Shown: piece after piece, positions 1-64,000 of the stretch
Layout of the letters: the number at the start of each line of letters is the position of its first letter
Position numbering within the stretch: position 1 is the first letter of the stretch
Source of the DNA: Bifidobacteriaceae bacterium
GTDB lineage: Bacteria; Actinomycetota; Actinomycetes; Actinomycetales; WQXJ01
Length of the DNA: 64,000 bases
Assembly: GCA_031281585.1 (NCBI GenBank)
Contig: JAITFE010000035.1
Location: 7,183 to 71,182 of the forward strand
Direction: 5' to 3'
The notes under the pieces: model-generated
The model's input: only the letters and a program-made list of their open reading frames with translations
Databases searched by the model: none
Told to the model about the DNA's origin: nothing
Translations under genes and position numbers: made by a program

Positions 1-2
1 AA

Positions 3-758
3 ATGTGGGCGGGCAGCACCCCGCTGCCGGTCGCCGAAGGCGGCTACCAGACGTTTGCTCCTTCCCCCATCGCCTTCGGCGAAATGCCCGTCCCCCAAGA
101 ACTCACAACGGGGCAGATCGCGGACCTGGTCGAGGCCTTCGCCGCGGCCGGCGCCCGCGCCGCCAAAGCCGGTTTCGACGTCATCGAAATCCACGGCGCG
201 CACGGCTACCTGCTGCACCAGTTCATGTCGCCCCTGTCGAACCACCGGGCGGACCAATACGGCGGTTCGCTGGAAAACCGCCTCCGCTTCCCGCTCGCGG
301 TGGTGGCGGCGGCAAGGGAGGCGATCGGCGCGGACCGGGCCCTGTTCATGCGCATCTCCGCGACCGACTGGGCCGAGGGCGGCTGGGACCTGGAACAGTC
401 CGTCGAATTGGCGCGCCAGGCCAAAGCGTTGGGGCTGGACCACATCGACGTCTCGACCGGTGGCCTGGTCCCGGACGCGAAGATCCCGGTGGGGCCCGGC
501 TACCAGGCCCCGTTCGCGGAGGCGATCCGCGGGCGCACGGGCCTGAGCGCGAACACGGTGGCGGTCATCGAAACGCCCGTGCAGGCGGAGGCCTTGATCG
601 CAGATGGCGCTGCCGATGCCGTCATGCTGGGCCGCCCCTTCCTCCGCGACCCGCACACGGCCGTCAAGTGGGCCACCGAACTGGGCCTGGAGCCGGCCGC
701 CTGGTCCCCGCCCCAATACGCCACGGCAGGCTGGACCCGCTACTACGCCCCCAAGTAA
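3..758 (+). CDS. NADH:flavin oxidoreductase, Old Yellow Enzyme family (5' end lies outside the window)
   Basis: The ORF runs off the left window edge. The motif block IEIHGAHGYLLHQFMSPLSNHRADQYGGSLENRLRF is typical of OYE-type TIM-barrel flavoenzymes. Confidence 0.85.
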   Translation: MWAGSTPLPVAEGGYQTFAPSPIAFGEMPVPQELTTGQIADLVEAFAAAGARAAKAGFDVIEIHGAHGYLLHQFMSPLSNHRADQYGGSLENRLRFPLAVVAAAREAIGADRALFMRISATDWAEGGWDLEQSVELARQAKALGLDHIDVSTGGLVPDAKIPVGPGYQAPFAEAIRGRTGLSANTVAVIETPVQAEALIADGAADAVMLGRPFLRDPHTAVKWATELGLEPAAWSPPQYATAGWTRYYAPK

Positions 759-760
759 CA

Positions 761-816
761 GAAACGGGGACGGTACCTATTTCCGGCCAGCCGGAAACAG
801 GTACCGTCCCCGTTTC
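761..816. terminator. Long perfect-type hairpin (REP-like element copy 1), probable bidirectional terminator
   Basis: Arms are GAAACGGGGACGGTACCTATTTCCGG and CCGGAAACAGGTACCGTCCCCGTTTC (26 nt, 1 mismatch) with a 4-nt loop. It fills the gap between convergent stops at 758 and 820. The same motif recurs at 22011 and 43337. Confidence 0.6.
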
Positions 817-819
817 CGG

Positions 820-1152
820 CTAGGCGTCGGCGCCTTTGACCTGGGAGGCCGGGTGGGACGACGCGTCCTTGACGGGCTGCAGCTCCGTGATCTCGACCTG
901 TTTGGCCAAGAGCGGCTCCAAGGCCTTGGTCAGCTTGCCCAAGGCCTTGCCCTCGCCGTGCGTGTTGAGCGCGTCGACCGAGGACCATTTCTCGATCAAG
1001 ACGAATCGGTCGGGGGCCTCGTGCAGCGAATAGAGCAGGCAGCCCGGCTCCTGGTAGACGTCGGTCTGGGCGGCTTTGATCACGGCGTGGACCGAGTCAT
1101 GCATGCCTTCGCGCGGGAAAAAGGTGGCGACAACCACCACGGGTTCGGCCAT
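820..1152 (-). CDS. Antibiotic-biosynthesis-monooxygenase (ABM) domain protein
   Basis: MAEPVVVVATFFPREG...LIEKWSS..ALNTH matches the ferredoxin-like ABM pattern. The ATG at 1152 is preceded by AAGGAGG. The longer ORF to 1227 adds only Arg/Gly-rich sequence. Confidence 0.75.
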   Translation of the reverse strand: MAEPVVVVATFFPREGMHDSVHAVIKAAQTDVYQEPGCLLYSLHEAPDRFVLIEKWSSVDALNTHGEGKALGKLTKALEPLLAKQVEITELQPVKDASSHPASQVKGADA

Positions 1153-1242
1153 GATGCCCTCCTTGGGGTGCGAATTCGCGGTTTGTATTCCCCTCAAAGC
1201 TAGTCCGCCCGCGCCGCGACCACACAACCACGCCGGCGTGTC

Positions 1243-3825
1243 TCACACTGCCACGTCGCCGAAACGCGCCAGGCGGAGCGAGTTCGTCACCACGATCACG
1301 GAGCTCAGCGCCATGGCGGCGCCCGCCAGCATGGGGCTGGCCCAGCCGAGCATCGCCAGCGGCAGCATGGCCACGTTGTACGCGAAGGCCCAGAACAGGT
1401 TCTGTTTGATCACGCGCAGCGTGGCGCGCGACAGCCGGATGGCCTCCGGCACCGCGGTCACCCGGTTGCGCATCAGCGTGATGTCGGCCGCGTTGTTGGC
1501 CACATCCGTCCCGGAGCCCATGGCCAACCCCAGGTCAGCCGCCGCGATCGCGGCCGCGTCGTTCACGCCGTCCCCCACCATGGCGACCACCTGGCCGGAC
1601 GCTTGCAGTTCCCGCACCACCCTGACCTTGTCGGCCGGCAGCACCTGGGCCCGCACGTTCGCCGCCGCTATCCCGACCGCCTTCGCCGCCACCAACGCGG
1701 CGCCCCGCGAGTCGCCCGTCACCAGCCACGGCGTCACGGCCAACGCCCGCAATTGCCCGATGCCGTCCCCAGCGTCCGGCTTCGGCTCGTCACGCAGGAG
1801 CAGGACCGCCCGCGCCCGCCCGGCCCAACCCACCATGACGGCGGTGCCGCCCGATTCGGCGGCGGCCTCATAGGCCTCCGCGATCTCGGCGGGCACCGCG
1901 AGGCCCAGACTGATCAGGTATGACGGTTTGCCGACGGCCGCCAGCGCCTCTTCCGCGCCGGCCAGGCGCACCCGCCCTGAGGCGCCCCCGCCGGGTTTCG
2001 AGGCGAAGCCGTTCAATTTGGGCAGGGTCCCGGCCTTGCGCGCCCCGGCCGCCACGGCGACCGCGATCGGATGCTCCGAGGCGGCTTCGACCGCGCCCGC
2101 CACCGCCAGGGCCGTGGGCCTGGCCGCCGCCCGCCCGTCCACGCGCGGCGTCAGCACCTCGACCAACGCCATCTTGCCCTGGGTCACGGTGCCCGTTTTG
2201 TCCAGCACGATGGCCGTGATGCGGCGCGTCGATTCGAGCACCTGGGGGCCTTTGATCAAAACGCCCAGACGCGCGCCGCGTCCGGTGCCCACCAGGATCG
2301 CGGTCGGGGTCGCCAGCCCCAGCGCGCACGGGCAGGCGATGATCAGGACCGCGGACGCGGACATGAAGGCCGCCTGCGGCCCCGCGCCCGCCGCCAACCA
2401 GGCGATCAGCGTGCCCAGCGCCAACACCAGCACCGCCGGCACGAACCAACTGGAGATGCGGTCCGCCAACCGCTGGACCGGGGCTTTGCCGGTTTGCGCC
2501 GCCGCCACAAGGCGGCCGATCGCGGCCAGCCGGGTCTCTTCGCCCACGGCCGTCGCCCGCACGATCAAGGACCCCGACGCGTTGACGGTGGCCCCCGTGA
2601 CCTGGTCGCCGGGATGCACGTCCACCGGCACGGGTTCACCGGTCAACAGCGAGGTGTCCACCGCCGAGTCGCCCTCCATCACGACCCCGTCCGTGGCGAT
2701 CTTCTCGCCCGGACGAACCCTGAACAGCTCCCCGATCCGCAACTCGCCGATCGGCGCGGTCCGCTCCGTGCGGTCGCCCGGCGGGCCTTCGACCAGCGTC
2801 ACCTCCTTGGCGCCCATGTCCAGCAGGTGGCGCAGGGCGTCCCCGGCCCGCTTCTTCGAGTTGAACTCCATCAGCTTCCCGGCCAGCAGAAACACCGTGA
2901 TCACGGCGGCCGATTCAAAGTACAGCTCCGGCATGCCGTGGCGTCCCACCGCCTGGGAGGGGAACAGCGTGAACTCCATGCGCATGCCGATCGCGCCCGC
3001 GCCGCCCAAGGCCAGCGCCCACCAAGACCACAAGGTGGAGACCAGCACGCCCAGCGACACCAGTGTGTCCATGGTGGAGCTCAAATGCCGCGCGGCCCGC
3101 CAAGCCGCCGCGTGGAACGGCCAGGCGCACCAGACCGCCACGACCGTGGCCAGCGGCGCCACCACCCACTGCCAGCCCGGAAACTGGATGGCCGGGATCA
3201 TGGACAACGCCAGCACGGGCGCCGCCAGGATCGCTCCCACCACCAACCGGCTCCGCAACATCTGCTCGCGGTCCTTGCCGGGAGGCGTTTCGACTTCCAT
3301 AGCGTTCATTTGGCCCATCGGGTCTGCCGGCTCCAGCGAGGCGGCCGGCTCCATGCCGTCCGTGGCGCCGGCGGACGCTCCCGGCGTCGGGGACGGCATC
3401 GGCCGCGCCCAAGACCGGTCGGCGTGCGGACCCGGCAACGGTGCCGGGGGCCGCGCGGACGGTGCCGTGCGCTCCCGTTCCAACCGTTCGCCTGCTGGGC
3501 CGGGCACCGCCGAGCCGACCGCCGATGCCGTCTGGTCGCGCCCGCCCGGAGCCGCCGGTCGGGAGCGGGTCGCGGGGCGCAGCAGGCGGGCCGTGTAGCC
3601 GGCGGATTCGACGGCCGCGATGATCGCGCTGGTCGTCAGCGTGTCGGGGCCGGTAACGTGCGCGGTCTCAAGCGGCAGGTTGACGCTGACGGTCGCGCCG
3701 GGCAGCTTGCCGACCTTCTTCTCAATGCGGGCGGCGCAGGAGGCGCAAGTCATGCCGCCAATCGCGAAGTCATAGGCGACGGGGCCGGAACCGTCGAGTC
3801 GGGGCGCCTCGACGTCGGGGCTCAT
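1243..3825 (-). CDS. copA: Copper-translocating P1B-type ATPase
   Basis: It has an N-terminal HMA motif GMTCASC, the CPC transmembrane motif ([13 protein letters not shown]), the DKTGT phosphorylation site and the GDGVNDAAA hinge. The start overlaps the copZ stop by 4 nt. Confidence 0.93.
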
Positions 3826-4037
3826 GGGACCAGCTGATAACCGGCCTCGTCGACGGCGGCGGCGACGGCGGCATGGTCCAAAGGGGCGGCCGAGGTGACG
3901 GACAGGGTCGAGGTCGCGCTGGGCGCCAGGTCGACTTCAACGCCGGTGACCCCGGGCAGCGCGCCGACCTCTTCTTTGACTGCCTTGACGCAATGCTCGC
4001 AGGTCATACCCTCGACCTTGTAGGTGGTGACGGTCAT
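3822..4037 (-). CDS. copZ: Heavy-metal-associated copper chaperone
   Basis: This 71-aa protein has MTCEHC in a [19 protein letters not shown] context. It is translationally coupled to copA. Confidence 0.9.
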
Positions 4038-4095
4038 GATGCCTCTCCTCGTGTCGTTCGCGTCAGCGCTTTCCGCCGCGCCTCAGAAGTCCTGG

Positions 4096-5526
4096 TCAAA
4101 GGTATTCCCCGACCAGTTCCTCAGCCAAGCCCGTGTAAGTCGCCGGGCTGAGCTCCCGCAAACGCAGTGTCACATCCGGCGGCAGGCCAAGGCCGGCCAC
4201 GAACTCGCCGATCTCATCCAGCGACACACGGCGCCCGCGGGTCAGTTCTTTCAACCGCTCGTACGGGTCGTCCATTCCCGGCACGCCGGCTATCGCGGCC
4301 GCCCGCATGGCGGACTGGATCGGTTCGGCCAGGACCTCCGGATTTGCGGCCAAGTCGGCCGCGATCGGCTCCGGGTTCACGTCCAGCCCGTCCAGGCCCC
4401 TGCGGAGGTTGTCGATCGCCAGCAGTGAATGGCCCATCGCCACCCCAATGTTCCGCTGCGTGGTCGAATCGGTCAGGTCGCGCTGCAGGCGGGAGGTCAC
4501 CAACGTGGCGGCCAACGTGTCGAACAGCGCGCCCGAGATTTCCAGGTTCGCCTCGGCGTTCTCAAACCGGATCGGGTTGACCTTGTGGGGCATGGTCGAG
4601 GATCCGACCGTGCCCTGGCCGCGCGCCTGCGCGAAATAACCCAGCGAAATGTACGTCCACATGTCGGTGGCCAGATTGTGGGCGATCCGCCCAAAACGGG
4701 CCAGGTCGGAATACAGCTCGGCCTGCCAATCGTGGGACTCGATTTGCGTGGTCAGCGGATTCCAGGTGAGGCCCAGGCGGTCCTCCACGAACTCGCGGCT
4801 GATTCTTGGCCAGTCGGCGTCCGGGACGGCGGCCGTGTGGGCGCCAAAGGTGCCGCTGGCGCCGTTCAGCTTGCCCAGGTACTCCGCGTTCTCGATCCGC
4901 CCCAACTGGCGGCGCAGCCGCGTCACGGTGACGGCCAACTCCTTGCCCAGCGTGGTCGGCGTGGCCGGCTGCCCATGCGTGCGCGCCAGCATGGCCAGCC
5001 CGGCATGCTCAAGAGCCAGCAGGCTCAGGTCCGTGACCAGCGCGCGGGCGGCTGGCACCCACACGTCCTCCACACCGCCTTGGATAACCCAGGCGTAGCT
5101 CAACGAGTTGACGTCTTCGCTGGTGAGCGCAAAATGAATGACCGGGTTCAAAGCTGGCGTGAGGACCGTGTCCGGGCCCAACACTGCGGCCGCGTCCGCC
5201 AGGCGGCGCTGCAGGAAGTACTCGACCGCCTTGACGTCATGGACCGTTTGCCGCTCAATCCCGGCGAGTTCCGCGATCTCCCCGGGACCGAAGTTCTTGG
5301 GCAGGCTCCGCAGGTAATCGCGGTCGGCTTCGCTAAGGCTGGGGGCGCCGGGAAGCACCTGCTGGTCCAGCAAATAGATGAACCACTCCACCTCGACCAG
5401 GAGCCGGGCCCGGTTGAGCGCCGCCTCGGAGAAGTAGTCGAGCAGCGGGGCGGTGGCCCCGGCGTAGCGCCCGTCCAGGGGGCTGAGAGTCAGGCGGGGC
5501 TCAAGCGCGGCAAAGGAGATTGGCAC
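4096..5526 (-). CDS. purB: Adenylosuccinate lyase
   Basis: The 476-aa protein has the N-terminal LSPLDGRYA motif and fumarate-lyase signature-like blocks (GSSTMPHKVNP). Confidence 0.93.
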   Translation of the reverse strand: MPISFAALEPRLTLSPLDGRYAGATAPLLDYFSEAALNRARLLVEVEWFIYLLDQQVLPGAPSLSEADRDYLRSLPKNFGPGEIAELAGIERQTVHDVKAVEYFLQRRLADAAAVLGPDTVLTPALNPVIHFALTSEDVNSLSYAWVIQGGVEDVWVPAARALVTDLSLLALEHAGLAMLARTHGQPATPTTLGKELAVTVTRLRRQLGRIENAEYLGKLNGASGTFGAHTAAVPDADWPRISREFVEDRLGLTWNPLTTQIESHDWQAELYSDLARFGRIAHNLATDMWTYISLGYFAQARGQGTVGSSTMPHKVNPIRFENAEANLEISGALFDTLAATLVTSRLQRDLTDSTTQRNIGVAMGHSLLAIDNLRRGLDGLDVNPEPIAADLAANPEVLAEPIQSAMRAAAIAGVPGMDDPYERLKELTRGRRVSLDEIGEFVAGLGLPPDVTLRLRELSPATYTGLAEELVGEYL

Positions 5527-5696
5527 GGCCCAAGTTTAGAGGGCCTGCCAAAGGCAGGCCGCCGCGACTGAGCGTGGCGCGGAGGACGGCGCGGCGGGAG
5601 GTGCAGTGTGGCGCCGGGGGAAGGCGCGGCCCGCAGGCCCGTCGGCCTTGAGGCCCGCCAAAGGCGCCGCGTGCGGGCCCGTTTGCCGGGCGAGCC

Positions 5697-6116
5697 CTAC
5701 TTGTCCTTGCCCGCCACGGTGGCCCAAGCCTGCAGGGCCAGGAACGTGCCGCTCAGGAGCAGACCGGGGAGCAAAAAGGCGTCATACACCACGGCGGACT
5801 TCTGCGGGTAGTCCACTATCAGCGCCACGATCAGCGCGATCAGGCCGATAGCGGTCAAGGCGCCGCCAACCGCCAGGAGCAGGATTCCCCAGACGCCGCC
5901 CGCCAAACTGGTGGACTGCCGGGGCTGGGGCGCGTATGGCGCGTAAGGCTGCGGCCCTGTTTGCTGGTACGCCGGTGGCGGGTATGAGCCCTGCGGCTGC
6001 GGTTGGGCCGGCGGCGCGGAAGGCGCCGCCGGAGGAGCCGGGGGCGGCGGCGAATAGTTCTGCGGTTGGGATTGATACTGGGGCTGGTCCGAAGGATTGG
6101 TCATGGCTACCAACAT
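5697..6116 (-). CDS. Hypothetical Pro/Gln-rich membrane protein
   Basis: About 70 aa of PQ/Y-rich N-terminus is followed by two hydrophobic helices (GILLLAVGGALTAIGLIALIVALIV; FLLPGLLLSGTFLALQAW). An alternative ATG lies at 6104. Confidence 0.5.
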   Translation of the reverse strand: MLVAMTNPSDQPQYQSQPQNYSPPPPAPPAAPSAPPAQPQPQGSYPPPAYQQTGPQPYAPYAPQPRQSTSLAGGVWGILLLAVGGALTAIGLIALIVALIVDYPQKSAVVYDAFLLPGLLLSGTFLALQAWATVAGKDK

Positions 6117-6212
6117 ACCCGCTGGTTATGACAGGCGAATGGGCCGGGGCTCTGGGTCGGCTACGTGGACAAAGCGCCCATGCGGCCGGGCGCGCGGTGC
6201 CCGGGGGCGGCG

Positions 6213-7025
6213 TCAAAGATACTCGCGGGCGCGGTCGACCGCCCTTGGCCCGTACGAGCCTCCGAAGAGCGTCGCGTGCACCAGCAACGGGAAAAGCTGA
6301 TGCAGCCCAACCCTTTCGCGCCAGCCGTCCGCCAGCGGCGAGACCTCGTTGTAGGCGTCTAGCACCGTGGCCAGGCCGGCCAGCCCGAACAGCGCCAGCA
6401 TGGCCAGGTCGGTTTCGGCATGGCCGCCGTGCGCGGCCGGATCCACCACCGCGGCGCCCGTCCAGGGCCCCCCGGCGCGTGAGAACGGATCGGTCCAAAT
6501 GATGTTGCCCGTCCACAGGTCCCCGTGCACCCGTGCCGCCGCCGCCGGCTCTAGGAGACCCGGCTGAGGGGCGTCCAAGACGCCGCCGGCCAGTCGCTCG
6601 CCCAGTTGCCCGAACACGGCGAGTCCGCCCGGCGGCAGCGCGCCAAGGCGTTCCGCCGCGCGCGCGTAAGGCGCCACCCGCTCTGAAGCGTAGAACTCGC
6701 CCCATGTCAGGCCGCCTTTGGCGGTGAACGACAAAGGTGCCAGTCCAATGCCGCCGGGACCGGCCCAGCCCGGCGGCGCGGCCCCGAAGTGGGGTGCCCC
6801 GGCCGCATGGGTCCGGGCCAGGGCGCGGCCGAACGCCTCCGCGGCGCCGTCCGCCGGGGGCACCGTCGGCAGATACTCCAACTCGAGGTGGCTGTCGCTG
6901 AACGATTTGACTTGGGGCGTGCGCACACCGCCGGGCGCCTCGCCGAGCCAACCCAGTGCCAACGCCTCAAGCTTGGGCGAACCGGGCTGGCCACGGCGGT
7001 AGGTCTTCTTGAAGGTGCGCGGCAC
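6213..7025 (-). CDS. Fructosamine/ketosamine kinase family phosphotransferase
   Basis: HGDLWTGNIIW and DPAAHGGHAETDLAMLALFG motifs are present. The GTG at 7025 is my predicted start. The ORF upstream to 7157 is Arg-rich and unlikely to be coding. Confidence 0.78.
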   Translation of the reverse strand: MPRTFKKTYRRGQPGSPKLEALALGWLGEAPGGVRTPQVKSFSDSHLELEYLPTVPPADGAAEAFGRALARTHAAGAPHFGAAPPGWAGPGGIGLAPLSFTAKGGLTWGEFYASERVAPYARAAERLGALPPGGLAVFGQLGERLAGGVLDAPQPGLLEPAAAARVHGDLWTGNIIWTDPFSRAGGPWTGAAVVDPAAHGGHAETDLAMLALFGLAGLATVLDAYNEVSPLADGWRERVGLHQLFPLLVHATLFGGSYGPRAVDRAREYL

Positions 7026-7129
7026 CCCTCTATTGTCTCGCGTCTTCGGCGGCGGCCAGTAACCGGGCTGTCCACAGGCTTTTCGTTTCCGGAAGCCGGC
7101 GCGAGATCTTCGCGGCCAGAATCGATGGC

Positions 7130-7423
7130 GTGATTCCAAACGCGGCCTGGCAGCCAACCCCGTGTTCGGGTTGGCACACGCTTGAGTTGTTGGACCGCTA
7201 CCGCTCCGCGCTGGTCGGCGTCGTGGCCGGCCTGCGCCAAGCCGCGCCCCTGATCAACCTGGCCGACCCGGCGGGTTGGCGCTCGCCTGCGGCGGACGCC
7301 TACCTTGAGCGGCTGGAGGACCTGGAGCGGCGGTGCCGCGTCGGGGCGTGTCACGCCGAAGACACGTTGGCGCAGGTGAACGGTTACCGGGCGATGGTCG
7401 CACACCGGATGGGTCTGGCATGA
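7130..7423 (+). CDS. Small helical hypothetical protein, possibly WXG100-like
   Basis: The protein is 97 aa with a central W50-R-S-P-AADAYLERL motif at the midpoint, as in WXG hairpin proteins. Its stop overlaps the next ATG (ATGA at 7420-7423). Confidence 0.4.
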   Translation: MIPNAAWQPTPCSGWHTLELLDRYRSALVGVVAGLRQAAPLINLADPAGWRSPAADAYLERLEDLERRCRVGACHAEDTLAQVNGYRAMVAHRMGLA

Positions 7424-8835
7424 GCGACGGCTCCATCAGCGTCTTCGGCGGTGCCGCGGGCGCCATCTCCTGCCTCCAAGACCTGGACGTCTTGGCTCTG
7501 CGGCTAGATTTGGCCAGGGCCAAAGCCGAAGAGGCCGACGCGGCCTCGCGTGTGGCTTGCGGAGCGAGCAGCCCGTTGCCGCTGACCAACAAGACTTTCG
7601 GAGTGGTTTGCGACCCGATTGAGCAGCAGGCCTACGCCTTGACGGGCGCTGCCCTGGAGGGCTTTTACCGACAGGTCGGCACCGGCCACCTGGTTGAGCA
7701 GTTGGCGGAGCTGTCCCGTCGGGTGCTGGCGGCGCAAACCGCCTACCAGCAGGCGGAGGAAGAGGCGGAGACGATGTTCGCCTCAATCCGCCATCCGGGC
7801 TTCAGCCTGGCCGATTGGATGCTGCCCTGGCCGTTCTCGGTGCTTGGGCGACTGGGCGGCTTGGCCATCAACGTGGCGCTGGACGCCGCCGGCCGTCTGA
7901 TCATCAATGGCGAGCCCCCGTCCTGGGCCGAGCTGCTGCGCTCGCACCATGAGGAGGTGCGCGGGGTCCTGGGTGCCGCCCTAAGCCCAACGCCGCTGTT
8001 CAGGACGCCATCGACCACCGAGGTGACCAGGGGAATCACCGGCGTGGCCACCATGGCCTACGGGCCGGGCCTGGATGTGACCATCACGCGGGGCAAAACC
8101 AAGCGGGACCGTCCGCCAACCGGGGTGGAGAGCCTGATCTGGCGCATCGCCGGCCTGGCGGACAACGACAAGTCCGACAGTCAGATCGGCGTCACCAAGG
8201 TCACCGCCCCCGACGGCTCGGTCAGCTGGCTGGTGTCGGTTCCGGGGACGCAGTCAATGAGCTTGGGTTCCGACCCCAACGCCAGCGACATGGGGACCAA
8301 CGTTCGGGCGGTCCCGGGCGACGTCAACGCCATGGGCTTGGCGGCCGCCGCCGCGATGATCGACGCGGGGATTAAGAAAGGCGAGCCGGTGGTGCTGAGC
8401 GGCCACTCCCAAGGCGGGATTGTGTCCGCGGCTTTGGCCGCCGACCCGGCCTTCGCCGAGCAGTTCTCGGTGGCGGCCGTTCTGACGCTCGGGTCGCCGG
8501 TCTCCCAGTTGAAACACTCCGGCTCGGCCCAATGGCTGTCGCTGGAGCACACCCAGGACATCATTCCCACGCTGTCCGGCGGCGGCAATCCGCGCGGCCC
8601 CAACCAGACCACAATTGTCCGCGACGTCAGCGGGGTCACCGACCCCGCGATTCGGGACGACGACATCCTGTGGGCCCACCATTTGCCGATCTACGCCGAC
8701 ACGGCCAAGCAGGTGGACCAGTCCGGGGACGGTTCGATCGAGGCCTGGCGGGAGGCGGCCAGCCCGGTCTTCGACCCGAAGGCCAAAGTGGAGACCACCG
8801 TCTACCAGGTCAAGCGCGACCTGCCCGCCTCTTGA
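7420..8835 (+). CDS. Alpha/beta hydrolase (putative lipase/esterase) with N-terminal helical domain
   Basis: A GHSQGG nucleophile elbow lies in VVLSGHSQGGIVSAALA, followed by LTLGSPVS. About 200 aa of helical N-terminal region precedes it. It is coupled to the upstream small ORF. Confidence 0.7.
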   Translation: MSDGSISVFGGAAGAISCLQDLDVLALRLDLARAKAEEADAASRVACGASSPLPLTNKTFGVVCDPIEQQAYALTGAALEGFYRQVGTGHLVEQLAELSRRVLAAQTAYQQAEEEAETMFASIRHPGFSLADWMLPWPFSVLGRLGGLAINVALDAAGRLIINGEPPSWAELLRSHHEEVRGVLGAALSPTPLFRTPSTTEVTRGITGVATMAYGPGLDVTITRGKTKRDRPPTGVESLIWRIAGLADNDKSDSQIGVTKVTAPDGSVSWLVSVPGTQSMSLGSDPNASDMGTNVRAVPGDVNAMGLAAAAAMIDAGIKKGEPVVLSGHSQGGIVSAALAADPAFAEQFSVAAVLTLGSPVSQLKHSGSAQWLSLEHTQDIIPTLSGGGNPRGPNQTTIVRDVSGVTDPAIRDDDILWAHHLPIYADTAKQVDQSGDGSIEAWREAASPVFDPKAKVETTVYQVKRDLPAS

Positions 8836-9202
8836 CCGGCGCCGACAGGATCGCGGTGACCAGCGCCAGGATCAGGCCGGCGCCGATCGCCGTCCCGAAC
8901 GAGTCGATTTCAAGGCCAAAGCTGGTCAGCGAGGTTATCCAAGACACCAACTCCAACATGGCGGCGTTCAGAATCAGCGCGAACAGCCCCAGCGTGAGGA
9001 TGTACAGGGGCAGGGACAGCACCTTGAGCAGCGGCTTCACCACCGCGTTGACCACCGCCAAGACAAACCCGATCACCAGGTAGCAGACAACCTGGGCCAG
9101 GATCGACTCGGGGTCTGGCACCAGGCGCATCGAGTCCCAAAGCCCGTCCACGATCCAAAGGCCCACGGCGTTGATGACGATCCGCCACCCGAATGGAACC
9201 AT
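8810..9202 (-). CDS. Phage-holin-family-4 / DUF360-like four-helix membrane protein
   Basis: MVPFGWRIVINAVGLWIV...VVKPLLKVLSLPLYILTLGLFALILNAAML matches the 4-TMS holin superfamily IV pattern. The ATG is at 9202. Confidence 0.68.
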   Translation of the reverse strand: MVPFGWRIVINAVGLWIVDGLWDSMRLVPDPESILAQVVCYLVIGFVLAVVNAVVKPLLKVLSLPLYILTLGLFALILNAAMLELVSWITSLTSFGLEIDSFGTAIGAGLILALVTAILSAPVKRRAGRA

Positions 9203-9348
9203 GGGCCGATCATCCCATCCTTCGCGCCGGCGCGCCGGGCGGGGGCCGTCCGGTTGATAGCTTGAGACCACCAGTCGATCATCCCATTCAGGCGCGGGAC
9301 CCGCGTCGCGGACGCCCGTCCAGCCCCGGCCGTGGAAACATTGAAGGC

Positions 9349-10407
9349 ATGACCAAAGTTCCGATTCGTCCCGCCGTCGCCGCGTTGCCGGCCTATCAGC
9401 CGGGCGCCCGGCCCTCCGGCCGGCTGGTCTACAAGCTTTCGTCGAACGAGTCGCCCTATCCGCCGCTGCCCGGAGTGATAGCCGCCGTGGCGGATTCGGC
9501 GGTCGACCTCAACCGGTATCCCACCATGTTGGCGGACGAACTGGTTGGCGCCGTGGCTCGTTTCCACGACTTGGAGCCCGGCCAGGTGGCGGTCGGGGCC
9601 GGATCCGTCTCCGTCCTGGCGCACATTCTGGCCGCCGTGGCCGGCGAATCGGACCGGGTCGCCTACCCGTGGCGCTCCTTCGAGGCCTACCCGATCCTGA
9701 CCGGCGTCACCGGCGCCCAATCCGTCCAGGTCCCGCTGGGCGCGGGCGGCCGCCTCGACCTGACGGCATTGGCCAAGGCCGTCGATGAGAGCACGCGGGC
9801 CGTTCTGGTTTGCTCGCCCAACAACCCCACCGGGCCGGCCGTCCGCCAGGACGAGTTCGACGCCTTCATGGCGTCAGTGCCGGACAGTTTGCTGGTGGTC
9901 CTAGACGAGGCGTACGTGGAGTTCGTGACGGACCCGGAGGCGGTGGACGGCATCGGCGGCTTGGCCAAACACCCCAACCTGGTGGTGTTGCGGACTTTCT
10001 CGAAGGCTTATGGGCTGGCCGGGCTGCGGGTCGGCTACGCGCTGGGACGGCCGCGCGTGATCGAGGCGATCCGGGCCGTGACAACGCCGTTCTCGGTTTC
10101 GGCGATGGCGGAGCTGGCCGCGATCACGTCGTTGCAACTGCAAGACGAAATGCGCCGAAGGGTGGCCGAGGTGGTGGCCCGCCGCGCGTTCATGTACGAG
10201 GGCCTGGTCGCGCAAGGCTGGGACCTGCCGGAGCCCCAAGGCAACTTCGTGTGGCTTGACCTGGGCGTGGACTCGGCGCCTTTCGCCGACGCGTGCCGGC
10301 GGGCGGGCGTGCTGGTGCGGCCCTTCCCCGACCAGGGCGTGCGCGTTTCGGTGGGCGAGCAAGAAGGCGCGGAACGCTTCCTTGAGGTGGCCTCGACCTG
10401 GGTGTAG
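9349..10407 (+). CDS. Histidinol-phosphate/aromatic aminotransferase (class II)
   Basis: The motifs LSSNESPYPP, CSPNNPTG and RTFSKAYGLAGLRVGY (PLP-lysine) are present. The ATG at 9349 follows the sequence GAAGGC. Confidence 0.88.
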   Translation: MTKVPIRPAVAALPAYQPGARPSGRLVYKLSSNESPYPPLPGVIAAVADSAVDLNRYPTMLADELVGAVARFHDLEPGQVAVGAGSVSVLAHILAAVAGESDRVAYPWRSFEAYPILTGVTGAQSVQVPLGAGGRLDLTALAKAVDESTRAVLVCSPNNPTGPAVRQDEFDAFMASVPDSLLVVLDEAYVEFVTDPEAVDGIGGLAKHPNLVVLRTFSKAYGLAGLRVGYALGRPRVIEAIRAVTTPFSVSAMAELAAITSLQLQDEMRRRVAEVVARRAFMYEGLVAQGWDLPEPQGNFVWLDLGVDSAPFADACRRAGVLVRPFPDQGVRVSVGEQEGAERFLEVASTWV

Positions 10408-10684
10408 GCGGCTAAGCGCCGTCCGGGACCGCGCCCTGCCGCCGGCGGCTCCCCGCTCCGGGGTGCCCCCGCGAGCTTCGCGGCGGCGCTTCGTGCGGTT
10501 CTTTTTCCGCGAGCGGGGCAGGTGCCCGCTCTCCGGCCCCGCCGACTGAAAAAAGGGCACGCGCCCCCACCCCCGACCGGGCGGAGACAACGTCAAGCGC
10601 CGTTTCCGCCCGGCCTTGTGTTGGCGATGCGGGAAGGACCGCCGGCAGATTCTCGCGACCGTGCAAGTCACGTACAATCGAAAC

Positions 10685-10966
10685 ATGTCGCCAGTGAGCG
10701 CCCGAACAAGCCGCTTCGAAGGTCGATTGGATCCAGAGTCTGATGAGGCCATCACCAAGGCGGCGAGGATAGTTGGCCAGTCCAAGGGCGCCTTCATGGT
10801 GGCTGCGGCACGCGCCGAGGCAGACCGCGTGTTAGGCCGGGCAGATGTCACGCTGATGCCCGCAGAGCAATTCGACGCCCTGGTGGCGGCACTGGATGAT
10901 CCGGGTCCCGTTCCGGAAGCGTTGGAGCGGGCCTTGAGGCGGCCGCATCGGGTTGTCCAGCGGTGA
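10685..10966 (+). CDS. tacA: DUF1778 (TacA-like) RHH antitoxin
   Basis: The 93-aa protein has RFEGRLDPESDEAITKAARIVGQSKGAFMVAAARAEADRVL, typical of DUF1778. It overlaps the downstream GNAT gene by 4 nt. Confidence 0.8.
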   Translation: MSPVSARTSRFEGRLDPESDEAITKAARIVGQSKGAFMVAAARAEADRVLGRADVTLMPAEQFDALVAALDDPGPVPEALERALRRPHRVVQR

Positions 10967-11466
10967 CAGCCTGGGTTTCTGAACGCGTCAACCGGGGTCA
11001 CGAACTCGATTCCTTCGATTGCGGCGTCACGGCGCTCAACGCGTGGCTCCGGCGGGACGCGCTTCGGGCCGACAGGCAGAACACGGCCCGGACCTATGTG
11101 TGGACCCAAGAGAACTCGACCATCGTTCGCGCCTACTACGCGATCGCTCCGACCACAGTTCGCAAGACCGGCGTGCCGCGGTCCGTCAGAGGCGGCCACA
11201 CGAACCTGCCCTCCTACTTGCTGGCGCGACTGGCGTTGGACCAGTCGCTGCAGGGGCGCGGCTTGGGCGCGGCTCTGCTATTGGATGCCCTCCGGAGAGT
11301 CGACGGCGCGGTCGCCCAGGCCGGTGGCCGACTGCTGGTGGTGGACGCCGCCAGCGCGGCCGCCGCAGACCTTTGCCGGCACTTTGGGTTCGTCCAGATT
11401 GGCGATTCCAACCGCTGCCACCTGCGTGCCAGCGTCATCCGAATGCTGTTGGCCCAGAGCCCCTGA
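10963..11466 (+). CDS. tacT: GNAT-family acetyltransferase toxin (TacT-like)
   Basis: FDCG...LNAWL, YYAIAP and RLALDQSLQGRGLGAALLLDAL (acetyl-CoA site) are present. The GTG start forms a GTGA overlap with the antitoxin stop. Confidence 0.8.
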   Translation: MTAWVSERVNRGHELDSFDCGVTALNAWLRRDALRADRQNTARTYVWTQENSTIVRAYYAIAPTTVRKTGVPRSVRGGHTNLPSYLLARLALDQSLQGRGLGAALLLDALRRVDGAVAQAGGRLLVVDAASAAAADLCRHFGFVQIGDSNRCHLRASVIRMLLAQSP

Positions 11467-11525
11467 AGTCCGCCACGGCTCCTCGCGGCGAGCGGTTCGC
11501 CAGCCGTTGTCGTGGCGGCCAGTAC

Positions 11526-11963
11526 CTACCGGTCGGGTTGGGGCGCCTTCGCGGCGGGTCGCCAGGCGGTCTTGCGTATCCATGTCCAGGTGACGCCCGA
11601 GCCGATTAGGACCGGGCCCGCGCCGCCCACCAGAGGCCGGCCGTTTGACAGGGCGAGCAAGAGCGTTCCGCCCCCGGCGCACAGCGCGCCAATCCCGAAC
11701 AGCTTGGACAGCCCAGCCTTGGCGCCGCGCGCCACCAGCAGCGCCGCGGCGAACGAGCCGACCGCCAGCGTTCCGAGCATGACCCCGGCTTCCCGAGGGC
11801 TCAGCCCGAACTCGTGCGTGAACAGCGAATACGAGAGCAGGAGCACGGTGGACAACGCCAGTGTCGCGAACACGTCCACGACCAGGAGCGCCTCGAACAC
11901 GGGCACGCGGAAAATGACCAACCCGGCCACGACCGGGGAGGCGACGGACGCGACCGACCGCAC
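11526..11963 (-). pseudogene. Probable C-terminal fragment of an MFS transporter
   Basis: A 145-aa ORF made of 3-4 hydrophobic helices with no N-terminal half. It sits inside the island. Confidence 0.35.
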
Positions 11964-12187
11964 GGACGAGTCGAGTCCGGCGAACCGGATCAGCCCGGCC
12001 TCGTCCCGTCTGAACGCCTCGGCACGAAGCGCTGTCGGCCCTCACTTAGGGTCGGGTGTCGTGTCCCCAGGTTGTTCATGGATCGCCGTAACCCGGTTGG
12101 CCCATGGGCGGTGTGGGGCTGGTCTCCCGGAAGCTGACGCCGGCTGGTGAGTGGCAGAGCGTCGCGGTTCACGGTAAGACAGACTGC

Positions 12188-13492
12188 ATGATGAGCAGGC
12201 GCGGCAAGAATCCACCCGCTGTACCCAAGTCGGGAGTGGACGGTTCGCTCACGCCCCACAAATGGCTGCTCGCCGGGGCCATAGCGACTGCGCTGGTCGG
12301 CCTGGGCGTCGCAGGCGGTGTGTTCTTCGCGCTCCGGTGGGCCTTCCCCTCCCCGGTTGGAGTTAGTGCCGACGAGTGGCTCTACAACCTGGTGAGATCG
12401 ACCATTGCCGCAGTCGGGGTGCTGACTGGGGGCGGGGCGGCGTTCATCGCCTATCGGCGCCAGCGCTCTATTGAAGCTCAGAACAAACTCGACCAAGCGC
12501 AGAACCGAATTGACCAAACTCGATCGGAAACCGACCGGTATGCCCGCGCGGTCGACCAACTCGGCAACCCTGCCGCCGCGATCCGACTGGGCGGTATCTA
12601 CGCCCTGGAGCACCTGGCGAAAGACTCGACGCCGAATCAGCAGATGATCGTGGAGGTACTTGCTGGCTTTACGCGCAACCGCATGGCGGAAACTGCGGAA
12701 ACCCATTGGCAAAGGGAGGATGTGTCAAATGGCCCAATCACAGCCTGCTGCGAACCGACCCACGAAGCACTTGCGAGAATCCCAACGGACGTCAAAGCGG
12801 CCCTTACTGTCCTCTCGCGTCTGGCCAGCAAACGCGGCGCACCCCCGGGTGATTTGAGCCACGTCAGTCTGTCAAGAGCCGACCTGCCCGAGTTCACGAT
12901 CGCGAATTTGAACCTATTCGGTGCGGACTTGCGTGAAGCGAACCTGCGCGGGGCGGACCTTTCCCGATCAAGTCTCCGCAATGCCAACCTGATGCGTGCG
13001 GATCTGTCCCACGCGTGTTTGGGCGGCGCGGACTTGTCGCGCGCTGATGCGGGTGGGGCGAACCTGCGCGAAGCGGACTTACGTGAGGCAGACCTGCGCG
13101 AAGCGGATCTGCACGGAACGGACCTGCGGCGTGCGAAGTGTTCCCGCGCCAACATGAGCGGTGCGGGCCTGGGCGGCGCGAATCTGGCCCGGGCGGACCT
13201 GGCCGGGACGGACCTGACCGGCGTAAGCTTGCGCGGCGCAAGACTTCACCAGGCGGATCTGACCGGCGCGGATCTTCGTGGCGCGAACCTCACACAGGCG
13301 GATCTCGCTGACGCGGTTTTGGCTAACGCCGACTTTGCCGGTGCGGATATGGCCGGTGCAAACTTGGCGCGGGTGGCGCTATCTGGGGAGCAGGCGGCGT
13401 ATGCGCGCACGCGACATGCCTTAAACGTGTTGGATGACGCCGAATCCCTTCCCGGCCCCACGGTTCCCGCGAAACAACGAGCAACCGATTGA
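12188..13492 (+). CDS. Membrane-anchored pentapeptide-repeat protein
   Basis: It has two N-terminal TM helices and a linker with LGNPAAAIRLGGIYALEHLAKDS. About 200 aa of A(D/N)LxG-type pentapeptide repeats follow (ADLREANLRGADLSRSSLRNANLMRADL...). The ATG pair is at 12188/12191. Confidence 0.85.
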   Translation: MMSRRGKNPPAVPKSGVDGSLTPHKWLLAGAIATALVGLGVAGGVFFALRWAFPSPVGVSADEWLYNLVRSTIAAVGVLTGGGAAFIAYRRQRSIEAQNKLDQAQNRIDQTRSETDRYARAVDQLGNPAAAIRLGGIYALEHLAKDSTPNQQMIVEVLAGFTRNRMAETAETHWQREDVSNGPITACCEPTHEALARIPTDVKAALTVLSRLASKRGAPPGDLSHVSLSRADLPEFTIANLNLFGADLREANLRGADLSRSSLRNANLMRADLSHACLGGADLSRADAGGANLREADLREADLREADLHGTDLRRAKCSRANMSGAGLGGANLARADLAGTDLTGVSLRGARLHQADLTGADLRGANLTQADLADAVLANADFAGADMAGANLARVALSGEQAAYARTRHALNVLDDAESLPGPTVPAKQRATD

Positions 13493-13733
13493 CGCAAGAC
13501 AAGTCGGGCTTTGCCCGCGGACAGCCGTCGCTGTGTCATCTGCCTTGGGGGCTTTGCCTTGCTGGCGCTGTTTCCCCGCTACACGGCCGCAGTTCGCCGC
13601 TCCGTTGATCGCCCACCGACGCCCGCGGTCGGTCGGCGGCCTGCTGAGCAGGAACCGGCCTGATCTCCGGCGCTCCCGCTTCGGCGTGCCCGGCACTCTT
13701 GGTTGCGGCGCTGGCGGCAAGACGGGTTTGATT

Positions 13734-15197
13734 GTGCTCGTGGAAAAGGTGTTGATCTTGCCGGGGATCGGGGCTTCGTGTCTTGAGCCGGCGGATGGAC
13801 GGTGGCGTTTCGGTCCTGGTCTGCCGGCGGGAGCGGTGATCAGCCCGGACCGTCTAGCGCTGGCCGATGACAACCCGCTCCAACCGGTCGGAGTCCTCAA
13901 TCGGTGCATCGGCGTGCAGCATTTGGCCGTTGTGCCGGGCTACGATCTGCTGGCGCGGAGGATGAGCAAAGCAGGGGTTGCTGGGCGGGCTACTGTGGCC
14001 AAGGGTCCGAACCCCGCCGACGATTTCGACCGGCAAGCGCAGGTGATTATTGTCCCGTACGATTTCCGGCGCTCAAACGCCGAGTCGGCCCGATGGCTGG
14101 CGCGAGTTGTGAACGAGTGCCTTTCGAGCGAGGACCATGTCACAGTGGTGGCTCATTCGATGGGGGGCTTGGTGGCCAGCTATTGGTTTGCGGTGCTTGG
14201 CGGTTGGCGGCGTTGCCGCAGCCTGATCACGGTCGGCACACCTCATCGGGGCGCTCCCAAAGCGCTCGATTGGCTGGTCAACCCGACGCGGTCGCCACTG
14301 CGCCGACCGGCCGTAACAGAGGTTTTCCGGACCTGGGACTCAATGTGGGAACTGCTGCCGGACTATCCCATGTTGGAGTCTGACGGACAGTGGCGGATTC
14401 CGGCCGAGGTGCCGAATATCGACGACTTGACATTCGATGGTTTCGGGCGGCGGGCGCGGCGGGCGTTGAAGTTTCATCGGATGCTTGACAGCGCCTGGCG
14501 GGACTTGGACCTTGAACAGCAGCGCAAGCTCACTTGTCTGCTGGGGTTTGGGCACGCGACGCCTTCGTCGGCGGGCGTACGTGGATCGGGCGGCCGATTG
14601 AGGCTGGCGATTTCCAATCAACCGCCTCCCGCGCAAGTCGACGGTCCTGTGCTTCACGGCGGGGACCACACCGTCCCGCATTACTCATCTTGGATAGAGG
14701 TCGACCAGGTGATGCCTGAGACCTTGCCGGACCGACATGCGCCCCTTTGGAACACATCGGCGGTCGCCTCGAAGGCCTTGGCGCCTCTCGTCCCCCGGCT
14801 CGGGCATGTTCGCGGCGAGCCGGCGGCCCGGCCGGGGTGGGTGTTGGATACCGACCTACCGGATGAGCTGCCGTTGGGTCAGGCCCAACAAATCCGCGCC
14901 AAGGTTGGCCGCAGTTCGCATTGTTCGAGCGGCGGTGTGGCGCCACTCGGGTCTGGTAACCCCAGCGAAAAAGCGGAAGGACTGGAAGGATCTGCCGCGC
15001 AACTGGAAATATGTCGTGTGAATCCGGCGTCCCAGCCGTGCATCGTCAACCTGTGCGCCGACGGTCAGGGTCGTTGGAGAGGCGAGTTTCCCGCGCTGCG
15101 TGACGAGGGTGTCTACTTGGTCACCTGCCGCGTCGCTGCGGGGAGTAACCTGATCGAAGACACGCAACTGGTGGTCGCCATTCCCGCGCCCGAATAG
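13734..15197 (+). CDS. PGAP1/LCAT-like alpha/beta hydrolase (putative lipase/esterase)
   Basis: VTVVAHSMGGLVASYW (GxSxG), ITVGTPHRGAPKA and HGGDHTVPHYSS (Asp/His region) are present. The start is uncertain (GTG at 13734, 13740 or 13749). The ORF upstream to 13434 is Arg/Pro-rich and likely non-coding. Confidence 0.7.
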   Translation: MLVEKVLILPGIGASCLEPADGRWRFGPGLPAGAVISPDRLALADDNPLQPVGVLNRCIGVQHLAVVPGYDLLARRMSKAGVAGRATVAKGPNPADDFDRQAQVIIVPYDFRRSNAESARWLARVVNECLSSEDHVTVVAHSMGGLVASYWFAVLGGWRRCRSLITVGTPHRGAPKALDWLVNPTRSPLRRPAVTEVFRTWDSMWELLPDYPMLESDGQWRIPAEVPNIDDLTFDGFGRRARRALKFHRMLDSAWRDLDLEQQRKLTCLLGFGHATPSSAGVRGSGGRLRLAISNQPPPAQVDGPVLHGGDHTVPHYSSWIEVDQVMPETLPDRHAPLWNTSAVASKALAPLVPRLGHVRGEPAARPGWVLDTDLPDELPLGQAQQIRAKVGRSSHCSSGGVAPLGSGNPSEKAEGLEGSAAQLEICRVNPASQPCIVNLCADGQGRWRGEFPALRDEGVYLVTCRVAAGSNLIEDTQLVVAIPAPE

Positions 15198-15260
15198 CAG
15201 CGGGATCTGCGGTGCCAGCGCATCATCACAGCCCCAAGATCAGAGCGGAGCACCGGCCCC

Positions 15261-18200
15261 ATGAACGCTTCGGATTCCACGCACGGGAGCGGCGCTTGGC
15301 CGCCTTGGAACCCTGACCACCCGCTCGACCTTGCGCGTTACGTGTCACCTGTCACCGTGCGCAGCTTGGCCGGCGCTGCCCGAGCCGGGCGCGCAGGCCT
15401 GCCCGGGAGCGAGCAAGGCAGCGCACGACTAGACCGGGCGCGGGAATGCTTCGACGGCTTGCGATCAGTCGAGATTCGCTACGCTGATGAGCGTTTTCGG
15501 GTCGATTCCCGCCAAGACATAGCGACGCCGTGGGAATTGCTGCACGCGCTGAAGCGAGGCAACTGCCTCGACGTGTCGCTGATCTACGCGGCTGCCTGCC
15601 TGGACGCCCGGCTACACCCCTGGCTGGTGGTGGTTGAATCCGCTGACCAGGACGCTCAGCACGCCTTGGTGCTGGTTGACCTCCTGGCGGACTGGCCACC
15701 GAATGAGATTGAATGGGTTGAACGGGCCGATCGCTTGGTATTGGATGAGCCGCCTGCTGGCCTACTCGAACAAGTCCGCTCCCAGCCTGGCGCGGTCATG
15801 GCCCGTTGGCTGCCGGTCGATGTGGCCACCATGCTGCGCCGTCGGGGCGCTGAAGGCCAGTCCGGGGACTTCGAGCGTGCGGTGGAGCGGGGCCGGGAGT
15901 ACCTAAATGAAGGTTGGCGCTGGTTGTCGGGCGTCGACATCGGGCGCGGCTTTGACCCTGAACAGTGCCACCTCAATGTCGAACCCCCGGCTCGATCACC
16001 GATCGAAGCGCCTTACCGGGAAACGGAGCAGTTCAGCCGCTGGGTGGAGCGCGGAGACCTCAGGCTGTTCGACCCGCGGCGACCGCTGGTGCCGTTTGTC
16101 GACCGGCCCGAATACGGCACGCTGCGGGATTTCTTCGCCGAGCCGGCCGAGGCGGACAAATCGTTGCTTCGCGTGGCGGTGCTTTACGGGCCGGGCGGCG
16201 CAGGGAAGACCCGGCTGGCCTCGGAACTGGCGGACGATCTGAGCCGGTGCGGCTGGCTGACGGGATTCGCGCGCGAAGACTCCGCCATTGAGCAGCGCGA
16301 ATGGCTCTCCTGGACTACGGCGAACCTCCTGGTCGTGGTGGACTACGCGGAGGCCTCGGACGTGCTGAGCGGCTCGGGGCGCTCTCTAGTGGCTATCCTG
16401 GGCGAACGACCTGTCGGCACCCGCACATGCGTCTTGCTGACGTCTCGTCATCATTCAGACAACTTTCAGGCGACAGCCGAGTGGTGGGACACAATCCGCA
16501 AGTCGCTTACGGAGACCCCGGCGGCCACCCCCATGTCGGTTCCTTTGCCAGCCCGTCTGAGTTCACACCGTTCGCTGTTCCGACGTGCGCTGAGGGCCTT
16601 CGCGGGCCAGGGAGGCGCTTCTGACCGTCAGTGGGAAGTCGACCCGGGATGGTCGGCTCTGGAAATCATGCTGGCAGCTTGGGCCGCGAGCCGCCCGGAT
16701 GCGCCAGCCGCCCGCCCATCGCGTTCCGAGTTGTATGACACGGTGATCGACCACGAATTGGAGTACTGGCGGCGAACGCTGGACACTACCTTTGACTTGC
16801 GAGTCCCGATCGGTTTGCTCAGGGAAGTCGCCGCCTGCATCGCGTTGACGGCACCCAAAACGAGCCGCCTGCGGTTCCTCCTTGAATCCTGCACCGCCCT
16901 GCGCGGGCAGGCAGTGGTGGAGCGCAAACTGGCGGTGGCCTCCGCCATGGACGCGCTGCTGACAGAGCAGGCGGGCGGGGAACACGGGAAACCCGAGTTG
17001 GCGCAGTGCTCGTGGCGTGGACCAGCCCTCGGCTCGGACACCTCCGGTCTTTCCATCCGCCCCGATCGTGTGGCTGAACGCCTCGCCCTGGACGTGTTCT
17101 ACGCCGACCTTCAACAGGACCGGACGGGCTCTGCGGGCGAAGACAGCGAGCCGCTGATCACCCGGCTGCTCGCTCGAACCAATGACGCTGAGCGGTCAAC
17201 CGCCTTGATGACGATCCACCGCATGGCCGAATCAGACTCAGTCGCCGCCGCCCGCCTAGCCCAGGCTGTCTTGGCCACCGACCCAGGCCGCTGGCGAGAA
17301 GCCTTCGAAATCGCGTTACAAGCCGGTGGTCCCTTCGCGTCGGCGTTGGAGCGCGTCGCCACGGACAGCCCGGACCAGCTTCCGATGGAGCAAATCGCGA
17401 ACGAGATTCCCCAGGGCCATGCCTACCTGCGTCAGTTGGCCCTACTCGGCCACATGGCGGCCAACCGCGACGAAAGGGAATATGACGACGCTCGCCGCGC
17501 GAAAGCCAGCCTTGAACGTGCGGTGCGGCTAGCCGACGTCGGCTCACGTACAGAAGCGGTACAGGTGGCCCGCGAGGCGCGTGACCTGTATGCCCGGTTG
17601 GCCGAGGCGAACCCGGCGGCGTTCTTGCCGAACTTGGTTGACGTCACTTGCAACTGGATGCGAATGCTCGGCGGTGACCTTTCGCTGGTCAACATGGGGG
17701 CCCTCATGGGCGGCCTAGCTCCCGGACCGGCTGCCGAATTGTTGGTGCTTTGCGGCGCCAGGTTTGCGGATTCTGGCTCACGCACCACTGTCAGCTGGGG
17801 TTTTCTTAGCCTGGCCATTGATTTAGCATCCCGCGAAGCGGACCCGATGTGGGCGGCCCGGTCACGCCAGGTTGTCAGGGCGGTCTCCAGCCAACTCCGC
17901 CTTGATCCATCCTCAATCGCTCCAGACGATCCGCCGGCCTGGCTGGTCGCCACGATTGACGAGCGGACAGTGGCCGCCTTGGAAGCTTGGGCAAGCGAGG
18001 CGACCTGGAGCCGCCGGGCGGAACTGATCCTCGACCAGGCCGGTCCTGTTTTCAACGATGCCGCGACGCTCGAGGCGTTGAGCCAGCTCCACCCTGACCA
18101 GCGGTGGCTTGAGGCGCTCATCGCGCTCAAGCAGCCCTTCGAAGAAGGCAGCCTTCGGGAGACGCTCAAGGGATTGGTTGAACAAGAAGCGGCCGTCGCG

Positions 18201-18794
18201 TTGCTTAATGGCTGGTTCAGGACGGAGTCTTGGGCTGACTCCGAAGAGTACTTGAAGCGCCATCGGCAGGAACTCGACTCGCCGACCGCCCGGCGTGTGC
18301 TGGCCGAACTCGCGAGCAACCACACTGATGAACCGTCGCGGATCACGCTGGAAGCCACTCGCCATTTGGGTATCTTGACGCTGCTGGACGCGGGTGTAGC
18401 CGCAGCCGATGTGTATGACATGGTCGAAGACCGATCGACCGCATCAGACCGTGCCATGAACGCCCTTCGGCAAGCCGACGGCGGCATGTTGGTCGCTATC
18501 GTTATGGCGGCGCCGGCCGTCGGCGTTCCGGGGACGCTGACCGGCGCACTTCTGCCGCTCGCGTTTACCTGGTTGTTGCCCGGCGATGGACACGAAACAG
18601 ACGATGAGGCAGAGACTCCTGGCGGTCCCCGCTTGACACCGGAAGCGATCGCGGAAACGATCAGACCCGACCGCGCGCCTATCGCGATCTCCACCTTGAG
18701 GCACCTGATCAAAGCGAGACCGGACCTGGCCCCAAGGATCGAGCCCTACGTCGCCGCATTGGTCGGCGCAAGCGTGGAGCCAGTCAGTGAATGA
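15261..18794 (+). CDS. Transglutaminase-like domain / P-loop STAND-type NTPase / helical-repeat protein (1177 aa)
   Basis: Cys102 (KRGNCLDVSLIYAAAC), His134 (DAQHALV) and Asp140 (LVDL) are spaced like a transglutaminase/papain-like core. Walker A is GPGGAGKT (aa 310-317) and Walker B is LLVVVDYAE (about aa 356-364). About 800 aa of helical TPR-like C-terminus follows. The ATG has GGAG upstream. Confidence 0.8.
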   Translation: MNASDSTHGSGAWPPWNPDHPLDLARYVSPVTVRSLAGAARAGRAGLPGSEQGSARLDRARECFDGLRSVEIRYADERFRVDSRQDIATPWELLHALKRGNCLDVSLIYAAACLDARLHPWLVVVESADQDAQHALVLVDLLADWPPNEIEWVERADRLVLDEPPAGLLEQVRSQPGAVMARWLPVDVATMLRRRGAEGQSGDFERAVERGREYLNEGWRWLSGVDIGRGFDPEQCHLNVEPPARSPIEAPYRETEQFSRWVERGDLRLFDPRRPLVPFVDRPEYGTLRDFFAEPAEADKSLLRVAVLYGPGGAGKTRLASELADDLSRCGWLTGFAREDSAIEQREWLSWTTANLLVVVDYAEASDVLSGSGRSLVAILGERPVGTRTCVLLTSRHHSDNFQATAEWWDTIRKSLTETPAATPMSVPLPARLSSHRSLFRRALRAFAGQGGASDRQWEVDPGWSALEIMLAAWAASRPDAPAARPSRSELYDTVIDHELEYWRRTLDTTFDLRVPIGLLREVAACIALTAPKTSRLRFLLESCTALRGQAVVERKLAVASAMDALLTEQAGGEHGKPELAQCSWRGPALGSDTSGLSIRPDRVAERLALDVFYADLQQDRTGSAGEDSEPLITRLLARTNDAERSTALMTIHRMAESDSVAAARLAQAVLATDPGRWREAFEIALQAGGPFASALERVATDSPDQLPMEQIANEIPQGHAYLRQLALLGHMAANRDEREYDDARRAKASLERAVRLADVGSRTEAVQVAREARDLYARLAEANPAAFLPNLVDVTCNWMRMLGGDLSLVNMGALMGGLAPGPAAELLVLCGARFADSGSRTTVSWGFLSLAIDLASREADPMWAARSRQVVRAVSSQLRLDPSSIAPDDPPAWLVATIDERTVAALEAWASEATWSRRAELILDQAGPVFNDAATLEALSQLHPDQRWLEALIALKQPFEEGSLRETLKGLVEQEAAVALLNGWFRTESWADSEEYLKRHRQELDSPTARRVLAELASNHTDEPSRITLEATRHLGILTLLDAGVAAADVYDMVEDRSTASDRAMNALRQADGGMLVAIVMAAPAVGVPGTLTGALLPLAFTWLLPGDGHETDDEAETPGGPRLTPEAIAETIRPDRAPIAISTLRHLIKARPDLAPRIEPYVAALVGASVEPVSE

Positions 18795-18895
18795 GCCACA
18801 ATCATCGGCTCCTGTAGGTAGTTCCGGGCGGTCAGCCCTCAGGCCTGAAAGGAGAGCACCCCAATCCGAACCGACGGCCCTCCCCGTCTCCCAAG

Positions 18896-18916
18896 GGCCG
18901 GGCGGCCGGTTTTTTG
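18896..18916 (+). terminator. Possible intrinsic terminator after the NTPase gene
   Basis: A short GC stem, CCGG-gcgg-CCGG, extendable by G-U pairs, is followed by TTTTTT. It lies about 100 nt after the stop at 18794. Confidence 0.4.
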
Positions 18917-19473
18917 CGCATGCGCTCCATGAGATTGACTTTGACCTTCTGCCGCTCTATGGCACCACACTCAAGGCCGCGCTTCGGAAGCTCCCTCCTG
19001 CGAAACCGGCCCTGACCCCCGTGCCGATCAAGCCCATAGGGCTGACGCCCGCCCCAATAGACCCTTGGGACAGCGGTACCCGCCCGGCAAGTCCTCGCGC
19101 AGAACCGCGCGTGGAGTCCGAGCGCATTCGCATCACGTCGTCATATCTCATCAACAGTTCCGGCGCGACCCAATCTCCCCAAAGCCACGAGTTCGTCGCA
19201 GTACCACCGGTCGCGACACCGTTCGCTGACACGTCCTGCCTGATCGTGAGCGGCCACATAACCTGGATGGCCGCCACCTTTTCGCGGAAGCGGCCCAAGC
19301 AGCCTGTTGCCAAGTGGAGTCAATCTCTCCGGGCAACGCCCAATACTCTCAGGGCCATCCACAGGCATCCGTGCAGGCGGAATCGCGATAGCGCGGTGAA
19401 AAGGGGATTGTGCTATCGACTCGGCGAATCAACGGTCCCAACCAACCAAACAGGCGCCCGAGACATCACAGTG

Positions 19474-19546
19474 CGCGCCTGAAGGGATTCGAACCCCCAA
19501 CCTTCTGATCCGTAGTCAGATGCTCTATCCGTTGAGCTACAGGCGC
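19474..19546 (-). tRNA. tRNA-Arg (anticodon ACG)
   Basis: The reverse complement GCGCCTGTAGCTCAACGGATAGAGCATCTGACTACGGATCAGAAGGTTGGGGGTTCGAATCCCTTCAGGCGCG folds as a cloverleaf. The acceptor is GCGCCTG/CAGGCGC, the anticodon stem TCTGA/TCAGA, the loop CTACGGA and the T-loop TTCGAAT. CCA is not encoded. Confidence 0.92.
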
Positions 19547-19735
19547 ATTTGGCCCTTCGGGGGGAAGGGCCGAGGGGACAGTCTACCTGGCGCCTTGACC
19601 ACGGGCAAACGGACGGCGGGCGGCACCCGTGCCAATGCGCGTGACGGGGACGACATCCACCGGACCCTCGAGGTCGGCGAAATCGTCTGGATTGGTTGTG
19701 TCCAGGGGCAGACCGCGCACCCCGGCGGCCAGAGA

Positions 19736-20752
19736 TCAAAGGTCGGTCGGGTCGATCGGGAAGGCGTCCGCGTCCAGGACCTCGCCGCCCACCGTGTGGT
19801 GGATGACGCGGGCCAGGGAAGCCAGCAGGTTCGCCATCTGGGACCGGGTGCGGCAGTGGTCGGCGGGCGGGAACTCCATCAACAAGTGCTTTGGTTCGTC
19901 CGGGATCCAGCGGACGGTGTAGGCGACGGCGCCCTCGGCGGCCCAGGCGACCCCCCGCAGCGCCAGCGGCGGCGGGTCAACGCCCGCGATCTCGATCACC
20001 AGGCCGCCAGCCGGGCCGAGGTCCGCCGCGAGGGCGTACCGGTCCAGGCTGGGCGGCTCCGCCAACGCGGCCTGGTCGCGTCGGTCGGCGCGTTCGTGCA
20101 ATTCGGCGCGGCGGGAAGCGGACAATTCGCCCGCCCCCCCGGCCGTAGAGGGTTCAGACCAGTCGTCGTAGGAGTCGCCGGATTCGGCGGGAGGCGCCAC
20201 GGGCGCGAAGTCGTGCCAGTTGATCGCCAGGTCGAACAACGGAACAACCGAGCGGGCGGTGGCCAAGGCGGCATCGGGCTCCAGCCAGAGCGGCGAGAAG
20301 ACCGTCAAATCGAGGGCGCCGTCCGGCACGGGCGCCACCATCAGACCGGAGTCGTGGAAGCGGACCACGCCGCCCAGTCGGCGGGCGACGGCGACCAGGA
20401 ACTCGACCACCCGCCGCTCCTCGCGCACGGGGAGCCCGCCGGGGAAGGCGCGGGAGATGCCCGTGGGGTCAAGCGAGCCGGGGAAGGGCCGGTCGCCGCG
20501 CTCTGTCAGGGTTGTGGCCATCCAGGCCTGGTTGAGGCCCCGAGGCAGGCCCAGCGACGGCGCCAGGCCGGCGCCAACCGTGTACGGGCCGAACAGCGAC
20601 GAATACCTCGACAAGGTGATTTCCCCCATCGCCTGTTCCACCGCCCGCCAGCGGGTCGCGGCCAAGATGGCGATCTCGCTGGCGTTGATGTCCGGCGCCA
20701 AGACCAGCAGGTGGTGGGTCTGGGCGAGGGCGCTGGTCAGGTTCTGGGGCAT
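19736..20752 (-). CDS. Hypothetical protein (no recognisable motif)
   Basis: A 338-aa ORF with coding-like composition, located 8 nt downstream of dcd on the same strand. I recognise no family. Confidence 0.55.
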   Translation of the reverse strand: MPQNLTSALAQTHHLLVLAPDINASEIAILAATRWRAVEQAMGEITLSRYSSLFGPYTVGAGLAPSLGLPRGLNQAWMATTLTERGDRPFPGSLDPTGISRAFPGGLPVREERRVVEFLVAVARRLGGVVRFHDSGLMVAPVPDGALDLTVFSPLWLEPDAALATARSVVPLFDLAINWHDFAPVAPPAESGDSYDDWSEPSTAGGAGELSASRRAELHERADRRDQAALAEPPSLDRYALAADLGPAGGLVIEIAGVDPPPLALRGVAWAAEGAVAYTVRWIPDEPKHLLMEFPPADHCRTRSQMANLLASLARVIHHTVGGEVLDADAFPIDPTDL

Positions 20753-20759
20753 GGTCGGC

Positions 20760-21335
20760 TCAGATGGCGGTCCGGTGGAAGTTCAAATGCGAACGGGACG
20801 GTGTTGGCCCCCGCTGCCCCTGGTAGCGCGATCCGGTCGCGCCCGAACCGTAGGGGTGCAGCGCCGGGCTGGACAATTCGAAAAAGCACATTTGCCCAAT
20901 CTTCATGCCCGGCCAGAGCTTTATCGGCAGGGTCGACACGTTCGACAACTCCAAAGTGACATGTCCCTGGAAGCCGGGGTCGATGAACCCGGCGGTCGAA
21001 TGCGTCAGCAAACCGAGACGCCCCAGCGAGCTTTTCCCCTCCAGCCGCGCGGCGACCCGGTCCGCCAAACGCACCTGTTCGTAGGTCGAGCCGAGCACGA
21101 ATTCGCCGGGATGCAAGATGAACGGCTCGTTGGGGGGCACGTCGAATGAGCGCGTCAGTTCGGGTTGCTCCTCCGCCGGGTCGATCACGGCGCAGCGGTG
21201 ATTGTCGAACAGGAGGAAGTACCGGTCGAGGCGCACATCGATGGAGCTCGGCTGGATCATCGCCGCGTCGAACGGATCCAGGCTGATTTGCCCGGATTCG
21301 ATTTGGGCCGCGATGTCGCGGTCGGAAAGCAGCAC
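20760..21335 (-). CDS. dcd: dCTP deaminase
   Basis: (M)LLSDRDI...PSSIDVRLD...GFIDPGF.G..TLE pattern over 191 aa. The start is GTG. Confidence 0.93.
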
Positions 21336-21697
21336 CCCCCAATCCTAACGGGCCGGACCAGCCTGTCGGGTGAGGGGTCCGCCGCCGCGCCCGATGCCGT
21401 CCGCCCGCCCCCCAGCCTCATCCCCGCCGCGCTGGGCGTGCGGGGGCGACCAGGCCACCCGGTCCGGGACGCGCCGCGAATTGAGCGGCCGGCCGCTTGG
21501 CGAAATAGTGAAATAACGCCACATCGATTTATCGAAATATCCGCATATCGCAATTGGGGCGGAATTAGGCTAGCCAAACCTCTGCTTATGAAAATGGCGT
21601 CATCCGCAGGCCGCGCTTGCATTGCGGGAGAAATCGTTGTATCACTTAATCAAACGCCAATATCAAAGCCAACAAGCAATTGGAAAAGGAGCGAACC

Positions 21698-22000
21698 ATG
21701 ATGACGCTTGATGAACTGTCGAAGGTTTCGGAATGCTCGGTCGCGGGCTGCGCCTACAACGAGGCGGACGCCTGCCACGCTGGCGCGGTCACCATAGCTG
21801 GCCCGCAGGGCGAGGCGGGCTGCGCCACCTTCATCCCGCTGACCATTAAGGGCGGCTTCGGCGACGCGGTCGCCGCGGTGGGCGCCTGCCAGCACTTCGA
21901 GTGCACCTACAACAGCGAACTCGAATGCGGCGCCCCGGCCATCCAGGTCGGCCTGCGCGGCGCGGCCAGCGCCGACTGCCTGACCTACGCGGCCGCCTGA
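21698..22000 (+). CDS. DUF1540 Cys-rich small protein
   Basis: Two repeats of C-x2-C...C/H motifs are present (CSVAGCAYN..ACHAG; CQHFECTYN..ECGAP). The ATG at 21698 follows AAGGAG. Confidence 0.75.
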   Translation: MMTLDELSKVSECSVAGCAYNEADACHAGAVTIAGPQGEAGCATFIPLTIKGGFGDAVAAVGACQHFECTYNSELECGAPAIQVGLRGAASADCLTYAAA

Positions 22001-22010
22001 CGAACGGAAA

Positions 22011-22064
22011 AGAAATGGGGACGGTGCCTATTTCGCTCGCGAAATAGGCACCGTCCCCATTTCT
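22011..22064. terminator. REP-like palindrome copy 2, probable bidirectional terminator
   Basis: AGAAATGGGGACGGTGCCTATTTCGC / GCGAAATAGGCACCGTCCCCATTTCT is a near-perfect 25-26 bp inverted repeat. It sits between convergent stops at 22000 and 22066. Confidence 0.6.
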
Positions 22065-22065
22065 G

Positions 22066-23739
<1,674 letters not shown>

Positions 23740-23965
23740 TGCGGGGTTGCCTCCTTAGAAAGCAAAAGATGTGTGTGTTCGTCAAACCGTTGTTGAGCGC
23801 CGCCGCCAAAGTGACCAAGAACCGTTCGGGGGTGCTCCGGTGAACCCAGATGCACGGCATCGGACAAAGTGCGTAGGTGCCTTGAAGGCCCGTGCGTAAC
23901 CCCTTGATGGTAACAAGACGGGTTGCGCACGGGCCTTGTCCCGAAGGACCGCTGCGGCGTTCGGG

Positions 23966-25255
<1,290 letters not shown>

Positions 25256-25371
25256 GTGGTCTGCCTCTCCATTGAAGGTGTTTGCGCGGCTCCGAGCCTT
25301 TCTGCGGTGCCGCTTTTATTTGACCTTAAGATATTTCCCGGCTTGGCGCCAGCTCACCTTGGTGAAAAATG

Positions 25372-25398
25372 GCGGAAATTTCCAGCTCGCGGAAATTT
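25372..25398. promoter_or_regulatory. Candidate operator in the icl/regulator divergent region
   Basis: GCGGAAATTT occurs twice 17 nt apart (25372 and 25389). The first copy forms the 10-bp palindrome GGAAATTTCC (25374-25383). Confidence 0.3.
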
Positions 25399-25418
25399 GA
25401 GCGTAGTACCATTGGGGC

Positions 25419-26954
25419 ATGCGTGATGCCGTCGCCAAGGCCGCCGTTTCCCCGTCCGCTGCGCCGGGCTCGGGCGGCCAGCCGGTCCCCATCCAACCCC
25501 CGCCCAAGGCGCTGCGCATGCCCAGGGACGGGATCGACCCCTTGGTGATTGGGCGGCGGATCAGATTCTTCCGGCTCCAAAAGGGGCTCAAACTGGAGGA
25601 ACTGGCGGCGGTGGCGGGGCGGGCGGCATCGGGCATATCGGCGATCGAAAACGGGCTGCGGAGCCCCACGCTGGCGCAAATCGGGGCGATCGCGGCCGCG
25701 TTGGGGGTGGCCCCACGGGCCCTGTTCGACCCGAGCCCGCCCACCGAAAGGGACGCCCTCGAAATCGAATGGGAGCGGGTGCAGCGGGACCCGGCCTACG
25801 CGGCGCGCGGGCTGCCCAGGGTGAAGGTGACCCGGACGACCTCGCCGGAGGTGCTGGAGGCGCTGGTCGGATTGTCCCGCGAGCTTTACCGCGTGCGGGA
25901 GGAAAGGGTGGCCACGCCGGAGGAGGCGCGGCGCGCGAACGCCGCCTTGCGCTTGGAGATGCGGGAACAGGACGACTACTTCCCGGAGCTCGAACGGGCC
26001 GCCGCCCGGCTGCTGGACCTGGCCGGGCATGAGCCGGGCGAGCCGATGAACCAGGCCGACCTGGCCACTTTGACCGGCAAGCTGGGGTTCGAACTGCGGT
26101 TCGTGGACGATCTGCCGCAGACCACGCGGTCCGTGCTGGACACCAAGCGCCACCGGCTCTACCTGCCCCGGCAAGCGGAGGCGGTCACCGGCGACCACCG
26201 GTCTACGGTGCTGCAGGCGCTCGCCTCGCATGTGCTGGGGCACGGTGAACCGGAGGACTACATGGCGTTCCTGCGCCAGCGCGTGGAGGCGAACTACCTG
26301 GCGGGGGCGGTCTTGATGCCGGAAAGCGCGGCGGTGCTGGCGCTGGGGAGCGCCAAGGCGCGCCGTGCGCTGGGAATCGAGGAGTTCCGGGACGCGTTCA
26401 CCGTCTCCTATGAGATGGCCGCCCACCGGTTCGTCAACCTGTCGACCCGGCACCTGGGGATCCGGGTGCACTTCGCCAAGGTCCACTCCTCCGGGGTGAT
26501 CCACAAGTCCTATGAGAACGACGGGTCGCTGTTCCCGACCGACCCCCTAGGGGCCATCGAAGGCCAGTTCATGTGCCGCTACTGGGCGGGCAGGACCGTG
26601 TTCGAGGCGTCCCGGCCGCGAGATCGTTACTGCCAATACACCGACACCCCGCGCGGGACGTTCTGGGCCACCGCCCACTTGAAGCAAACGCGGGACGGGA
26701 TCTTCTCGGTCTCAGTTGGGTGCCGCCTTGAGGACGCCAAATGGTTCGCGGGCGCGGACACGCGCGTCCGCATGCGCTCCGACTGCCCCGACCCGTCCTG
26801 CTGCGCCACGCCCCCCGCTGACCTGGCCGAAGAGTGGGAAGGCTGGGCCTGGCCGGCGGCGCGCCCGCACTCCTCGGTGCTGGCGGCCATGCCCACCGGG
26901 GCGTTCCCGGGCGTGGACCTGACGGACGTGTACGAGTTCCTAGAACGCCAATGA
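25419..26954 (+). CDS. XRE-family HTH regulator with C-terminal ImmA/IrrE-like plus ScfR-type domain (RamB-like)
   Basis: The HTH is IGRRIRFFRLQKGLKLEELAAVAGRAASGISAIENGLRSPTLAQI. The long C-terminal domain and divergent position from icl match RamB-type regulators. An alternative ATG lies at 25518. Confidence 0.8.
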   Translation: MRDAVAKAAVSPSAAPGSGGQPVPIQPPPKALRMPRDGIDPLVIGRRIRFFRLQKGLKLEELAAVAGRAASGISAIENGLRSPTLAQIGAIAAALGVAPRALFDPSPPTERDALEIEWERVQRDPAYAARGLPRVKVTRTTSPEVLEALVGLSRELYRVREERVATPEEARRANAALRLEMREQDDYFPELERAAARLLDLAGHEPGEPMNQADLATLTGKLGFELRFVDDLPQTTRSVLDTKRHRLYLPRQAEAVTGDHRSTVLQALASHVLGHGEPEDYMAFLRQRVEANYLAGAVLMPESAAVLALGSAKARRALGIEEFRDAFTVSYEMAAHRFVNLSTRHLGIRVHFAKVHSSGVIHKSYENDGSLFPTDPLGAIEGQFMCRYWAGRTVFEASRPRDRYCQYTDTPRGTFWATAHLKQTRDGIFSVSVGCRLEDAKWFAGADTRVRMRSDCPDPSCCATPPADLAEEWEGWAWPAARPHSSVLAAMPTGAFPGVDLTDVYEFLERQ

Positions 26955-27086
26955 CGCACGGGGCCGGCGGGCCGAGACGGGACCCTCCCGCCTTTCACCA
27001 GGCGCCGTCCCTATCTGGCGCAGGCCACATCATCTGCCCACATGGGCGCCGTTTCCAACAAGGCCAGCGGCGAGTTTGACCCAAGA

Positions 27087-27440
27087 CACGATCCTGATCC
27101 GGTGGTGGATCACGAAGAGCTCGGAGGCTGTATTTGGGGCTTGAAGACCGGCCGTTGAGGCGCCAAGTGCAACTGAAATCACGATCGTGATCCGGTGGTG
27201 GATCACGAAGGGCTCGAAGGTTGCATTTGGGGCTTGGAGACGGGCCGTTGGGGGGCCAAGTGCAACTGAAATCACGATCGTGATCCGGTGGTGGATCACG
27301 AAGGGCTCGGGGGTTGCATTTGGGGCCTGAAGCGCGCCCGTTGAGGGGCCAAGTGCAACTCCAATCACGATCCTGATCCGCAGGTGGATCACGAAGAGCT
27401 CGGAGGTTGCATTTGGGGCCTGGACCGGGCCCGGACGGGG
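27087..27440. repeat. 93-bp tandem repeat, about 3.8 copies, internally structured
   Basis: Unit starts are at 27087, 27180, 27273 and 27366, an exact 93-nt period. Each unit has a 14-nt palindrome (ATCACGATCGTGAT), hairpin GTGATCC-ggtggt-GGATCAC and hairpin GTTGCATTTGG...CCAAGTGCAAC with a variable loop. There are 3 GATC sites per unit. Confidence 0.9.
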
Positions 27441-27470
27441 TGGATGGCGGGTCGGCGGCTTGCCGCCCGC

Positions 27471-28400
27471 CTACGCGGCTAGCGCGTGGTACGCGGGGAT
27501 GATCGTCTCCACCAGGGCCTCGACCGCCGCGAGCGAAGCCTGGTCTGACTGGCCGGGGATGATCGACAGGTCAACTATGCCCGCGCGTTCGTAGGCGGCG
27601 AAGAGTTCCGCGAGCTCTTGGGGCGATCCGACCGCCTCATAACCGCCGTAGGGGCCGTCAACCACGCCGGTCGGCCCGGAGCCAGAACCCGCAGAACCAG
27701 CAGAACCAACAGAACCCGCCAGCCGCAGCGGCATTCTCAACGCCAGCCCCTTGCCGCCCCGTGCGTACCAATCGGCCGCCGCCGCCTCGATCTGGTCGAC
27801 CGGCTTCAACTGGAGTTGCACCGGCCAGCCCCGGCGGAGCGCCTGCCTGGTGGTGGCGGGTCCTCCCGCCAGCCACAACTCCGGCGCCACCCCGTTGTGG
27901 GGAACGGGCGAAAGCCGGCCCCAGTCCGGATAGGTCGCCACCTCGGAGGAGTGCGCCCTTCCGGCGAAGGCGGCCTCAAGCGCGTCCAGCGAGGCGGCGA
28001 GCCGCCGCCCCCGCCGGTTGTAGTCCAGCCCCAGGAAAGCGAATTCGCGTTCCCACATGCCGGGCGTCAACGCCAAGACGAAGTTGCCCTCCGTCAGCTG
28101 GTCCAACGTGGCCGCCTGTTTGGCCAGCCAAGTCACGTCCCGCAGGGGCAGCACAGAGGCGCACACACCGACCCGCGCGCCGGGATGGCGCCCGGCCAGC
28201 AAAGCCAGCCAAGTGATCGGCTCCATCCCGCCGGACCAGGGCTTGAACTCCTCGACGTAAAGCAGGCCCTCGCCCAGCCAGAAGCTGTCGATCCCGCCCG
28301 CGAACGCCGCGTCCGCGACGGCCAGCATCCCGGCGCGGGTGGAGGCGAAAGGCGAGATGCCGATCCGCATCCGCCCTCCGCCCGCCACCGGCGGGCTCAT
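27471..28400 (-). CDS. Luciferase-like (LLM class) flavin/F420-dependent oxidoreductase
   Basis: MRIGISPF...GIDSFWLGEG...LPLRDVTWLAKQAATLDQLT pattern. An ATGA overlap with the upstream gene lies at 28397-28400. It is a paralog of 40179..41060. Confidence 0.78.
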   Translation of the reverse strand: MSPPVAGGGRMRIGISPFASTRAGMLAVADAAFAGGIDSFWLGEGLLYVEEFKPWSGGMEPITWLALLAGRHPGARVGVCASVLPLRDVTWLAKQAATLDQLTEGNFVLALTPGMWEREFAFLGLDYNRRGRRLAASLDALEAAFAGRAHSSEVATYPDWGRLSPVPHNGVAPELWLAGGPATTRQALRRGWPVQLQLKPVDQIEAAAADWYARGGKGLALRMPLRLAGSVGSAGSAGSGSGPTGVVDGPYGGYEAVGSPQELAELFAAYERAGIVDLSIIPGQSDQASLAAVEALVETIIPAYHALAA

Positions 28401-28987
28401 CGCGGCACCGCGTGAAGGGCGTGCCGCTCCGGGATCGCGGAGCGAAGCCCCAGGCCGGTGGCCACGCGGTTGGTGTAGGCGTAATAGGCGACCAGGTTGT
28501 TCAGGGCGACAATGTCCGCATCGCCCAGTCCAACAGCGCGCAGGCCCTGGATGTCGGCCTCGGTGACGGCGCCGGGCGTGGCGGCCAGCAATCCGGTGTA
28601 CCGGATGACGGCGTCCAGGCGGGAATCCCCGGTTTGCGGATCCAACGGCGTGGCGGCCGCGCGCGAAACCAAGTCCGAGTCGGCGTCAAGCTGCTCCAAG
28701 GCGAGCCGGGCGCCGGAGGCGCAATGCGGGGTGGCGTTGACCACCGACGTCACGTACACCACCAGCTTCTGCTCCAACGCGGTCAAACCGCCCAGCGAGC
28801 CTTCCACCACCTTGTACAGCCGCAGCCGTTCCAGCACCAGTTCCGGGTGCAGCGAGCCAAGCTGGGTGTATTCGGTCGGTTCGCCCAGGCGCGCCGCCTG
28901 CCAGTCGTAAGCCTCTTTCAGCGTGCCCGTGGCGTCCTCGGGGGCGATGGTCTTGACCCATGCCACCGGCCGAATTGCCGCGCTCAC
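28397..28987 (-). CDS. Carboxymuconolactone decarboxylase (AhpD-like) family protein
   Basis: The 196-aa protein has the peroxidase-related CMD pattern (LEQKLVVYVTSVVNATPHCASGA ... DADIVALNNLVAYYAYTNRV). Confidence 0.72.
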   Translation of the reverse strand: MSAAIRPVAWVKTIAPEDATGTLKEAYDWQAARLGEPTEYTQLGSLHPELVLERLRLYKVVEGSLGGLTALEQKLVVYVTSVVNATPHCASGARLALEQLDADSDLVSRAAATPLDPQTGDSRLDAVIRYTGLLAATPGAVTEADIQGLRAVGLGDADIVALNNLVAYYAYTNRVATGLGLRSAIPERHALHAVPR

Positions 28988-30135
28988 AGCTTCAACTCCG
29001 GGTCGATGAACTCGTTGGTGGCGAAGTCGCCCACCTTCAGGTCCTGGCTGACCTCAATGCCGTCTGCGGCCACCGCGTCGCGGTAGGTGTCGATGAACTC
29101 CGCGAACGTGTCCAGCGGCAGCGACCCGTAGGCGCCGTCCGGCCCGTTGGCGATCAACCTCTCTTCGACCAGGGTCTTGGCCGCCCAGTCGAGCAGCCCG
29201 TCGCTGAGTTCCCAGCCCGAGCCGGTGAACCCGGCGGCCGTCTCCTCGAGCGCCTTGTTGCCGGCGGACGGGTCCTTGGCGTAGTCGATCCCGGCTTGCT
29301 GGAAGATCGGCACCAGCCCCGCGAGGCATTCGCGGTTGTCCTCCAACCGGTCCGAGCGGATCGACAGCTGGTGGTACAAAGCCGGGTATTCCTCGCCCAC
29401 GTTGATCCACTTCAGCGGCTTGTTCCACTCCGGCAGGTCGTTCTGATATTGGTAGATCTCGGAAGTCAGATAGCCCTGTTGGACCACGTTGCCCTCCTCG
29501 ATGACGAACCGCGCCGGGTCGCCGCTGTACGAGTTGTCGATTTGCGCCTGATCCAACAGGCCCTCCGCCAACAGCACCTTCAGGTACGGCGCCGATTCGA
29601 CGGTCAGGACGGTCACCCCGGCCTCTTTGATGTCCGTCAAGTTGTCGAAGTCCCAGTCTTGGTTGCCCCAATAGAGGACCAGCGGCACGCGCTGCAACGG
29701 CGTGAACACGGCGACGGTTGGGAACTCTTTGGCGTTCTCAATGGACTGTTCGGTCGAGGTCACCCCCAGCAGCACCGAATCGTCCTTGTAGAGGAGGGAG
29801 GTGGTGGATTGGAACCCGACTGCCGCCCCGCCGGAGTGGACGGCCAGGTTCACCCCCGTTTCGCCCAACGGGCCGGAGTAGGTGAAGGTGTTCGCGTCCA
29901 CGTCGCCACCGGGCCCGATCAGGTGGAACAGGAAGCCGTAGTCGGCTTGCGGCCACCAGTCGATTTGCACGTCGACCGTGTCGGGGCACACGCCCTTCAA
30001 GTCGGTCGCGTAAACGCCCGCGGAGGGCCCATCGGCCGAAGCGCCGACTGCGGGCGGTGGTTCCTTCTCCGCCGAGCAAGCGGTCAGCGTCAACGCCGCG
30101 ATCAGGAGGGGCGCGGCCAGAGCGGCCTTGGACAT
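28984..30135 (-). CDS. ABC transporter substrate-binding lipoprotein (NMT1/THI5-like, NitT/TauT family)
   Basis: It has a signal peptide with the lipobox LTLTAC. It sits in an operon with a matching permease and ATPase. Confidence 0.78.
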   Translation of the reverse strand: MSKAALAAPLLIAALTLTACSAEKEPPPAVGASADGPSAGVYATDLKGVCPDTVDVQIDWWPQADYGFLFHLIGPGGDVDANTFTYSGPLGETGVNLAVHSGGAAVGFQSTTSLLYKDDSVLLGVTSTEQSIENAKEFPTVAVFTPLQRVPLVLYWGNQDWDFDNLTDIKEAGVTVLTVESAPYLKVLLAEGLLDQAQIDNSYSGDPARFVIEEGNVVQQGYLTSEIYQYQNDLPEWNKPLKWINVGEEYPALYHQLSIRSDRLEDNRECLAGLVPIFQQAGIDYAKDPSAGNKALEETAAGFTGSGWELSDGLLDWAAKTLVEERLIANGPDGAYGSLPLDTFAEFIDTYRDAVAADGIEVSQDLKVGDFATNEFIDPELKL

Positions 30136-30157
30136 GATGTTCTCCTTTGCCTATTGG

Positions 30158-31696
30158 TTAGGTCGTTACTTGGGTTGGGGTAGGGGTTTTGCAAGCTAGG
30201 TGCCCGATGCCGTCCGCCCCCGCCCACGGCACCGGCTCACGTTGGGTTTCGGTACGGGCGACGAGGGAACCGCCCTTGAACACCAGCCGTTCGGGCGGCG
30301 CGAAGGCGACCAGTTCTTGGGGCGAGCGGGCGCGGGCCACCAGCAGGTCGGCGGCGGCGCCGGGCGCGGGGCCGGCCGGGCCCAGGCCCAGCGTGGACCG
30401 GGCGGCCTGGGTGACGGCGTGCAAAGCCTCGGCGATGGTCAAGTGCGCGCCCGCGACCAGCAGGGCGGCTGTTTCCAGGGGGTCGGGGCGGCCCACCAGG
30501 TTGAAGGCGTCCAGGAGGTTGTCAGCCCCGCCGGCCACGTTGACTCCGGCGTCCAGCAGGTCCCGCACGGCGGTGATGCCGCGCTGAACGGGCGAGGCGG
30601 CCTCCCGTCCTTGCAGGTAGAGGTTGGTCAACGGCAATGTCACCACGTTGACGCGGGCCTGCGCGAGCTTCGCAGCGGTCGCGGCGATCCGTTCGGGCGG
30701 TTGCAACGCCAACGAGCAGACGTGGTCCACGGTCACCGGTACGCCCAATGCGCCGGCCCGTTCGGCCACGTCCTCCAACAGGAAGTGCGCCGGGTCCAGC
30801 GTCTCGTCCAGGTGCAGGTCCAGCGGGACGCCGCCTTGCGCGGCCGTGTCCAGGATTATGGCGAGCGCCTCGCCGGGCGCCGGGTCGAAGTTCGGCGCCC
30901 CGCCGATCCCGTCCGCCCCGGCTTCGATGGCGCGCTCGATCAAACGGCGCTGGGACAGTCCGTCCCGGCCGGTGACCGGCAGCCCGAAGGAGGGGAAGAC
31001 TTGCAGGTCAACCCAGGGGGCCACGGCCTTCTTGACGGCCAGAAGGCGCTCCAACGGGTCAAGCCCGGTGGCCGCCCCGGTGTCCACATGGGTCCTGAAG
31101 GCGGTCACGCCGGCGGCCAGGCCGTCCGCCAGCACGCGCAGGGCGCGTTCTTCGAGGTCGTGGTAGCGCTCGCGGGGGCCCACGGCCATCCATTTGTCGA
31201 TGGCGCCGGGCAGGTCGCCGCGCGGGTTGGCAACCCTGTCTGCCGTCAGCGCCTTGTCAAGGTGGGTGTGGGGCTCCGCCAAGGCGGCCAGGACCACATA
31301 GCCGGGCAGTTCAAGCACGGTGTGGCGCCCGGCCTTCGCCGCGCCCTGGGGCGCGACCCGCTCCACCACCCCCCCGGTGATCACCACGTCGCTGGGGGCG
31401 TCCAAGAGTTGGCCCCGGACGGGCCGGACCCCGCGCAGGATCCAGTCGCGCTCGGCGTGGTCAACGCTCGCGGCAGGCGGGGTTCGAGCCGCATGCGGCC
31501 CACCTTGGGCTGGGGCTGGTGCTGCGGCGGGCGGGGTTCGAGCCGCATGCGGCCCGCTCTGGGCTGGGGCGGCGCCGCCGGGGTGAGCCGACTGCGGCTG
31601 TCCGGAGCCGACCGGCCCGCTGGCGGCGCGCGCCGGTACCGGCGACGGCTGCTCGCCGGCCGGCCCGGACGGCTTTGGGTCCCCGGGCCCGCTCAT
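30158..31696 (-). CDS. Amidohydrolase, cytosine-deaminase-like
   Basis: The EPHTHLDKA metal-binding motif is present, with further His/Asp blocks (DLHLDE, VDHVCSL). An ATGA overlap with the permease stop supports the start at 31696. About 75 aa of low-complexity N-terminus contains a 54-nt duplication. Confidence 0.8.
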   Translation of the reverse strand: MSGPGDPKPSGPAGEQPSPVPARAASGPVGSGQPQSAHPGGAAPAQSGPHAARTPPAAAPAPAQGGPHAARTPPAASVDHAERDWILRGVRPVRGQLLDAPSDVVITGGVVERVAPQGAAKAGRHTVLELPGYVVLAALAEPHTHLDKALTADRVANPRGDLPGAIDKWMAVGPRERYHDLEERALRVLADGLAAGVTAFRTHVDTGAATGLDPLERLLAVKKAVAPWVDLQVFPSFGLPVTGRDGLSQRRLIERAIEAGADGIGGAPNFDPAPGEALAIILDTAAQGGVPLDLHLDETLDPAHFLLEDVAERAGALGVPVTVDHVCSLALQPPERIAATAAKLAQARVNVVTLPLTNLYLQGREAASPVQRGITAVRDLLDAGVNVAGGADNLLDAFNLVGRPDPLETAALLVAGAHLTIAEALHAVTQAARSTLGLGPAGPAPGAAADLLVARARSPQELVAFAPPERLVFKGGSLVARTETQREPVPWAGADGIGHLACKTPTPTQVTT

Positions 31697-32598
31697 GCTT
31701 CGCGCCCCGCGCCGGCCCGCCGGCCGGTCTCATGCCACTTGCCCACCACCGCCTGCGACAGCAGGCCGAACGCCCAGAACACGGCGATCCCGAAGCTTGA
31801 GGCCAAGATCACCCCGGCGAACAACTGCGCGGAACGCAGGTGCTGGGTGTAGGCGTCCAACAGGCGCCCGATCCCGGCCTGGCCGTGCCGGAAGAAGTAG
31901 TCACCGACTATGGCGCCGGTGACGGACAGCCCGGCGGAGATCCGCCAGCCCGCCAGCACTGACGGCAGGGCGCCCGGGATCAGCAGCTTGAGGACCTTGT
32001 CGCGCCAGGAGGCGCCGTAAAGGCGGAACAGGTCGCGGTGCGCCTCGGTGGCGGACTGCAAGCCGAACAGCGTGTTGGTGATGATGGGGAAGAGCGCGAT
32101 CATCACGCAGACCAGGACCCGTGAGCCGAAACCGTAGCCGAACCAGAAGCTGATCAGCGGAACCAAAGCCAGGATCGGGATGGTTTGGAGGATCACGGCC
32201 CACGGGTAGATGGACCGTTCCAGCCAGATCGCCTGGCTCATCGCCAGCGCGACGAGCGACCCGAGCACTATCGCTATGGCCAGCCCGACCACCGCGACCG
32301 ATGCCGTCTGCGACAAGCCCGCCAGCAACTCGCCCCGGTTGCGGTCATCCAGGAACCCGATCCGGACCACGTCGCTGGGCGGAGGCAGGATGAACCGGCG
32401 GGCCGGGCTCATGATTTGCGTGGAGAAGTACTCCCAGAAGGCCAGCAAGACGACGGTGGTCACCACCGGCAGAGCCAGGTTCTTGGCCCGTTTGCGCAAG
32501 CGCGCGGTCCAGGGCGCGCGCCCCGCCGGCGCGGGGCCGCCGTTCTTTGGGTTCGCGTCCGGTTTGCGCCGGAGCGCGGGGGCGGCCGGGGCGCTCAT
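31693..32598 (-). CDS. ABC transporter permease (NitT/TauT-type)
   Basis: The protein has six hydrophobic segments. It shares 4-nt overlaps with both flanking genes of the ABC operon. I did not verify a specific permease signature motif. Confidence 0.85.
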   Translation of the reverse strand: MSAPAAPALRRKPDANPKNGGPAPAGRAPWTARLRKRAKNLALPVVTTVVLLAFWEYFSTQIMSPARRFILPPPSDVVRIGFLDDRNRGELLAGLSQTASVAVVGLAIAIVLGSLVALAMSQAIWLERSIYPWAVILQTIPILALVPLISFWFGYGFGSRVLVCVMIALFPIITNTLFGLQSATEAHRDLFRLYGASWRDKVLKLLIPGALPSVLAGWRISAGLSVTGAIVGDYFFRHGQAGIGRLLDAYTQHLRSAQLFAGVILASSFGIAVFWAFGLLSQAVVGKWHETGRRAGAGREA

Positions 32599-33389
32599 GA
32601 CGCGCCCGCCGTCGTGGCCTTGTGACGTAGCGCGTGGGTGACCTCTGCGACCGCCCCGGCGTAGGCCGAACTGAGCCGGAACTCCGGGTCGCGAGGTTGC
32701 GCCGCCGCCACCGGTATCTCCGCCACGATCCGCCCGGGGCGAGCCGACATCACCAGCACGCGGCTGGACAGGTACACGGCTTCCGCCACGGAGTGGGTCA
32801 CGAACACGCCCGCGAAGCGTTGGCGGGCCGCCAACGCGCTCAGTTCGTCGCCCAGGTTCTGACGGGTGATCTCATCCAGCGCGGCGAACGGCTCGTCGAA
32901 CAAGAAAACGTCCGGTTCGCCGGTCAGCGCGCGGGCCAGCGACACGCGCATGCGCATGCCACCGGACAGCGTGGCCGGGAGAGCCTGTTCAAAGCCGCCC
33001 AGGCCGGTCAACTCGATGGCCCAGGCGACTTTGGCGGCCCGCTCGGCCCGGGGCGCGTGGGCCAACTCGAGCCCCAAGCCGATGTTCGCCGCCACCGACC
33101 GCCACGGCAGCAAGGTCGGGTCCTGGAAGACGTAGCCGATCGAGTTGGTCGCGCTCACAATCCGGCCCGCGGTGGGACGGTCCAGTTTGGCGGCCAACCG
33201 CAGCAGGGTCGACTTCCCGCAGCCGGACGGCCCCACAATGGCGACGAACTCGCCCGGCTTGATCGTCAGCGAGGTGGGCGCCAAGGCCTCCACCCCGCCC
33301 GGGAACACCCGGCCGATCTCCTGAAAGTCCAGCACGCCGGCTTGGACGGGGGCGTCGGCGCGCCCTTCGAGTTGGGAAACCGCGGTCAT
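32595..33389 (-). CDS. ABC transporter ATP-binding protein
   Basis: Walker A is GPSGCGKST, the signature is LSGGMRMRV and Walker B is VFLFDEP. The ATG at 33389 overlaps the upstream stop. The ORF extension to 33947 is Arg/Pro-rich and rejected. Confidence 0.9.
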   Translation of the reverse strand: MTAVSQLEGRADAPVQAGVLDFQEIGRVFPGGVEALAPTSLTIKPGEFVAIVGPSGCGKSTLLRLAAKLDRPTAGRIVSATNSIGYVFQDPTLLPWRSVAANIGLGLELAHAPRAERAAKVAWAIELTGLGGFEQALPATLSGGMRMRVSLARALTGEPDVFLFDEPFAALDEITRQNLGDELSALAARQRFAGVFVTHSVAEAVYLSSRVLVMSARPGRIVAEIPVAAAQPRDPEFRLSSAYAGAVAEVTHALRHKATTAGAS

Positions 33390-34408
33390 GACGCACCACC
33401 CTGAATCGGCTTGTAGCGGGAACGGAGGAACAGCAGGTCGCCTGCCTTGCGCACGCTGATCAACTGTGAGACCGGGGCGGCCTCGGGCTGGAACGCCACG
33501 CCTTCCACCACCGTGGGCCGGTGGGCGTTCGGGGCGGCGCCGATCACCAGGGGCGACAGGGTGAAGAACTCCTCGTGGATCGCGCCGGCGGCCAAGAACC
33601 GGGCGTAGACCGTTGGCCCGCCCTCGCAAATGATCCGGCGGGCGCCGTACTTGGCGTGCAGCCGGGCGACCAGTTCGTTCGGATCCACCCAGTCGGCATC
33701 GAAAACCTCCACCGCGATGTCGGTGCGGCCCGCCTGAGCCGAGGCGTCGCGGGCCGGGCCGGCCGGTGGCGTGGCCGGAGACTGGGCGCCCCGGCGGGTT
33801 GGCCGCGCGGGCGGATCGCTGAGGCCGGGCTCGGGGACCGAGTCGGGCGCCGGTCCGGCGGGGGACCCGGAACTGGCGAACTCGATGGCGGCGCGGGCGC
33901 CCCGGCGGGTGGTGGCGATCACGGCCTTGGAGCCGGGGCGGCGCCACACGTCCGCGTCGGGGCGCACCCGGCCGCTGGCGGACAAGATGACCGGGAGCAT
34001 TTCGGGGCGCAGGCCCTCTTGGCGGCGGAGTTCGGCCAGCGGCTCCGCCAGGGCCGGCTCGGTCGAACCGACCGTGAAACCGACCTCGGGCGCGATCAGC
34101 AGGGAGGCGTCGCCCAGCACGCAGGCGTCCGCGCGGCCGCGCAGCAGCGCCATCAGCCAGCGGTCGTTGTCAATCCCGACCGGCAGTTGGTCCGGCAGGT
34201 AGGCGCCGGGCTGGTTGAAACTGACTCGGCCGTCGCGTGAGACGATGAAATTCGAATAGACGTAGGGCTCATCGGCCGGCAGGGTCCACGGACCGTAGAC
34301 GTCGGCGAACGGCTCCGGGAGCGCGGCGCCGGTCGCGGCGTCTTCCGCCTCGAACAGTTGCTCGAAGGGGAACCCAGGGGCCTTTGGGCCTGCGGCCTGT
34401 GTTGTCAT
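33386..34408 (-). CDS. RibD C-terminal domain / dihydrofolate-reductase-like reductase
   Basis: SNFIVSRDGRVSF and RIICEGGPTVYARFLAAGAIHEEFFTLSPLVIG motifs are present. About 50 aa of Pro/Ala-rich insertion lies mid-protein. Confidence 0.7.
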   Translation of the reverse strand: MTTQAAGPKAPGFPFEQLFEAEDAATGAALPEPFADVYGPWTLPADEPYVYSNFIVSRDGRVSFNQPGAYLPDQLPVGIDNDRWLMALLRGRADACVLGDASLLIAPEVGFTVGSTEPALAEPLAELRRQEGLRPEMLPVILSASGRVRPDADVWRRPGSKAVIATTRRGARAAIEFASSGSPAGPAPDSVPEPGLSDPPARPTRRGAQSPATPPAGPARDASAQAGRTDIAVEVFDADWVDPNELVARLHAKYGARRIICEGGPTVYARFLAAGAIHEEFFTLSPLVIGAAPNAHRPTVVEGVAFQPEAAPVSQLISVRKAGDLLFLRSRYKPIQGGAS

Positions 34409-34655
34409 GATCCGTATCTCAGGTGGGGCCAGCGGTCCGCCGGCGGTCGAATGTGGGAATGCGAGGGGGAGACTTCAGCCAGGTCAGCGCATTCGCCCGG
34501 ACATTCGGGCAGGACAGCGTGCGGCGGACAGGGGACGCCGCTGGATCGCTGTGCTCTGGATCACAGGAGGAGTGTGGTGGCCCCGGCGTTCGGCGTCAAC
34601 GCGAGGCTCTGAACAGCCAGTCCGGTCGGGCTGAAAACGCGGGTCAGGGCCGTCT

Positions 34656-35501
34656 TTACAATTCTCCGCATTCTGGCCGCTCTGCCGTGGCCACGGCCGG
34701 GAACGCGAACAGCAACCCCCGGCCGTCCGGCCGCTCCACCAATTCGCACGGCAAACCATAGACCCGCTCCACCAAGGCGCTGGTCAGGACCCGGTCGGCG
34801 GGGCCGTCCGCCAGCACCCGCCCGCCCGCCAGCGCCACCACGCGGTCCGCCACCGCCGCCGCAAAGGCCAAGTCGTGGACCGCCGCCATCACGGCCAGCC
34901 CGTCGGCCGCCAGGGCGCGCAGCCGCGCCGCCAACTCGGCGCGGGCTTTGACGTCGAGGTGCGCGTCCGGCTCGTCCAACAGCAACACCGCCGGGGTTTG
35001 GGCCAGCGCCCGCGCCAGCCGCACCCGTTGGCGTTCGCCGTCGGAGAGCGTCGCGAAGCCCCTTTCGGCCAGTTCGGCCACGCCCGTCCGGGCCATTGCG
35101 CCAAGGACCACCTCGTCATCCCGCCGGCTGGGCTGGGCGAGGGCCGGCCGGTGCGGGTAGCGCCCAAGCTCCACAACCGCGCGCACGCGCAAAGCGGGAT
35201 CCGGCTCCTCTTCGGCGGCCACCAGCGCCAGGCGCTGGGCCCGCTGGCGCGGGCTGAGGGCCAAGAGGTCGTCGCCGTCCAAGAGGACCCGGCCGTTGGC
35301 TTTGACCAGGCCGCACACGGCGCGCAACAGCGTCGACTTGCCCGCCCCGTTGGCGCCGATCACGGCCGTGACCTCGCCCGCCGCCGCGTGGATGGCGGTC
35401 GCGTGAAGCAAATGCCGCCCGTCCACGCGGACCGACAGGTCCCGTGCCGCGAGGCCTGGCCGCGTTGCCGGCTGGCGGTGCTGGGGGGTGGGGGACGTCA
35501 T
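34656..35501 (-). CDS. Iron-siderophore/cobalamin-type ABC ATP-binding protein (FecE-like)
   Basis: Walker A is GANGAGKST, the signature is LSDGERQRV and Walker B is LLLLDEP. The ATG at 35501 overlaps the permease stop. Confidence 0.88.
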   Translation of the reverse strand: MTSPTPQHRQPATRPGLAARDLSVRVDGRHLLHATAIHAAAGEVTAVIGANGAGKSTLLRAVCGLVKANGRVLLDGDDLLALSPRQRAQRLALVAAEEEPDPALRVRAVVELGRYPHRPALAQPSRRDDEVVLGAMARTGVAELAERGFATLSDGERQRVRLARALAQTPAVLLLDEPDAHLDVKARAELAARLRALAADGLAVMAAVHDLAFAAAVADRVVALAGGRVLADGPADRVLTSALVERVYGLPCELVERPDGRGLLFAFPAVATAERPECGEL

Positions 35502-36838
35502 CGGACAACGCCTCTTGAGCGGGCGAGGATCCAGGCGAACACGGGCGCGCCGATCCCGGCGGTGACAATGCCCACGGGCAGTTCGGCCGGGGCGATGGCC
35601 AGGCGCGCCAACGTGTCCGCGGCCAGGAGGAAGACCGCGCCCGTGGCGGTGGCCAGGGCCAGGGCGGAGCGGGCGGACGGCCCGATGGTCAGGCGCACAA
35701 TGTGGGGGACCACCAATCCCACAAAGCCGACCGCGCCGGACTGGCAGACCATGGCGCCCGTCAGGAGGGCCACCGCGACAAGGATCAGGCGGCGGGTCGC
35801 CCCCACCCGAACCCCCAAGGCGGCAGCCGCTTGGTCGCCAAAACCGAAGGCGGCCAAAGTGGGCCCCAACCGGACCAAGACCGGGGCCGCCAGCGCGAGA
35901 GCGCCGCCCGTGATCGCCACCGAATACCAGGTCGACCCGGCCAAAGAACCCATCAGCCAACCCATGACCTCGCGGAAGGCGTCCCCCCGGCTGGATGTGA
36001 ACACCACCAGGGAAACCAGCGCGGAAGCCCCCTGGCCCACGGCCAGGCCCGCCAGGATGGCGCGGGTCGGCGTCAACCGGCCCATGGCCGCCGCCAAACC
36101 GAGCGCGGCGGCGAGCGCCGCCGCCGCGCCTGCGAAGGCGGCCAGTGGCAGAAGCAGCGTCAAGCCGCTGAGCAGCACCAACACCGCCCCGAGCGATGCG
36201 CCCGAGGACAGGCCGAGCAAGTACGGATCGGCCAGCGGATTCCGCGTCAGCCCCTGGGTCACCGCGCCCGCCAAGGCGAGGCCCGCGCCCACCGCCGCCG
36301 CCGTGAGCGCTCGCGGCAACCTGATCTGCCAAACGATGGTGTGGGCTGTGGAGCCGTCCGGGGCCTCGCCGCCGGTCCCGAGAAACGCCGCCCACAACTC
36401 GGCCGGGCCCAGCTGGACCGGCCCCAGCGCCACGGCCGCCGCCAAAGCCAGGGCCAGCGCGATCAGGACGAGCGCCCAATAGACGGGTGTCTTCAGGGCC
36501 CGGCGGCCACGGCGGGGCGGCTGGGCGCTGGAACCGCCGCCCGGTCGGCGGGAAACGCCTGCGCTGACGGCTCGGGCCGGGCGGGGCTCGCGCGCCTGGC
36601 CCAAGCCGGCACCGGCTCGCCGGGCGGGCATCGGCGCGGCAGGGCCGGTGGCGCCAGCGGGATGCTGGGTGGGCTCCGGCGCCTCGGCGGGGCCGTTGTC
36701 GCGGGACGGATGGGGTTTCGGGGCGGGGCTGGCGCTGGCAGTTGGGCGTGGGCCGGGCGCTGGGGCCTTGACGGCATCGGCGCCGTTTTGCCGGCCAAGC
36801 GGTGGAGCCCCGGCCGGGCCGGTGCGCGTGTCGGTCAC
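35498..36838 (-). CDS. FecCD-family ABC permease
   Basis: IRLPRALTAAAVGAGLALAGAVTQGLTRNPLADPYLLG is the FecCD signature region. The GTG at 36838 forms a GTGA overlap with the binding-protein stop, and GC3 stays high upstream. An alternative ATG at 36631 would remove about 70 aa of Pro/Ala-rich N-terminus. Confidence 0.82.
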   Translation of the reverse strand: MTDTRTGPAGAPPLGRQNGADAVKAPAPGPRPTASASPAPKPHPSRDNGPAEAPEPTQHPAGATGPAAPMPARRAGAGLGQAREPRPARAVSAGVSRRPGGGSSAQPPRRGRRALKTPVYWALVLIALALALAAAVALGPVQLGPAELWAAFLGTGGEAPDGSTAHTIVWQIRLPRALTAAAVGAGLALAGAVTQGLTRNPLADPYLLGLSSGASLGAVLVLLSGLTLLLPLAAFAGAAAALAAALGLAAAMGRLTPTRAILAGLAVGQGASALVSLVVFTSSRGDAFREVMGWLMGSLAGSTWYSVAITGGALALAAPVLVRLGPTLAAFGFGDQAAAALGVRVGATRRLILVAVALLTGAMVCQSGAVGFVGLVVPHIVRLTIGPSARSALALATATGAVFLLAADTLARLAIAPAELPVGIVTAGIGAPVFAWILARSRGVVR

Positions 36839-38067
36839 GGCAGGTCCAACGCGCTTAGCTGTTGGGCGAGGTCCTGGGCGGCTTGCACCGTGCGGACTCC
36901 CGCCTCGGTGGCCGCGAACGGGACGGTCACGTAGCGCTTGGCTTTGACGGCGGCGAGGTCCCGCGTCAGCGGCGAGCCCTCGAGGAACTCGATCTTGTGC
37001 GCCGCGCTGTTCCAAGTCGAGTCCACCAACACCAGCACCGCCGGGTCGGCCGCCGCGACTGCCTCCCACGAATAGGAGGTCCAGGACCCGGGCTCCCCGG
37101 CGGCTATGTTGGCCAGGCCCGCCGCGTCCATGATCAACTGGGGCGCGCCCGCGCCGGCGCCCACGTACGGGGTGTCGGTGGCCGAAGACCACCACAGCGC
37201 CGTGTTGCCGCCGCCGGTCGGCGCGATGCTCGCGAGGGCCGACCGCTGATCGGCGACCAGTCGGGCAGCCGCGTCCGGAGCGCCGAACACGTCGCCCGCC
37301 TCCGTGATCGCGTCGAAGATGTGCTCAAAAGTCAGCGGCGAGGGCTCGTAGCCTTCGGCCCGGCAAGCGGCCGGGGCCACATAAGTGCCAATCCCCAGGG
37401 ACTCCAAACGCTCCCGTTCGGCGATCCCGGTCGCGGTCAGCGTGGACTCCCAACCCGCGAAGACGAAGTCCGGCTCCAAGCCCACCACGGCCTCAAGGGA
37501 TGGCACCTTTTCCGCCAGGGGCTGCGCCACGGCGGCGGCGGCCCCCGGCTGATCCGCCAGCCACTCCGGCAAGGGGCCGTCCAAGTAGGCGCTCCCCGCG
37601 ATCCGCTCCCCCAGCCCCAGGGCAATCAACAACTCCACGGTGGCGGACTTGACCGCGACGATCCGCTGGGGCGGCGCGTCCACCGTCACCTCATGCCCGC
37701 AGTTGTCAACCGTCAAGGGGTAGGCGGGAGTGGGGGCCGCAGCGTTGGTCGGGGCGCTGGTCGGGGCCGAATCGGCCGGGGGCGGGGAGGCGCAGGCCCC
37801 GGCGGCCACCACGGCCAAGGCGGCCAGCCCGGCGTGGACCCGGCCAACGGCCCGGCGGACCCTGGCGTCAAAGCGCGGAACCTTGGCGTCCAAGCGCGGG
37901 CCCCTGGGACCCACCTGATGGCCACGGGCGTCCAAACGCGGAGGCCAGGCACCCAGCTGCGGGGCCTTGGTGCCCACACGCGGGCCCTTGTGACCCAACT
38001 GCGGGCCCCTGGCGTCTAAGCGCGGAAGCCTGGCCGCCAAGCGCGGGGCCTTGGTGCCCAACCGCAT
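36835..38067 (-). CDS. Siderophore/cobalamin-type periplasmic binding lipoprotein
   Basis: The lipobox is AAGACAS and a PBP type-2 like core follows (RIVAVKSATVELLIALGLGERIAG). The start is uncertain (ATG at 38067, or an internal GTG/TTG within the heptad repeats). Confidence 0.78.
   Translation of the reverse strand: MRLGTKAPRLAARLPRLDARGPQLGHKGPRVGTKAPQLGAWPPRLDARGHQVGPRGPRLDAKVPRFDARVRRAVGRVHAGLAALAVVAAGACASPPPADSAPTSAPTNAAAPTPAYPLTVDNCGHEVTVDAPPQRIVAVKSATVELLIALGLGERIAGSAYLDGPLPEWLADQPGAAAAVAQPLAEKVPSLEAVVGLEPDFVFAGWESTLTATGIAERERLESLGIGTYVAPAACRAEGYEPSPLTFEHIFDAITEAGDVFGAPDAAARLVADQRSALASIAPTGGGNTALWWSSATDTPYVGAGAGAPQLIMDAAGLANIAAGEPGSWTSYSWEAVAAADPAVLVLVDSTWNSAAHKIEFLEGSPLTRDLAAVKAKRYVTVPFAATEAGVRTVQAAQDLAQQLSALDLP
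37861..38049. repeat. Nine 21-nt tandem repeats (consensus CYTGGCGTCCAAGCGCGGGCC on + strand)
   Basis: In the minus frame they read as heptads APRLAAR, LPRLDAR, GPQLGHK, GPRVGTK, APQLGAW, PPRLDAR, GHQVGPR, GPRLDAK and VPRFDAR. They lie immediately before the lipoprotein signal peptide. Confidence 0.75.
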
Positions 38068-38396
38068 GGCCCGGAAACCGAAGTTTGTAAAGGCGGATCT
38101 GGCGCGTTTCCGGCTGTCGGCCCCTGACCAGGGTGTTCGCGGGTTCTGGGCCGCCGCGGCGCGCCGCAGGCGGGGGATTGGCAGTCTGGCCGGCGTGGAG
38201 CGGGCTGAGGAAACGCGAAACATTGGCACGTGGCACCGCCTTCGGCAGTCATTGGGAATTGACGCGGCCAATGCGGCCGTTGTTCGGTCCCCAAGGCGCC
38301 GGGGCGGCCGGGAGACTGATGCGAGGCCCCTCCGGCACGCCGAGGTTAGCACCGGTCGAACCGCCCGTGCGCGGCGGCGTCGTTACACTCGTCCGC

Positions 38397-39398
38397 ATGT
38401 CACCCGTCACCGTTGGCCTGGCGGCCGCATTGGAACAATTCCACCCCAGCGAAATCGTCGAAACGGCCGCCTACGCCGAGGCGAAGGGGTTCGCCGGCGT
38501 GATGGCCGCGGACCATTTTCAGCCGTGGGTGCCCGCCCAAGGGCATGCCGCCTTTGTCTGGAACGTGCTCGCGGCCTTGGGCGAACGCACCGCCGGCCAG
38601 ATCGCGCCGGGCGTCATCTGCCCGTCCTTCCGCTGGCATCCGGCCATGGTGGCCCAAGCCTCCGCCACATTGGGGGCCATGTACCCGGACAGGCATTGGC
38701 TTGGCCTGGGGTCGGGGGAGGCCCTCAACGAGCATGTGGTGGGCGGCTACTGGCCCGAGGCGCCAACCCGGATCAACCGGATGTTTGAGGCGATCGACCT
38801 GATCAAGAAGCTTTTCGCGGCTTCCGCCGCAGGCAAGGACACCAAATTCCAGGGCCAGTGGTTCACGCTTGAGTCGACCCGCCTGTGGACCATGCCGGCC
38901 GCTCCGCCGCCCATCCTGGTCGCGACGTCCGGGCCGGTCACGGCCAGGCGGGCCGGGAAAACCGTTGACGGCCTGATCACGGTGGGAGCCCCGCTCGAAA
39001 AGCTGGGACGGGTGGCAGAGGCTTTCGCCGCCGGGGCACGGGAAGCGGGCCGGGATCCGGACGCCATGCCCAAAGTGATCCAGGTCCACCTGTCTTGGGC
39101 CCAAACCGACGAGGAGGCCATGGCGAACGCCCTTGACCAGTGGCCCAACGGCGGCATGCGCTTCCCCAAGGGAGACATCCGCTCCCCCCACGAATTCGCC
39201 CAGCTGGCCCGTCAAGTGCGGCCGGAAGACTTCGCCGACAGGATGGTCGTCTCGGCCGATCCGGACGCGCACCGGGCCGCCCTGCAGCGCTACGTGGACG
39301 CGGGCTTCACCCGCCTGTTCATCCACAACGTGGGCCGCAACCAGCGCGAATGGGTCGACGAGTTCGCCCGTTCCGTGCTCCCGAAGTTGGCGGCCTGA
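38397..39398 (+). CDS. fgd: F420-dependent glucose-6-phosphate dehydrogenase-like LLM oxidoreductase
   Basis: LEQFHPSE...ADHFQPW...GLGSGEALNEH blocks parallel mycobacterial Fgd1 as I recall it (SAEQF, DHFQPW, GVGTGEALNE). The ATG is at 38397. Confidence 0.78.
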   Translation: MSPVTVGLAAALEQFHPSEIVETAAYAEAKGFAGVMAADHFQPWVPAQGHAAFVWNVLAALGERTAGQIAPGVICPSFRWHPAMVAQASATLGAMYPDRHWLGLGSGEALNEHVVGGYWPEAPTRINRMFEAIDLIKKLFAASAAGKDTKFQGQWFTLESTRLWTMPAAPPPILVATSGPVTARRAGKTVDGLITVGAPLEKLGRVAEAFAAGAREAGRDPDAMPKVIQVHLSWAQTDEEAMANALDQWPNGGMRFPKGDIRSPHEFAQLARQVRPEDFADRMVVSADPDAHRAALQRYVDAGFTRLFIHNVGRNQREWVDEFARSVLPKLAA

Positions 39399-39402
39399 GG
39401 CG

Positions 39403-40182
39403 ATGGCCGGCGGGGTGTCAGATTGCGGGCTGCCGCTGGGGACCGTTCAGGTCCTGCCGGTGCGGGGGGTCCCGCAAGTCAAACCCGGCGACAACCTGGC
39501 CGGGCTGTTGGCCGCCGCGCTGAAGCCGTGGGCGCGGGAGGGCGACGTGCTGGTGGTGTCCTCGAAGGTGGTGTCCAAGGCGGAGGGGCGGGTCTTTCCG
39601 GCTGAGGAGCGGGACGCGCTGATCGACGCCGAGACCGTCCGCACCGTGGCGACCCGCGAGGGACCCGCCGGGAGACTGCGGATCGTGGAGAACCGCCAAG
39701 GCTTCGTGATGGCCTCAGCCGGGGTGGACCTGTCCAACACCGACCCGGGGACGGCCTTGGCGTTGCCGGTCGACCCCGACCGCTCGGCCCGCGAACTGCG
39801 GGCCGGCCTCAAGGCGCTGACCGGCCTGAAGTTGGCGGTGGTGATCGCGGACACCTCCGGACGGCCCTGGCGGCGCGGGGTCACCGACGTGGCCATCGGC
39901 GCGGCCGGGCTTGAGCCGCTGTTGGACTTGCGCGGCCAGCCGGACGCGGGCGGGCGGCTGCTCACCTCCACCTCGGTGGCGGTGGCCGACGAATTGGCGG
40001 CCGCCTCCGAACTGGTGCGCGCCAAAGCGGGCAACGTGGCCGCCGCCCTGATCCGCGGCCTGCCGGGGGTTGTGACCGACGCGGACGGGCCAGGCGCGGC
40101 GGCCCTGCGCATGCCTCCCGAACTGGACCTTTTCCGCCAGGGCGCCGCCCCGGCGGACAACTCCGCGCCCCGCCAGCCCTAA
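39403..40182 (+). CDS. cofE: Coenzyme F420-0:L-glutamate ligase (stand-alone CofE)
   Basis: The 259-aa protein has VVSSKVVSKAEGR, NRQGFVMASAGVDLSN and DTSGRPWRRGVTDVAIG motifs. No C-terminal nitroreductase-like domain is present. Confidence 0.85.
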   Translation: MAGGVSDCGLPLGTVQVLPVRGVPQVKPGDNLAGLLAAALKPWAREGDVLVVSSKVVSKAEGRVFPAEERDALIDAETVRTVATREGPAGRLRIVENRQGFVMASAGVDLSNTDPGTALALPVDPDRSARELRAGLKALTGLKLAVVIADTSGRPWRRGVTDVAIGAAGLEPLLDLRGQPDAGGRLLTSTSVAVADELAAASELVRAKAGNVAAALIRGLPGVVTDADGPGAAALRMPPELDLFRQGAAPADNSAPRQP

Positions 40183-41060
40183 CCGCTCCCGCCGCCAACG
40201 GCGGGCAGCACCTCGGTGGTGAGCAACTCGACGGCGGCCAAGCCCGCGTTGTCCTCCTCCGGCGGGATCAGGATCACAGTCGAGACGCCCAGGGCTTCGA
40301 AGCCCCGCAGGCGTTCCAGCACGCCAGCGGCGGTGGCCGGCTCGCCCGGCGGGAAGAGGGGGCCGTGGGCCGCCAGCTTGGCGCCGCCCTGCGCGAACCA
40401 CCGGTTCGCCCGGTCGGCCAGCGCGGCGGGGGTTGCGCCCTGCGAGATGAAGCCCAGGCCGCGCCGCAGCGCTTTCGCCATGGTGGCCGGGCCGCCCGCC
40501 AACCACAACTCCGGGTGCGGTTTGGTGTGGGGGACCGGGCTCAACCGGTCCGGGCCGCCGCCCAGACTGCCGTCGAAAGCCGCGATCAGGCGGTCCAGGT
40601 TGCGGTCGAACAACCGGCCGCGGGCTTTGAAATCAAGACCCGCGAACTCGAACTCCTTGTCCCAATAGCCCGGCGCCAACGCGAAGACGGCGGCGCCGTT
40701 CGTCAAGTTGTCCAGGGTGGCCGCCTGTTTGGCGAGCCAAACCGCGTCCCGCAGTGGCAGGATCGATGCGCTCACCAGCAAATGGACCCCGGGGTGGCGG
40801 CCCGCCAGGAAGGCCAGCTCCGTGATCGGCTCCTGACCGCCCGCCCACAGCGGGTAGTTCGGGTCGACCAGGTATCCCTCGCCCAGCGCCAACACGTCGA
40901 TCCCGCCGGCCACGGCGGAATCGACCACGCGCAGAAACCCCCGCCGGGAAGACGCTACCGGCATGATCCCGACACGGAAGGCGGGGCTGGGACGTTCCCG
41001 GACGGCATCGGGCAAAGGGGAATCCCCGGCGGCCTGGGGACTGGCGGCGGCCGGGCTCAT
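40179..41060 (-). CDS. Luciferase-like (LLM class) oxidoreductase, paralog of 27471..28400
   Basis: LPLRDAVWLAKQAATLDNLT and GYWDKEFEFAGLDF align closely with the other copy. The ATG is at 41060. The upstream ORF part is Pro/Arg-rich and rejected. Confidence 0.75.
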   Translation of the reverse strand: MSPAAASPQAAGDSPLPDAVRERPSPAFRVGIMPVASSRRGFLRVVDSAVAGGIDVLALGEGYLVDPNYPLWAGGQEPITELAFLAGRHPGVHLLVSASILPLRDAVWLAKQAATLDNLTNGAAVFALAPGYWDKEFEFAGLDFKARGRLFDRNLDRLIAAFDGSLGGGPDRLSPVPHTKPHPELWLAGGPATMAKALRRGLGFISQGATPAALADRANRWFAQGGAKLAAHGPLFPPGEPATAAGVLERLRGFEALGVSTVILIPPEEDNAGLAAVELLTTEVLPAVGGGSG

Positions 41061-41103
41061 CCTCGCCAGCCTGATTCCGGCCCTGCGGCCCGCGGCGCGA
41101 ATG

Positions 41104-42186
41104 TCATAGGTGGCCCCCCGCGGCCGAGTTTCGCGGCGCCGGCACCCGCGCGGCGCCGGCGAGCAGGGCGATCTCCGCGAGGGTGTCAACCTCCTCGACT
41201 GTGTAGGCGGCCAAGCCGAACGCGACAATCTCCGGGGAAGCGGCTCGAACCACGCCGCGCAGGCGGTCCGCGATCTGGCCTGGGGAGCCGACCACGGCCA
41301 GGCCGTCCAACAGGGCGTCCGGCACCAACTTGCCGGCCTCTTCGGGGCCACCGTTGGCGAGGGCGGCCCGGAGTTGTTCCGCCAACTCGGGGGTGACGCC
41401 GAAGCGGTCCTTCCAGTCTGCGGGGATGTCAAGGCTCATGTACCCAAAAGCGGCCCGCAACTCGGCGATCCCCTGGGGCGTGAAAGCGATCAACGGGTGC
41501 CAAACAACCAAGGCCGGCGGCGATCCGGGAACGGACCGCGCGCTGGAGCGCGTCAAGGCGATCGCCTCTGCGACCTGGTCGATGGGTTTCCCCCCGATCA
41601 AGAACCAGTCGGCCTGCTCGCGGGCGAACCGCTCGACCCTGGGGCCCCGGCCCGCCACGGCCAGCGGCAGCCGACGTGCGGGGAAGGAGAGGCGAGCGGA
41701 TATCGCGGTGACCACGCCACGATGAGTGACGGTTTGGCCGTCCAGCAGGCGGGTGACCACGTCGGCCGTTTCGGCCAGCGCCGTGAAAGGCTTGGCTGGC
41801 CGCAGGCCCAACGGCCCCAACACCAACGAGCCGCCGGCGCCCAGTCCGGCCACGATCCGCCCCGGAGCGAGTTCTTCCAGGGTTGCCAGGGCCGCGGCGG
41901 TGGCCACGGGATGGCGCGAATACGGCTGGGTGATGCCAGGGGACAAGTAGATCGAATCGGTGGCCGCGGCGATGGCCGCGAGGGTGACGTAGATGTCCCG
42001 ATCAACCAGCTCGTCGGCAATGAACAGGACGACCGCGCCGCGCTTTTCCGCGTGAACGGCCAGTTCGACGAGTTTGGCGACGGGCTGGGTGCCGTGCACC
42101 CAGACGCCCCAACCTTGGGGTTCTCGCGTGCCAGACACGGCAGGAGCTTGGCGCCGCGTTGGCCACGGCGCACTCGGTGATCGCAT
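41104..42186 (-). CDS. LLM class F420-dependent oxidoreductase (Mer-like)
   Basis: It has a TIM-barrel LLM pattern (LAVHAEKRG..VLFIADE, GLGAGGS). The start is uncertain and an internal GTG is possible. Confidence 0.72.
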   Translation of the reverse strand: MRSPSAPWPTRRQAPAVSGTREPQGWGVWVHGTQPVAKLVELAVHAEKRGAVVLFIADELVDRDIYVTLAAIAAATDSIYLSPGITQPYSRHPVATAAALATLEELAPGRIVAGLGAGGSLVLGPLGLRPAKPFTALAETADVVTRLLDGQTVTHRGVVTAISARLSFPARRLPLAVAGRGPRVERFAREQADWFLIGGKPIDQVAEAIALTRSSARSVPGSPPALVVWHPLIAFTPQGIAELRAAFGYMSLDIPADWKDRFGVTPELAEQLRAALANGGPEEAGKLVPDALLDGLAVVGSPGQIADRLRGVVRAASPEIVAFGLAAYTVEEVDTLAEIALLAGAARVPAPRNSAAGGHL

Positions 42187-42342
42187 GTTGGAATCACGTA
42201 AGAGTTTGGTCCTTGGCGGCCCCAGGCGATCAAGCCGGGCGGGTCCCGATTGTCGAGCGGGGCCGCACGCGTAACCGATAATGGATCGGCCAGCCCGGCC
42301 AATCGGGCTGACGCCGCCGCCGCTGACATGAAAGGCTGCCCC

Positions 42343-43260
42343 ATGAGCTCACACTCCGGCACCAAGGCCATCATCGCCGCGCTCAGCGCCAACTTGGGCA
42401 TTGCGGTGACCAAGTTCGTCGCGTTCGCTTTGACCGGCTCCAGTTCCATGCTGGCCGAATCGGTGCACTCCGTGGCCGATTCGGGCAACCAGGTCCTGCT
42501 TCTCTGGGGAGGGAAGGAGGCGCGCCGGAAAGCTGACGCCAAGCACCCCTTCGGCTACGGCCGAGGCCGCTATTTCTGGTCCTTCATTGTCGCGTTGGTG
42601 CTGTTCTCCCTGGGCGGCCTGTTCGCCCTGTATGAGGCGTATGAGAAGCTCAAACACCCCGAAGCGATCGAGGCGTGGCAGTGGGTGCCGGTCGCCGTGG
42701 TGGTGGCCGCGATCGTCATGGAGTCGTTCTCGCTGCGGACCGCCATCCGCGAGACCCGCCCGGTCAAGGGGCGCCAGGGCTGGTTCCGGTTCATCCGGAA
42801 CTCCAAGTCGCCGGAGTTGCCCGTGGTGCTGTTGGAGGACACCGCCGCGCTCTTGGGCCTGGTGTTCGCGGGCGCCGGCATTGGGTTGACGCTGTTCACC
42901 GGCGACGGCCGTTGGGACGCCGCCGGCTCGGCCGCGATCGGCGTGCTGCTGGTGGTTGTCGCGATCATCCTGGCCGTCGAGATGAAGTCGCTGCTCCTGG
43001 GCGAGTCGCCCTCCCCGGAGAACCTCAAGGCGATTGAGGATGCGCTGGTCGGCGAGGGCGTCAACTCGGTGATCCACCTGCGGGTGATGCACCTCGGACC
43101 GGAAGAGCTGCTGGTGGCCGCGAAGGTCGAAGCCGACCCGTCGCTTGACGTCCCCGAGTTGGCGGCCGCCATCGACGCCGCCGAGGCCCGCGCCCGCGCC
43201 GCCGTCCCGTTCGCCCAGACCATCTACCTGGAGCCCGACCTGCGCCGCGCCTCCCGGTGA
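42343..43260 (+). CDS. Cation diffusion facilitator family transporter
   Basis: ANLGIAVTKFVAFALTGSSSMLAESVHSVADSGNQ and HPFGYGR motifs are present. There are six TM segments plus a C-terminal cytoplasmic domain. An alternative ATG lies at 42328. Confidence 0.88.
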   Translation: MSSHSGTKAIIAALSANLGIAVTKFVAFALTGSSSMLAESVHSVADSGNQVLLLWGGKEARRKADAKHPFGYGRGRYFWSFIVALVLFSLGGLFALYEAYEKLKHPEAIEAWQWVPVAVVVAAIVMESFSLRTAIRETRPVKGRQGWFRFIRNSKSPELPVVLLEDTAALLGLVFAGAGIGLTLFTGDGRWDAAGSAAIGVLLVVVAIILAVEMKSLLLGESPSPENLKAIEDALVGEGVNSVIHLRVMHLGPEELLVAAKVEADPSLDVPELAAAIDAAEARARAAVPFAQTIYLEPDLRRASR

Positions 43261-43336
43261 CCAGGGTTCTCGCCCGCGCACGATGCCGTGCTACGGGTCC
43301 CAGCCCCACGCTCCGCGTTCCGCCCGGTTTCCCGCG

Positions 43337-43392
43337 CCGGAAATAGGTACCGTCCCCGTTTCGCGCTGGAAATCGGTACCGTCCCCGTTTTT
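43337..43392. repeat. REP-like element copy 3: two direct copies of the 26-nt unit
   Basis: CCGGAAATAGGTACCGTCCCCGTTTC (43337-43362) and CTGGAAATCGGTACCGTCCCCGTTTTT (43366-43392) lie in the same orientation. They sit between convergent genes. Confidence 0.65.
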
Positions 43393-43409
43393 GGGTTCCC
43401 GCCGGGCGG

Positions 43410-44216
43410 CTACTTGGACACTTTGAGGCTGGTGATCATGTCATCAACGTCCGACAGCAGTAGCTTGTACTTGTCGCTCTTGGTGTACTTGTCAAAGTCC
43501 TCTTGGGTCTTGAAGAGCAGCGTGTCGTCCATTTGGCGGACGAAGAAGGTCAAATCGTTGTCCAGCTCGATCATGGCCGAATGGCCTTGGATGTACCTCG
43601 AATAATCCGAGAGGTTGTCGCTGTTGTAAATGTAGGCCACGTTGGCGCCCGGGATGTCGATTTCCGTGCCCGTGCCGAAGTTGGCCAGCGTCTTGCCCTC
43701 AGAAATGCTCTTCATGATGCCGAAGAACATCATGGAGGCGTCGGTGCCGTTGTCCCGCAGGGTTAGGTTTCCCAGACGGCACAGGATGGCGAGGTTGTTC
43801 TTGTTGACGCAATCGGCCCCGGCCCGGGCGCGCTGGTCGATGAACTCCCATTCTTCGGCCGCTGCGCCGGTCAGGCTGACCGTGTAATCCCCCAGCGTGA
43901 CCGAGGTCCGGGACACCTCGGCCGTCGCGACGTAGTGCCCGAACCCTTCGGCCGGGGCGTTCGAAGACCCGCCGCCCTGGGTCTGGTTATTGGTGGGCTT
44001 CTTCGCCTTGTCGCGGGCGTCGGAGACGGTCTGCTTGGTCTTGTCCACCAGGTCGGTGTTCACCGCGTAGGCCACGACTCCGCCGATCACCCCCCAGGAG
44101 ACCAGCAAAGTGACAATCAATCCCATGGCGATCTTGCCCGCGTTGAGCGGTTTGTAGGCTTTTGGCGCGCCCTTCGCCGGTCCGGAGGCCCCTTGGGGCG
44201 GCTGTGAGTCGCTCAT
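43410..44216 (-). CDS. Hypothetical single-pass membrane-anchored protein
   Basis: The 268-aa protein has an N-terminal TM helix (IAMGLIVTLLVSWGVIGGVVAYAV). The Lys/Asn/Asp-rich ectodomain has lower-GC codon usage. An ATGA overlap joins it to the upstream gene. Confidence 0.6.
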   Translation of the reverse strand: MSDSQPPQGASGPAKGAPKAYKPLNAGKIAMGLIVTLLVSWGVIGGVVAYAVNTDLVDKTKQTVSDARDKAKKPTNNQTQGGGSSNAPAEGFGHYVATAEVSRTSVTLGDYTVSLTGAAAEEWEFIDQRARAGADCVNKNNLAILCRLGNLTLRDNGTDASMMFFGIMKSISEGKTLANFGTGTEIDIPGANVAYIYNSDNLSDYSRYIQGHSAMIELDNDLTFFVRQMDDTLLFKTQEDFDKYTKSDKYKLLLSDVDDMITSLKVSK

Positions 44217-45730
44217 CGTTCTCCTCCTTGCGAACCGTCTTGGTATCCGGCCTGATCAGGTGGTTGAGGGTAAGGCGGCTGCTGTTGGTACGGGTCTTGT
44301 TGCGCCGGCGGGTACGGGGCCTGCTGCTCCGGCTGATAGCCGGGCTGCGGGTAAGGCGGTTGGTACAGGTCTTGTTGCGCCGGCGGGTAAGCGGGTTGCT
44401 GGGCCTGCTGCTCCGGCTGTTGGGCCGACTGCGGTTCCGGGGCTTGAGTCTGCGCTTGTTGCTGTTGGCCTTGCTCCTCCCGCCGCCGCTTGCTGGATTC
44501 GGTGATGGTGCGGTCGAGGTGGTCAAGGCCCTGGTTGACCAGGTCGGTCCTGACGGTGTGGAGGATCGTCCCGACCGGGTCGCTGAGTCTCACCATCGGC
44601 CTGAATCGGGTGCGGCGCAGCGTTGTGCCGACGTGGGCAGCCACTCCGCCCAACCCGTCCGGCTGGGCCGGCGGCGGGCCGCTTGCTTGAACGGCCACGG
44701 CCCCGCCTGCGGCGCCGCTCCCGGAGTCGACCGCAATGCTTGACGCCGCCACAGGGCCGGCGGCGGCAACGGTTCCCGCGGCGGCAGTCGTCCTGGTCGC
44801 CGGGCCGCGCTGGCCGGAGTTCTGCTCGATCTTCCGGAACTTGGAGCTGAACTTGCGGGCTTTCTCGTAGATGTCAATGGCTGGCGGCTGGCCAGCGGTG
44901 ACCTTGGTGTAGTTGTTTATGATGGAGATCAAGATCAGCGGATCAATGATCGCGGCCTTGACTAGCAGCACAACGGCCACGGCCGCCACAATGGAGACGA
45001 AGACGGCGATTTGGGTGGTCGGGATCAGGGCCTTGAACACCAAGCTGAAGGCGAAGAACAGCCCCACTCCGGCGCCGAAGTACCAGATCAGTAGGAAGAC
45101 CACAATCCAGGCGGCGTTCTTGATCACCGCTTTCCAGTTCTGGAAATACAGCACTATGCCGTCGGCGGCGCCTTTCCAAGCGTTGTGGTCGTTGGAACGG
45201 AAGATGTGGGAGAGTACCGCCTCGTCCACGTAGTTCAGCACTATCCCGACGAACAGTTTGAGAATTGAGGCCACCTGTTTGGCGCCAGGCACTGCCGAGA
45301 GCCACCCCGCCACCGCCGAAATGCCGTTCTGAATCTGTTTGACAGCCCCCGCGACCAAGGCGTCCAGCATGAAGAACACGTTGGCGGAGGCGAAGCGTTG
45401 GCGCACCTTGCCGGCGCCGTAGGAGATCAGGCCGTCGTTGGAAGAGATGCGCCCGTGCTCGGCCAGTTCCGCTATGACCGCCACGTGCGCCGCCTTGATC
45501 ATGTAGGCGATGTAGCGAGACAAGAAGCGGTAGATGCCAATGCCAAACCCGCCGAAGACCAACAGGATAATCAGGTAGATCCACGGCGCGGCGCCGCTGC
45601 CGACCAGCAGCCCAACCCCGAGGAGCACCAGCGCCGCGTAGGCCGTCAGCGCCGAAACCAGGGTGAGCGAGGCGAGCAGGCGGAAGAAAACGAATGGCAA
45701 TGTCTTGAAGAAAATGGCACCGTTTTTCAT
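44213..45730 (-). CDS. Hypothetical polytopic membrane protein with Gln/Pro/Tyr-rich C-terminal tail
   Basis: About 300 aa contain at least 6 hydrophobic helices, followed by about 200 aa of disordered tail. The tail ends in duplicated PYPPAQQD(L/P)YQ segments. I recognise no family. Confidence 0.62.
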   Translation of the reverse strand: MKNGAIFFKTLPFVFFRLLASLTLVSALTAYAALVLLGVGLLVGSGAAPWIYLIILLVFGGFGIGIYRFLSRYIAYMIKAAHVAVIAELAEHGRISSNDGLISYGAGKVRQRFASANVFFMLDALVAGAVKQIQNGISAVAGWLSAVPGAKQVASILKLFVGIVLNYVDEAVLSHIFRSNDHNAWKGAADGIVLYFQNWKAVIKNAAWIVVFLLIWYFGAGVGLFFAFSLVFKALIPTTQIAVFVSIVAAVAVVLLVKAAIIDPLILISIINNYTKVTAGQPPAIDIYEKARKFSSKFRKIEQNSGQRGPATRTTAAAGTVAAAGPVAASSIAVDSGSGAAGGAVAVQASGPPPAQPDGLGGVAAHVGTTLRRTRFRPMVRLSDPVGTILHTVRTDLVNQGLDHLDRTITESSKRRREEQGQQQQAQTQAPEPQSAQQPEQQAQQPAYPPAQQDLYQPPYPQPGYQPEQQAPYPPAQQDPYQQQPPYPQPPDQAGYQDGSQGGER

Positions 45731-46137
45731 GGGGGTCCTAACCTCGGCCGCAATCTCTCAACCCGCCAATCTTAACAGGCCGGGTGGTCGGCCGCCTTCA
45801 GCCCGGCAGGCGCCAGCCCAGCGAAGGCCCAGCGCGAGTCCAGCGCAAACCCATCTCGCCGAGCACGCGGGCGACGGCCCGCGAGCGCCAGCCCAGCGCG
45901 AGCCCATCCCCCGGCGGGGATCCCGAGTTCGGGCATCCCGCCCGCCCGCGCCCCTTCCGCGCCGCAAACGGTTGGGCCGAACCAAGCGACACCTCCGCGA
46001 AAAATCTCCAATCGGAGAAAACCCAAGGCTTCATCGGTCTGTAACCCCGGCGAAATAGCCCTTCTGCAACATTGAACGAGCGGCGCGCCCCGCGCCGCAG
46101 GATCGCGGGATTCTCCCGCCGGAGAAGGAGGCCAAGC

Positions 46138-47472
46138 ATGACCGTGTCGGATTTGTACGCGGCGGACCGCGCCCACTTGGTGCATCCGCACTTGCCCACC
46201 GCCACGCCGACAAGCGCGATCTTCGCCCGGGGAAAGGGCTCGAAGCTGTGGGACGTCAACGGCCGCGAGTACCTTGACGCGACCGGCGGCCTGTGGCTGG
46301 CGCAGATTGGACACGGCCGCGAGGAAATCGCCGCGGTCGCGGCGGCGCAAATCAAGAAACTCGAGTACTTCACCAGTTTCTGGGAGTTCACCAACGACCG
46401 GGCGGTCGAGTTGGCCGCCAAATTGGCCCAAATCACGCCGCCGGGGATTGAGAAGTTCTTGTTCACCTCAGGCGGGTCCGAATCGGACGATGCCGCGCTC
46501 AAGACCGCCCGCTACTACCACGCCGAGCGGGGCGAACCCTCCCGGACTTGGATCCTGTCAAGGCGGAACGCCTATCACGGGGCGGCTTACGGCGGCGGTT
46601 CGGCCACAGGGTTCGCCGGGATGAACGCCGGCTTGGGGCCGTTGCTGCCGGACATCCACCACCTCACCGCGCCCCACCCATACCGGACCTGGGAATACAC
46701 GGGGGACTTGACCGATTTCTGCGTCGCCGAATTGGAGGCGACCATCGCGAGACTGGGGCCTGAGAACATCGCGGCTATGATCGGCGAGCCGATTCTGGGG
46801 GTGGGCGGTATGGTGGCGCCCCCGGACGATTACTGGCCTCGGGTTGAGCAGGTGTTGCGCAGGCACGGCATCTTGCTCATCTTCGACGAGGTGGTGACCG
46901 GTTTTGGCCGTCTGGGAAAGCTGTTCGCGGCCGAGAAGTACGGTGTATCACCGGACATAATCTCCGTCGCCAAGGGCATCACCTCCGGCTACCTGCCGCT
47001 CGGCGCGGTGATGATGACCAAGGAGGTGGCTGACGTGGTCAACGAACGCGAGGGCCATCCCGTGGGCTACACCTATTCGGGTCATCCGGTGGCCGCCGCC
47101 GTCGCCTTGGAGAATCTGCGCATCATCGAGGAAGAGGGCCTGGTCGAACGGGCCGGGACGATGGGCGATTACCTCCACGAGCAACTCACGCGGCAATTGG
47201 CTCATCTGCCGCACGTCGGCGAGGTCCGCCACTCTGGCTTGGGCGTGGGCATTGAATTGGTGGCGGACAAGGAGTCGCGCCAACCGCTGCCAATGCTGGA
47301 TGACGTGGCCGGCCGCATCCGCGACGAGACCAGCGTGATTGTCCGGGTTCCCGCGCCGCACATGATCGTGTTGTCGCCGCCTTTGGTGCTTCAGGCCGAA
47401 GAGGCGGACCAGATCGCGGCCGCGATCGCCTCCGTGGTTTCCCGTTTGCGCCCGGACGGGGCCATTGCATGA
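46138..47472 (+). CDS. Class III (omega) aminotransferase
   Basis: LWDVNGREYLDATGGLWLAQIGHGR, FTSGGSESDDAALK and DEVVTGFGRLG motifs are present. The ATG at 46138 follows GGAGAAGGAGG. Confidence 0.9.
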   Translation: MTVSDLYAADRAHLVHPHLPTATPTSAIFARGKGSKLWDVNGREYLDATGGLWLAQIGHGREEIAAVAAAQIKKLEYFTSFWEFTNDRAVELAAKLAQITPPGIEKFLFTSGGSESDDAALKTARYYHAERGEPSRTWILSRRNAYHGAAYGGGSATGFAGMNAGLGPLLPDIHHLTAPHPYRTWEYTGDLTDFCVAELEATIARLGPENIAAMIGEPILGVGGMVAPPDDYWPRVEQVLRRHGILLIFDEVVTGFGRLGKLFAAEKYGVSPDIISVAKGITSGYLPLGAVMMTKEVADVVNEREGHPVGYTYSGHPVAAAVALENLRIIEEEGLVERAGTMGDYLHEQLTRQLAHLPHVGEVRHSGLGVGIELVADKESRQPLPMLDDVAGRIRDETSVIVRVPAPHMIVLSPPLVLQAEEADQIAAAIASVVSRLRPDGAIA

Positions 47473-48290
47473 CAGCCCCCGTTGCGGGGCAGGCCGGGGA
47501 CCCACGCGAATGGGTCGCGCTGAAGGAGATGGCGGACGGCTTCGACGAGTTCTGCCCGCCTAGGAGCAATGGCCTGAACGGCCACCGCCAGATCCTTGAG
47601 TTCTCAGGCGACCAGGGGCACTGGGCCGGCGGCGAGTTGCGGTTCGGCGAGGCTTCGCTGAGTCTGACCGTGCCCGGTGGCTTGCCGGACGGGACGGCGC
47701 GGATCGACGCCGTCTACCGAGCCTATGAGTCGGCGGTCGGGTTGTTCTTCGTTCACGCGACCGTCGCCGAACGCCAGATCCTGTCTTTCGCCTACGATGC
47801 CGTCCAGGGCCTTTTGGTCGGAAGCCTCGGCACGCTGGGGGTGGCTCCCAGCCCGGCGCATGTTCAACAAGTTTGGGTGCACGGCCGGGTTCCGGGCGGA
47901 CCGTTGGCGCTCCGGACCGATGAAATGGTTGGCCGGCGCGTCCGTTACCGGTATTCCTCGGACGACGTCTATGACCATATTTACCTTTCGCGCGACCGCT
48001 ACACCTGGTTTTGCGTCAGCGGCGCCGAGGCGGGGGAGGGGGACACGGACAAATGCCAAATGTGGCGGCTGAGGGACGGCGTGGTGTTGTTTTCCTGGCT
48101 GGAGAAAGTCCTCGGGGTCGAGGGCATGGTTCTTGTGGATTTCAACACTTTGAGGTCGGTCGGCCTGCAATTCGGAGTGGACCAATTCACCGGCGAGGTT
48201 GTGAACCTGTCAATGGGCGCCTATGCCCTCCCCGTTTCGACCACGCCCCCGTTGGCGGAGGCCGACCCGCGTCCGGCGCGGGATTCCTGA
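47469..48290 (+). CDS. MoaF-like domain protein (tentative)
   Basis: An ATGA overlap joins it to the aminotransferase. The blocks RVRYRYSSDDVYDHIYLSRDRYTWFCVSGAEAGEGDTDKC and VVLFSWLEK resemble the MoaF C-terminal domain as I recall it. Confidence 0.5.
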   Translation: MTAPVAGQAGDPREWVALKEMADGFDEFCPPRSNGLNGHRQILEFSGDQGHWAGGELRFGEASLSLTVPGGLPDGTARIDAVYRAYESAVGLFFVHATVAERQILSFAYDAVQGLLVGSLGTLGVAPSPAHVQQVWVHGRVPGGPLALRTDEMVGRRVRYRYSSDDVYDHIYLSRDRYTWFCVSGAEAGEGDTDKCQMWRLRDGVVLFSWLEKVLGVEGMVLVDFNTLRSVGLQFGVDQFTGEVVNLSMGAYALPVSTTPPLAEADPRPARDS

Positions 48291-48385
48291 GCATCCGCCA
48301 GGGCGTCGGTGGGCAACCGGCGTCCAGCCGTGGTGACGCGGTCAGCGCGTAGCGCTGACCCAAGTAACGCGGAAGGCGGGTGCCG

Positions 48386-48985
48386 TCAGCCCTTATCGGG
48401 TTCCAAGGCCGCCAAGAATGCGTCCAGCGCGGCGACTTGGCGCCGCCGCGTGGTCAAATCGGGGACCAGCCAGGTCATCGACTGGAGGCCCATCATGGCC
48501 CAAAGCATCTGGTCCACAATCGCCTGGTCTTCGGCGGCGGTGGTGATCTCGCCGGCGGCGCGCGCCTGGGCCACATAACCGGCCATCAAGGTGCCCCACT
48601 GGCGGGTGTGGTCGCGGAAGACGCGGGCCAGTTCGGGCGCGCCCGCAGCTTGTTCCCAGAAGGCCATCACGACCCTGGATTCCGTGCGGCGTTCCTTGTC
48701 GAGCGGCATGATCTCAAGGCACAGCCGACGCAGGGCCACCAGGCCGCTCGAATCGCCGATCCGGGCGGTGGCACGCGCGGTGGTGGACTCAAAAGCGTGA
48801 ATGTAGGCGGCTTTCAACAGGTCGGATTTGGAGCGGAAGTACGGTTTGAGCGCCCCGTTGGCGTAGCCGAGCCGAGCCGCCACCGAGCGCAGGGTGACCG
48901 CGCCGAGCCCGCCGGCCACGACCAGCGCCCAAGTGGCGTCGATCGCCTCGGCGATCCGCCGTTCCCGGTCGACGGCCTTGGGCAT
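48386..48985 (-). CDS. TetR family transcriptional regulator
   Basis: The N-terminal HTH is VTLRSVAARLGYANGALKPYFRSKSDLL. The protein is 199 aa and the ATG is at 48985. Confidence 0.85.
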   Translation of the reverse strand: MPKAVDRERRIAEAIDATWALVVAGGLGAVTLRSVAARLGYANGALKPYFRSKSDLLKAAYIHAFESTTARATARIGDSSGLVALRRLCLEIMPLDKERRTESRVVMAFWEQAAGAPELARVFRDHTRQWGTLMAGYVAQARAAGEITTAAEDQAIVDQMLWAMMGLQSMTWLVPDLTTRRRQVAALDAFLAALEPDKG

Positions 48986-49370
48986 GCGGCTCTCCCTTCT
49001 GCCCCGGAGCCCAATTTGAGGACGCCGGCTGGCACGTTGGTGATCGGGGTGGACGCCCGGACGGCACCATCGGCTGGCGGCCGTTCCAAGCCAGGGTAGC
49101 GCACGGGCGGTCCTGGCGAACCAAGCCCGCCGGTGCCGCGCCGACCCCGTACTTCTCCAGTTGGAGGAAATAGTTCGGACGCATATCGGTTGCGTTTCGC
49201 GCCTGTAATGTGGGCCCCGACAACCGGACGCCGTGTTGCCTAGGTGTAATAACTGGGTAACGATGTTCGCGAGGGGGCTGATACGCGGCCGAAGGCAACT
49301 TTGCAGCCCTATTATATTCTCCAATTGGAGGATCATCCCCTTCACCTTTCAATTGACACGGGAGTTCATC

Positions 49371-50363
49371 GTGAACAAGAAGAGCCTTACCCTCACCGCC
49401 TCCTTGGCGATCATCGGCGCGTTACTGACGGCCGGCTGCTCCAATAGCAAAGACAGCCCCTCCGGGGACTCGTCCGGCAGCGGCGGCGGCTCCAAGGGCG
49501 CCTTGGCCATGAGTTTTCCAACCAACGACGTGGCCGTTTGGAACGACCAGATGGAGCTGATGCGGCCCCTGATCGAAGAGGCTGGTTATGAATTCCTGAC
49601 CGACAACCCATCCTGGGACATCCAGACCCAGGTGTCGGACTGGGAGGCCTGGATAGCGCGCGGGGATGTGAAGGCCATCATGGGCTTCCCAGTGCAAGCC
49701 GATTCGATGGTCGGCGTGACGGCGCAGGCCGAAGCGGCCGGGATCCCTGTGATCGGCTACGCCGGCGGCTGGGAGGGCACCTCCCACTACCTGGCCCTCG
49801 ACCTGTTGGGCGCTGGACAAAAGGTGGGCGAGGCGGCGGGCGCCTGGATCATCGAGACCTACGGCGACGCGCAAGTCGAGGTCGGACTGATCGCGGACAC
49901 CACCGCCGACCTGGGCAGAGTCCAAGCGGAAGGCATCAAAGAGGGCCTGGCGACGGCGGGGGCGAACGTGGTGATCTACGACATCGAGGCCTCGAGCCGC
50001 GACGACGGCTACCAGGGCGCCCAGTCGACCCTGGTGGCGCATCCGGACGTCAAAGTCTGGCTGGGCATAGGCGCTGACATGGTGCTAGGCGCCAGGCAGG
50101 CGGCGATCGACGCGGGCGCCGCCCCGGACGACCCGAACTACTACGTCAGCGCGTCAGACAGCGCGGAGGAGCTGTACCAGTTGATCCTCTCCGGCACGGA
50201 CATGCTGCGCGAGGCCTACGTGTTCTCGCCCAAGGAGCTGGCTGAGACCAACGCCGCCTTGCTGATCGGGGCGGCCGAAGGCACCCTCAAGTCGGCCGAG
50301 TCGACCTTGGTGGGCGTGACGCACGTGACCAAGGAGAACGCGGCCGAATTCCTGGGCAAGTAG
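49371..50363 (+). CDS. Sugar-type (CUT2/PBP1) ABC substrate-binding lipoprotein
   Basis: The GTG is at 49371. The signal peptide has the lipobox LLTAGC, and a periplasmic-binding-protein type 1 like core follows. Confidence 0.78.
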   Translation: MNKKSLTLTASLAIIGALLTAGCSNSKDSPSGDSSGSGGGSKGALAMSFPTNDVAVWNDQMELMRPLIEEAGYEFLTDNPSWDIQTQVSDWEAWIARGDVKAIMGFPVQADSMVGVTAQAEAAGIPVIGYAGGWEGTSHYLALDLLGAGQKVGEAAGAWIIETYGDAQVEVGLIADTTADLGRVQAEGIKEGLATAGANVVIYDIEASSRDDGYQGAQSTLVAHPDVKVWLGIGADMVLGARQAAIDAGAAPDDPNYYVSASDSAEELYQLILSGTDMLREAYVFSPKELAETNAALLIGAAEGTLKSAESTLVGVTHVTKENAAEFLGK

Positions 50364-50367
50364 GGCT

Positions 50368-51897
50368 TTGGCGGACGCGATGACCACGAAGACCGGCGCC
50401 GAGGACCTCGCGGCGCCACCCGTGCCGCCAGCCGCCGGCCGCTTCGGACTGCGGCAGTTGACGGTGGAGTTCGGGGCGACCCGGGCGGTCGACGGCGTGA
50501 CCTTGGAAGTCCAGCCGGGGGAGATAGTCGGCCTGTTGGGGCACAACGGCGCGGGCAAGTCGACCATCGTCAACGTCTCGAGCGGCGCCCTGGCCTGGAC
50601 AAGCGGCGAGATCCGGATTGACGGCGCGCCGGTCCAGCGGGGGGCGAGCCCCCGCGCCATGGCCGAACTCGGCGTGACCGTCATCCACCAAGAGCCCGCC
50701 TTGGCCGCCAACCTGACTGTTCTGGCGAATCTGTTTCTGGGCCGCAAAAGGACCGGCTCGCGCGCCGCCCGCCGCCGCCGGGCGGCCGAGGCGCTGAAAG
50801 AGGTGGGCGGCGAGTCAATTCCGCTGGACGTTCCGGTGTCCACCCTGAGCCTGGGCGAGCGCCAACTGGTCGACCTGGCCCGGGGCGCCCTGTTCGGAGA
50901 GATCCGGGTGTTGATGCTTGACGAGCCCACAGCCGCGCTGGGGCTCGCCGAGACGCGCAGCCTCCACGCCTTGATCAGGTCATATGCCGCTAAGGACGCG
51001 GCCGTGGTGTACATCTCCCACCGGCTGGCGGACATCCTCGACGTGTGCCAGCGGATTGTGGTCTTGGAGTCCGGCCGGGTGGTGCTGGACCGTCCGGCCG
51101 CCGGGCTGTCGCTGGCGGAGCTGTCTGAGGCGCTCGCGCCGGGGGTTGTGCACCAGCAACTGGTCTCCACCGCCCGCGAAGAGGAGGTGGTTCGCGTCGA
51201 ATTGCCCGGCGGCGCCGTCAACGCCAAGGCCGGCGAGGTGGTCGGGTTGTTCGGCATGGCCGGCGGCGAGCAGCTGGCGGTGCTGGAATCCCTGTTTGGG
51301 ATTGGGCCGAAACTGCCGATGTGGCTCGCCGGCCAGCGGTACGCGCCGAAACGCCCCGGCGACGCCTTGCGCCAAGGCATCTTCCTGGTGCCGCCGGATC
51401 GGGACAAGGACGGGCTACTGGCCGGGTTCTCCGGCAAGGACAACGTGATGCTGCCCTGGCTGCGGGATTCCAAAGCGGCCTGGTGGTTGGGCCGGCGCAC
51501 AGGCGCGGCCGTCTACCAGGACAGCCGTCTGCGGCTCAACGTCCAAGGGCCGGGCGGGGACGTGCCGGTGACCGCGTTTTCCGGCGGCAACCGCCAAAAG
51601 CACCTGCTGGCCCGTTGGATGTTCCCGGCGCAGCCGAGGCTCCTGCTGTTGGGGCAGCCAACGCAAGGGGTGGACGTGGGCGCCAAAGTCGACATCGTGC
51701 GCGCGGTGCGCCTGCTGGCGGCCGACGGCGTGACGGTGCTGGTGGCGTCATCGGAAAACGACGAGATCGCGTCGATGTGCGACCGCTCCTACGTGCTGCG
51801 GGACGGCCGGGTGGCGCTTGTCGAGCGCGGACCGGAGCTGGCCACGGCGCTGCTCGACTCGTTGCTCCGGCTCTCCGGGCCGGAAGAAAGACCATAG
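50368..51897 (+). CDS. Sugar-type ABC transporter ATP-binding protein (duplicated ABC domains)
   Basis: Walker A is GHNGAGKST, with LSLGERQLV and a second degenerate ABC half (FSGGNRQKHLLARW). A TTG is at 50368 and an alternative ATG at 50380. Confidence 0.9.
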   Translation: MADAMTTKTGAEDLAAPPVPPAAGRFGLRQLTVEFGATRAVDGVTLEVQPGEIVGLLGHNGAGKSTIVNVSSGALAWTSGEIRIDGAPVQRGASPRAMAELGVTVIHQEPALAANLTVLANLFLGRKRTGSRAARRRRAAEALKEVGGESIPLDVPVSTLSLGERQLVDLARGALFGEIRVLMLDEPTAALGLAETRSLHALIRSYAAKDAAVVYISHRLADILDVCQRIVVLESGRVVLDRPAAGLSLAELSEALAPGVVHQQLVSTAREEEVVRVELPGGAVNAKAGEVVGLFGMAGGEQLAVLESLFGIGPKLPMWLAGQRYAPKRPGDALRQGIFLVPPDRDKDGLLAGFSGKDNVMLPWLRDSKAAWWLGRRTGAAVYQDSRLRLNVQGPGGDVPVTAFSGGNRQKHLLARWMFPAQPRLLLLGQPTQGVDVGAKVDIVRAVRLLAADGVTVLVASSENDEIASMCDRSYVLRDGRVALVERGPELATALLDSLLRLSGPEERP

Positions 51898-51910
51898 GAA
51901 AGGAGCGACC

Positions 51911-52963
51911 ATGCGTTCAGCCTCAATGGACCGGGTGAAGATAGTCCTGGTGCAGAACGGCGTTTTCGCCGCCATGATCCTGATGGCCGCGATATTCGGC
52001 CTGCTCAACCCCAGGTTCTTGTCCTGGCACAACGCGCTGACGATTCTTCAGCAGGTGGCGGAGCTGGGCGTGGTGGCGCTCCCGGTGGCGTTCGTCGTCA
52101 TGACCGGCCAGGCGGACCTGTCGGTCGGGTCGGTGGCCACGCTCGGGGCCGTCTTGGGCGGCTTGACGCTGGTGGGGACCGGCAACGTCGCGGCGGGGGT
52201 CGCCGTCACGCTCCTGTTCGGGTTGGTGGCCGGGGCGCTGAACGGGTTCTTGGTCGCGTACCTCAGATTGAACTCGTTCGTGGTCACCCTGGGCTTCCTC
52301 AGCGTGTGGGGCGGCGCGGCCATGGTGTTGACCAGCGGGAAGACCATCACCGGCCTGCCTGAGGACTTCAAAGCCTTCGGCACGGCGGACCTGGCCGGGG
52401 TGCCGGTGCAGATAGTGGTGCTGGCGACGGTCGTGGCCGCGTCCGGCTACCTGCTCAACCGGACCGCCAAAGGGCAGGAGATCCTGGCGATTGGGGGCAA
52501 CGCCAAAGCCGCTGAGTTGATGGGGATCAAGGTCAGGCAGACGCAAGTGCAGGTCTTCACCGCGGCGGGCGTCTTCTCGGCCTTGGCCGGGCTGATGCTG
52601 GCCACCAAACTGGCGGCCGTCAGCCCCACCTTGGGCTCCGGCATGGAACTGAAGGCCTTGACCGTGGTGCTGCTGGGCGGGGTCTCCTTCGCCGGCGGCT
52701 ACGGGCGGATCGGCGGGGTGGCGGCCGGGCTGCTGTTCGTCGGGGTGCTCAACAACGGTTTGGTCATCCTGGGCGTCTCGCCGTACATCCAAACCGTGCT
52801 GGTCGGCGCCACCCTGGTCGCCGCCGTGCTGATGGACTCTTCGGTCCAACGCTTCGTCTCCGCCGCCTGGGCGAACCGGGGCAAACGCCTGGCCCAGGCG
52901 CAGCGCGCCAAGCTGGAGCAAATGCCAACGGAAACTGAGACCCTTGAGGAGGTCAACGCATGA
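51911..52963 (+). CDS. ABC permease (RbsC/BPD_transp_2 type)
   Basis: A multi-TM protein containing the segment GQADLSVGSVATLGAVLGG. The ATG at 51911 follows AAGGAGCG. Confidence 0.88.
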   Translation: MRSASMDRVKIVLVQNGVFAAMILMAAIFGLLNPRFLSWHNALTILQQVAELGVVALPVAFVVMTGQADLSVGSVATLGAVLGGLTLVGTGNVAAGVAVTLLFGLVAGALNGFLVAYLRLNSFVVTLGFLSVWGGAAMVLTSGKTITGLPEDFKAFGTADLAGVPVQIVVLATVVAASGYLLNRTAKGQEILAIGGNAKAAELMGIKVRQTQVQVFTAAGVFSALAGLMLATKLAAVSPTLGSGMELKALTVVLLGGVSFAGGYGRIGGVAAGLLFVGVLNNGLVILGVSPYIQTVLVGATLVAAVLMDSSVQRFVSAAWANRGKRLAQAQRAKLEQMPTETETLEEVNA

Positions 52964-54609
52964 AACCCGCCGATTTGGTGGTCCGCGCGGAGGCGGTCCA
53001 CACCTTGGGGCCCCGGCGGTCCGCCGCGAGCGGCCTGGCCGTGGCTGACGGGAAGATCGTCGCGGTCTTGGAGGGGGGAGACGCCGAACAGTGGACCGGC
53101 CCCGGCACCAAGGTCGTGGACGTTCCGCCTGGGGCGGCTGTCCTCCCCGGCTTGGGCGACGTCCACGCGCACCTTTACATGGCAGGCCACGGCGACCTTT
53201 ACGAGTTGGCGATTGATCCGGACTGGTCGGTGGACCAGCTTGTCGAGGCGGTGGCCGGGGCCGCCGCCCAGGCCGCGCCGGGGGCTTGGATCGCGGGCGG
53301 CATGTGGGGGATCGGCCGTTTCGCCGAATTGGCGAACGCTGCGGTGCGCCGCCGGTTCGACGCGGCCGCCGCCGGCCACCCGATCTTGCTCCGCGACGAC
53401 ACGGCCCACCACCGGTTGGTCAACGACGCCGCCCTGCGGGTCATGGGCATTGATCCGGACGGCGGCGGCTCGCACGGCCCGGACGTGGGTGTGGATCCGG
53501 CCACGGGCGCCCCGACGGGCATCCTCGGGGAGTCCGCCAGCCGCTGGGCGGAGGAAACCTGGGAGGCCACCCGCACGCGTGAGCCGGACGAAGACCGGAA
53601 CGCGCTGGCCCGCGCGGTGGAGATCCTCAACCAGGACGGCGTCACCTTGGTCCAAGAGGCGGGCACCGGGGCGCAGATGCTCCAGGCACTGCGGTCCCTG
53701 GATGACGCGGGCGGGCTAAACGCCTGGGTGGTGACCTCGGTCTCAATCAATGACAAGGTGTTCGGGTTCACGCCGATCGGTCTCCCCCTGGTGGAGCAGG
53801 CGGCGCAGTTCGCGGGCGGGCGGGTGGTGCCCACCTTCGCCAAGATCTTCCTGGACGGCACGCCGCCCACGTTCACCGCTTTGATGCATGATCCCTACCC
53901 GCCCCATCCGGCGCACGGCGCGGGCTACCGGGGCGAGTCGACCATGACCCTGGAGGAGTTGGCGGGCTGGTTGGAGACGCTGGCCGCCCACCGGTTGGGC
54001 GTCAAGATCCATTGCACCGGCGACGGCGCGGTCAGCCTGGCCCTAGACGCGTTGGAGTTGGCGCGGTCGAAAGGGGTCGAACTGCCAGCCCACATTGCCC
54101 ACGCCCAGATGATCCGGCCGAGCGACTATCCCCGCATTGCCGGGTTGGGCGTGGTGATCGACATCTGCCCGCTCTTTTGGTTCCCATCGGCGTTCCAGAC
54201 CGGCGCCCTGGTCACCCTGCCGGACGCGACCCGTGACGGCATCTGCATGTTCCGGGACCAATCGGACGCCGGGATCAAATTGGCGGGCGGCAGCGATTGG
54301 CCCGTCTCGCCCAACCCCAATCCCTGGTGGGGCATCCACGGTTTGGTGACCAGAGCCAACCCGACCGGCGAGGTCCCCGGCGTCTACCGCCCCGACCAGG
54401 CGTTGAGCGTCGGGGAGGCGCTGCGTTTGTACACCGGCCATGTCGCCGATGCCGTGGGGCTGGGTTCCGTTGCCGGCTCGCTCGAGGTGGGCAAGGCCGC
54501 CGATTTCGTGGTTGTGGACCGGGACCCCTTCCGGGCCGACCCGCTCGCGTTGGGGGCCACGAAGACCCTGGAGACCTGGGTGGGCGGTCGCCGGGTCTTC
54601 GTGGCCTGA
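52960..54609 (+). CDS. Amidohydrolase family 3 metal-dependent hydrolase
   Basis: PGLGDVHAHLYMAG and GVKIHCTGDGAV motifs are present, with a C-terminal GSLEVGKAADFVVVDRDP block. An ATGA overlap joins it to the permease, and GAGGAGG lies upstream. Confidence 0.8.
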   Translation: MKPADLVVRAEAVHTLGPRRSAASGLAVADGKIVAVLEGGDAEQWTGPGTKVVDVPPGAAVLPGLGDVHAHLYMAGHGDLYELAIDPDWSVDQLVEAVAGAAAQAAPGAWIAGGMWGIGRFAELANAAVRRRFDAAAAGHPILLRDDTAHHRLVNDAALRVMGIDPDGGGSHGPDVGVDPATGAPTGILGESASRWAEETWEATRTREPDEDRNALARAVEILNQDGVTLVQEAGTGAQMLQALRSLDDAGGLNAWVVTSVSINDKVFGFTPIGLPLVEQAAQFAGGRVVPTFAKIFLDGTPPTFTALMHDPYPPHPAHGAGYRGESTMTLEELAGWLETLAAHRLGVKIHCTGDGAVSLALDALELARSKGVELPAHIAHAQMIRPSDYPRIAGLGVVIDICPLFWFPSAFQTGALVTLPDATRDGICMFRDQSDAGIKLAGGSDWPVSPNPNPWWGIHGLVTRANPTGEVPGVYRPDQALSVGEALRLYTGHVADAVGLGSVAGSLEVGKAADFVVVDRDPFRADPLALGATKTLETWVGGRRVFVA

Positions 54610-54615
54610 TCCCGC

Positions 54616-55731
54616 TTACGCGGCCGCGCCCGCCAAAGCGAGGGTGCTCGGGTGGCCGGGGAAGGCCTGGGCGGTCAGCGGATGGGTGATGCGTCCGCCC
54701 TGGGTCGCGAGGCCTTTCGCGAGAGCCGGGTCGTCCGCGACAGCGGCCTGCCAGCCCCGGTCCGCCAAGGCGAGCACGTAAGGCATGGTCGCGTTCGTCA
54801 GAGCGGCGGTCGAGGTGTTGGGCACGGCGCCGGGCATGTTCGCCACGCAGTAGAAGACGGTGTCCGCGACCTTGTAGGTGGGCGAATCGTGCGTGGTGGG
54901 GGTTGAGTCCTCGAAGCAGCCGCCCTGGTCAATGGCTATGTCGACCAGGACGGCGCCGGGCCGCATCCGGGTCACCAGTTCGTGGCTGACCAGCTTTGGC
55001 GCCCGGTCGCCGGGCACCAGGACCGCGCCTATCACCAGATCGGCTTGCAGAACCGAGCGCTCGATCTCCAGTGCGGAGGACACGACTGTGCGGACGCGGC
55101 CGGCGTAAAGCTGGTCGAGTTGGCGCAGCCGCGGCACGGACAGGTCCAGGACGGTCACGTCCGCCCCCAGGCCAACCGCTTGGGCGGTGGCGTTGGCGCC
55201 GGCCTGGCCGGCGCCTATAACGGTGACTTGGGCCGGGCGGACGCCGGGCACGCCGCCCGCCAAGACCCCGGCGCCGCCCAAGGGCCGCATCAGGTGGTAT
55301 GCGCCAACCATGGCCGCCATGCGGCCGGCCACTTCGCTCATGGGCGCCAACAAGGGCAGCGAGCCGTCCGCCAGTTGCACCGTCTCATAAGCGATCGCGG
55401 TGGTGCCCGCCTGGATCAGCGCGTCCACCAGCGCCGGCGCGGCGGCCAGATGCAGGTAGGTGAACAGGATCTGGTCGGGCCGCAGGTAGCCGTATTCGGG
55501 GGCGATGGGCTCCTTAACCTTGACGACCAGTTCGGCCGCCCAGGCCTCGGCCGTGGTGCCGATCAAGGCACCGGCCCCGCTGTACTGGGCGTCGGCGAAC
55601 CCGCTGCCCGCCCCGGCGCCGGATTCGACCACCACGCGGTGGCCCCGCGCGGTCAGTTCCCTCACCCCGGCGGGCGTCAACGCCACGCGCTGCTCGCTGG
55701 TCTTGGTTTCCTTTGGTACTCCAATGATCAT
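54616..55731 (-). CDS. ald: Alanine dehydrogenase
   Basis: MIIGVPKETK..EQRVALTP, the VTVIGAGQAG Rossmann motif and DIAIDQGGC are present. The protein is 371 aa. The longer ORF to 56394 is rejected. Confidence 0.93.
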   Translation of the reverse strand: MIIGVPKETKTSEQRVALTPAGVRELTARGHRVVVESGAGAGSGFADAQYSGAGALIGTTAEAWAAELVVKVKEPIAPEYGYLRPDQILFTYLHLAAAPALVDALIQAGTTAIAYETVQLADGSLPLLAPMSEVAGRMAAMVGAYHLMRPLGGAGVLAGGVPGVRPAQVTVIGAGQAGANATAQAVGLGADVTVLDLSVPRLRQLDQLYAGRVRTVVSSALEIERSVLQADLVIGAVLVPGDRAPKLVSHELVTRMRPGAVLVDIAIDQGGCFEDSTPTTHDSPTYKVADTVFYCVANMPGAVPNTSTAALTNATMPYVLALADRGWQAAVADDPALAKGLATQGGRITHPLTAQAFPGHPSTLALAGAAA

Positions 55732-55902
55732 GATGGTCTCCTTCGCAATGTGGGCCTGATTCGTTGTCGGGGGGCGGCGCGAATGCGGGCAAAGCGCCTG
55801 GACGGCCAGCTCCCTTGGTCTCCAGGCTGGAGATAGTGTGTTACAACGGGGTTTCAGTTGCATTCGATAGCGAAAACTGCCTTCTGGACTACACTTTCTT
55901 GT

Positions 55903-56460
55903 GTGACGGCATCGAAAACCGAGTCCCCGCGCAACAAAACCCAGCTCGACGAACTGGACGAGGCGATCGCCTGGGAATTGGTGCGGGACTCCGACCAGTC
56001 GAACAAAGCGTTGGCCGCCCGGCTCGGCGTGTCCGAATCGACCACCATCAACCGCGTCCGGGCCTTGCGGGAGGCGGGGGTGATCGGCGCCTCGCACGCG
56101 GACGTGGACCTGGAGGCGTTCGGGTTCGCGGTCCAGGCTCTGGTGTTCGTGCGCCTGCGCCCCCAGGCCAGGCCGCAAATCAAAGACTTCGCCGAAAAGG
56201 CGGCGCGCCTGCCGCAAACCACCCACGTGTTCTTCATTGGCGGCAACGAAGACTTCGTCATCCACGTCTTTTGCACGTCCACCCGCCAATTGCGGGACCT
56301 GGTGGCGAATCGCCTCAGCACCGACCCGGCGGTGGCCATGACCAGCACGCATGTGGTGTTTGACCACATCGCGGGCAACACGCGGATGGAGCACATCGCC
56401 GGCTGGGCCGAGGTTCGCGCCCCGATTGCCGAAGCGGCTGCGCCGCCGGACGCGGCCTGA
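55903..56460 (+). CDS. Lrp/AsnC family transcriptional regulator (AldR-like position)
   Basis: LDELDEAIAWELVRDSDQSNKALAARLGVSESTTINRVRALREAGVI forms the HTH, followed by an ASNC ligand domain. It is divergent from ald. The start is uncertain (GTG at 55903 or ATG at 55858). Confidence 0.8.
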   Translation: MTASKTESPRNKTQLDELDEAIAWELVRDSDQSNKALAARLGVSESTTINRVRALREAGVIGASHADVDLEAFGFAVQALVFVRLRPQARPQIKDFAEKAARLPQTTHVFFIGGNEDFVIHVFCTSTRQLRDLVANRLSTDPAVAMTSTHVVFDHIAGNTRMEHIAGWAEVRAPIAEAAAPPDAA

Positions 56461-56500
56461 GAGGCCCAGGCGGCGGACGCGGCCTGAGCCGCCGCGACTC

Positions 56501-57730
56501 TCAGCCTTGGTCTAGGAGCCCGTCCTTGAGCGCGGTCGCCAGCGACGGCGCCAGCGGGAGGCGCGGGATCAGCGTCGCCTGGACGGCGTGGTAAATGTCC
56601 GGCTTGCCCGGCCACATGGCTGTGGCCACCTTTCCCGACGGGTCCACCTCGTGGCGCCAGGAGCCAAGCTCTTCGTCAATGAAGACCTGCTCAATGGTGT
56701 TCCACCAGCGGTCGTAGAGGTCGTGGTAGATCGGGTCGCCCGTGGCCCGGAAGGCGGTGCTGGCGGCGCCCACCGCCTCGGCCGCCACCCAATGCAGCCT
56801 GGCGTCAATGACGGGCCGGCCGTCCCAATCGGTGGTGTACACAAAGCCGGGCGCCACGCCGTCCTGCCAGCCGTCCAGGCGGGCGCGTCGGAAAAGCCGT
56901 TCGGCCGCCGGCCGCATCCAGTCGCGGGCGGCGGGGCCCAGCGCGGCCTCCAGTTCCAGGATCAGGCGCGACCATTCGAAGCCGTGGCCGGGCGTGGCGC
57001 CATAGGGGCGGAACGGATCGTGGGGCTTGTCAATGTTGAAGTCGGGGAGGGCTTGCCATTCCACTCCGAAGTGTTCGGGAATGCGCCAATCAGCTTGGCG
57101 CGCGTGGCGGACCACCCGCCGGGCGATCCGGCGCGCGCGCTGCCGCCAGCGCTTTTCGCCCGTCACGTCCGCCGCCGCCAAATAGGCCTCCACCGTGTGC
57201 ATGTTGGCGTTCACGCCCCGGTACGGGTCGGCCTCGGTGAAATCGCGGTTGAAATGGTCAACCACCATGCTTTCGGCGGGGTCCCAGAAGTAGGCGTTCT
57301 GATTGGCGAGCGCGCGGGCCAACAGGTCGTCCGCGCCGGGACGGCCGGCCGCCACGGCCGAGGTCGCCGCGAGCAGGACGAAGGCGTGGGAATAGGCCGT
57401 CTTGACGAACTCGGCGGGGGCGCCGTCCGGGTCGAGTCGGCTGAACCAGCCGCCTCCGGCCGTGTCTGCGAACGGCCCGGTCAGGGCGGCCAGGCCGTGA
57501 TCCGTCAGCGCCTCGGCGCCGGGGTAGCCCAACAGCACCCCGAGGGCGTAAACATGGGTCATCCGCGCGGTGATCCAGAGGTCCAGCGGCGCGGCCAGGT
57601 CCGGGCGGCCGGCGGTGTCAAGCCAGGCGAATCCGTTGGGCGCTTCGGCGCTGGCGCGCCCAAAATCGAGCAGCCGGAAAGTCTCGGTGTTAAGCCAGCG
57701 CGGGTCGTTGGCGTGGTCGGGGCTATTCAT
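56501..57730 (-). CDS. AGE-family (N-acylglucosamine 2-epimerase-like) epimerase/isomerase
   Basis: It has an (alpha/alpha)6 barrel pattern with repeated W/H/E blocks (GGWF, HAFVLLA, NANMHTVEA, GHGFEW). The ATG at 57730 has GGAGGA upstream. Confidence 0.78.
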   Translation of the reverse strand: MNSPDHANDPRWLNTETFRLLDFGRASAEAPNGFAWLDTAGRPDLAAPLDLWITARMTHVYALGVLLGYPGAEALTDHGLAALTGPFADTAGGGWFSRLDPDGAPAEFVKTAYSHAFVLLAATSAVAAGRPGADDLLARALANQNAYFWDPAESMVVDHFNRDFTEADPYRGVNANMHTVEAYLAAADVTGEKRWRQRARRIARRVVRHARQADWRIPEHFGVEWQALPDFNIDKPHDPFRPYGATPGHGFEWSRLILELEAALGPAARDWMRPAAERLFRRARLDGWQDGVAPGFVYTTDWDGRPVIDARLHWVAAEAVGAASTAFRATGDPIYHDLYDRWWNTIEQVFIDEELGSWRHEVDPSGKVATAMWPGKPDIYHAVQATLIPRLPLAPSLATALKDGLLDQG

Positions 57731-57932
57731 GGGGAGATCCTCCAAGCGGAAATTGACCTGAGGTCAAGGTTAGACGTTCTTGGCCAGGCGGGGGACAACC
57801 GGCGCGGAGGCGACCGGTGGCTGAGTCGCTGGGGGCAAGGCCGGTGGAGCCCGTCTGACGGCTCGGGGTGGAGTCGCGGCCGGGGTGGCGACGGGCGGGC
57901 GGCCTGCGGCGAATTGTCAGGCGGCGGGACAG

Positions 57933-58832
57933 TCAGGCGGCGGGAACCAACGTCACAAGCGAGGCCGAGGGGCGGCAGGCCAACCGAATAGGCGCGTACG
58001 GGGAGGTCCCCAACCCGCCTGAGACGTGCAGATACGAGTCGCTGGAGCGCCACCGGTGCAGGCCGGACGCGAGGCGCGGCGGCAGGTCCGAATTGGAGAC
58101 AAGCGCCCCGTAGAACGGCAGGGCGACTTGCCCGCCGTGGGTGTGGCCGGCGAAGACCAAGCGCGCCTGGTCGGCCACCAGTTGGTCGACGGCTCGCAGG
58201 TAGGGCGCGTGGACCAGGCCCAGCACCAGATCGGCGGCTTCATGCGAGACGGGTTCGGGCAGCTTGTCCCAGTCGAGGTGGGGGTCCGCCAGGCCGACCA
58301 AATCGGTCGCCAAGCTTTCCGGCCCCACCTCCAGGTTCGCCCGCGCGTTGTCCAGGTCCTTCCAGCCGGCCCGAGTCAAGACTTGGCGGAAAGGCTCGGT
58401 GGGCAGGTCGGGCTGCCGTGTGATTTCGGGTTCGGGCGGTCCCAGCAGGTAGATGGCCGGGTTCTTGAAGATGGCGCCGTAGTAGTCGTTCGATCCGAGG
58501 ACAAACGCCCCCGGCGTCGCCAGGTGCGGCTCCAACGCCTCCAAAGCCGACTCCATCGCGTCGGCGAACGCGAAGTTGTCGCCGGTGGTGACAACCAGAT
58601 CCGGGCGGAGGGAAGCCAGCGCCTTGACCCATTCGATCTTGCGCCGTTGGCGGGCGGTCAAATGCATGTCGGAAATGTGGAGCACCTTGATCGGCGCGGC
58701 CCCAGGCTTCAACACCGGCGCGTTCACGCGCCGCAACGTGTACCAATGGGCTTCCGCCAACGCGTAGCCAAGGGTCGCGGCGCCGGTCGCCAACCCGGCG
58801 CCGACAAGACGGCTCAATTTCACCCGGCTCAC
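57933..58832 (-). CDS. Metallophosphoesterase
   Basis: ISDMHL, TGDN and GHTHGGQV motifs are present, with an N-terminal TM segment. The start is uncertain (GTG at 58832 or 58823; the ORF extends to 58919). Confidence 0.8.
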   Translation of the reverse strand: MSRVKLSRLVGAGLATGAATLGYALAEAHWYTLRRVNAPVLKPGAAPIKVLHISDMHLTARQRRKIEWVKALASLRPDLVVTTGDNFAFADAMESALEALEPHLATPGAFVLGSNDYYGAIFKNPAIYLLGPPEPEITRQPDLPTEPFRQVLTRAGWKDLDNARANLEVGPESLATDLVGLADPHLDWDKLPEPVSHEAADLVLGLVHAPYLRAVDQLVADQARLVFAGHTHGGQVALPFYGALVSNSDLPPRLASGLHRWRSSDSYLHVSGGLGTSPYAPIRLACRPSASLVTLVPAA

Positions 58833-58921
58833 CCTACCCGGCGTCCGCCGGGACCGGTAATCGCGGAGGATTGCGCCGAAGGTCGTCCTCCCGGACGGGT
58901 AGTATGCTGCTGTATACACTG

Positions 58922-60076
58922 ATGTTCCGGCCGTTGGAAGGCACTCCAGTCAACAAGAACCTCGCCCGCATCTACACCGTCAATGGCGCCTACTCGCTGG
59001 GGTTAGCGATAGCGGGCGTCATGCTCACCTTCATGGCATTGGAACGCGAGTTGCAACTTGGGTCGATCGCGCTGCTTAGCTCGTTATCGGCGGTCACCCA
59101 AATGGGCGCCAGGCTGCCGCTGGGCTGGGCATTGAGGTACATCACCGACAAGACCGTCATGTTGGCGGCTCTCGCCACTCTGGCGGCGTCCATGGCCGCG
59201 GCCCTCGCCTTGCCGGGGCTGGCCGGGCTCGCCGTGGCCCAGCTGCTCCAGGGCACGTCGCGGGCGGGCTTCTGGTCGGCCTCGCAAACCCATGTCATCA
59301 GGAGTTCGCCCAACCCCGTCAAGTCGCTTTCCCGGTCCACTTTCATCACGTCTTCCTGCTCCATAGCCGGCCCGTTCCTCGCGGGCTGGCTGGCGCAATT
59401 CAACGTGGCCCTCGCGGCCTGGGCAACCATAGGCGTGGCCCTGGCGGGACTCGCCGCGGCCGCGCTGCTGCGCCGGTTGCCTGTGTTTTCCCCGCCCGCG
59501 ACCGGCGGCGATGGCAAAGTCCGCCACCGGCCGGGCGTGGTGGCCGCTTCGGCCGGTTCCCTGGTCGGGGGCGCATGGCATGTCACGCTGACCACCTTCG
59601 CCCCGGTGGTGCTGGCCGGGGCAGGCTGGACGGAGGCCCAGATCGGCGGCGCCGTCAGCGGCGCAAACGCCTCTCTGCTGATCGGCACCATCGCTTGCGC
59701 CCATCTGCGGAGCCAGCATTTCCTGGCCGGCCTCACCGGGGGCGCGTGCCTGAGCGCGCTCGGAATCGCGTGCCTGGGTTTGGCGGACCTGGCGCCGGGC
59801 GCGGCCGTCGCGGTGCTCATCGCCTCGGGCGCGGGAACCGGCTTCTTGTTGGCGCTCGGCCCGGCCATCGCCTCGGTCTCCGTCCACCCCGAGGAACGGG
59901 GGGCGGCGGTCGTGGTGACCGGCTCCTACCGGGCGGGAGCCCTCTTGGCGGTGCCGTTGGCCGTGTCAGGCGCCATAACGGTGCTCCCCGCGACCCTGAC
60001 GCTGGGGATTCTGGGCGTTCTGGTGGGCCTCCCGTCTGTGTCGGTGGCCGCGAAGGCCTGGCTCCGAGCCCGCTGA
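58922..60076 (+). CDS. MFS transporter
   Basis: About 12 hydrophobic helices over 384 aa. The ATG is at 58922. Confidence 0.78.
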   Translation: MFRPLEGTPVNKNLARIYTVNGAYSLGLAIAGVMLTFMALERELQLGSIALLSSLSAVTQMGARLPLGWALRYITDKTVMLAALATLAASMAAALALPGLAGLAVAQLLQGTSRAGFWSASQTHVIRSSPNPVKSLSRSTFITSSCSIAGPFLAGWLAQFNVALAAWATIGVALAGLAAAALLRRLPVFSPPATGGDGKVRHRPGVVAASAGSLVGGAWHVTLTTFAPVVLAGAGWTEAQIGGAVSGANASLLIGTIACAHLRSQHFLAGLTGGACLSALGIACLGLADLAPGAAVAVLIASGAGTGFLLALGPAIASVSVHPEERGAAVVVTGSYRAGALLAVPLAVSGAITVLPATLTLGILGVLVGLPSVSVAAKAWLRAR

Positions 60077-60105
60077 GGGCCGGTCTCCCCGGCGCGGGCC
60101 GGGGC

Positions 60106-60780
60106 TCATTGGGTTCCGGCGTGCGTGTGGGCCACCCGCCACATGGCGATCCGCACGTCCCGCACCGCCAGCGCCTGCCGTTCCGCCGTGGCCGCCGCCG
60201 CGTCCGCGTCGCGCGCCTCGATCGCGCCCAGAATTTCTTCGAAGTACGTTTGGGTCTTGCCCCACTGGCCGTCTTGGCTGAGCGAAGAGCGCCCCCCGAA
60301 CCGTCCGTGCTGCCGCCCGATCCGCTCCAGGATTTCCATCAGGGAACGGTTGTGGGCCGCCCGCCACAGCGCCAAAGCGAATTCGTGCGAAAGCGCGATG
60401 AGTTGCTGCACGTCCGCGTCCGGCGGCGTGGCCCGGGCGTCATCCGCCAAACCGTGCAAGACGGCCAGGTCCAGGTCGGTGCGCCGGCCTGCGGCCAAGC
60501 GGGCGTTGGCGGCCTCCAGGATGGCGTTCGTCTCATACATCTCGTAGATCTCGTCCTGCGTCGGGTCGGACACCCGCCAGACGCGATCCGCGTTCACAAT
60601 CACGCGTTCCGACTCCAGACGCTGTATCGCCTCCCGCACCGGGGTGCGGCTGACACCGCAGTACTCGGCCAGTTGAGTCTCCGAAAGCGCTTGGCCGGGG
60701 GCGAAATCGCCGCTCGCGATGCCCCGGATGATCTGCTCGTACGCCGTCGCGCCCTGGCGCTGAACTGCTTTCACGATCAT
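60106..60780 (-). CDS. GntR family regulator (FadR/FCD subfamily)
   Basis: The HTH is LSETQLAEYCGVSRTPVREAIQRLESERVI and a helical FCD domain follows. The ATG at 60780 follows GAGGAG. Confidence 0.85.
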   Translation of the reverse strand: MIVKAVQRQGATAYEQIIRGIASGDFAPGQALSETQLAEYCGVSRTPVREAIQRLESERVIVNADRVWRVSDPTQDEIYEMYETNAILEAANARLAAGRRTDLDLAVLHGLADDARATPPDADVQQLIALSHEFALALWRAAHNRSLMEILERIGRQHGRFGGRSSLSQDGQWGKTQTYFEEILGAIEARDADAAAATAERQALAVRDVRIAMWRVAHTHAGTQ

Positions 60781-60929
60781 CTCCTCGGGCCTGGCCGGCG
60801 GTTGGCGGGAAGCGGGGCGGAGCGCCCGCACCAATGCTAATCTCTCCGGCTTGGACCCGTGTCCGGGCGTGTTCGCCTACGCCAGCGAACGGCATCGGGC
60901 AAAACGTTGGCCGATGCCGTTCGGTCCCG

Positions 60930-61625
60930 TCAGGCGGCCCGTCTCGCCAAACGCTCTATGTCCAGCAGGTAGACGCTGCGACCCTCAAGCCTGATCCAAC
61001 TGCGGGCGATGAACTCCGCCAGGGCCTTGTTGACGGTCTCCCGCGAGGCCCCCACAAGGTGGGCCAACTCTTCCTGGGTCAGGCCGTGGGTGACGTGGAC
61101 GCCCTCGGCGGTGTTCTCGCCGAAACGGTCCGCCAGGTCAAGCAACGCTTTCGCGACCCGGCCGGGGACGTCCGCGAAAATCAAATCGGTGACGGCCTCG
61201 TTGGTGCGGCGCAGGCGGTGCGCCAACTCTTGGAGCAGATGCTTGGACGCCGCCGGATTCTGGTCGAGCCATTCGCCAATGGCGGCGTGGCTCAACTCCA
61301 GCAGTTCGCTGTCCGTCACGGCGGTGGCCGTCGCCGTCCTGGGACCCGGGTCGAACAGAGTCAGTTCGCCTATGAACTCGCCTTTGCCGAGGACCGCGAG
61401 CAGATTCTCGCGGCCGTCCGGGGAGGTGCGGCCAAGTTTGATCATGCCGGACTGGATCAAGTACAGGCGGTCGCCCTCGTCCCCCTCCCAGAACAGCGCT
61501 TTGCCCCGCTCAAGGCGGCGGCCCACCATCACGTCCAGCAGGTGGCGGGCTTGCTCATGGTCAATCCCGGCGAACAGGCCGGAGGCGGAGATAATGCTCT
61601 CGGGATTGTCTTGACTGGCATTCAT
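60930..61625 (-). CDS. crp: Crp/Fnr family cAMP-receptor-like transcriptional regulator
   Basis: The cNMP-binding domain contains FWEGDEGDRLYLIQSGMIKL...GELTLFD. The C-terminal HTH is LTQEELAHLVGASRETVNKAL. It lies next to nth, as in mycobacteria. Confidence 0.9.
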   Translation of the reverse strand: MNASQDNPESIISASGLFAGIDHEQARHLLDVMVGRRLERGKALFWEGDEGDRLYLIQSGMIKLGRTSPDGRENLLAVLGKGEFIGELTLFDPGPRTATATAVTDSELLELSHAAIGEWLDQNPAASKHLLQELAHRLRRTNEAVTDLIFADVPGRVAKALLDLADRFGENTAEGVHVTHGLTQEELAHLVGASRETVNKALAEFIARSWIRLEGRSVYLLDIERLARRAA

Positions 61626-61781
61626 TGGGCACCTCATCTCAATGCGGCTGCGGGTGGCTGCCAACGACAGGCGATTCCGCAAGTCTAACCAACCGCGGCC
61701 CGGCCGCTGGAACGCCGCTCACCCAGTCAAAGAAGACGGCGCCTTTTTGGGGCCTGGAAACAGGGCAGCTCCGCTGCTTTG

Positions 61782-62453
61782 TCACTGTTCGGCGGAGGGG
61801 CAGAGGGCGGCGAGTTTGCAGTGGCCGCAGTCGGGGCGGCGGGCGTGGCAGACGCGGCGGCCCAGGTAGATGAGGCGGTTGCTGAGGTCGGTCCACTGCT
61901 CGGGTGGGAACAACTCGGCGATGTCGGCTTCGGCTTTGGCGGCGTCTTTGCTCTGGGTCCAGCCGAGGCGCCGGGCCAGCCGGCCCACGTGCGTGTCCAC
62001 GGTGATGCCGGGAACGCCGAAGGCGTTTCCCAGGACCACGTTGGCGGTTTTGCGGCCCACGCCGGGCAGCGAGGTCAACTCCGCCAGCGTGGCGGGCACG
62101 GCTCCGCCGAACCGGCTGGTCAACGCCTCGCCGATTCCTTTCAGCGCCGCTGCCTTGGCCCTGTGCAGGCCGACCGGCCGGATGATGGCTTCGAGTTGGT
62201 CGAGTTCGGCGGCGGCGTAGGCGGCCGCGTCCGGATAGGCCGCGAACAGGGCGGGTGTGACCTGGTTGACCCGTTTGTCGGTGGACTGGGCGGACAGCAC
62301 GGTGGCGACCAGCAGTTCCAGCGGCGAGCGGAAATCCAGTTCCGGGCGCGCCTCCGGGAAAAGCTCCGCCAGGACCTCGCCCGCCAACCGGGCCTGGCGC
62401 CGGGTGGCGATCCCGCCCGGCGGATTTGCGGCACTGGCGTTGGCGGCGCTCAT
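61782..62453 (-). CDS. nth: Endonuclease III
   Basis: The HhH motif [17 protein letters not shown] and the 4Fe-4S cluster C-x6-C-x2-C-x5-C ([17 protein letters not shown]) are present. The ATG is at 62453. Confidence 0.93.
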
Positions 62454-62560
62454 GCCCCCAACCTTAAGGCACGGCGGCGGTCCGCCAGCGTGGCCCGTCA
62501 GCGCTCGCGTCCTGCTGCGCCTGCGGTCTGCGGCTGCGCCGGCCGGGGGGCTTCCTGCGT

Positions 62561-63499
62561 CTACGGCAGCAGCCGGTGTTCCGCCAGCCAGCCGAGGATC
62601 AATCCGCCGACCAATTCCCCGTCCTCCTCCATTGGCAAGTGGCCAACGCCGGTGAGCAACTCGAAACGGTAGTTCTGGCCGCCCAGGTCCCCCGCCCGCA
62701 CCACCTGCCAGCGCAGCACCGGATCTAGGTCGGATTGAAGCTGCAGGACCGGAACCGGCGCGGGAACGCGAGCCGACCGCACGAACCGGGCGTGCGCGGC
62801 GTTCAGCAGCGGCCGGGTGGCCCACCGCATGATCTGGGCGGCCTTATCCGGCGCGAACGGCACGCGCATCGCCTCGGCGTAATGGCCCACGGCGGCCGCG
62901 TCCATGGCCGACGGGTCTAGCACCCAGGTTCCAAGCAGCGCGGACATGAAAGCCGTGTCAGGCAAGAGCCGGCCCGCCAGGCGGGGCGACCGCAAGGCGC
63001 CAATTTGGCCGACGGCCCGCGGCGAAACCAGAAGCTGCCGTTTTGGCCGCAGGCTGCCCGGATGGAAGGTGGCGATCGCCACAATGGCGTCCAGCGCCCC
63101 AGGCGCTCGGCTGGCCATGGTCCAGGCCACCTGCCCGCCTATCCCGCTGCCCACCACCACCGCCGACCGGCGGCCGAGCGCGGTGATGACCCCCGCCACG
63201 TCCGCCGCCAGCATGGGCAGCGAGTAGCCCTCCGGTGGTTTGTCGCTGGCCCCGCAGCCGCGCAGGTCAACGGCGGCCGCCCGGTACCCGGCCGCGCCCA
63301 AGTCTGTCAGCAGGTCGCGGGTGGCCCACCAATGCTGCGGCAGGCCGTGCAGCAGAACAACCAGGCGGCCGTCCTCCGGGCCTGTGGTGGCGACGTGGAA
63401 ACGCAGGCCGCGCGCCGCGACAAAGCGGTGCGACCAGGGGCCCTCGATCAGCGCGGCCGAGAAGTCGGCTGGCGCGGAACGGCGTTTGAACAGGGCCAA
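62561..63499 (-). CDS. Alpha/beta hydrolase (epoxide-hydrolase-like fold)
   Basis: The HGLPQHWW oxyanion region and DLRGCGASD are present. The nucleophile position reads VVGSGIGG, which is atypical. The TTG start directly follows the upstream TAA stop. Confidence 0.8.
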
Positions 63500-63961
63500 T
63501 TAGGCCTCCGTCGCTCCCGTTGGCGGTTTCGCAGAAGGCTCGGTTGCCCATGTGGGCCGTGCCGTCCCGTCGACATTCCCGCCCGGTTCGCCTTTGAGCG
63601 TGCCCAGCGAGTCCTTGATCATGCTGGTTGTGGCGCCAATCGAGGCTGCGGCCTTCTTAAGCAGGGCCCGTCCGGCCACCGCCAGGCCGGCGGCGACGAC
63701 CAGCGCCACGCCCGCGGTGATCAGGTAGGCCGCCCACGGCCAGATCCCAAGGGCGATCAGGCCCCAGACGAATGCCAGGACCAGCAGCGGCACCAGCGCG
63801 GCTATGGCGACCAGGGCGGCGACCAGCAGGGCCAGCCCCATGCCCAGGCGCGTGCCGTCCTTGGACAATTGGGCCTTGGCCAGTTCGACGGTGGTGCGGT
63901 AAAGGGCGCCGATCTGACTGAGCGCCTCGGCGATGGCGACGCCGAGCTTGTTCTTGGCCAT
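63500..63961 (-). CDS. Holin-X / DUF1469-like small membrane protein
   Basis: An N-terminal amphipathic region is followed by two TM helices (LALLVAALVAIAALVPLLVLAFVWGLIAL; AAYLITAGVALVVAAGLAVA). The ATG is at 63961. Confidence 0.55.
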   Translation of the reverse strand: MAKNKLGVAIAEALSQIGALYRTTVELAKAQLSKDGTRLGMGLALLVAALVAIAALVPLLVLAFVWGLIALGIWPWAAYLITAGVALVVAAGLAVAGRALLKKAAASIGATTSMIKDSLGTLKGEPGGNVDGTARPTWATEPSAKPPTGATEA

Positions 63962-64000
63962 TGTCAACCCCAATCTTGTGCCTCCCGGCGCGCTCCGCCG

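Follow-up and report, generated by a model that had tools for sequence, protein, structure and literature searches.

The window that we analysed is a 64,000-nt stretch of the Bifidobacteriaceae bacterium contig JAITFE010000035.1, in which an ORF for an α/β-hydrolase precedes a 1177-aa ORF on the same strand, with a gap of 63 nt between the end of the former (15197) and the start of the latter (15261; Table 1). Because both encoded proteins are 100% identical to NCBI proteins of a Bifidobacteriaceae MAG (LBC97_03785 for the large protein and LBC97_03780 for the hydrolase) and have homologues down to E-values of 1e-157 and 4e-48, respectively, the two ORFs are, as judged from sequence, real genes. 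The ORF coordinates and motif positions of a first-pass annotation of this DNA were all found where they had been placed. Alignments of homologues of the large protein begin at residues 12-20, and the start at M1 is therefore better supported than the NCBI start at L67. The hydrolase starts either at the GTG at 13734 (487 aa, which fits its homologues) or at the NCBI start at 13686 (503 aa).

Table 1. Features of the hydrolase gene and of the adjoining gene for the large protein, in window coordinates
Feature	Position (nt)	Strand	Basis
LCAT/LPLA2-like α/β-hydrolase gene (lipase/phospholipase-type)	13734..15197	+	Pfam, PDB profile search, AF2/Foldseek
Nucleophile elbow AHSMGG; Ser142 at 14157-14159	14151..14168	+	H141, S142, M143, G144, and G145 invariant in 34 homologues
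GGDHTVP motif; triad Asp311 at 14664-14666	14658..14678	+	G310, D311, T313, V314, and P315 invariant
Triad His335	14736-14738	+	H335 invariant in hydrolase homologue alignment
Predicted disordered linker, aa 356-366; Arg360-Gly361 at 14811-14816	14799..14831	+	pLDDT < 50
C-terminal β-sandwich (Ig-like) domain, aa 369-483	14838..15182	+	AF2 model all-β over aa 369-483
Gene for TGL-peptidase / nSTAND5 NTPase / C-terminal sensor protein (putative), 1177 aa	15261..18794	+	NCBI identity, homologue alignments
Divergent transglutaminase-like (TGL) domain, putative cysteine peptidase, aa ~12-285	15294..16115	+	Homologue alignment, AF2/Foldseek
TGL catalytic candidates Q85, C102, H134, D187	C102, 15564-15566; H134, 15660-15662; D187, 15819-15821	+	Invariance
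nSTAND5-type P-loop NTPase module, aa 286-560	16116..16940	+	Pfam below threshold, homologue annotation, motifs
Walker A GPGGAGKT, aa 310-317	16188-16211	+	Sequence motif
Walker B LLVVVDYAE, aa 356-364	16326-16352	+	Sequence motif
Presumed sensor region, aa 561-1177; conserved C-terminal module, aa ~806-1177	16941..18791	+	Homologue alignment

The flanks of the two genes within the window consist of housekeeping genes, and a tRNA-Arg adjoins the island. The GC3 of the three island genes is 0.70-0.74, versus 0.84-0.91 in the flanks; this composition is atypical for the genome and was counted in favour of mobility. A pentapeptide gene upstream, which the first-pass annotation had regarded as a possible third member, was rejected as such, since no homologue of it occurs among 85 related loci.

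The upstream gene had been read as a hydrolase of the PGAP1/LCAT type, and this assignment held. Both LCAT (PF02450, 38.7 bits; cutoff 21) and PGAP1 (27.1 bits; cutoff 24.3) score above their Pfam cutoffs, a PDB profile search led to lipases, LPLA2, and PGAP1, and the top structural match that Foldseek returned for the AF2 model (pLDDT 79) was LPLA2 (4x92; E = 1.5e-11, TMt 0.61). The AHSMGG, GTPHRG, and GGDHTVP motifs are all present, and a PF02450 score above the gathering threshold, together with a GxSxG elbow and a Ser-Asp-His triad, identifies the protein as LCAT/LPLA2-like. The invariance of S142, D311, and H335 favours catalytic competence, and the order and spacing of the three residues are similar to those of LPLA2. 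Unlike the LCAT/LPLA2 family that it resembles in Pfam score, triad, and best structural match, the window enzyme is bacterial, cytoplasmic, and operon-linked, and has an extra C-terminal Ig-like domain. Foldseek sub-matches of this domain are to Ig-like and macroglobulin domains, and the filamin-type structure 2ds4 is a weak PDB profile match to it (E = 0.049).

Within the linker that precedes the β-sandwich, R360 and G361 are each conserved in at least 90% of the hydrolase homologue alignment, and in the predicted structure Arg360-Gly361 is a candidate site for cleavage by a protease. The V-R-G sequence recurs in most nSTAND5-linked hydrolases, while more distant ones have H, K, Q, or other variants; the R-G dipeptide is thus not universal among TGL-paired hydrolases, in which the Arg position may also be H, K, Q, L, or others. 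Lipase BlEst2 in its propeptide form is among the Foldseek matches to the hydrolase, and this match and the disordered linker with R360-G361 are possible features of latency.

At the N-terminus of the large protein, a Cys102/His134/Asp140 arrangement spaced like a transglutaminase core had been noted in GNCLD (aa 100-104) and QHALVLVD (aa 133-140). C102 and H134 are indeed invariant among homologues, as are Q85, D104, and D187, but D140 is not conserved and was rejected as the catalytic Asp; the conserved acidic member of the triad is D187 (WLPVDV). Across the different sensor types, the Q, C, and H are retained in all of 40 TGL domains, and an Asp at one alignment column in 39 of them. The window domain itself has no Pfam match. 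Transglut_core (PF01841) is matched by 8 of 13 family members (best E = 4.6e-5; one relative, L035, scores 23.2 bits, with the cutoff at 23), and DUF553 by 7 of the 13. In the AF2 model (pLDDT 77), a helix starts at the Cys, and the His and Asp lie on two consecutive strands separated by an insert of ~45 residues. Most of the top Foldseek list consists of TGL-fold proteases (VASH1, LapG, CPR-C4, 3isr, and PeiP/W), with weak scores (E = 2e-3 or worse, TM 0.2-0.35), and a PDB profile search gave a weak match to CPR-C4 (E = 0.29), the Cys and His of which align with C102 and H134. The domain appears to be a divergent transglutaminase-like Cys-His-Asp domain with putative peptidase activity. In the protein library searched, it is found in 356 protein clusters at 50% identity, always N-terminally. 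BTLCP/LapG, vasohibin, and CPR-C4 (PF01841, DUF553) share with it the Cys-His-Asp order, its closest structural neighbourhood, and the Pfam matches of its relatives, whereas the window domain is very divergent, with its His-Asp insert and lack of a Pfam match; it is also cytoplasmic and fused to an NTPase, not periplasmic or secreted.

The central part of the large protein is a STAND-type NTPase, as had been proposed, and appears to be of the nSTAND5 kind. Its Walker A and Walker B motifs are intact (GxxxxGK[ST] and hhhhD). In the window protein, both nSTAND_NTPase5 (PF25199; 21.4 bits, cutoff 34) and AAA_16 remain below threshold; the large protein has 125 homologues, and most among those listed carry PF25199 together with TPR_10/TPR_12. 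The listed PF25199 carriers align to residues 12-800 of the window protein, with E-values down to 5.5e-157.

The C-terminal region of ~600 residues has no Pfam match of its own, TPR included. The repeat-like character ascribed to it is borne out for a single TPR-like unit only, as residues 754-805 alone align to the 46-aa TPR units of which homologues carry long arrays. Homologue lengths vary by multiples of this unit, and the repeat number shifts rapidly among close relatives. By analogy with Avs and other STAND proteins (PMC13581612), the C-terminal region may be a sensor. The hydrophobic stretch reported there exists (aa 1075-1106; Kyte-Doolittle 1.83) and, in alignments, coincides with the C-terminal region conserved among homologues. 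However, because most of these have no comparably hydrophobic segment at that place, we rejected it as a conserved transmembrane anchor.

The two genes are strictly paired. The hydrolase gene lies immediately upstream, on the same strand, at all five STAND homologue loci inspected, with a 4-nt overlap in three of them. Reciprocally, a TGL ORF lies downstream of the hydrolase at 34 of the 35 genome loci that the hydrolase HMM matches at E < 1e-60, a co-occurrence count that is partly circular because the HMM behind the E-value bins was built from hydrolases already known beside TGL-STAND genes; in nearly all of the 34, the TGL ORF starts ~0-70 nt from the hydrolase. Distance matrices of the hydrolases and TGL domains are correlated (r = 0.87; Mantel 0/2000). 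By these comparisons, the pairing is not due to chance and the two proteins co-evolve.

While the TGL domain and the hydrolase stay constant, the NTPase and sensor change, and include nSTAND5-TPR, nSTAND1-WD40, NB-ARC-TPR, NACHT(-HEAT-NCC-H), TCAD2, and VMAP-M2. The distribution of the pair is patchy, crosses phyla, and includes plasmids; it is common in Streptomyces and relatives and in the Actinomyces/Schaalia/Pauljensenia group, and a Rhizobium conjugative plasmid has it with a 1-nt overlap and a fusion to NACHT. No copy was found in phage records and IMG/VR. More distant hydrolase homologues are paired not with TGL but with CHAT or caspase-like STAND proteins. At one such locus (L050), the partner is CHAT (E = 2.8e-61), and other distant partners are STAND proteins whose N-domains have an invariant WxGHG and AC (mostly DAC) and match the PDB CHAT structure 8tl0 (E = 0.002). 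When these caspase-like N-domains were compared with the TGL profile by hhalign, the probability was 1%.

As the first-pass annotation had suspected, no named system fits. PADLOC-DB v2 gave no significant match for either protein, only matches at the level of the P-loop (IetA, E = 0.0024; AbiLi, 0.041), and NCBIfam 20.0 gave no family above cutoff (ProA, 13.6 bits; cutoff 1500). The enrichment of neighbouring defence genes looked for in a census of the neighbours of 37 related loci (135 genes) was not clearly seen, in counts that are crude and have no background control behind them; most of these genes are ordinary metabolic or regulatory ones, and only a handful match defence models. The window pair is probably a conflict or defence module. 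What had been called undescribed is so in its specific enzyme pairing, but a peptidase-STAND protein with an adjacent α/β-hydrolase is an established class (PMC7159879, PMC12642450). The pair probably acts as a cell-suicide or defence switch that a protease triggers, and as such is of a general type already known.

We therefore propose, at what we consider to be even chances, that the pair constitutes an NTP-dependent conflict module that is self-contained and moves horizontally, and in which an oligomerised sensor would act on the TGL peptidase and the peptidase on a latent lipase, with abortive infection or defence as the most likely function. The C-terminal region of the large protein, as that of a STAND receptor, would recognise a trigger. 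The nSTAND5 NTPase, if it behaves like other members of the STAND family, would then oligomerise in a nucleotide-dependent manner, and so gather and activate the N-terminal TGL peptidase (Q85, C102, H134, and D187). The dedicated substrate would be the LCAT/LPLA2-like lipase, a latent pro-enzyme encoded by the translationally linked upstream gene, and the cut, for which Arg360-Gly361 in the linker before the β-sandwich is the best candidate site, would free or remodel its catalytic domain. The freed lipase may then attack membrane lipids and bring about cell death or arrest. Trigger, proteolytic licensing, lipid substrate, and defence outcome are all inferred, the last steps by analogy with caspase/α/β-hydrolase zymogen modules: the pairing of caspases with α/β-hydrolases has been noted before (PMC7159879), and an α/β-hydrolase zymogen is activated by caspase cleavage between R and G at two sites (PMC12642450).

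The gating of effectors by proteases is emerging as a dominant principle in prokaryotic immunity, and the proteases in the cited literature are of the trypsin, caspase, subtilisin, and Lon types. If confirmed, the pair would extend that list by a protease of the papain/transglutaminase fold and by a zymogen of the phospholipase type, and would be a compact two-gene system for learning how a thiol protease other than a caspase is turned on when a STAND protein oligomerises. A wider proposal, which we put forward tentatively and would rather doubt than believe, is that TGL-fold thiol peptidases are a further, unrecognised class of immune executioner-licensing proteases in bacteria, the dedicated substrate of which is an LPLA2/LCAT-like phospholipase zymogen that loses its C-terminal Ig-like domain through a cut at the conserved Arg-Gly linker, and that this two-gene cassette, with a lipase as death effector gated by a protease, moves among nSTAND5, nSTAND1, NACHT, NB-ARC, and MoxR-vWA sensors in Actinomycetota, Cyanobacteriota, Chloroflexota, and Pseudomonadota.

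Other explanations may be considered for the same observations. The two proteins could be independent effectors, with the TGL peptidase cutting host or invader proteins directly, in the manner of LapG, vasohibin, and Lit-type proteases on targets of their own, and the lipase being recruited or allosterically activated, uncleaved, by the oligomer. Strict linkage and co-evolution are compatible with any physical interaction, the R-G site is variable, and TGL/BTLCP effector domains on STAND/NACHT proteins have already been catalogued without mention of a hydrolase partner (PMC8195603; bioRxiv 10.1101/2022.07.19.500537). We regard this explanation as unlikely, however, given that homologous hydrolases are partnered by unrelated thiol-protease folds (TGL versus CHAT/caspase-like), the common property of which is proteolysis, and that cleavage of a partner hydrolase has experimental precedent (PMC12642450). 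Very unlikely is a TGL domain that is no peptidase at all, and acts instead as a transglutaminase, deamidase, or acyl-transferase that modifies the lipase or a target protein covalently, or as a non-catalytic adaptor. Proteases (VASH1, LapG, CPR-C4, and 3isr) are its best-ranked structural and sequence neighbours and CHAT/caspase-like proteases occupy the same position in sister systems, although transglutaminases, PNGase, arylamine N-acetyltransferases, and the inactive Rad4/XPC share the fold and stand lower in the Foldseek list; the near-complete conservation of the catalytic residues argues against an inactive adaptor.

The pair might also serve outside conflict, as a STAND-regulated switch for lipid or envelope remodelling or for development in actinobacteria. 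The mostly housekeeping flanks, the census, and the failure of known defence models to match would all agree with such a role, and defence-associated STAND clades number 198 of 589 (PMC13581612). We nonetheless consider it quite unlikely in view of the patchy, cross-phylum, and plasmid-borne distribution, the atypical composition and adjoining tRNA in the window, the rapid variation in TPR number between close relatives, and the interchangeable NACHT, VMAP, TCAD2, and nSTAND1-WD40 cores, which have been described as parts of conflict systems (PMC7159879). That the large protein is a STAND transcription factor of the MalT/AfsR/LuxR type, with the hydrolase merely a regulated neighbour, is exceedingly improbable: an NTPase followed by a long non-catalytic C-terminal region is also seen in MalT/AfsR, but here the N-terminus resembles an enzyme, being a TGL domain whose triad is invariant, and we rejected a LuxR/AfsR-type regulator since neither the search of the window protein nor the annotations of the 120 homologues listed revealed an HTH, GerE, BTAD, or SARP domain.

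The closest parallels are the caspase-like protease/α/β-hydrolase modules (Kaur et al. 2020, PMC7159879; Evans et al. 2025 preprint, PMC12642450). These modules and the window pair alike have a thiol protease on swappable STAND/VMAP/WD40 sensors, an adjacent α/β-hydrolase gene, and co-evolution of protease and effector, and distant homologues of the window hydrolase family lie beside CHAT/caspase-like STAND proteins; a protease on variable sensors with a co-evolving, dedicated, adjacent effector gene is the module layout of Evans et al. (PMC12642450). The window protease, however, appears to have a TGL (papain-type) fold and lies outside the caspase superfamily by which PMC7159879 defines its class. 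Compared by description, the hydrolases here are of ~460-490 aa, LCAT/LPLA2-like, and end in a β-sandwich, whereas for the characterised LcHydrolase the size is ~33 kDa and the cleavage sites are R73 and R117. With Avs and related bacterial NLR-like proteins (PMC13581612; 10.1101/2022.07.19.500537), the large protein shares an N-terminal effector, a STAND NTPase, and a C-terminal repeat sensor, the repeats of its close relatives being of the TPR type. It differs from Avs and bNACHT proteins in that no PADLOC or NCBIfam model matches and its NTPase resembles the nSTAND5 type, and from Avs in that a fused peptidase and a separately encoded lipase would share its effector function. Effector domains are swapped in both groups; among distant homologues with nSTAND5, Trypsin_2 or TIR_2 is found instead.

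Both genes that the first-pass annotation had proposed as a pair are present in the high-GC, actinobacterial DNA of the window: the ORF encoding the 1177-aa large protein and, preceding it on the same strand, that of the hydrolase. The quoted motifs were likewise found where they had been placed (in the large protein GNCLD, aa 100–104; QHALVLVD, aa 133–140; GPGGAGKT, aa 310–317; and LLVVVDYAE, aa 356–364; in the hydrolase AHSMGG, GTPHRG, and GGDHTVP). Each protein is 100% identical to a hypothetical protein of a Bifidobacteriaceae MAG and has many homologues, and we therefore consider both ORFs to be real genes. Since homologue alignments to the large protein begin at query residue 12–20, we favored translation from the ATG at 15261 rather than from L67, the start annotated by NCBI. 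Hydrolase homologues start a few residues ahead of the LPGIGGS strand, which is consistent with the GTG at 13734; the NCBI start is 13686.

Positions of the features discussed (window numbering, or residues where marked aa)
Feature	Position	Strand	Basis or description
Adenylosuccinate lyase gene	4096–5526	−	
tRNA-Leu(CAA) call, 92 nt	4660–4751	+	ARAGORN; probably a false positive
PGAP1-like α/β-hydrolase, 500 aa	7333–8835	+	Marginal match, 24.4 bits vs cutoff 24.3
Pentapeptide-repeat protein, 462 aa	12104–13492	+	Hydrophobic N-terminal segment, long repeat domain; Pfam Pentapeptide, E 4e-60
Hydrolase	13734–15197	+	
Hydrolase, α/β core	aa 1–355		AF2 model
Hydrolase, low-confidence linker	aa 356–366		AF2 model
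Hydrolase, C-terminal β-sandwich	aa 369–483		AF2 model
Large protein	15261–18794	+	
Large protein, TGL domain	aa ~12–285		Invariant residues, AlphaFold2/Foldseek, profile searches
ORF	18787–19482	+	No family match
GGCCGGGCGGCCGG-TTTTTT element	~18897–18920		
ORF	18957–19313	−	No family match
tRNA-Arg(ACG)	19473–19546	−	
Malate synthase	22066–23739	−	
Isocitrate lyase	23966–25255	−	
HTH_3/Peptidase_M78-type regulator	25419–26954	+	

We assigned the N-terminal domain of the large protein to the transglutaminase-like (TGL) cysteine peptidases, of which it is a strongly divergent member. In an alignment of 13 family sequences (25–46% identity to the query), Q85, C102, D104, H134, and D187 are invariant; D140, formerly put forward as the catalytic Asp, is not conserved. 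In an AlphaFold2 model of the domain (pLDDT 77, pTM 0.78), a helix begins at C102, and H134 and D187 lie on successive strands. When the model was compared with the PDB using Foldseek, all scores were weak (best E 1.7e-3, TM 0.2–0.35), yet thiol enzymes of the transglutaminase fold predominate in the list (vasohibin-1, LapG, CPR-C4, 3isr, 3kd4, TglA, PeiP/PeiW, TgpA, PNGase, and arylamine N-acetyltransferases). The family profile matches the CPR-C4 protease at E 0.29, and the Cys and His of CPR-C4 align with C102 and H134. Pfam detects Transglut_core in 8 of the 13 members (best E 4.6e-5) and DUF553 in 7, and has no match to the window protein's own TGL domain. With this domain as the sole query, a search of 1.84 billion representative proteins recovered 356 clusters, in which it always lies at the N-terminus, in proteins of up to ~1900 aa. 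A weak NCBIfam match of aa 83–126 to antiphage_ProA (E 0.008; 13.6 bits vs a cutoff of 1500) was set aside, as no relevant literature was found for it.

The TGL domain is followed at aa 285–428 by sub-threshold Pfam matches to nSTAND_NTPase5 and AAA_16; most of the homologues listed carry PF25199 together with TPR_10/TPR_12 arrays. In distant relatives the TGL domain is replaced by Trypsin_2 or TIR_2, and such swapping of effectors is typical of STAND conflict proteins. A literature search for "nSTAND5" returned no relevant paper. A MalT/AfsR-type regulator is excluded, because no DNA-binding domain was found in the large protein or is listed for its homologues. The C-terminal 617 aa have no Pfam match; only aa 754–805 align to the 46-aa TPR units of relatives, and the last ~370 aa align to a conserved C-terminal module of these proteins. 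The hydrophobic stretch at aa ~1075–1106, examined as a possible membrane anchor, belongs to this module and does not represent a conserved membrane helix. Among long homologues, 49 of 100 are congruent modulo 46 in length, and from this 46-aa ladder we conclude that the sensor rapidly gains and loses individual TPR units, as immune receptors do when they diversify. The steps are visible in the close homologues P0005–P0096 (1156, 1202, 1248 … 1748 aa), which are mostly metagenomic, the named ones being from Schaalia, Actinomyces, and Pauljensenia. Nearly the entire TPR array has been lost from the window protein and from P0003, the relative closest to it.

Both Pfam LCAT and PGAP1 score above threshold on the hydrolase, and S142, D311, and H335 are invariant among 34 homologues. 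A profile search of the PDB returned lipases, LPLA2, and PGAP1, and structural matches of the AF2 model (pLDDT 79, pTM 0.81) include lysosomal phospholipase A2 (E 1.5e-11), Legionella PlaB, and the lipase BlEst2 in its propeptide form. Within the linker between the two domains, R360-G361 is at least 90% conserved despite the predicted disorder of the segment. In a wider set of hydrolases, V-R-G is dominant when the gene is linked to nSTAND5, and H, K, Q, and other residues occupy the Arg position in distant members. The second, PGAP1-like α/β-hydrolase encoded upstream in the window is not specifically related to the module hydrolase (BLASTP E 0.14).

The two genes also occur together elsewhere: directly upstream of each of five STAND homologues inspected (Nocardia, Schaalia, Kitasatospora, and two metagenomes) lies an LCAT/PGAP1 gene, with a 4-nt overlap in three. 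As a reciprocal test, one genome per GTDB species was scanned with a hydrolase profile, and the ORFs of the resulting 80 loci were searched with our own HMMs. Where the hydrolase scored at E < 1e-60 and the sequence continued for 1 kb or more downstream, a TGL domain lay downstream in 34 of 35 loci, the hydrolase HMM having been built from TGL-linked members, so that counts by E-value bin are partly circular. In all but one of these 34 loci the TGL starts 0–73 nt after the hydrolase ORF. The downstream protein includes the nSTAND5 NTPase in 27 of the 34; in the remaining TGL-positive loci, which include Cyanobacteriota and Chloroflexota, TGL is fused to nSTAND1 and WD40, NB-ARC and TPR, NACHT (once with HEAT and NCC-H), TCAD2, or VMAP-M2. 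On a Rhizobium conjugative plasmid the hydrolase gene overlaps a TGL-NACHT gene by one base. Pairwise distances of hydrolase and TGL are correlated (r = 0.87, reached in 0 of 2000 permutations). Given this correlation and the variety of fusions, we consider the conserved unit to be the TGL peptidase plus the hydrolase, carried on an interchangeable NTPase/sensor chassis. No third conserved gene was found across the related loci.

With a peptidase-NTPase-sensor protein and an adjacent hydrolase, the module resembles protease-effector STAND conflict modules. According to Kaur et al., a caspase-like domain in an NTP-dependent conflict system is always accompanied by a neighboring α/β-hydrolase gene, and a TGL peptidase is rare in that position (PMC7159879). 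In our searches, hydrolases that belong to this family at a greater distance (E 1e-34 to 1e-45, own HMM) adjoin CHAT or caspase-like STAND partners. One of these, in locus L050, is a TPR-CHAT protein (CHAT, E 2.8e-61); others are NACHT/nSTAND1(-WD40) proteins whose ~300-aa N-domains had no Pfam match, share invariant WxGHG and AC (mostly DAC) motifs, and as a profile match the CHAT protein 8tl0 in the PDB at E 0.002. From these motifs and this match, the N-domains look like an unmodelled caspase-like family; they occur at loci L053-L058, L055, L060, L068, L072, and L076. Evans et al. showed that a caspase-like protease cuts its partner α/β-hydrolase at two R|G sites to give toxic fragments (PMC12642450). 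The protease types named in their text, as far as searched, are trypsin-, caspase-, and subtilisin-like, plus Lon; a transglutaminase- or papain-type protease is not mentioned there. TGL/BTLCP effector domains on NACHT/STAND proteins have already been catalogued (PMC8195603; 10.1101/2022.07.19.500537), and the supplements of PMC8195603 give such architectures and lack the pair of TGL and LCAT-like hydrolase. No description of this pair was found in the searchable text and supplements, a limited literature in which absence of evidence is all that can be claimed; a BTLCP/NACHT/lipase search returned nothing specific. The main thrust of the first-pass annotation, a conflict module, stands as a protease-effector STAND module, shorn of D140 and a pentapeptide partner. 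The module is widespread and experimentally tractable.

We propose that a trigger would bind the C-terminal sensor of the large protein, leading to oligomerization of the nSTAND5 NTPase and activation of the TGL peptidase, which would license the lipase by proteolysis, so that the lipase could then damage the membrane. Proteolytic licensing is suggested mainly because the partner of a hydrolase in this homologous set may have either of two thiol-protease folds, unrelated to each other, and proteolysis is the property these partners share. Two features could plausibly be those of a zymogen: the R-G linker, which is conserved and exposed, and the additional domain at the C-terminus. The BlEst2 match illustrates that the same lipase can occur with a propeptide and as a shorter mature enzyme. 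Beyond the domain assignments and the gene linkage, all of this mechanism is what we infer.

The genes at 12104–18794 (pentapeptide, hydrolase, and STAND) have a GC3 of 0.70–0.74 vs 0.84–0.91 in the flanking genes sampled, and this low-GC3 block ends ~680 nt before a tRNA-Arg whose 3′ end faces it. Low GC3 and the neighboring tRNA suggest horizontal acquisition, and the block (12104–19546) looks like a tRNA-associated genomic island. As a search of 10400–19700 revealed no direct repeat matching the tRNA-Arg 3′ end, the case for an island consists of GC3 and the tRNA; no integrase was found either. The pentapeptide gene, once suggested as a third component, has no homologue in 85 related loci and is therefore probably separate cargo, though it shares the low GC3. 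No convincing gene lies in the ~680 nt that separate the STAND stop codon from the tRNA (18795–19472). A promoter and terminator scan of 11400–19600 gave nothing above shuffle expectation; the T6 element ~100 nt past the STAND stop codon, below the scan threshold, may be a weak terminator.

The module is flanked in the window by housekeeping genes (aminotransferase, GNAT, dCTP deaminase, glyoxylate shunt), and PADLOC and NCBIfam gave no meaningful match to it. Among 135 genes flanking 37 related loci, a census made without a background control, matches to defence models were few (RM, mads, PycC, IetS), and searches of INPHARED and IMG/VR showed no phage or prophage carriage. For these reasons, a defence role is put forward as a reasoned inference only. 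The cassette of Nocardia sp. KC 131 (L002) is surrounded by EACC1, DUF6301, toxin-deaminase, SMI1_KNR4, WXG100, and transposase genes (570–6008 and 16052–18682), a polymorphic-toxin or conflict neighborhood. In Schaalia odontolytica (L003; CP133472.1, 5481–14013) the two-gene cassette has a His_Phos_1 gene on either side (223 aa upstream, 160 aa downstream), and may have inserted into or beside a duplicated gene. Elsewhere in the window, the tRNA-Leu call lies inside the adenylosuccinate lyase gene. Malate synthase and isocitrate lyase stand beside a divergent HTH_3/Peptidase_M78-type regulator; a glyoxylate shunt would be unusual for a genome labelled Bifidobacteriaceae.

Follow-up and report, generated by a model that had tools for sequence, protein, structure and literature searches.

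A tandem array of 93-nt units rich in inverted repeats between convergent genes of an uncultured actinobacterium

The 3' ends of two convergent genes in an uncultured actinobacterium of the Bifidobacteriaceae are separated by an intergenic gap that holds direct repeats of a 93-nt unit, and the unit itself is built around palindromes. The question that this locus raises is whether so regular an arrangement serves a dedicated function, for example as a structured RNA or as a platform for a DNA-binding protein, or whether it is a minisatellite that grew from a segment of DNA already bearing hairpins. The analysis covered a stretch of 64,000 nucleotides, referred to here as the window, and all positions are those of the window unless stated otherwise.

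Anatomy of the array

The array comprises about 3.6 gap-free head-to-tail copies of the 93-nt unit at 27087 to 27425, with no indels between copies. It is the strongest repeat of the 64-kb window by a wide margin according to Tandem Repeats Finder, which placed it at 27087 to 27422 with a period of 93, 3.6 copies, 90% matches, 0% indels, and a score of 523. An nhmmer profile of the unit gave exactly four matches in the window, all in register, and the 20-nt hairpin motif likewise matched 4 times, against 0.00 matches expected by chance. Alignment confirmed the unit starts at 27087, 27180, 27273, and 27366 that a sequence-only reading of this DNA had proposed, with a 93-nt period and a partial fourth copy. 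All four units have the same orientation, as direct repeats, and they abut with no spacers between them. Copy 2 is identical to copy 1 at 84 of 93 positions and to copy 3 at 82 of 93 (unit alignment), and copy 4 aligns with the unit up to position ~58 to 60, after which identity falls to the random level.

The array touches neither flanking coding sequence. It lies in a gap that had correctly been given as 516 nt, between the stop of a regulator gene at 26954 and the stop codon, at 27471, of a convergent gene for an oxidoreductase of the luciferase-like monooxygenase (LLM) class. The start of the LLM gene is placed at 28400 by NCBI and at 28370 by JGI. Both flanking genes have a hairpin of their own beside the stop codon, as judged by folding. 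A separate family of long hairpins occupies other convergent gaps of the window. The features of the region are listed below.

23966 to 25255, minus strand: aceA, divergent from the RamB-like regulator gene
25419 to 26954, plus strand: gene for an XRE-HTH regulator of the short-chain fatty acyl-CoA regulator/RamB type, upstream neighbor of the array
26955 to 42274, no strand: ~15.3-kb block that relatives L013 and L030 lack between the regulator gene and a cation-efflux gene
27087 to 27425, no strand: tandem array, 3.6 copies of the 93-nt unit (Tandem Repeats Finder, unit alignment, nhmmer)
27087 to 27179, no strand: copy 1, the edge copy and most degraded full copy, both stems weakened (alignment, folding)
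27180 to 27272, no strand: copy 2, both stems intact (folding)
27273 to 27365, no strand: copy 3, both stems intact (folding)
27366 to 27425, no strand: copy 4, partial, without the 3' arm of stem 2 and with an abrupt end of similarity (alignment, nhmmer)
27178 to 27191, no strand: 14-nt palindrome ATCACGATCGTGAT at the unit junction, perfect; also 27271 to 27284 (perfect) and 27364 to 27377 (one mismatch)
27185 to 27208, no strand: inverted repeat 1, TCGTGATCC-GGTGGT-GGATCACGA, 9 bp with a 6-nt loop; also 27278 to 27301
27092 to 27115 (copy 1) and 27371 to 27394 (copy 4), no strand: versions of inverted repeat 1 with a C.C mismatch
27220 to 27266, no strand: inverted repeat 2, GTTGCATTTGG-25 nt-CCAAGTGCAAC, with an 11-bp stem; also 27313 to 27359
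27127 to 27173, no strand: weakened version of inverted repeat 2 in copy 1
27406 to 27416, no strand: orphan 5' arm of inverted repeat 2 in copy 4
27446 to 27471, minus strand: GC-rich hairpin resembling a terminator, immediately 3' of the LLM stop codon, outside the array and 20 nt from its truncated end (fold, sequence)
27471 to 28400, minus strand: gene for the LLM-class flavin-dependent oxidoreductase, downstream and convergent

Each unit carries three ATCACGA/TCGTGAT half-sites, which make up the 14-bp palindrome and a 24-bp inverted repeat, plus the second inverted repeat. Only 0.1 matches to a palindrome of the ATCACGATCGTGAT type are expected in shuffles of the window, and the palindrome is perfect at 27178 and 27271, the two places, in copies 2 and 3, where it had been described as such. 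The hairpin that the sequence-only reading gave as 7 bp is present and is in fact 9 bp long in copies 2 and 3. Copies 1 and 4, two of the four, have the central half-site altered from TCGTGAT to TCCTGAT. The 11-bp stem that had been assigned to every unit holds for copies 2 and 3, with one T.G position that can form a G.U wobble on the plus strand only, and it does not hold for copy 1, in which it is weakened, or for copy 4, which lacks the 3' arm. It was an overstatement that most differences between copies lie in the ~25-nt loop, which contains 8 of the 16 positions varying among the full copies and represents 27% of the unit (Fisher P = 0.08). This loop segment is still ~70% conserved between copies, and with units that abut directly, the array is not a CRISPR, as had been argued. 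Stem positions do differ between copies less often than the remaining positions of the unit (3 of 40 versus 15 of 53, P = 0.016, from only ~18 variable sites in nonindependent copies), as would be expected if the stems were under constraint.

GATC occurs 12 times in the 339-nt array, at ~5.6 times the window density (6.1 per kb), a cluster that could be imagined as a Dam-type methylation-sensitive switch or as a SeqA-like or restriction-related group of sites. The earlier count of three per unit and ~12 in ~350 bp was accurate. However, these are 3 independent sites copied 4 times, and they cluster because the three repeat arms that form the inverted-repeat half-sites each contain a GATC. The excess per unit is modest (P of about 0.02), the motif is overrepresented 2.1-fold across the whole window, which speaks against restriction-type avoidance, and the open reading frames (ORFs) scanned in the window included no methyltransferase or restriction gene. 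A function residing in the GATC sites is scarcely credible on these grounds.

Coding potential and folding

The array is noncoding. Its GC3 is 0.63 to 0.68 in all frames, versus 0.85 to 0.93 in genes. A coding repeat was considered, given that 93 nt equals 31 codons and that a minus-strand frame is open for 120 codons, and was rejected on a GC3 of 0.66, the lack of a Pfam match, and the lack of a homolog among 5.8 billion proteins.

The inverted repeats of the unit are far better than chance would provide, as seen from the perfect 14-nt palindrome and from fold z-scores of about -4.3 to -4.5 for single units. The individual values were -4.25 on the plus strand and -3.8 on the minus strand for copy 2, and -4.49 and -3.0, respectively, for copy 3. 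Copy 1 folds no better than its shuffles (-0.9 on the plus strand and -0.1 on the minus strand). The whole array gave z-scores of -5.5 on the plus strand and -5.0 on the minus strand, and fold energies per unit were -40 and -48 kcal/mol on the plus strand versus -27 and -35 kcal/mol on the minus strand.

A structured noncoding RNA read from the plus strand, either as an extension of the regulator 3' untranslated region or as an independent small RNA with stem-loops acting as a scaffold or sponge, would be consistent with the whole-array z-score of that strand, with its greater stability per unit, and with the T.G position of stem 2 that pairs only there. However, the minus strand also scores well, as any inverted-repeat DNA would, and the additional stability of the plus strand is partly due to G-richness (the GC skew of the array is +0.24). 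The covariation check that the sequence-only reading had suggested revealed no compensatory change in 20 proposed pairs; 17 were invariant, 2 were broken with no compensation, and 1 had changed to G.U, the four paralogous copies offering little statistical power. The suggested comparison with Rfam 15 yielded no family match, the best scores being 15 to 19 bits against gathering scores of 34 to 85, with E values above 0.1. A gathering-score search of the entire window found a tRNA only; there is no tRNA signal within the array, and a tRNA-derived unit was rejected. Neither strand of the array contains a TANNNT -10 element, and no promoter or terminator consensus was found in it. Moreover, a terminator-like structure separates the regulator stop from the array, and there are no homologs on which conservation might be tested. 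We give a plus-strand RNA a very slim chance.

Searches for further copies and the break in synteny

No second copy of the unit, not even a degenerate one, was found in the 64-kb window by pattern search or by nhmmer --max, and neither palindromic motif recurs elsewhere in the 64 kb. The unit was absent from ~90 kb of sequence from close relatives and, apart from contigs of the same organism, from 239 kb of fetched loci. A homologous array in relatives was rejected, the 7 fetched loci having no unit and the local alignments falling within the shuffle range; an imperfect repeat with ~93-nt spacing in L013 was judged to be a coincidence. Collection scans with a 27-nt hairpin pattern, which needed an exact match to 20 bases and could miss relatives diverged by more than ~10%, gave chance matches only. 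Representative genomes (185,579) and JGI metagenomes yielded 11 matches each, all of them single, ~28 nt long, and from unrelated taxa. A search via proteins of spurious ORFs gave no match. A viral, phage, or plasmid origin was rejected, with no match in viral contigs, phages, or plasmids. The organism carrying the array was itself seen in one run and one sample only. The search at other loci and in relatives that had been proposed earlier therefore found nothing, whether elsewhere in the window, at the loci of relatives, or in the collections, and in everything searchable (64 kb of genome, one sample, and public collections) the unit appears to be unique to this locus.

These searches bear on the idea that the array belongs to a dispersed family with few copies, MIRU-like or REP/BIME-like, which sits at gene 3' ends, stabilizes or terminates transcripts, and has its other members outside the 64-kb window. 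A location between convergent genes, with hairpins that are stable on either strand, agrees with REP/BIME behavior (PMC3184786), the genome uses dispersed hairpin elements in other convergent gaps, and assemblies break at the unit. A MIRU-like density of ~1 locus per 100 kb (as computed for a ~4.4-Mb genome with ~41 loci) would be compatible with a single locus in one 64-kb window. However, the window and the ~90 kb from close relatives together contain zero further copies, the public collections scanned contain none, and the tandem array itself accounts equally well for the assembly breaks. We consider a dispersed family unlikely.

Homology to seven orthologous or related loci of relatives ends at the regulator stop codon or no more than ~15 nt from it (26950 to 26967), and the sequence 3' of the regulator gene differs in each relative. 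Relatives with a regulator that is 85 to 89% identical, the closest of them 89% identical at the protein level, have no array. Unrelated tandem duplications are found right after the regulator stop codon in L029 (12 nt, repeated about 5.5 times) and in L015 (33 nt, repeated 2 times). The lineage is repeat-prone at this point, and the DNA downstream of the RamB-like regulator gene is a hotspot at which relatives have different neighbors and different small repeats.

The presence of a regulator gene immediately upstream, the perfect palindromes at an exact 93-bp phasing, and the greater conservation of stems than of loops invite the view that the array is an iterated binding platform, on which a dimeric protein would occupy the half-sites as in a plasmid centromere, an iteron array, or an array that titrates a regulator. 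RamB-type regulators recognize TTTGCAAA-like sites. Binding of the adjacent RamB-like regulator is not supported, as the stem-2 arms share only TGCAA with TTTGCAAA and the promoter region of the regulator gene carries a different, GGAAATTTCC-type repeat. The motifs of the array occur nowhere else in the 64 kb, that promoter region included, and the array lies between gene 3' ends and not at a promoter. The central half-site is mutated in half of the copies, the relatives with a closely similar regulator do without the array, and the window yielded no par, rep, or mobility genes. A binding platform is distinctly unlikely in light of these observations. The earlier proposal of a structured RNA array or an iterated protein-binding site is thus left unsupported by the Rfam comparison, the covariation analysis (0 of 20 pairs), the search for TANNNT, the search for homologs, and the confinement of the palindromes to one place in 64 kb. 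That proposal had itself named as grounds against it a unit unique to this locus, a lack of transcription, and a lack of covariation, and the first and last of these three are what we found, as far as the data reach.

The array also stands at the extreme left edge of the ~15.3-kb block, and copy 4 is cut off on the side facing the block. The right edge is fixed by a conserved 15-mer upstream of the efflux gene, at 42275 in the window and at 11774 in L013. The block has a GC content of 70 to 74.5% across 30 to 42 kb, and its genes encode LLM oxidoreductases, a carboxymuconolactone decarboxylase-type (CMD), peroxidase-related protein, an amidohydrolase, and ABC/FecCD transport proteins. No mobility genes were found in the block, and its two ends have no repeat in common that is longer than chance. 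Borders of a MITE or att type were rejected, there being no flanking inverted or direct repeats save a 10-nt, 90% match inside two terminator-like stems.

The coincidence of the array with a synteny break might indicate a partial assembly artifact, in which the unit is real and the short-read assembler created its copy number or the connection across the array. Indeed, a Logan assembly of the same run, made independently, reproduced both flanks at every base and broke off within the repeat, at 27191 and 27280. These breaks lie to either side of copy 2 and leave the interior copies to the MAG assembly alone. However, the longest stretch common to neighboring copies is ~55 nt, shorter than typical reads, private variants of copy 2 link it uniquely to its neighbors, and both ends of the block fit one simple insertion between the regulator and efflux genes. 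We judge an artifact to be very improbable.

The same position at the edge of an inserted block would suit a functional, lineage-restricted element at an island junction. Its phased palindromes might be bound by a host or island protein that insulates, silences, or recombines the 15.3-kb block, or the plus strand might yield a multihairpin RNA from the 3' end of the regulator gene. The stems would then be more conserved than the loops because of selection and not by chance. This appears quite improbable. Were binding or transcription of the array to be found, it would offer a compact case of phased palindromes at the border of an island.

Origin of the array and comparison with known repeat classes

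The reading that we favor, with a probability of roughly 0.6, is that of a lineage- and locus-specific intergenic minisatellite, formed when a hairpin-bearing segment was duplicated in tandem at a junction prone to recombination and acting at most as a passive hairpin barrier. The starting point would have been a segment of ~93 bp in the hypervariable DNA that directly follows the RamB-like regulator gene. It would already have carried two inverted repeats, hairpins of a type that is common in this genome at the 3' ends of genes, and replication slippage or unequal recombination would have amplified it head to tail. A later rearrangement that brought in the ~15.3-kb GC-rich metabolic block may have cut the array inside the fourth copy. 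An array made by tandem duplication alone would consist of whole units, so the 3.6 copies suggest a truncation. Interior copies that are alike and an edge copy that has decayed are as expected for arrays homogenized by recombination. The array would have no dedicated sequence-specific function; if read-through from either convergent gene arrives, the stems would be expected to fold and, in the manner of REP/BIME elements, to serve passively as 3' hairpins or as barriers to transcription.

As it stands, the array matters little, being one more private minisatellite in an uncultured actinobacterium, and its palindrome-rich makeup is common among bacterial intergenic repeats. It may be usable as a strain-typing (VNTR) marker for the lineage, and it flags a point where short-read assemblies break. 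The context is the more useful by-product, namely the hotspot downstream of the RamB-like regulator gene and the 15.3-kb metabolic block taken up there with no visible mobility gene.

Among known systems, the sopC centromere of the F plasmid has 12 tandem units of 43 bp, and SopB binds the inverted repeat that each of them contains. The present array resembles it in having tandem units with a palindromic site at fixed phasing in each. Unlike sopC, it has no partition or replication genes nearby, its context is chromosomal and metabolic, and two of its four copies have degraded half-sites. A plasmid centromere or iteron array is not supported by the identity of the neighbors, which are aceA, the RamB-like regulator gene, and genes for LLM oxidoreductases, the CMD protein, and the amidohydrolase. 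The attC sites of integrons have the core sites R''/R', with the consensus RYYYAAC...GTTRRRY. By direct reading, GTGCAAC and GTTGCAT of the array are each one position off that consensus; the stem is continuous, without bulges, only 25 nt lie between the sites, and no integrase was found among the scanned ORFs, so that an attC array (CALIN) was rejected. A CRP/GlxR site, TGTGA-N6-TCACA, was rejected as well, the spacing in the array being GTGA-N12-TCAC by direct reading.

BrickBuilt of Porphyromonas gingivalis is a minisatellite inside a MITE, with leader and tail subunits that have inverted-repeat ends and with 19 copies per genome (PMC4596501). Like BrickBuilt, the array is a spacerless intergenic minisatellite with predicted secondary structure; unlike for BrickBuilt, no terminal inverted repeats, target duplications, or other copies were found.

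The REP/BIME elements of enterobacteria and pseudomonads are extragenic, biased to convergent gene ends, and composed of clustered, stable, imperfect stem-loops (PMC3184786). The array shares with them extragenic imperfect palindromes between convergent genes and a plausible passive role as a 3' hairpin or transcription barrier. However, REPs are 21 to 65 bp long and number hundreds per genome (PMC3184786), whereas the units here are 93 bp long, and no second locus was found in 64 kb, where the REP density of Escherichia coli would predict several. BIME units alternate in orientation, whereas all of the 93-bp units point in the same direction.

MIRUs, described by Supply et al. in 1997 as summarized in PMC3184786, are tandem intergenic units of 40 to 100 bp with GC-rich internal inverted repeats, and in these respects and in its actinobacterial host the array is like them. 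They are dispersed at ~40 to 50 loci per genome, whereas the 93-nt unit is single-locus in everything searched. They lie inside operons, between codirectional genes that are transcribed polycistronically, whereas the array lies between convergent genes. They carry small ORFs overlapping the neighboring stop and start codons, whereas the 93-nt unit has no coding signal. The sequence-only reading had likened the array to MIRU/VNTR-type minisatellites; the general kind (head-to-tail, ~90 bp, and intergenic) is upheld, and the distinctive MIRU features of operon position and coupled small ORFs are not, nor was dispersal seen in the window or in the ~90 kb from relatives.

The closest counterparts are locus-specific VNTR minisatellites, such as the "exact tandem repeat" loci of Mycobacterium tuberculosis and the minisatellite class of small variable segments (PMC2884548). 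A copy number that varies between strains is the practical hallmark of such loci, whereas the present array is known from one sample, and its unit is, unlike typical VNTR minisatellites, unusually rich in inverted repeats. In common with them, it consists of head-to-tail, spacerless units of tens of base pairs with ~90% identity between copies, and it is intergenic, has a sequence private to one locus, and occupies a region that differs between close relatives.

The 93-nt array and its neighborhood

The host is an uncultured actinobacterium, whose flanking proteins carry the NCBI label "MAG: Bifidobacteriaceae bacterium." The window has a GC content of 68%, and its parent contig is 74.5 kb long. 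The features around the array are as follows.

Upstream of the regulator: malate synthase and isocitrate lyase (aceA, minus strand)
25419-26954, plus strand: regulator, 511 aa, XRE-HTH, short-chain fatty acyl-CoA regulator/RamB type, divergent from aceA
27087-27422: array of the 93-nt unit
In each unit: junction palindrome ATCACGATCGTGAT, perfect at 27178 and 27271
In each unit: inverted repeat 1 (hairpin 1), TCGTGATCC-N6-GGATCACGA, 9 bp
In each unit: inverted repeat 2, GTTGCATTTGG-N25-CCAAGTGCAAC, 11 bp with one T.G position
27471-28400, minus strand: LLM-class (luciferase-like monooxygenase) oxidoreductase, downstream of the array and convergent
Beyond the LLM gene: CMD (carboxymuconolactone decarboxylase-type, peroxidase-related) protein, unknown protein, amidohydrolase, transporters

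Tandem Repeats Finder (TRF) gave the array a period of 93, 3.6 copies, 90% matches, no indels, and a score of 523, the highest in the window (second best, 234). The copies are in register when cut at 27087, 27180, 27273, and 27366, which confirms the period, the four starts, and the partial fourth copy claimed in the sequence-only reading. Also borne out were its 516-nt gap between convergent gene ends (stops at 26954 on the plus strand and 27471 on the minus strand), the 14-nt junction palindrome, the 11-bp stem around about 25 nt, and three GATC sites per unit, about 12 in all (12 were counted). The hairpin that it described is present, but the stem is 9 bp instead of 7. Copies 1 and 3 are identical to copy 2 at 84/93 and 82/93 positions, respectively. 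The similarity of copy 4 extends to about unit position 58 to 60, with random identity beyond, and the 93 nt preceding copy 1 showed no relation to the unit. A GC-rich hairpin lies at the LLM gene (27446-27471), with the truncated copy 4 starting 20 nt on, and the regulator and LLM genes each have their own hairpin closer to the stop codon than the array.

The analysis covers 64 kb of a single genome in a single sample, and the interior copy number comes from a metagenome-assembled genome (MAG) assembly. In the Logan assembly, made independently from the same run, two contigs are identical to the window, so the repeat is present in the reads; one contig stops at 27191 and the other begins at 27280. 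We consider a copy-number or assembly artefact very unlikely.

Two further repeats were observed nearby. The divergent promoter region between aceA and the regulator (25370-25402) carries a repeated GGAAATTTCC-type motif (GGCGGAAATTTCCAGCTCGCGGAAATTTGAGCG), a candidate operator with no relation to the array palindromes. Within the LLM gene, a 9-nt repeat, CAGAACCAG, present 3.8 times (27683-27716), encodes a Gly/Ser-rich insertion, AGSVGSAGSAGSGS, which lengthens the LLM protein by about 11 aa relative to its homologs of 288 aa.

Coding, RNA structure, and GATC content

A unit of 93 nt corresponds to a whole number of codons, and on the minus strand the array has a frame that is open for 120 codons. 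Third-position GC, however, was 0.63 to 0.68 in all frames, compared with 0.85 to 0.93 in the neighboring genes, and the open frame had no Pfam match and no homolog among 5.8 billion proteins; together these rule out the array as a gene. A consensus scan of the array found neither promoter nor terminator. The array has one TA dinucleotide and TANNNT on neither strand, and thus lacks a sigma-A type -10 element. Rfam returned noise only on the array (15 to 19 bits versus gathering scores of 34 to 85), hence no family match, and at gathering level a tRNA only in the whole window. Separately, ARAGORN called a 92-nt tRNA-Leu(CAA) at 4660-4751, within a high-GC3 open reading frame (ORF) at 4096-5526 (minus strand); this call is probably a false positive, because the Rfam tRNA model stays below its gathering score there.

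Inverted-repeat DNA of any kind folds well on both strands. Single-unit fold z scores were -4.25 (copy 2) and -4.49 (copy 3) on the plus strand and -3.8 and -3.0 on the minus strand, and the full array gave -5.5 (plus) and -5.0 (minus). The plus strand owes its advantage to a single G.U position and to G-richness (GC skew, +0.24), and copy 1, at the edge, folded no better than shuffles (z scores of -0.9 and -0.1). Over the aligned copies, 17 of the 20 proposed pairs are invariant, 1 changes to G.U, and 2 have lost their pairing with no compensating change: at unit position 8, copies 1 and 4 have C in place of G, and at position 42, copy 1 has C in place of T. Two-sided changes numbered 0/20, so covariation yielded no compensated pair. 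Variable sites occupy 3/40 stem positions versus 15/53 in the rest of the unit (Fisher P = 0.016, for about 18 sites in nonindependent, paralogous copies), and this lower stem variability is the sole hint of constraint. The stems are real inverted repeats, and nothing shows their upkeep as structure. A structured RNA on the plus strand, the better-folding one, is hardly probable.

The palindrome recurs in each unit, as an iterated protein-binding site would, but the palindrome, hairpin, and stem-2 arms occur nowhere in the window outside 27087-27433, and we judge such a site unlikely. With Rfam noise, no compensated pairs, and no motif elsewhere in the window, the functional reading as structured RNA or protein-binding site is unsupported.

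The three GATC sites per unit are the palindrome center and one in each arm of hairpin 1. Their excess per unit over the window density is modest (P ~0.02), and GATC is 2.1-fold overrepresented window-wide, giving no hint of restriction-type pressure. The GATC cluster is a by-product. Among the window ORFs scanned there were no methyltransferase, restriction, mobility, partition, or replication genes, and we give almost no credence to a GATC-methylation switch.

Other copies, related loci, and inserted blocks

A hairpin pattern of 20 fixed bases with a free loop, requiring an exact match at all 20 positions, was scanned against 185,579 species (one genome each) and 241 million JGI metagenome records, both of which leave out the window's own genome. 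Each collection gave 11 single matches, in unrelated taxa, none extending past about 28 to 30 nt. There was no match in viral contigs (two patterns), phage genomes, or plasmids (blastn), and a whole-unit profile (nhmmer --max) matched nothing in the window outside 27087-27433. Seven loci of relatives were fetched, six with a regulator 77 to 89% identical and one with the nearest LLM homolog (67%); the unit is in none of them, and intergenic alignments to the array score within shuffle range. The unit is an orphan across everything searchable, with no further copy in the window, the collections, or the relatives' loci. A low-copy dispersed family with its other members outside the window is a minor possibility.

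A separate dispersed hairpin family has the core GGGGACGGTACC (or GGTGCC), at 766-811, 22017-22058, and 43333-43390 of the window and at 3737-3802 of the relative's locus L015. At two sites it forms near-perfect 25- to 28-bp hairpins, AAA/TTT flanked, right after stops in convergent gaps, an arrangement that resembles a REPIN or a bidirectional terminator; at 43333 and in L015 there are instead two copies in direct tandem. Members of the family also sit at synteny breaks, namely, at the border of the second block described below and at the regulator 3' end in L015.

In all six regulator-bearing loci, nucleotide homology ends at or within about 15 nt of the regulator stop (26950-26967). The gene after the regulator varies: a cation-efflux gene in L013 and L030, SBP_bac_5 in L015, and DUF6924 in L029, with the contigs of L014 and L016 ending within 150 to 380 nt of the stop. 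The DNA behind the stop differs in every relative (including L013, 11600-11770), and three have tandem duplications there unrelated to the array: GGGCCGCGAACT in L029 (2380-2450; 12 nt, about 5.5 times), 33 nt twice in L015, and about 44 nt twice in L016 (about 11660-11740). The differing sequence, the relatives' own small repeats, and the contig ends near the stop point to a general repeat and rearrangement hotspot.

The window is collinear with L013 over 19742-26951, resumes at 42344 (cation-efflux gene), and does so again at 56501, with shared genes 79 to 86% identical in nucleotides. Upstream of the efflux gene, amid otherwise nonalignable intergenic DNA, the window (42275-42289) and L013 (11774-11788) share a conserved 15-mer, CCGATAATGGATCGG, with CCGAT/ATCGG arms; it is a candidate metal-regulator operator. 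These breakpoints and the conserved 15-mer place about 15.3 kb (26955-42274) where L013 has 216 nt. This first block, whose left edge the array marks, has a GC content of 70 to 74.5% across 30 to 42 kb, versus 64 to 68% in the flanks, and encodes four LLM oxidoreductases, a CMD protein, an amidohydrolase, two ABC systems, and a RibD_C protein. It showed neither an integrase nor a transposase, and its two junction zones have no common repeat longer than chance. In L031, a distant relative, the LLM gene is mid-operon, with the next gene 7 nt later; the window operon ends at the LLM gene.

Other variable regions were noted. A second block of about 13.2 kb (43278-56500) encodes an aminotransferase, MoaF, an ABC system, an amidohydrolase, and an AsnC-type regulator; the two blocks flank the cation-efflux gene, are absent from L013 and L030, and showed neither an integrase or transposase nor att-like repeats. 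TRF also picked out (score, 234) a repeat at 37871-38065 with periods of 21, 42, and 84 nt, which bears no relation to the 93-nt unit. It is located upstream of the conserved portion of a Peripla_BP_2 substrate-binding protein gene (minus strand), where it reads as a repetitive 7-aa N-terminal extension. A stretch of lower GC content (about 65%) at 12104-19546 adjoins tRNA-Arg (19473-19546, minus strand) and encodes a pentapeptide-repeat protein, an alpha/beta hydrolase, and a 1,177-aa STAND-like NTPase. The corresponding side of L013 is occupied by an integrase/Toprim/AAA_25 element, and tRNA-Arg may thus be the site of a second variable island.

Origin of the array and comparison with known repeats

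We favor, at a probability of roughly 0.6, a lineage-specific minisatellite, probably without a dedicated function. In this reading, slippage or unequal recombination would have multiplied a stretch of about 93 bp, carrying two inverted repeats, in the hypervariable DNA behind the regulator gene; interior copies would have been kept similar while the edge copy decayed, and the far end would have been cut off where an acquired gene block begins. Tandem duplication gives whole numbers of units, so from 3.6 copies with an abrupt end we infer a cut, best read as made by the event that created the junction.

The architecture of the array is not unusual, because families of stem-loop repeats are frequent in the intergenic DNA of bacteria (PMC2267715). 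The sequence-only reading that the array is not CRISPR was upheld. An attC-like array was rejected, a partition- or replication-linked array has no such genes adjoining, and the array is not a MITE-borne minisatellite of the BrickBuilt type (PMC4596501). Its likeness to MIRU/VNTR-type minisatellites stood in part: it behaves as a minisatellite and shares host phylum and unit size with MIRU, but lacks the dispersal, the position inside operons, and the coupled small ORFs of MIRU (PMC3184786). REP/BIME elements resemble it in location and hairpin content, but not in copy number and alternating orientation. Their 3' hairpins in transcripts impede exonucleases or polymerases (PMC3184786); by analogy, read-through transcripts of the array might at most fold as 3' hairpins with such an effect. 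The array behaves like the locus-specific bacterial minisatellites (PMC2884548).
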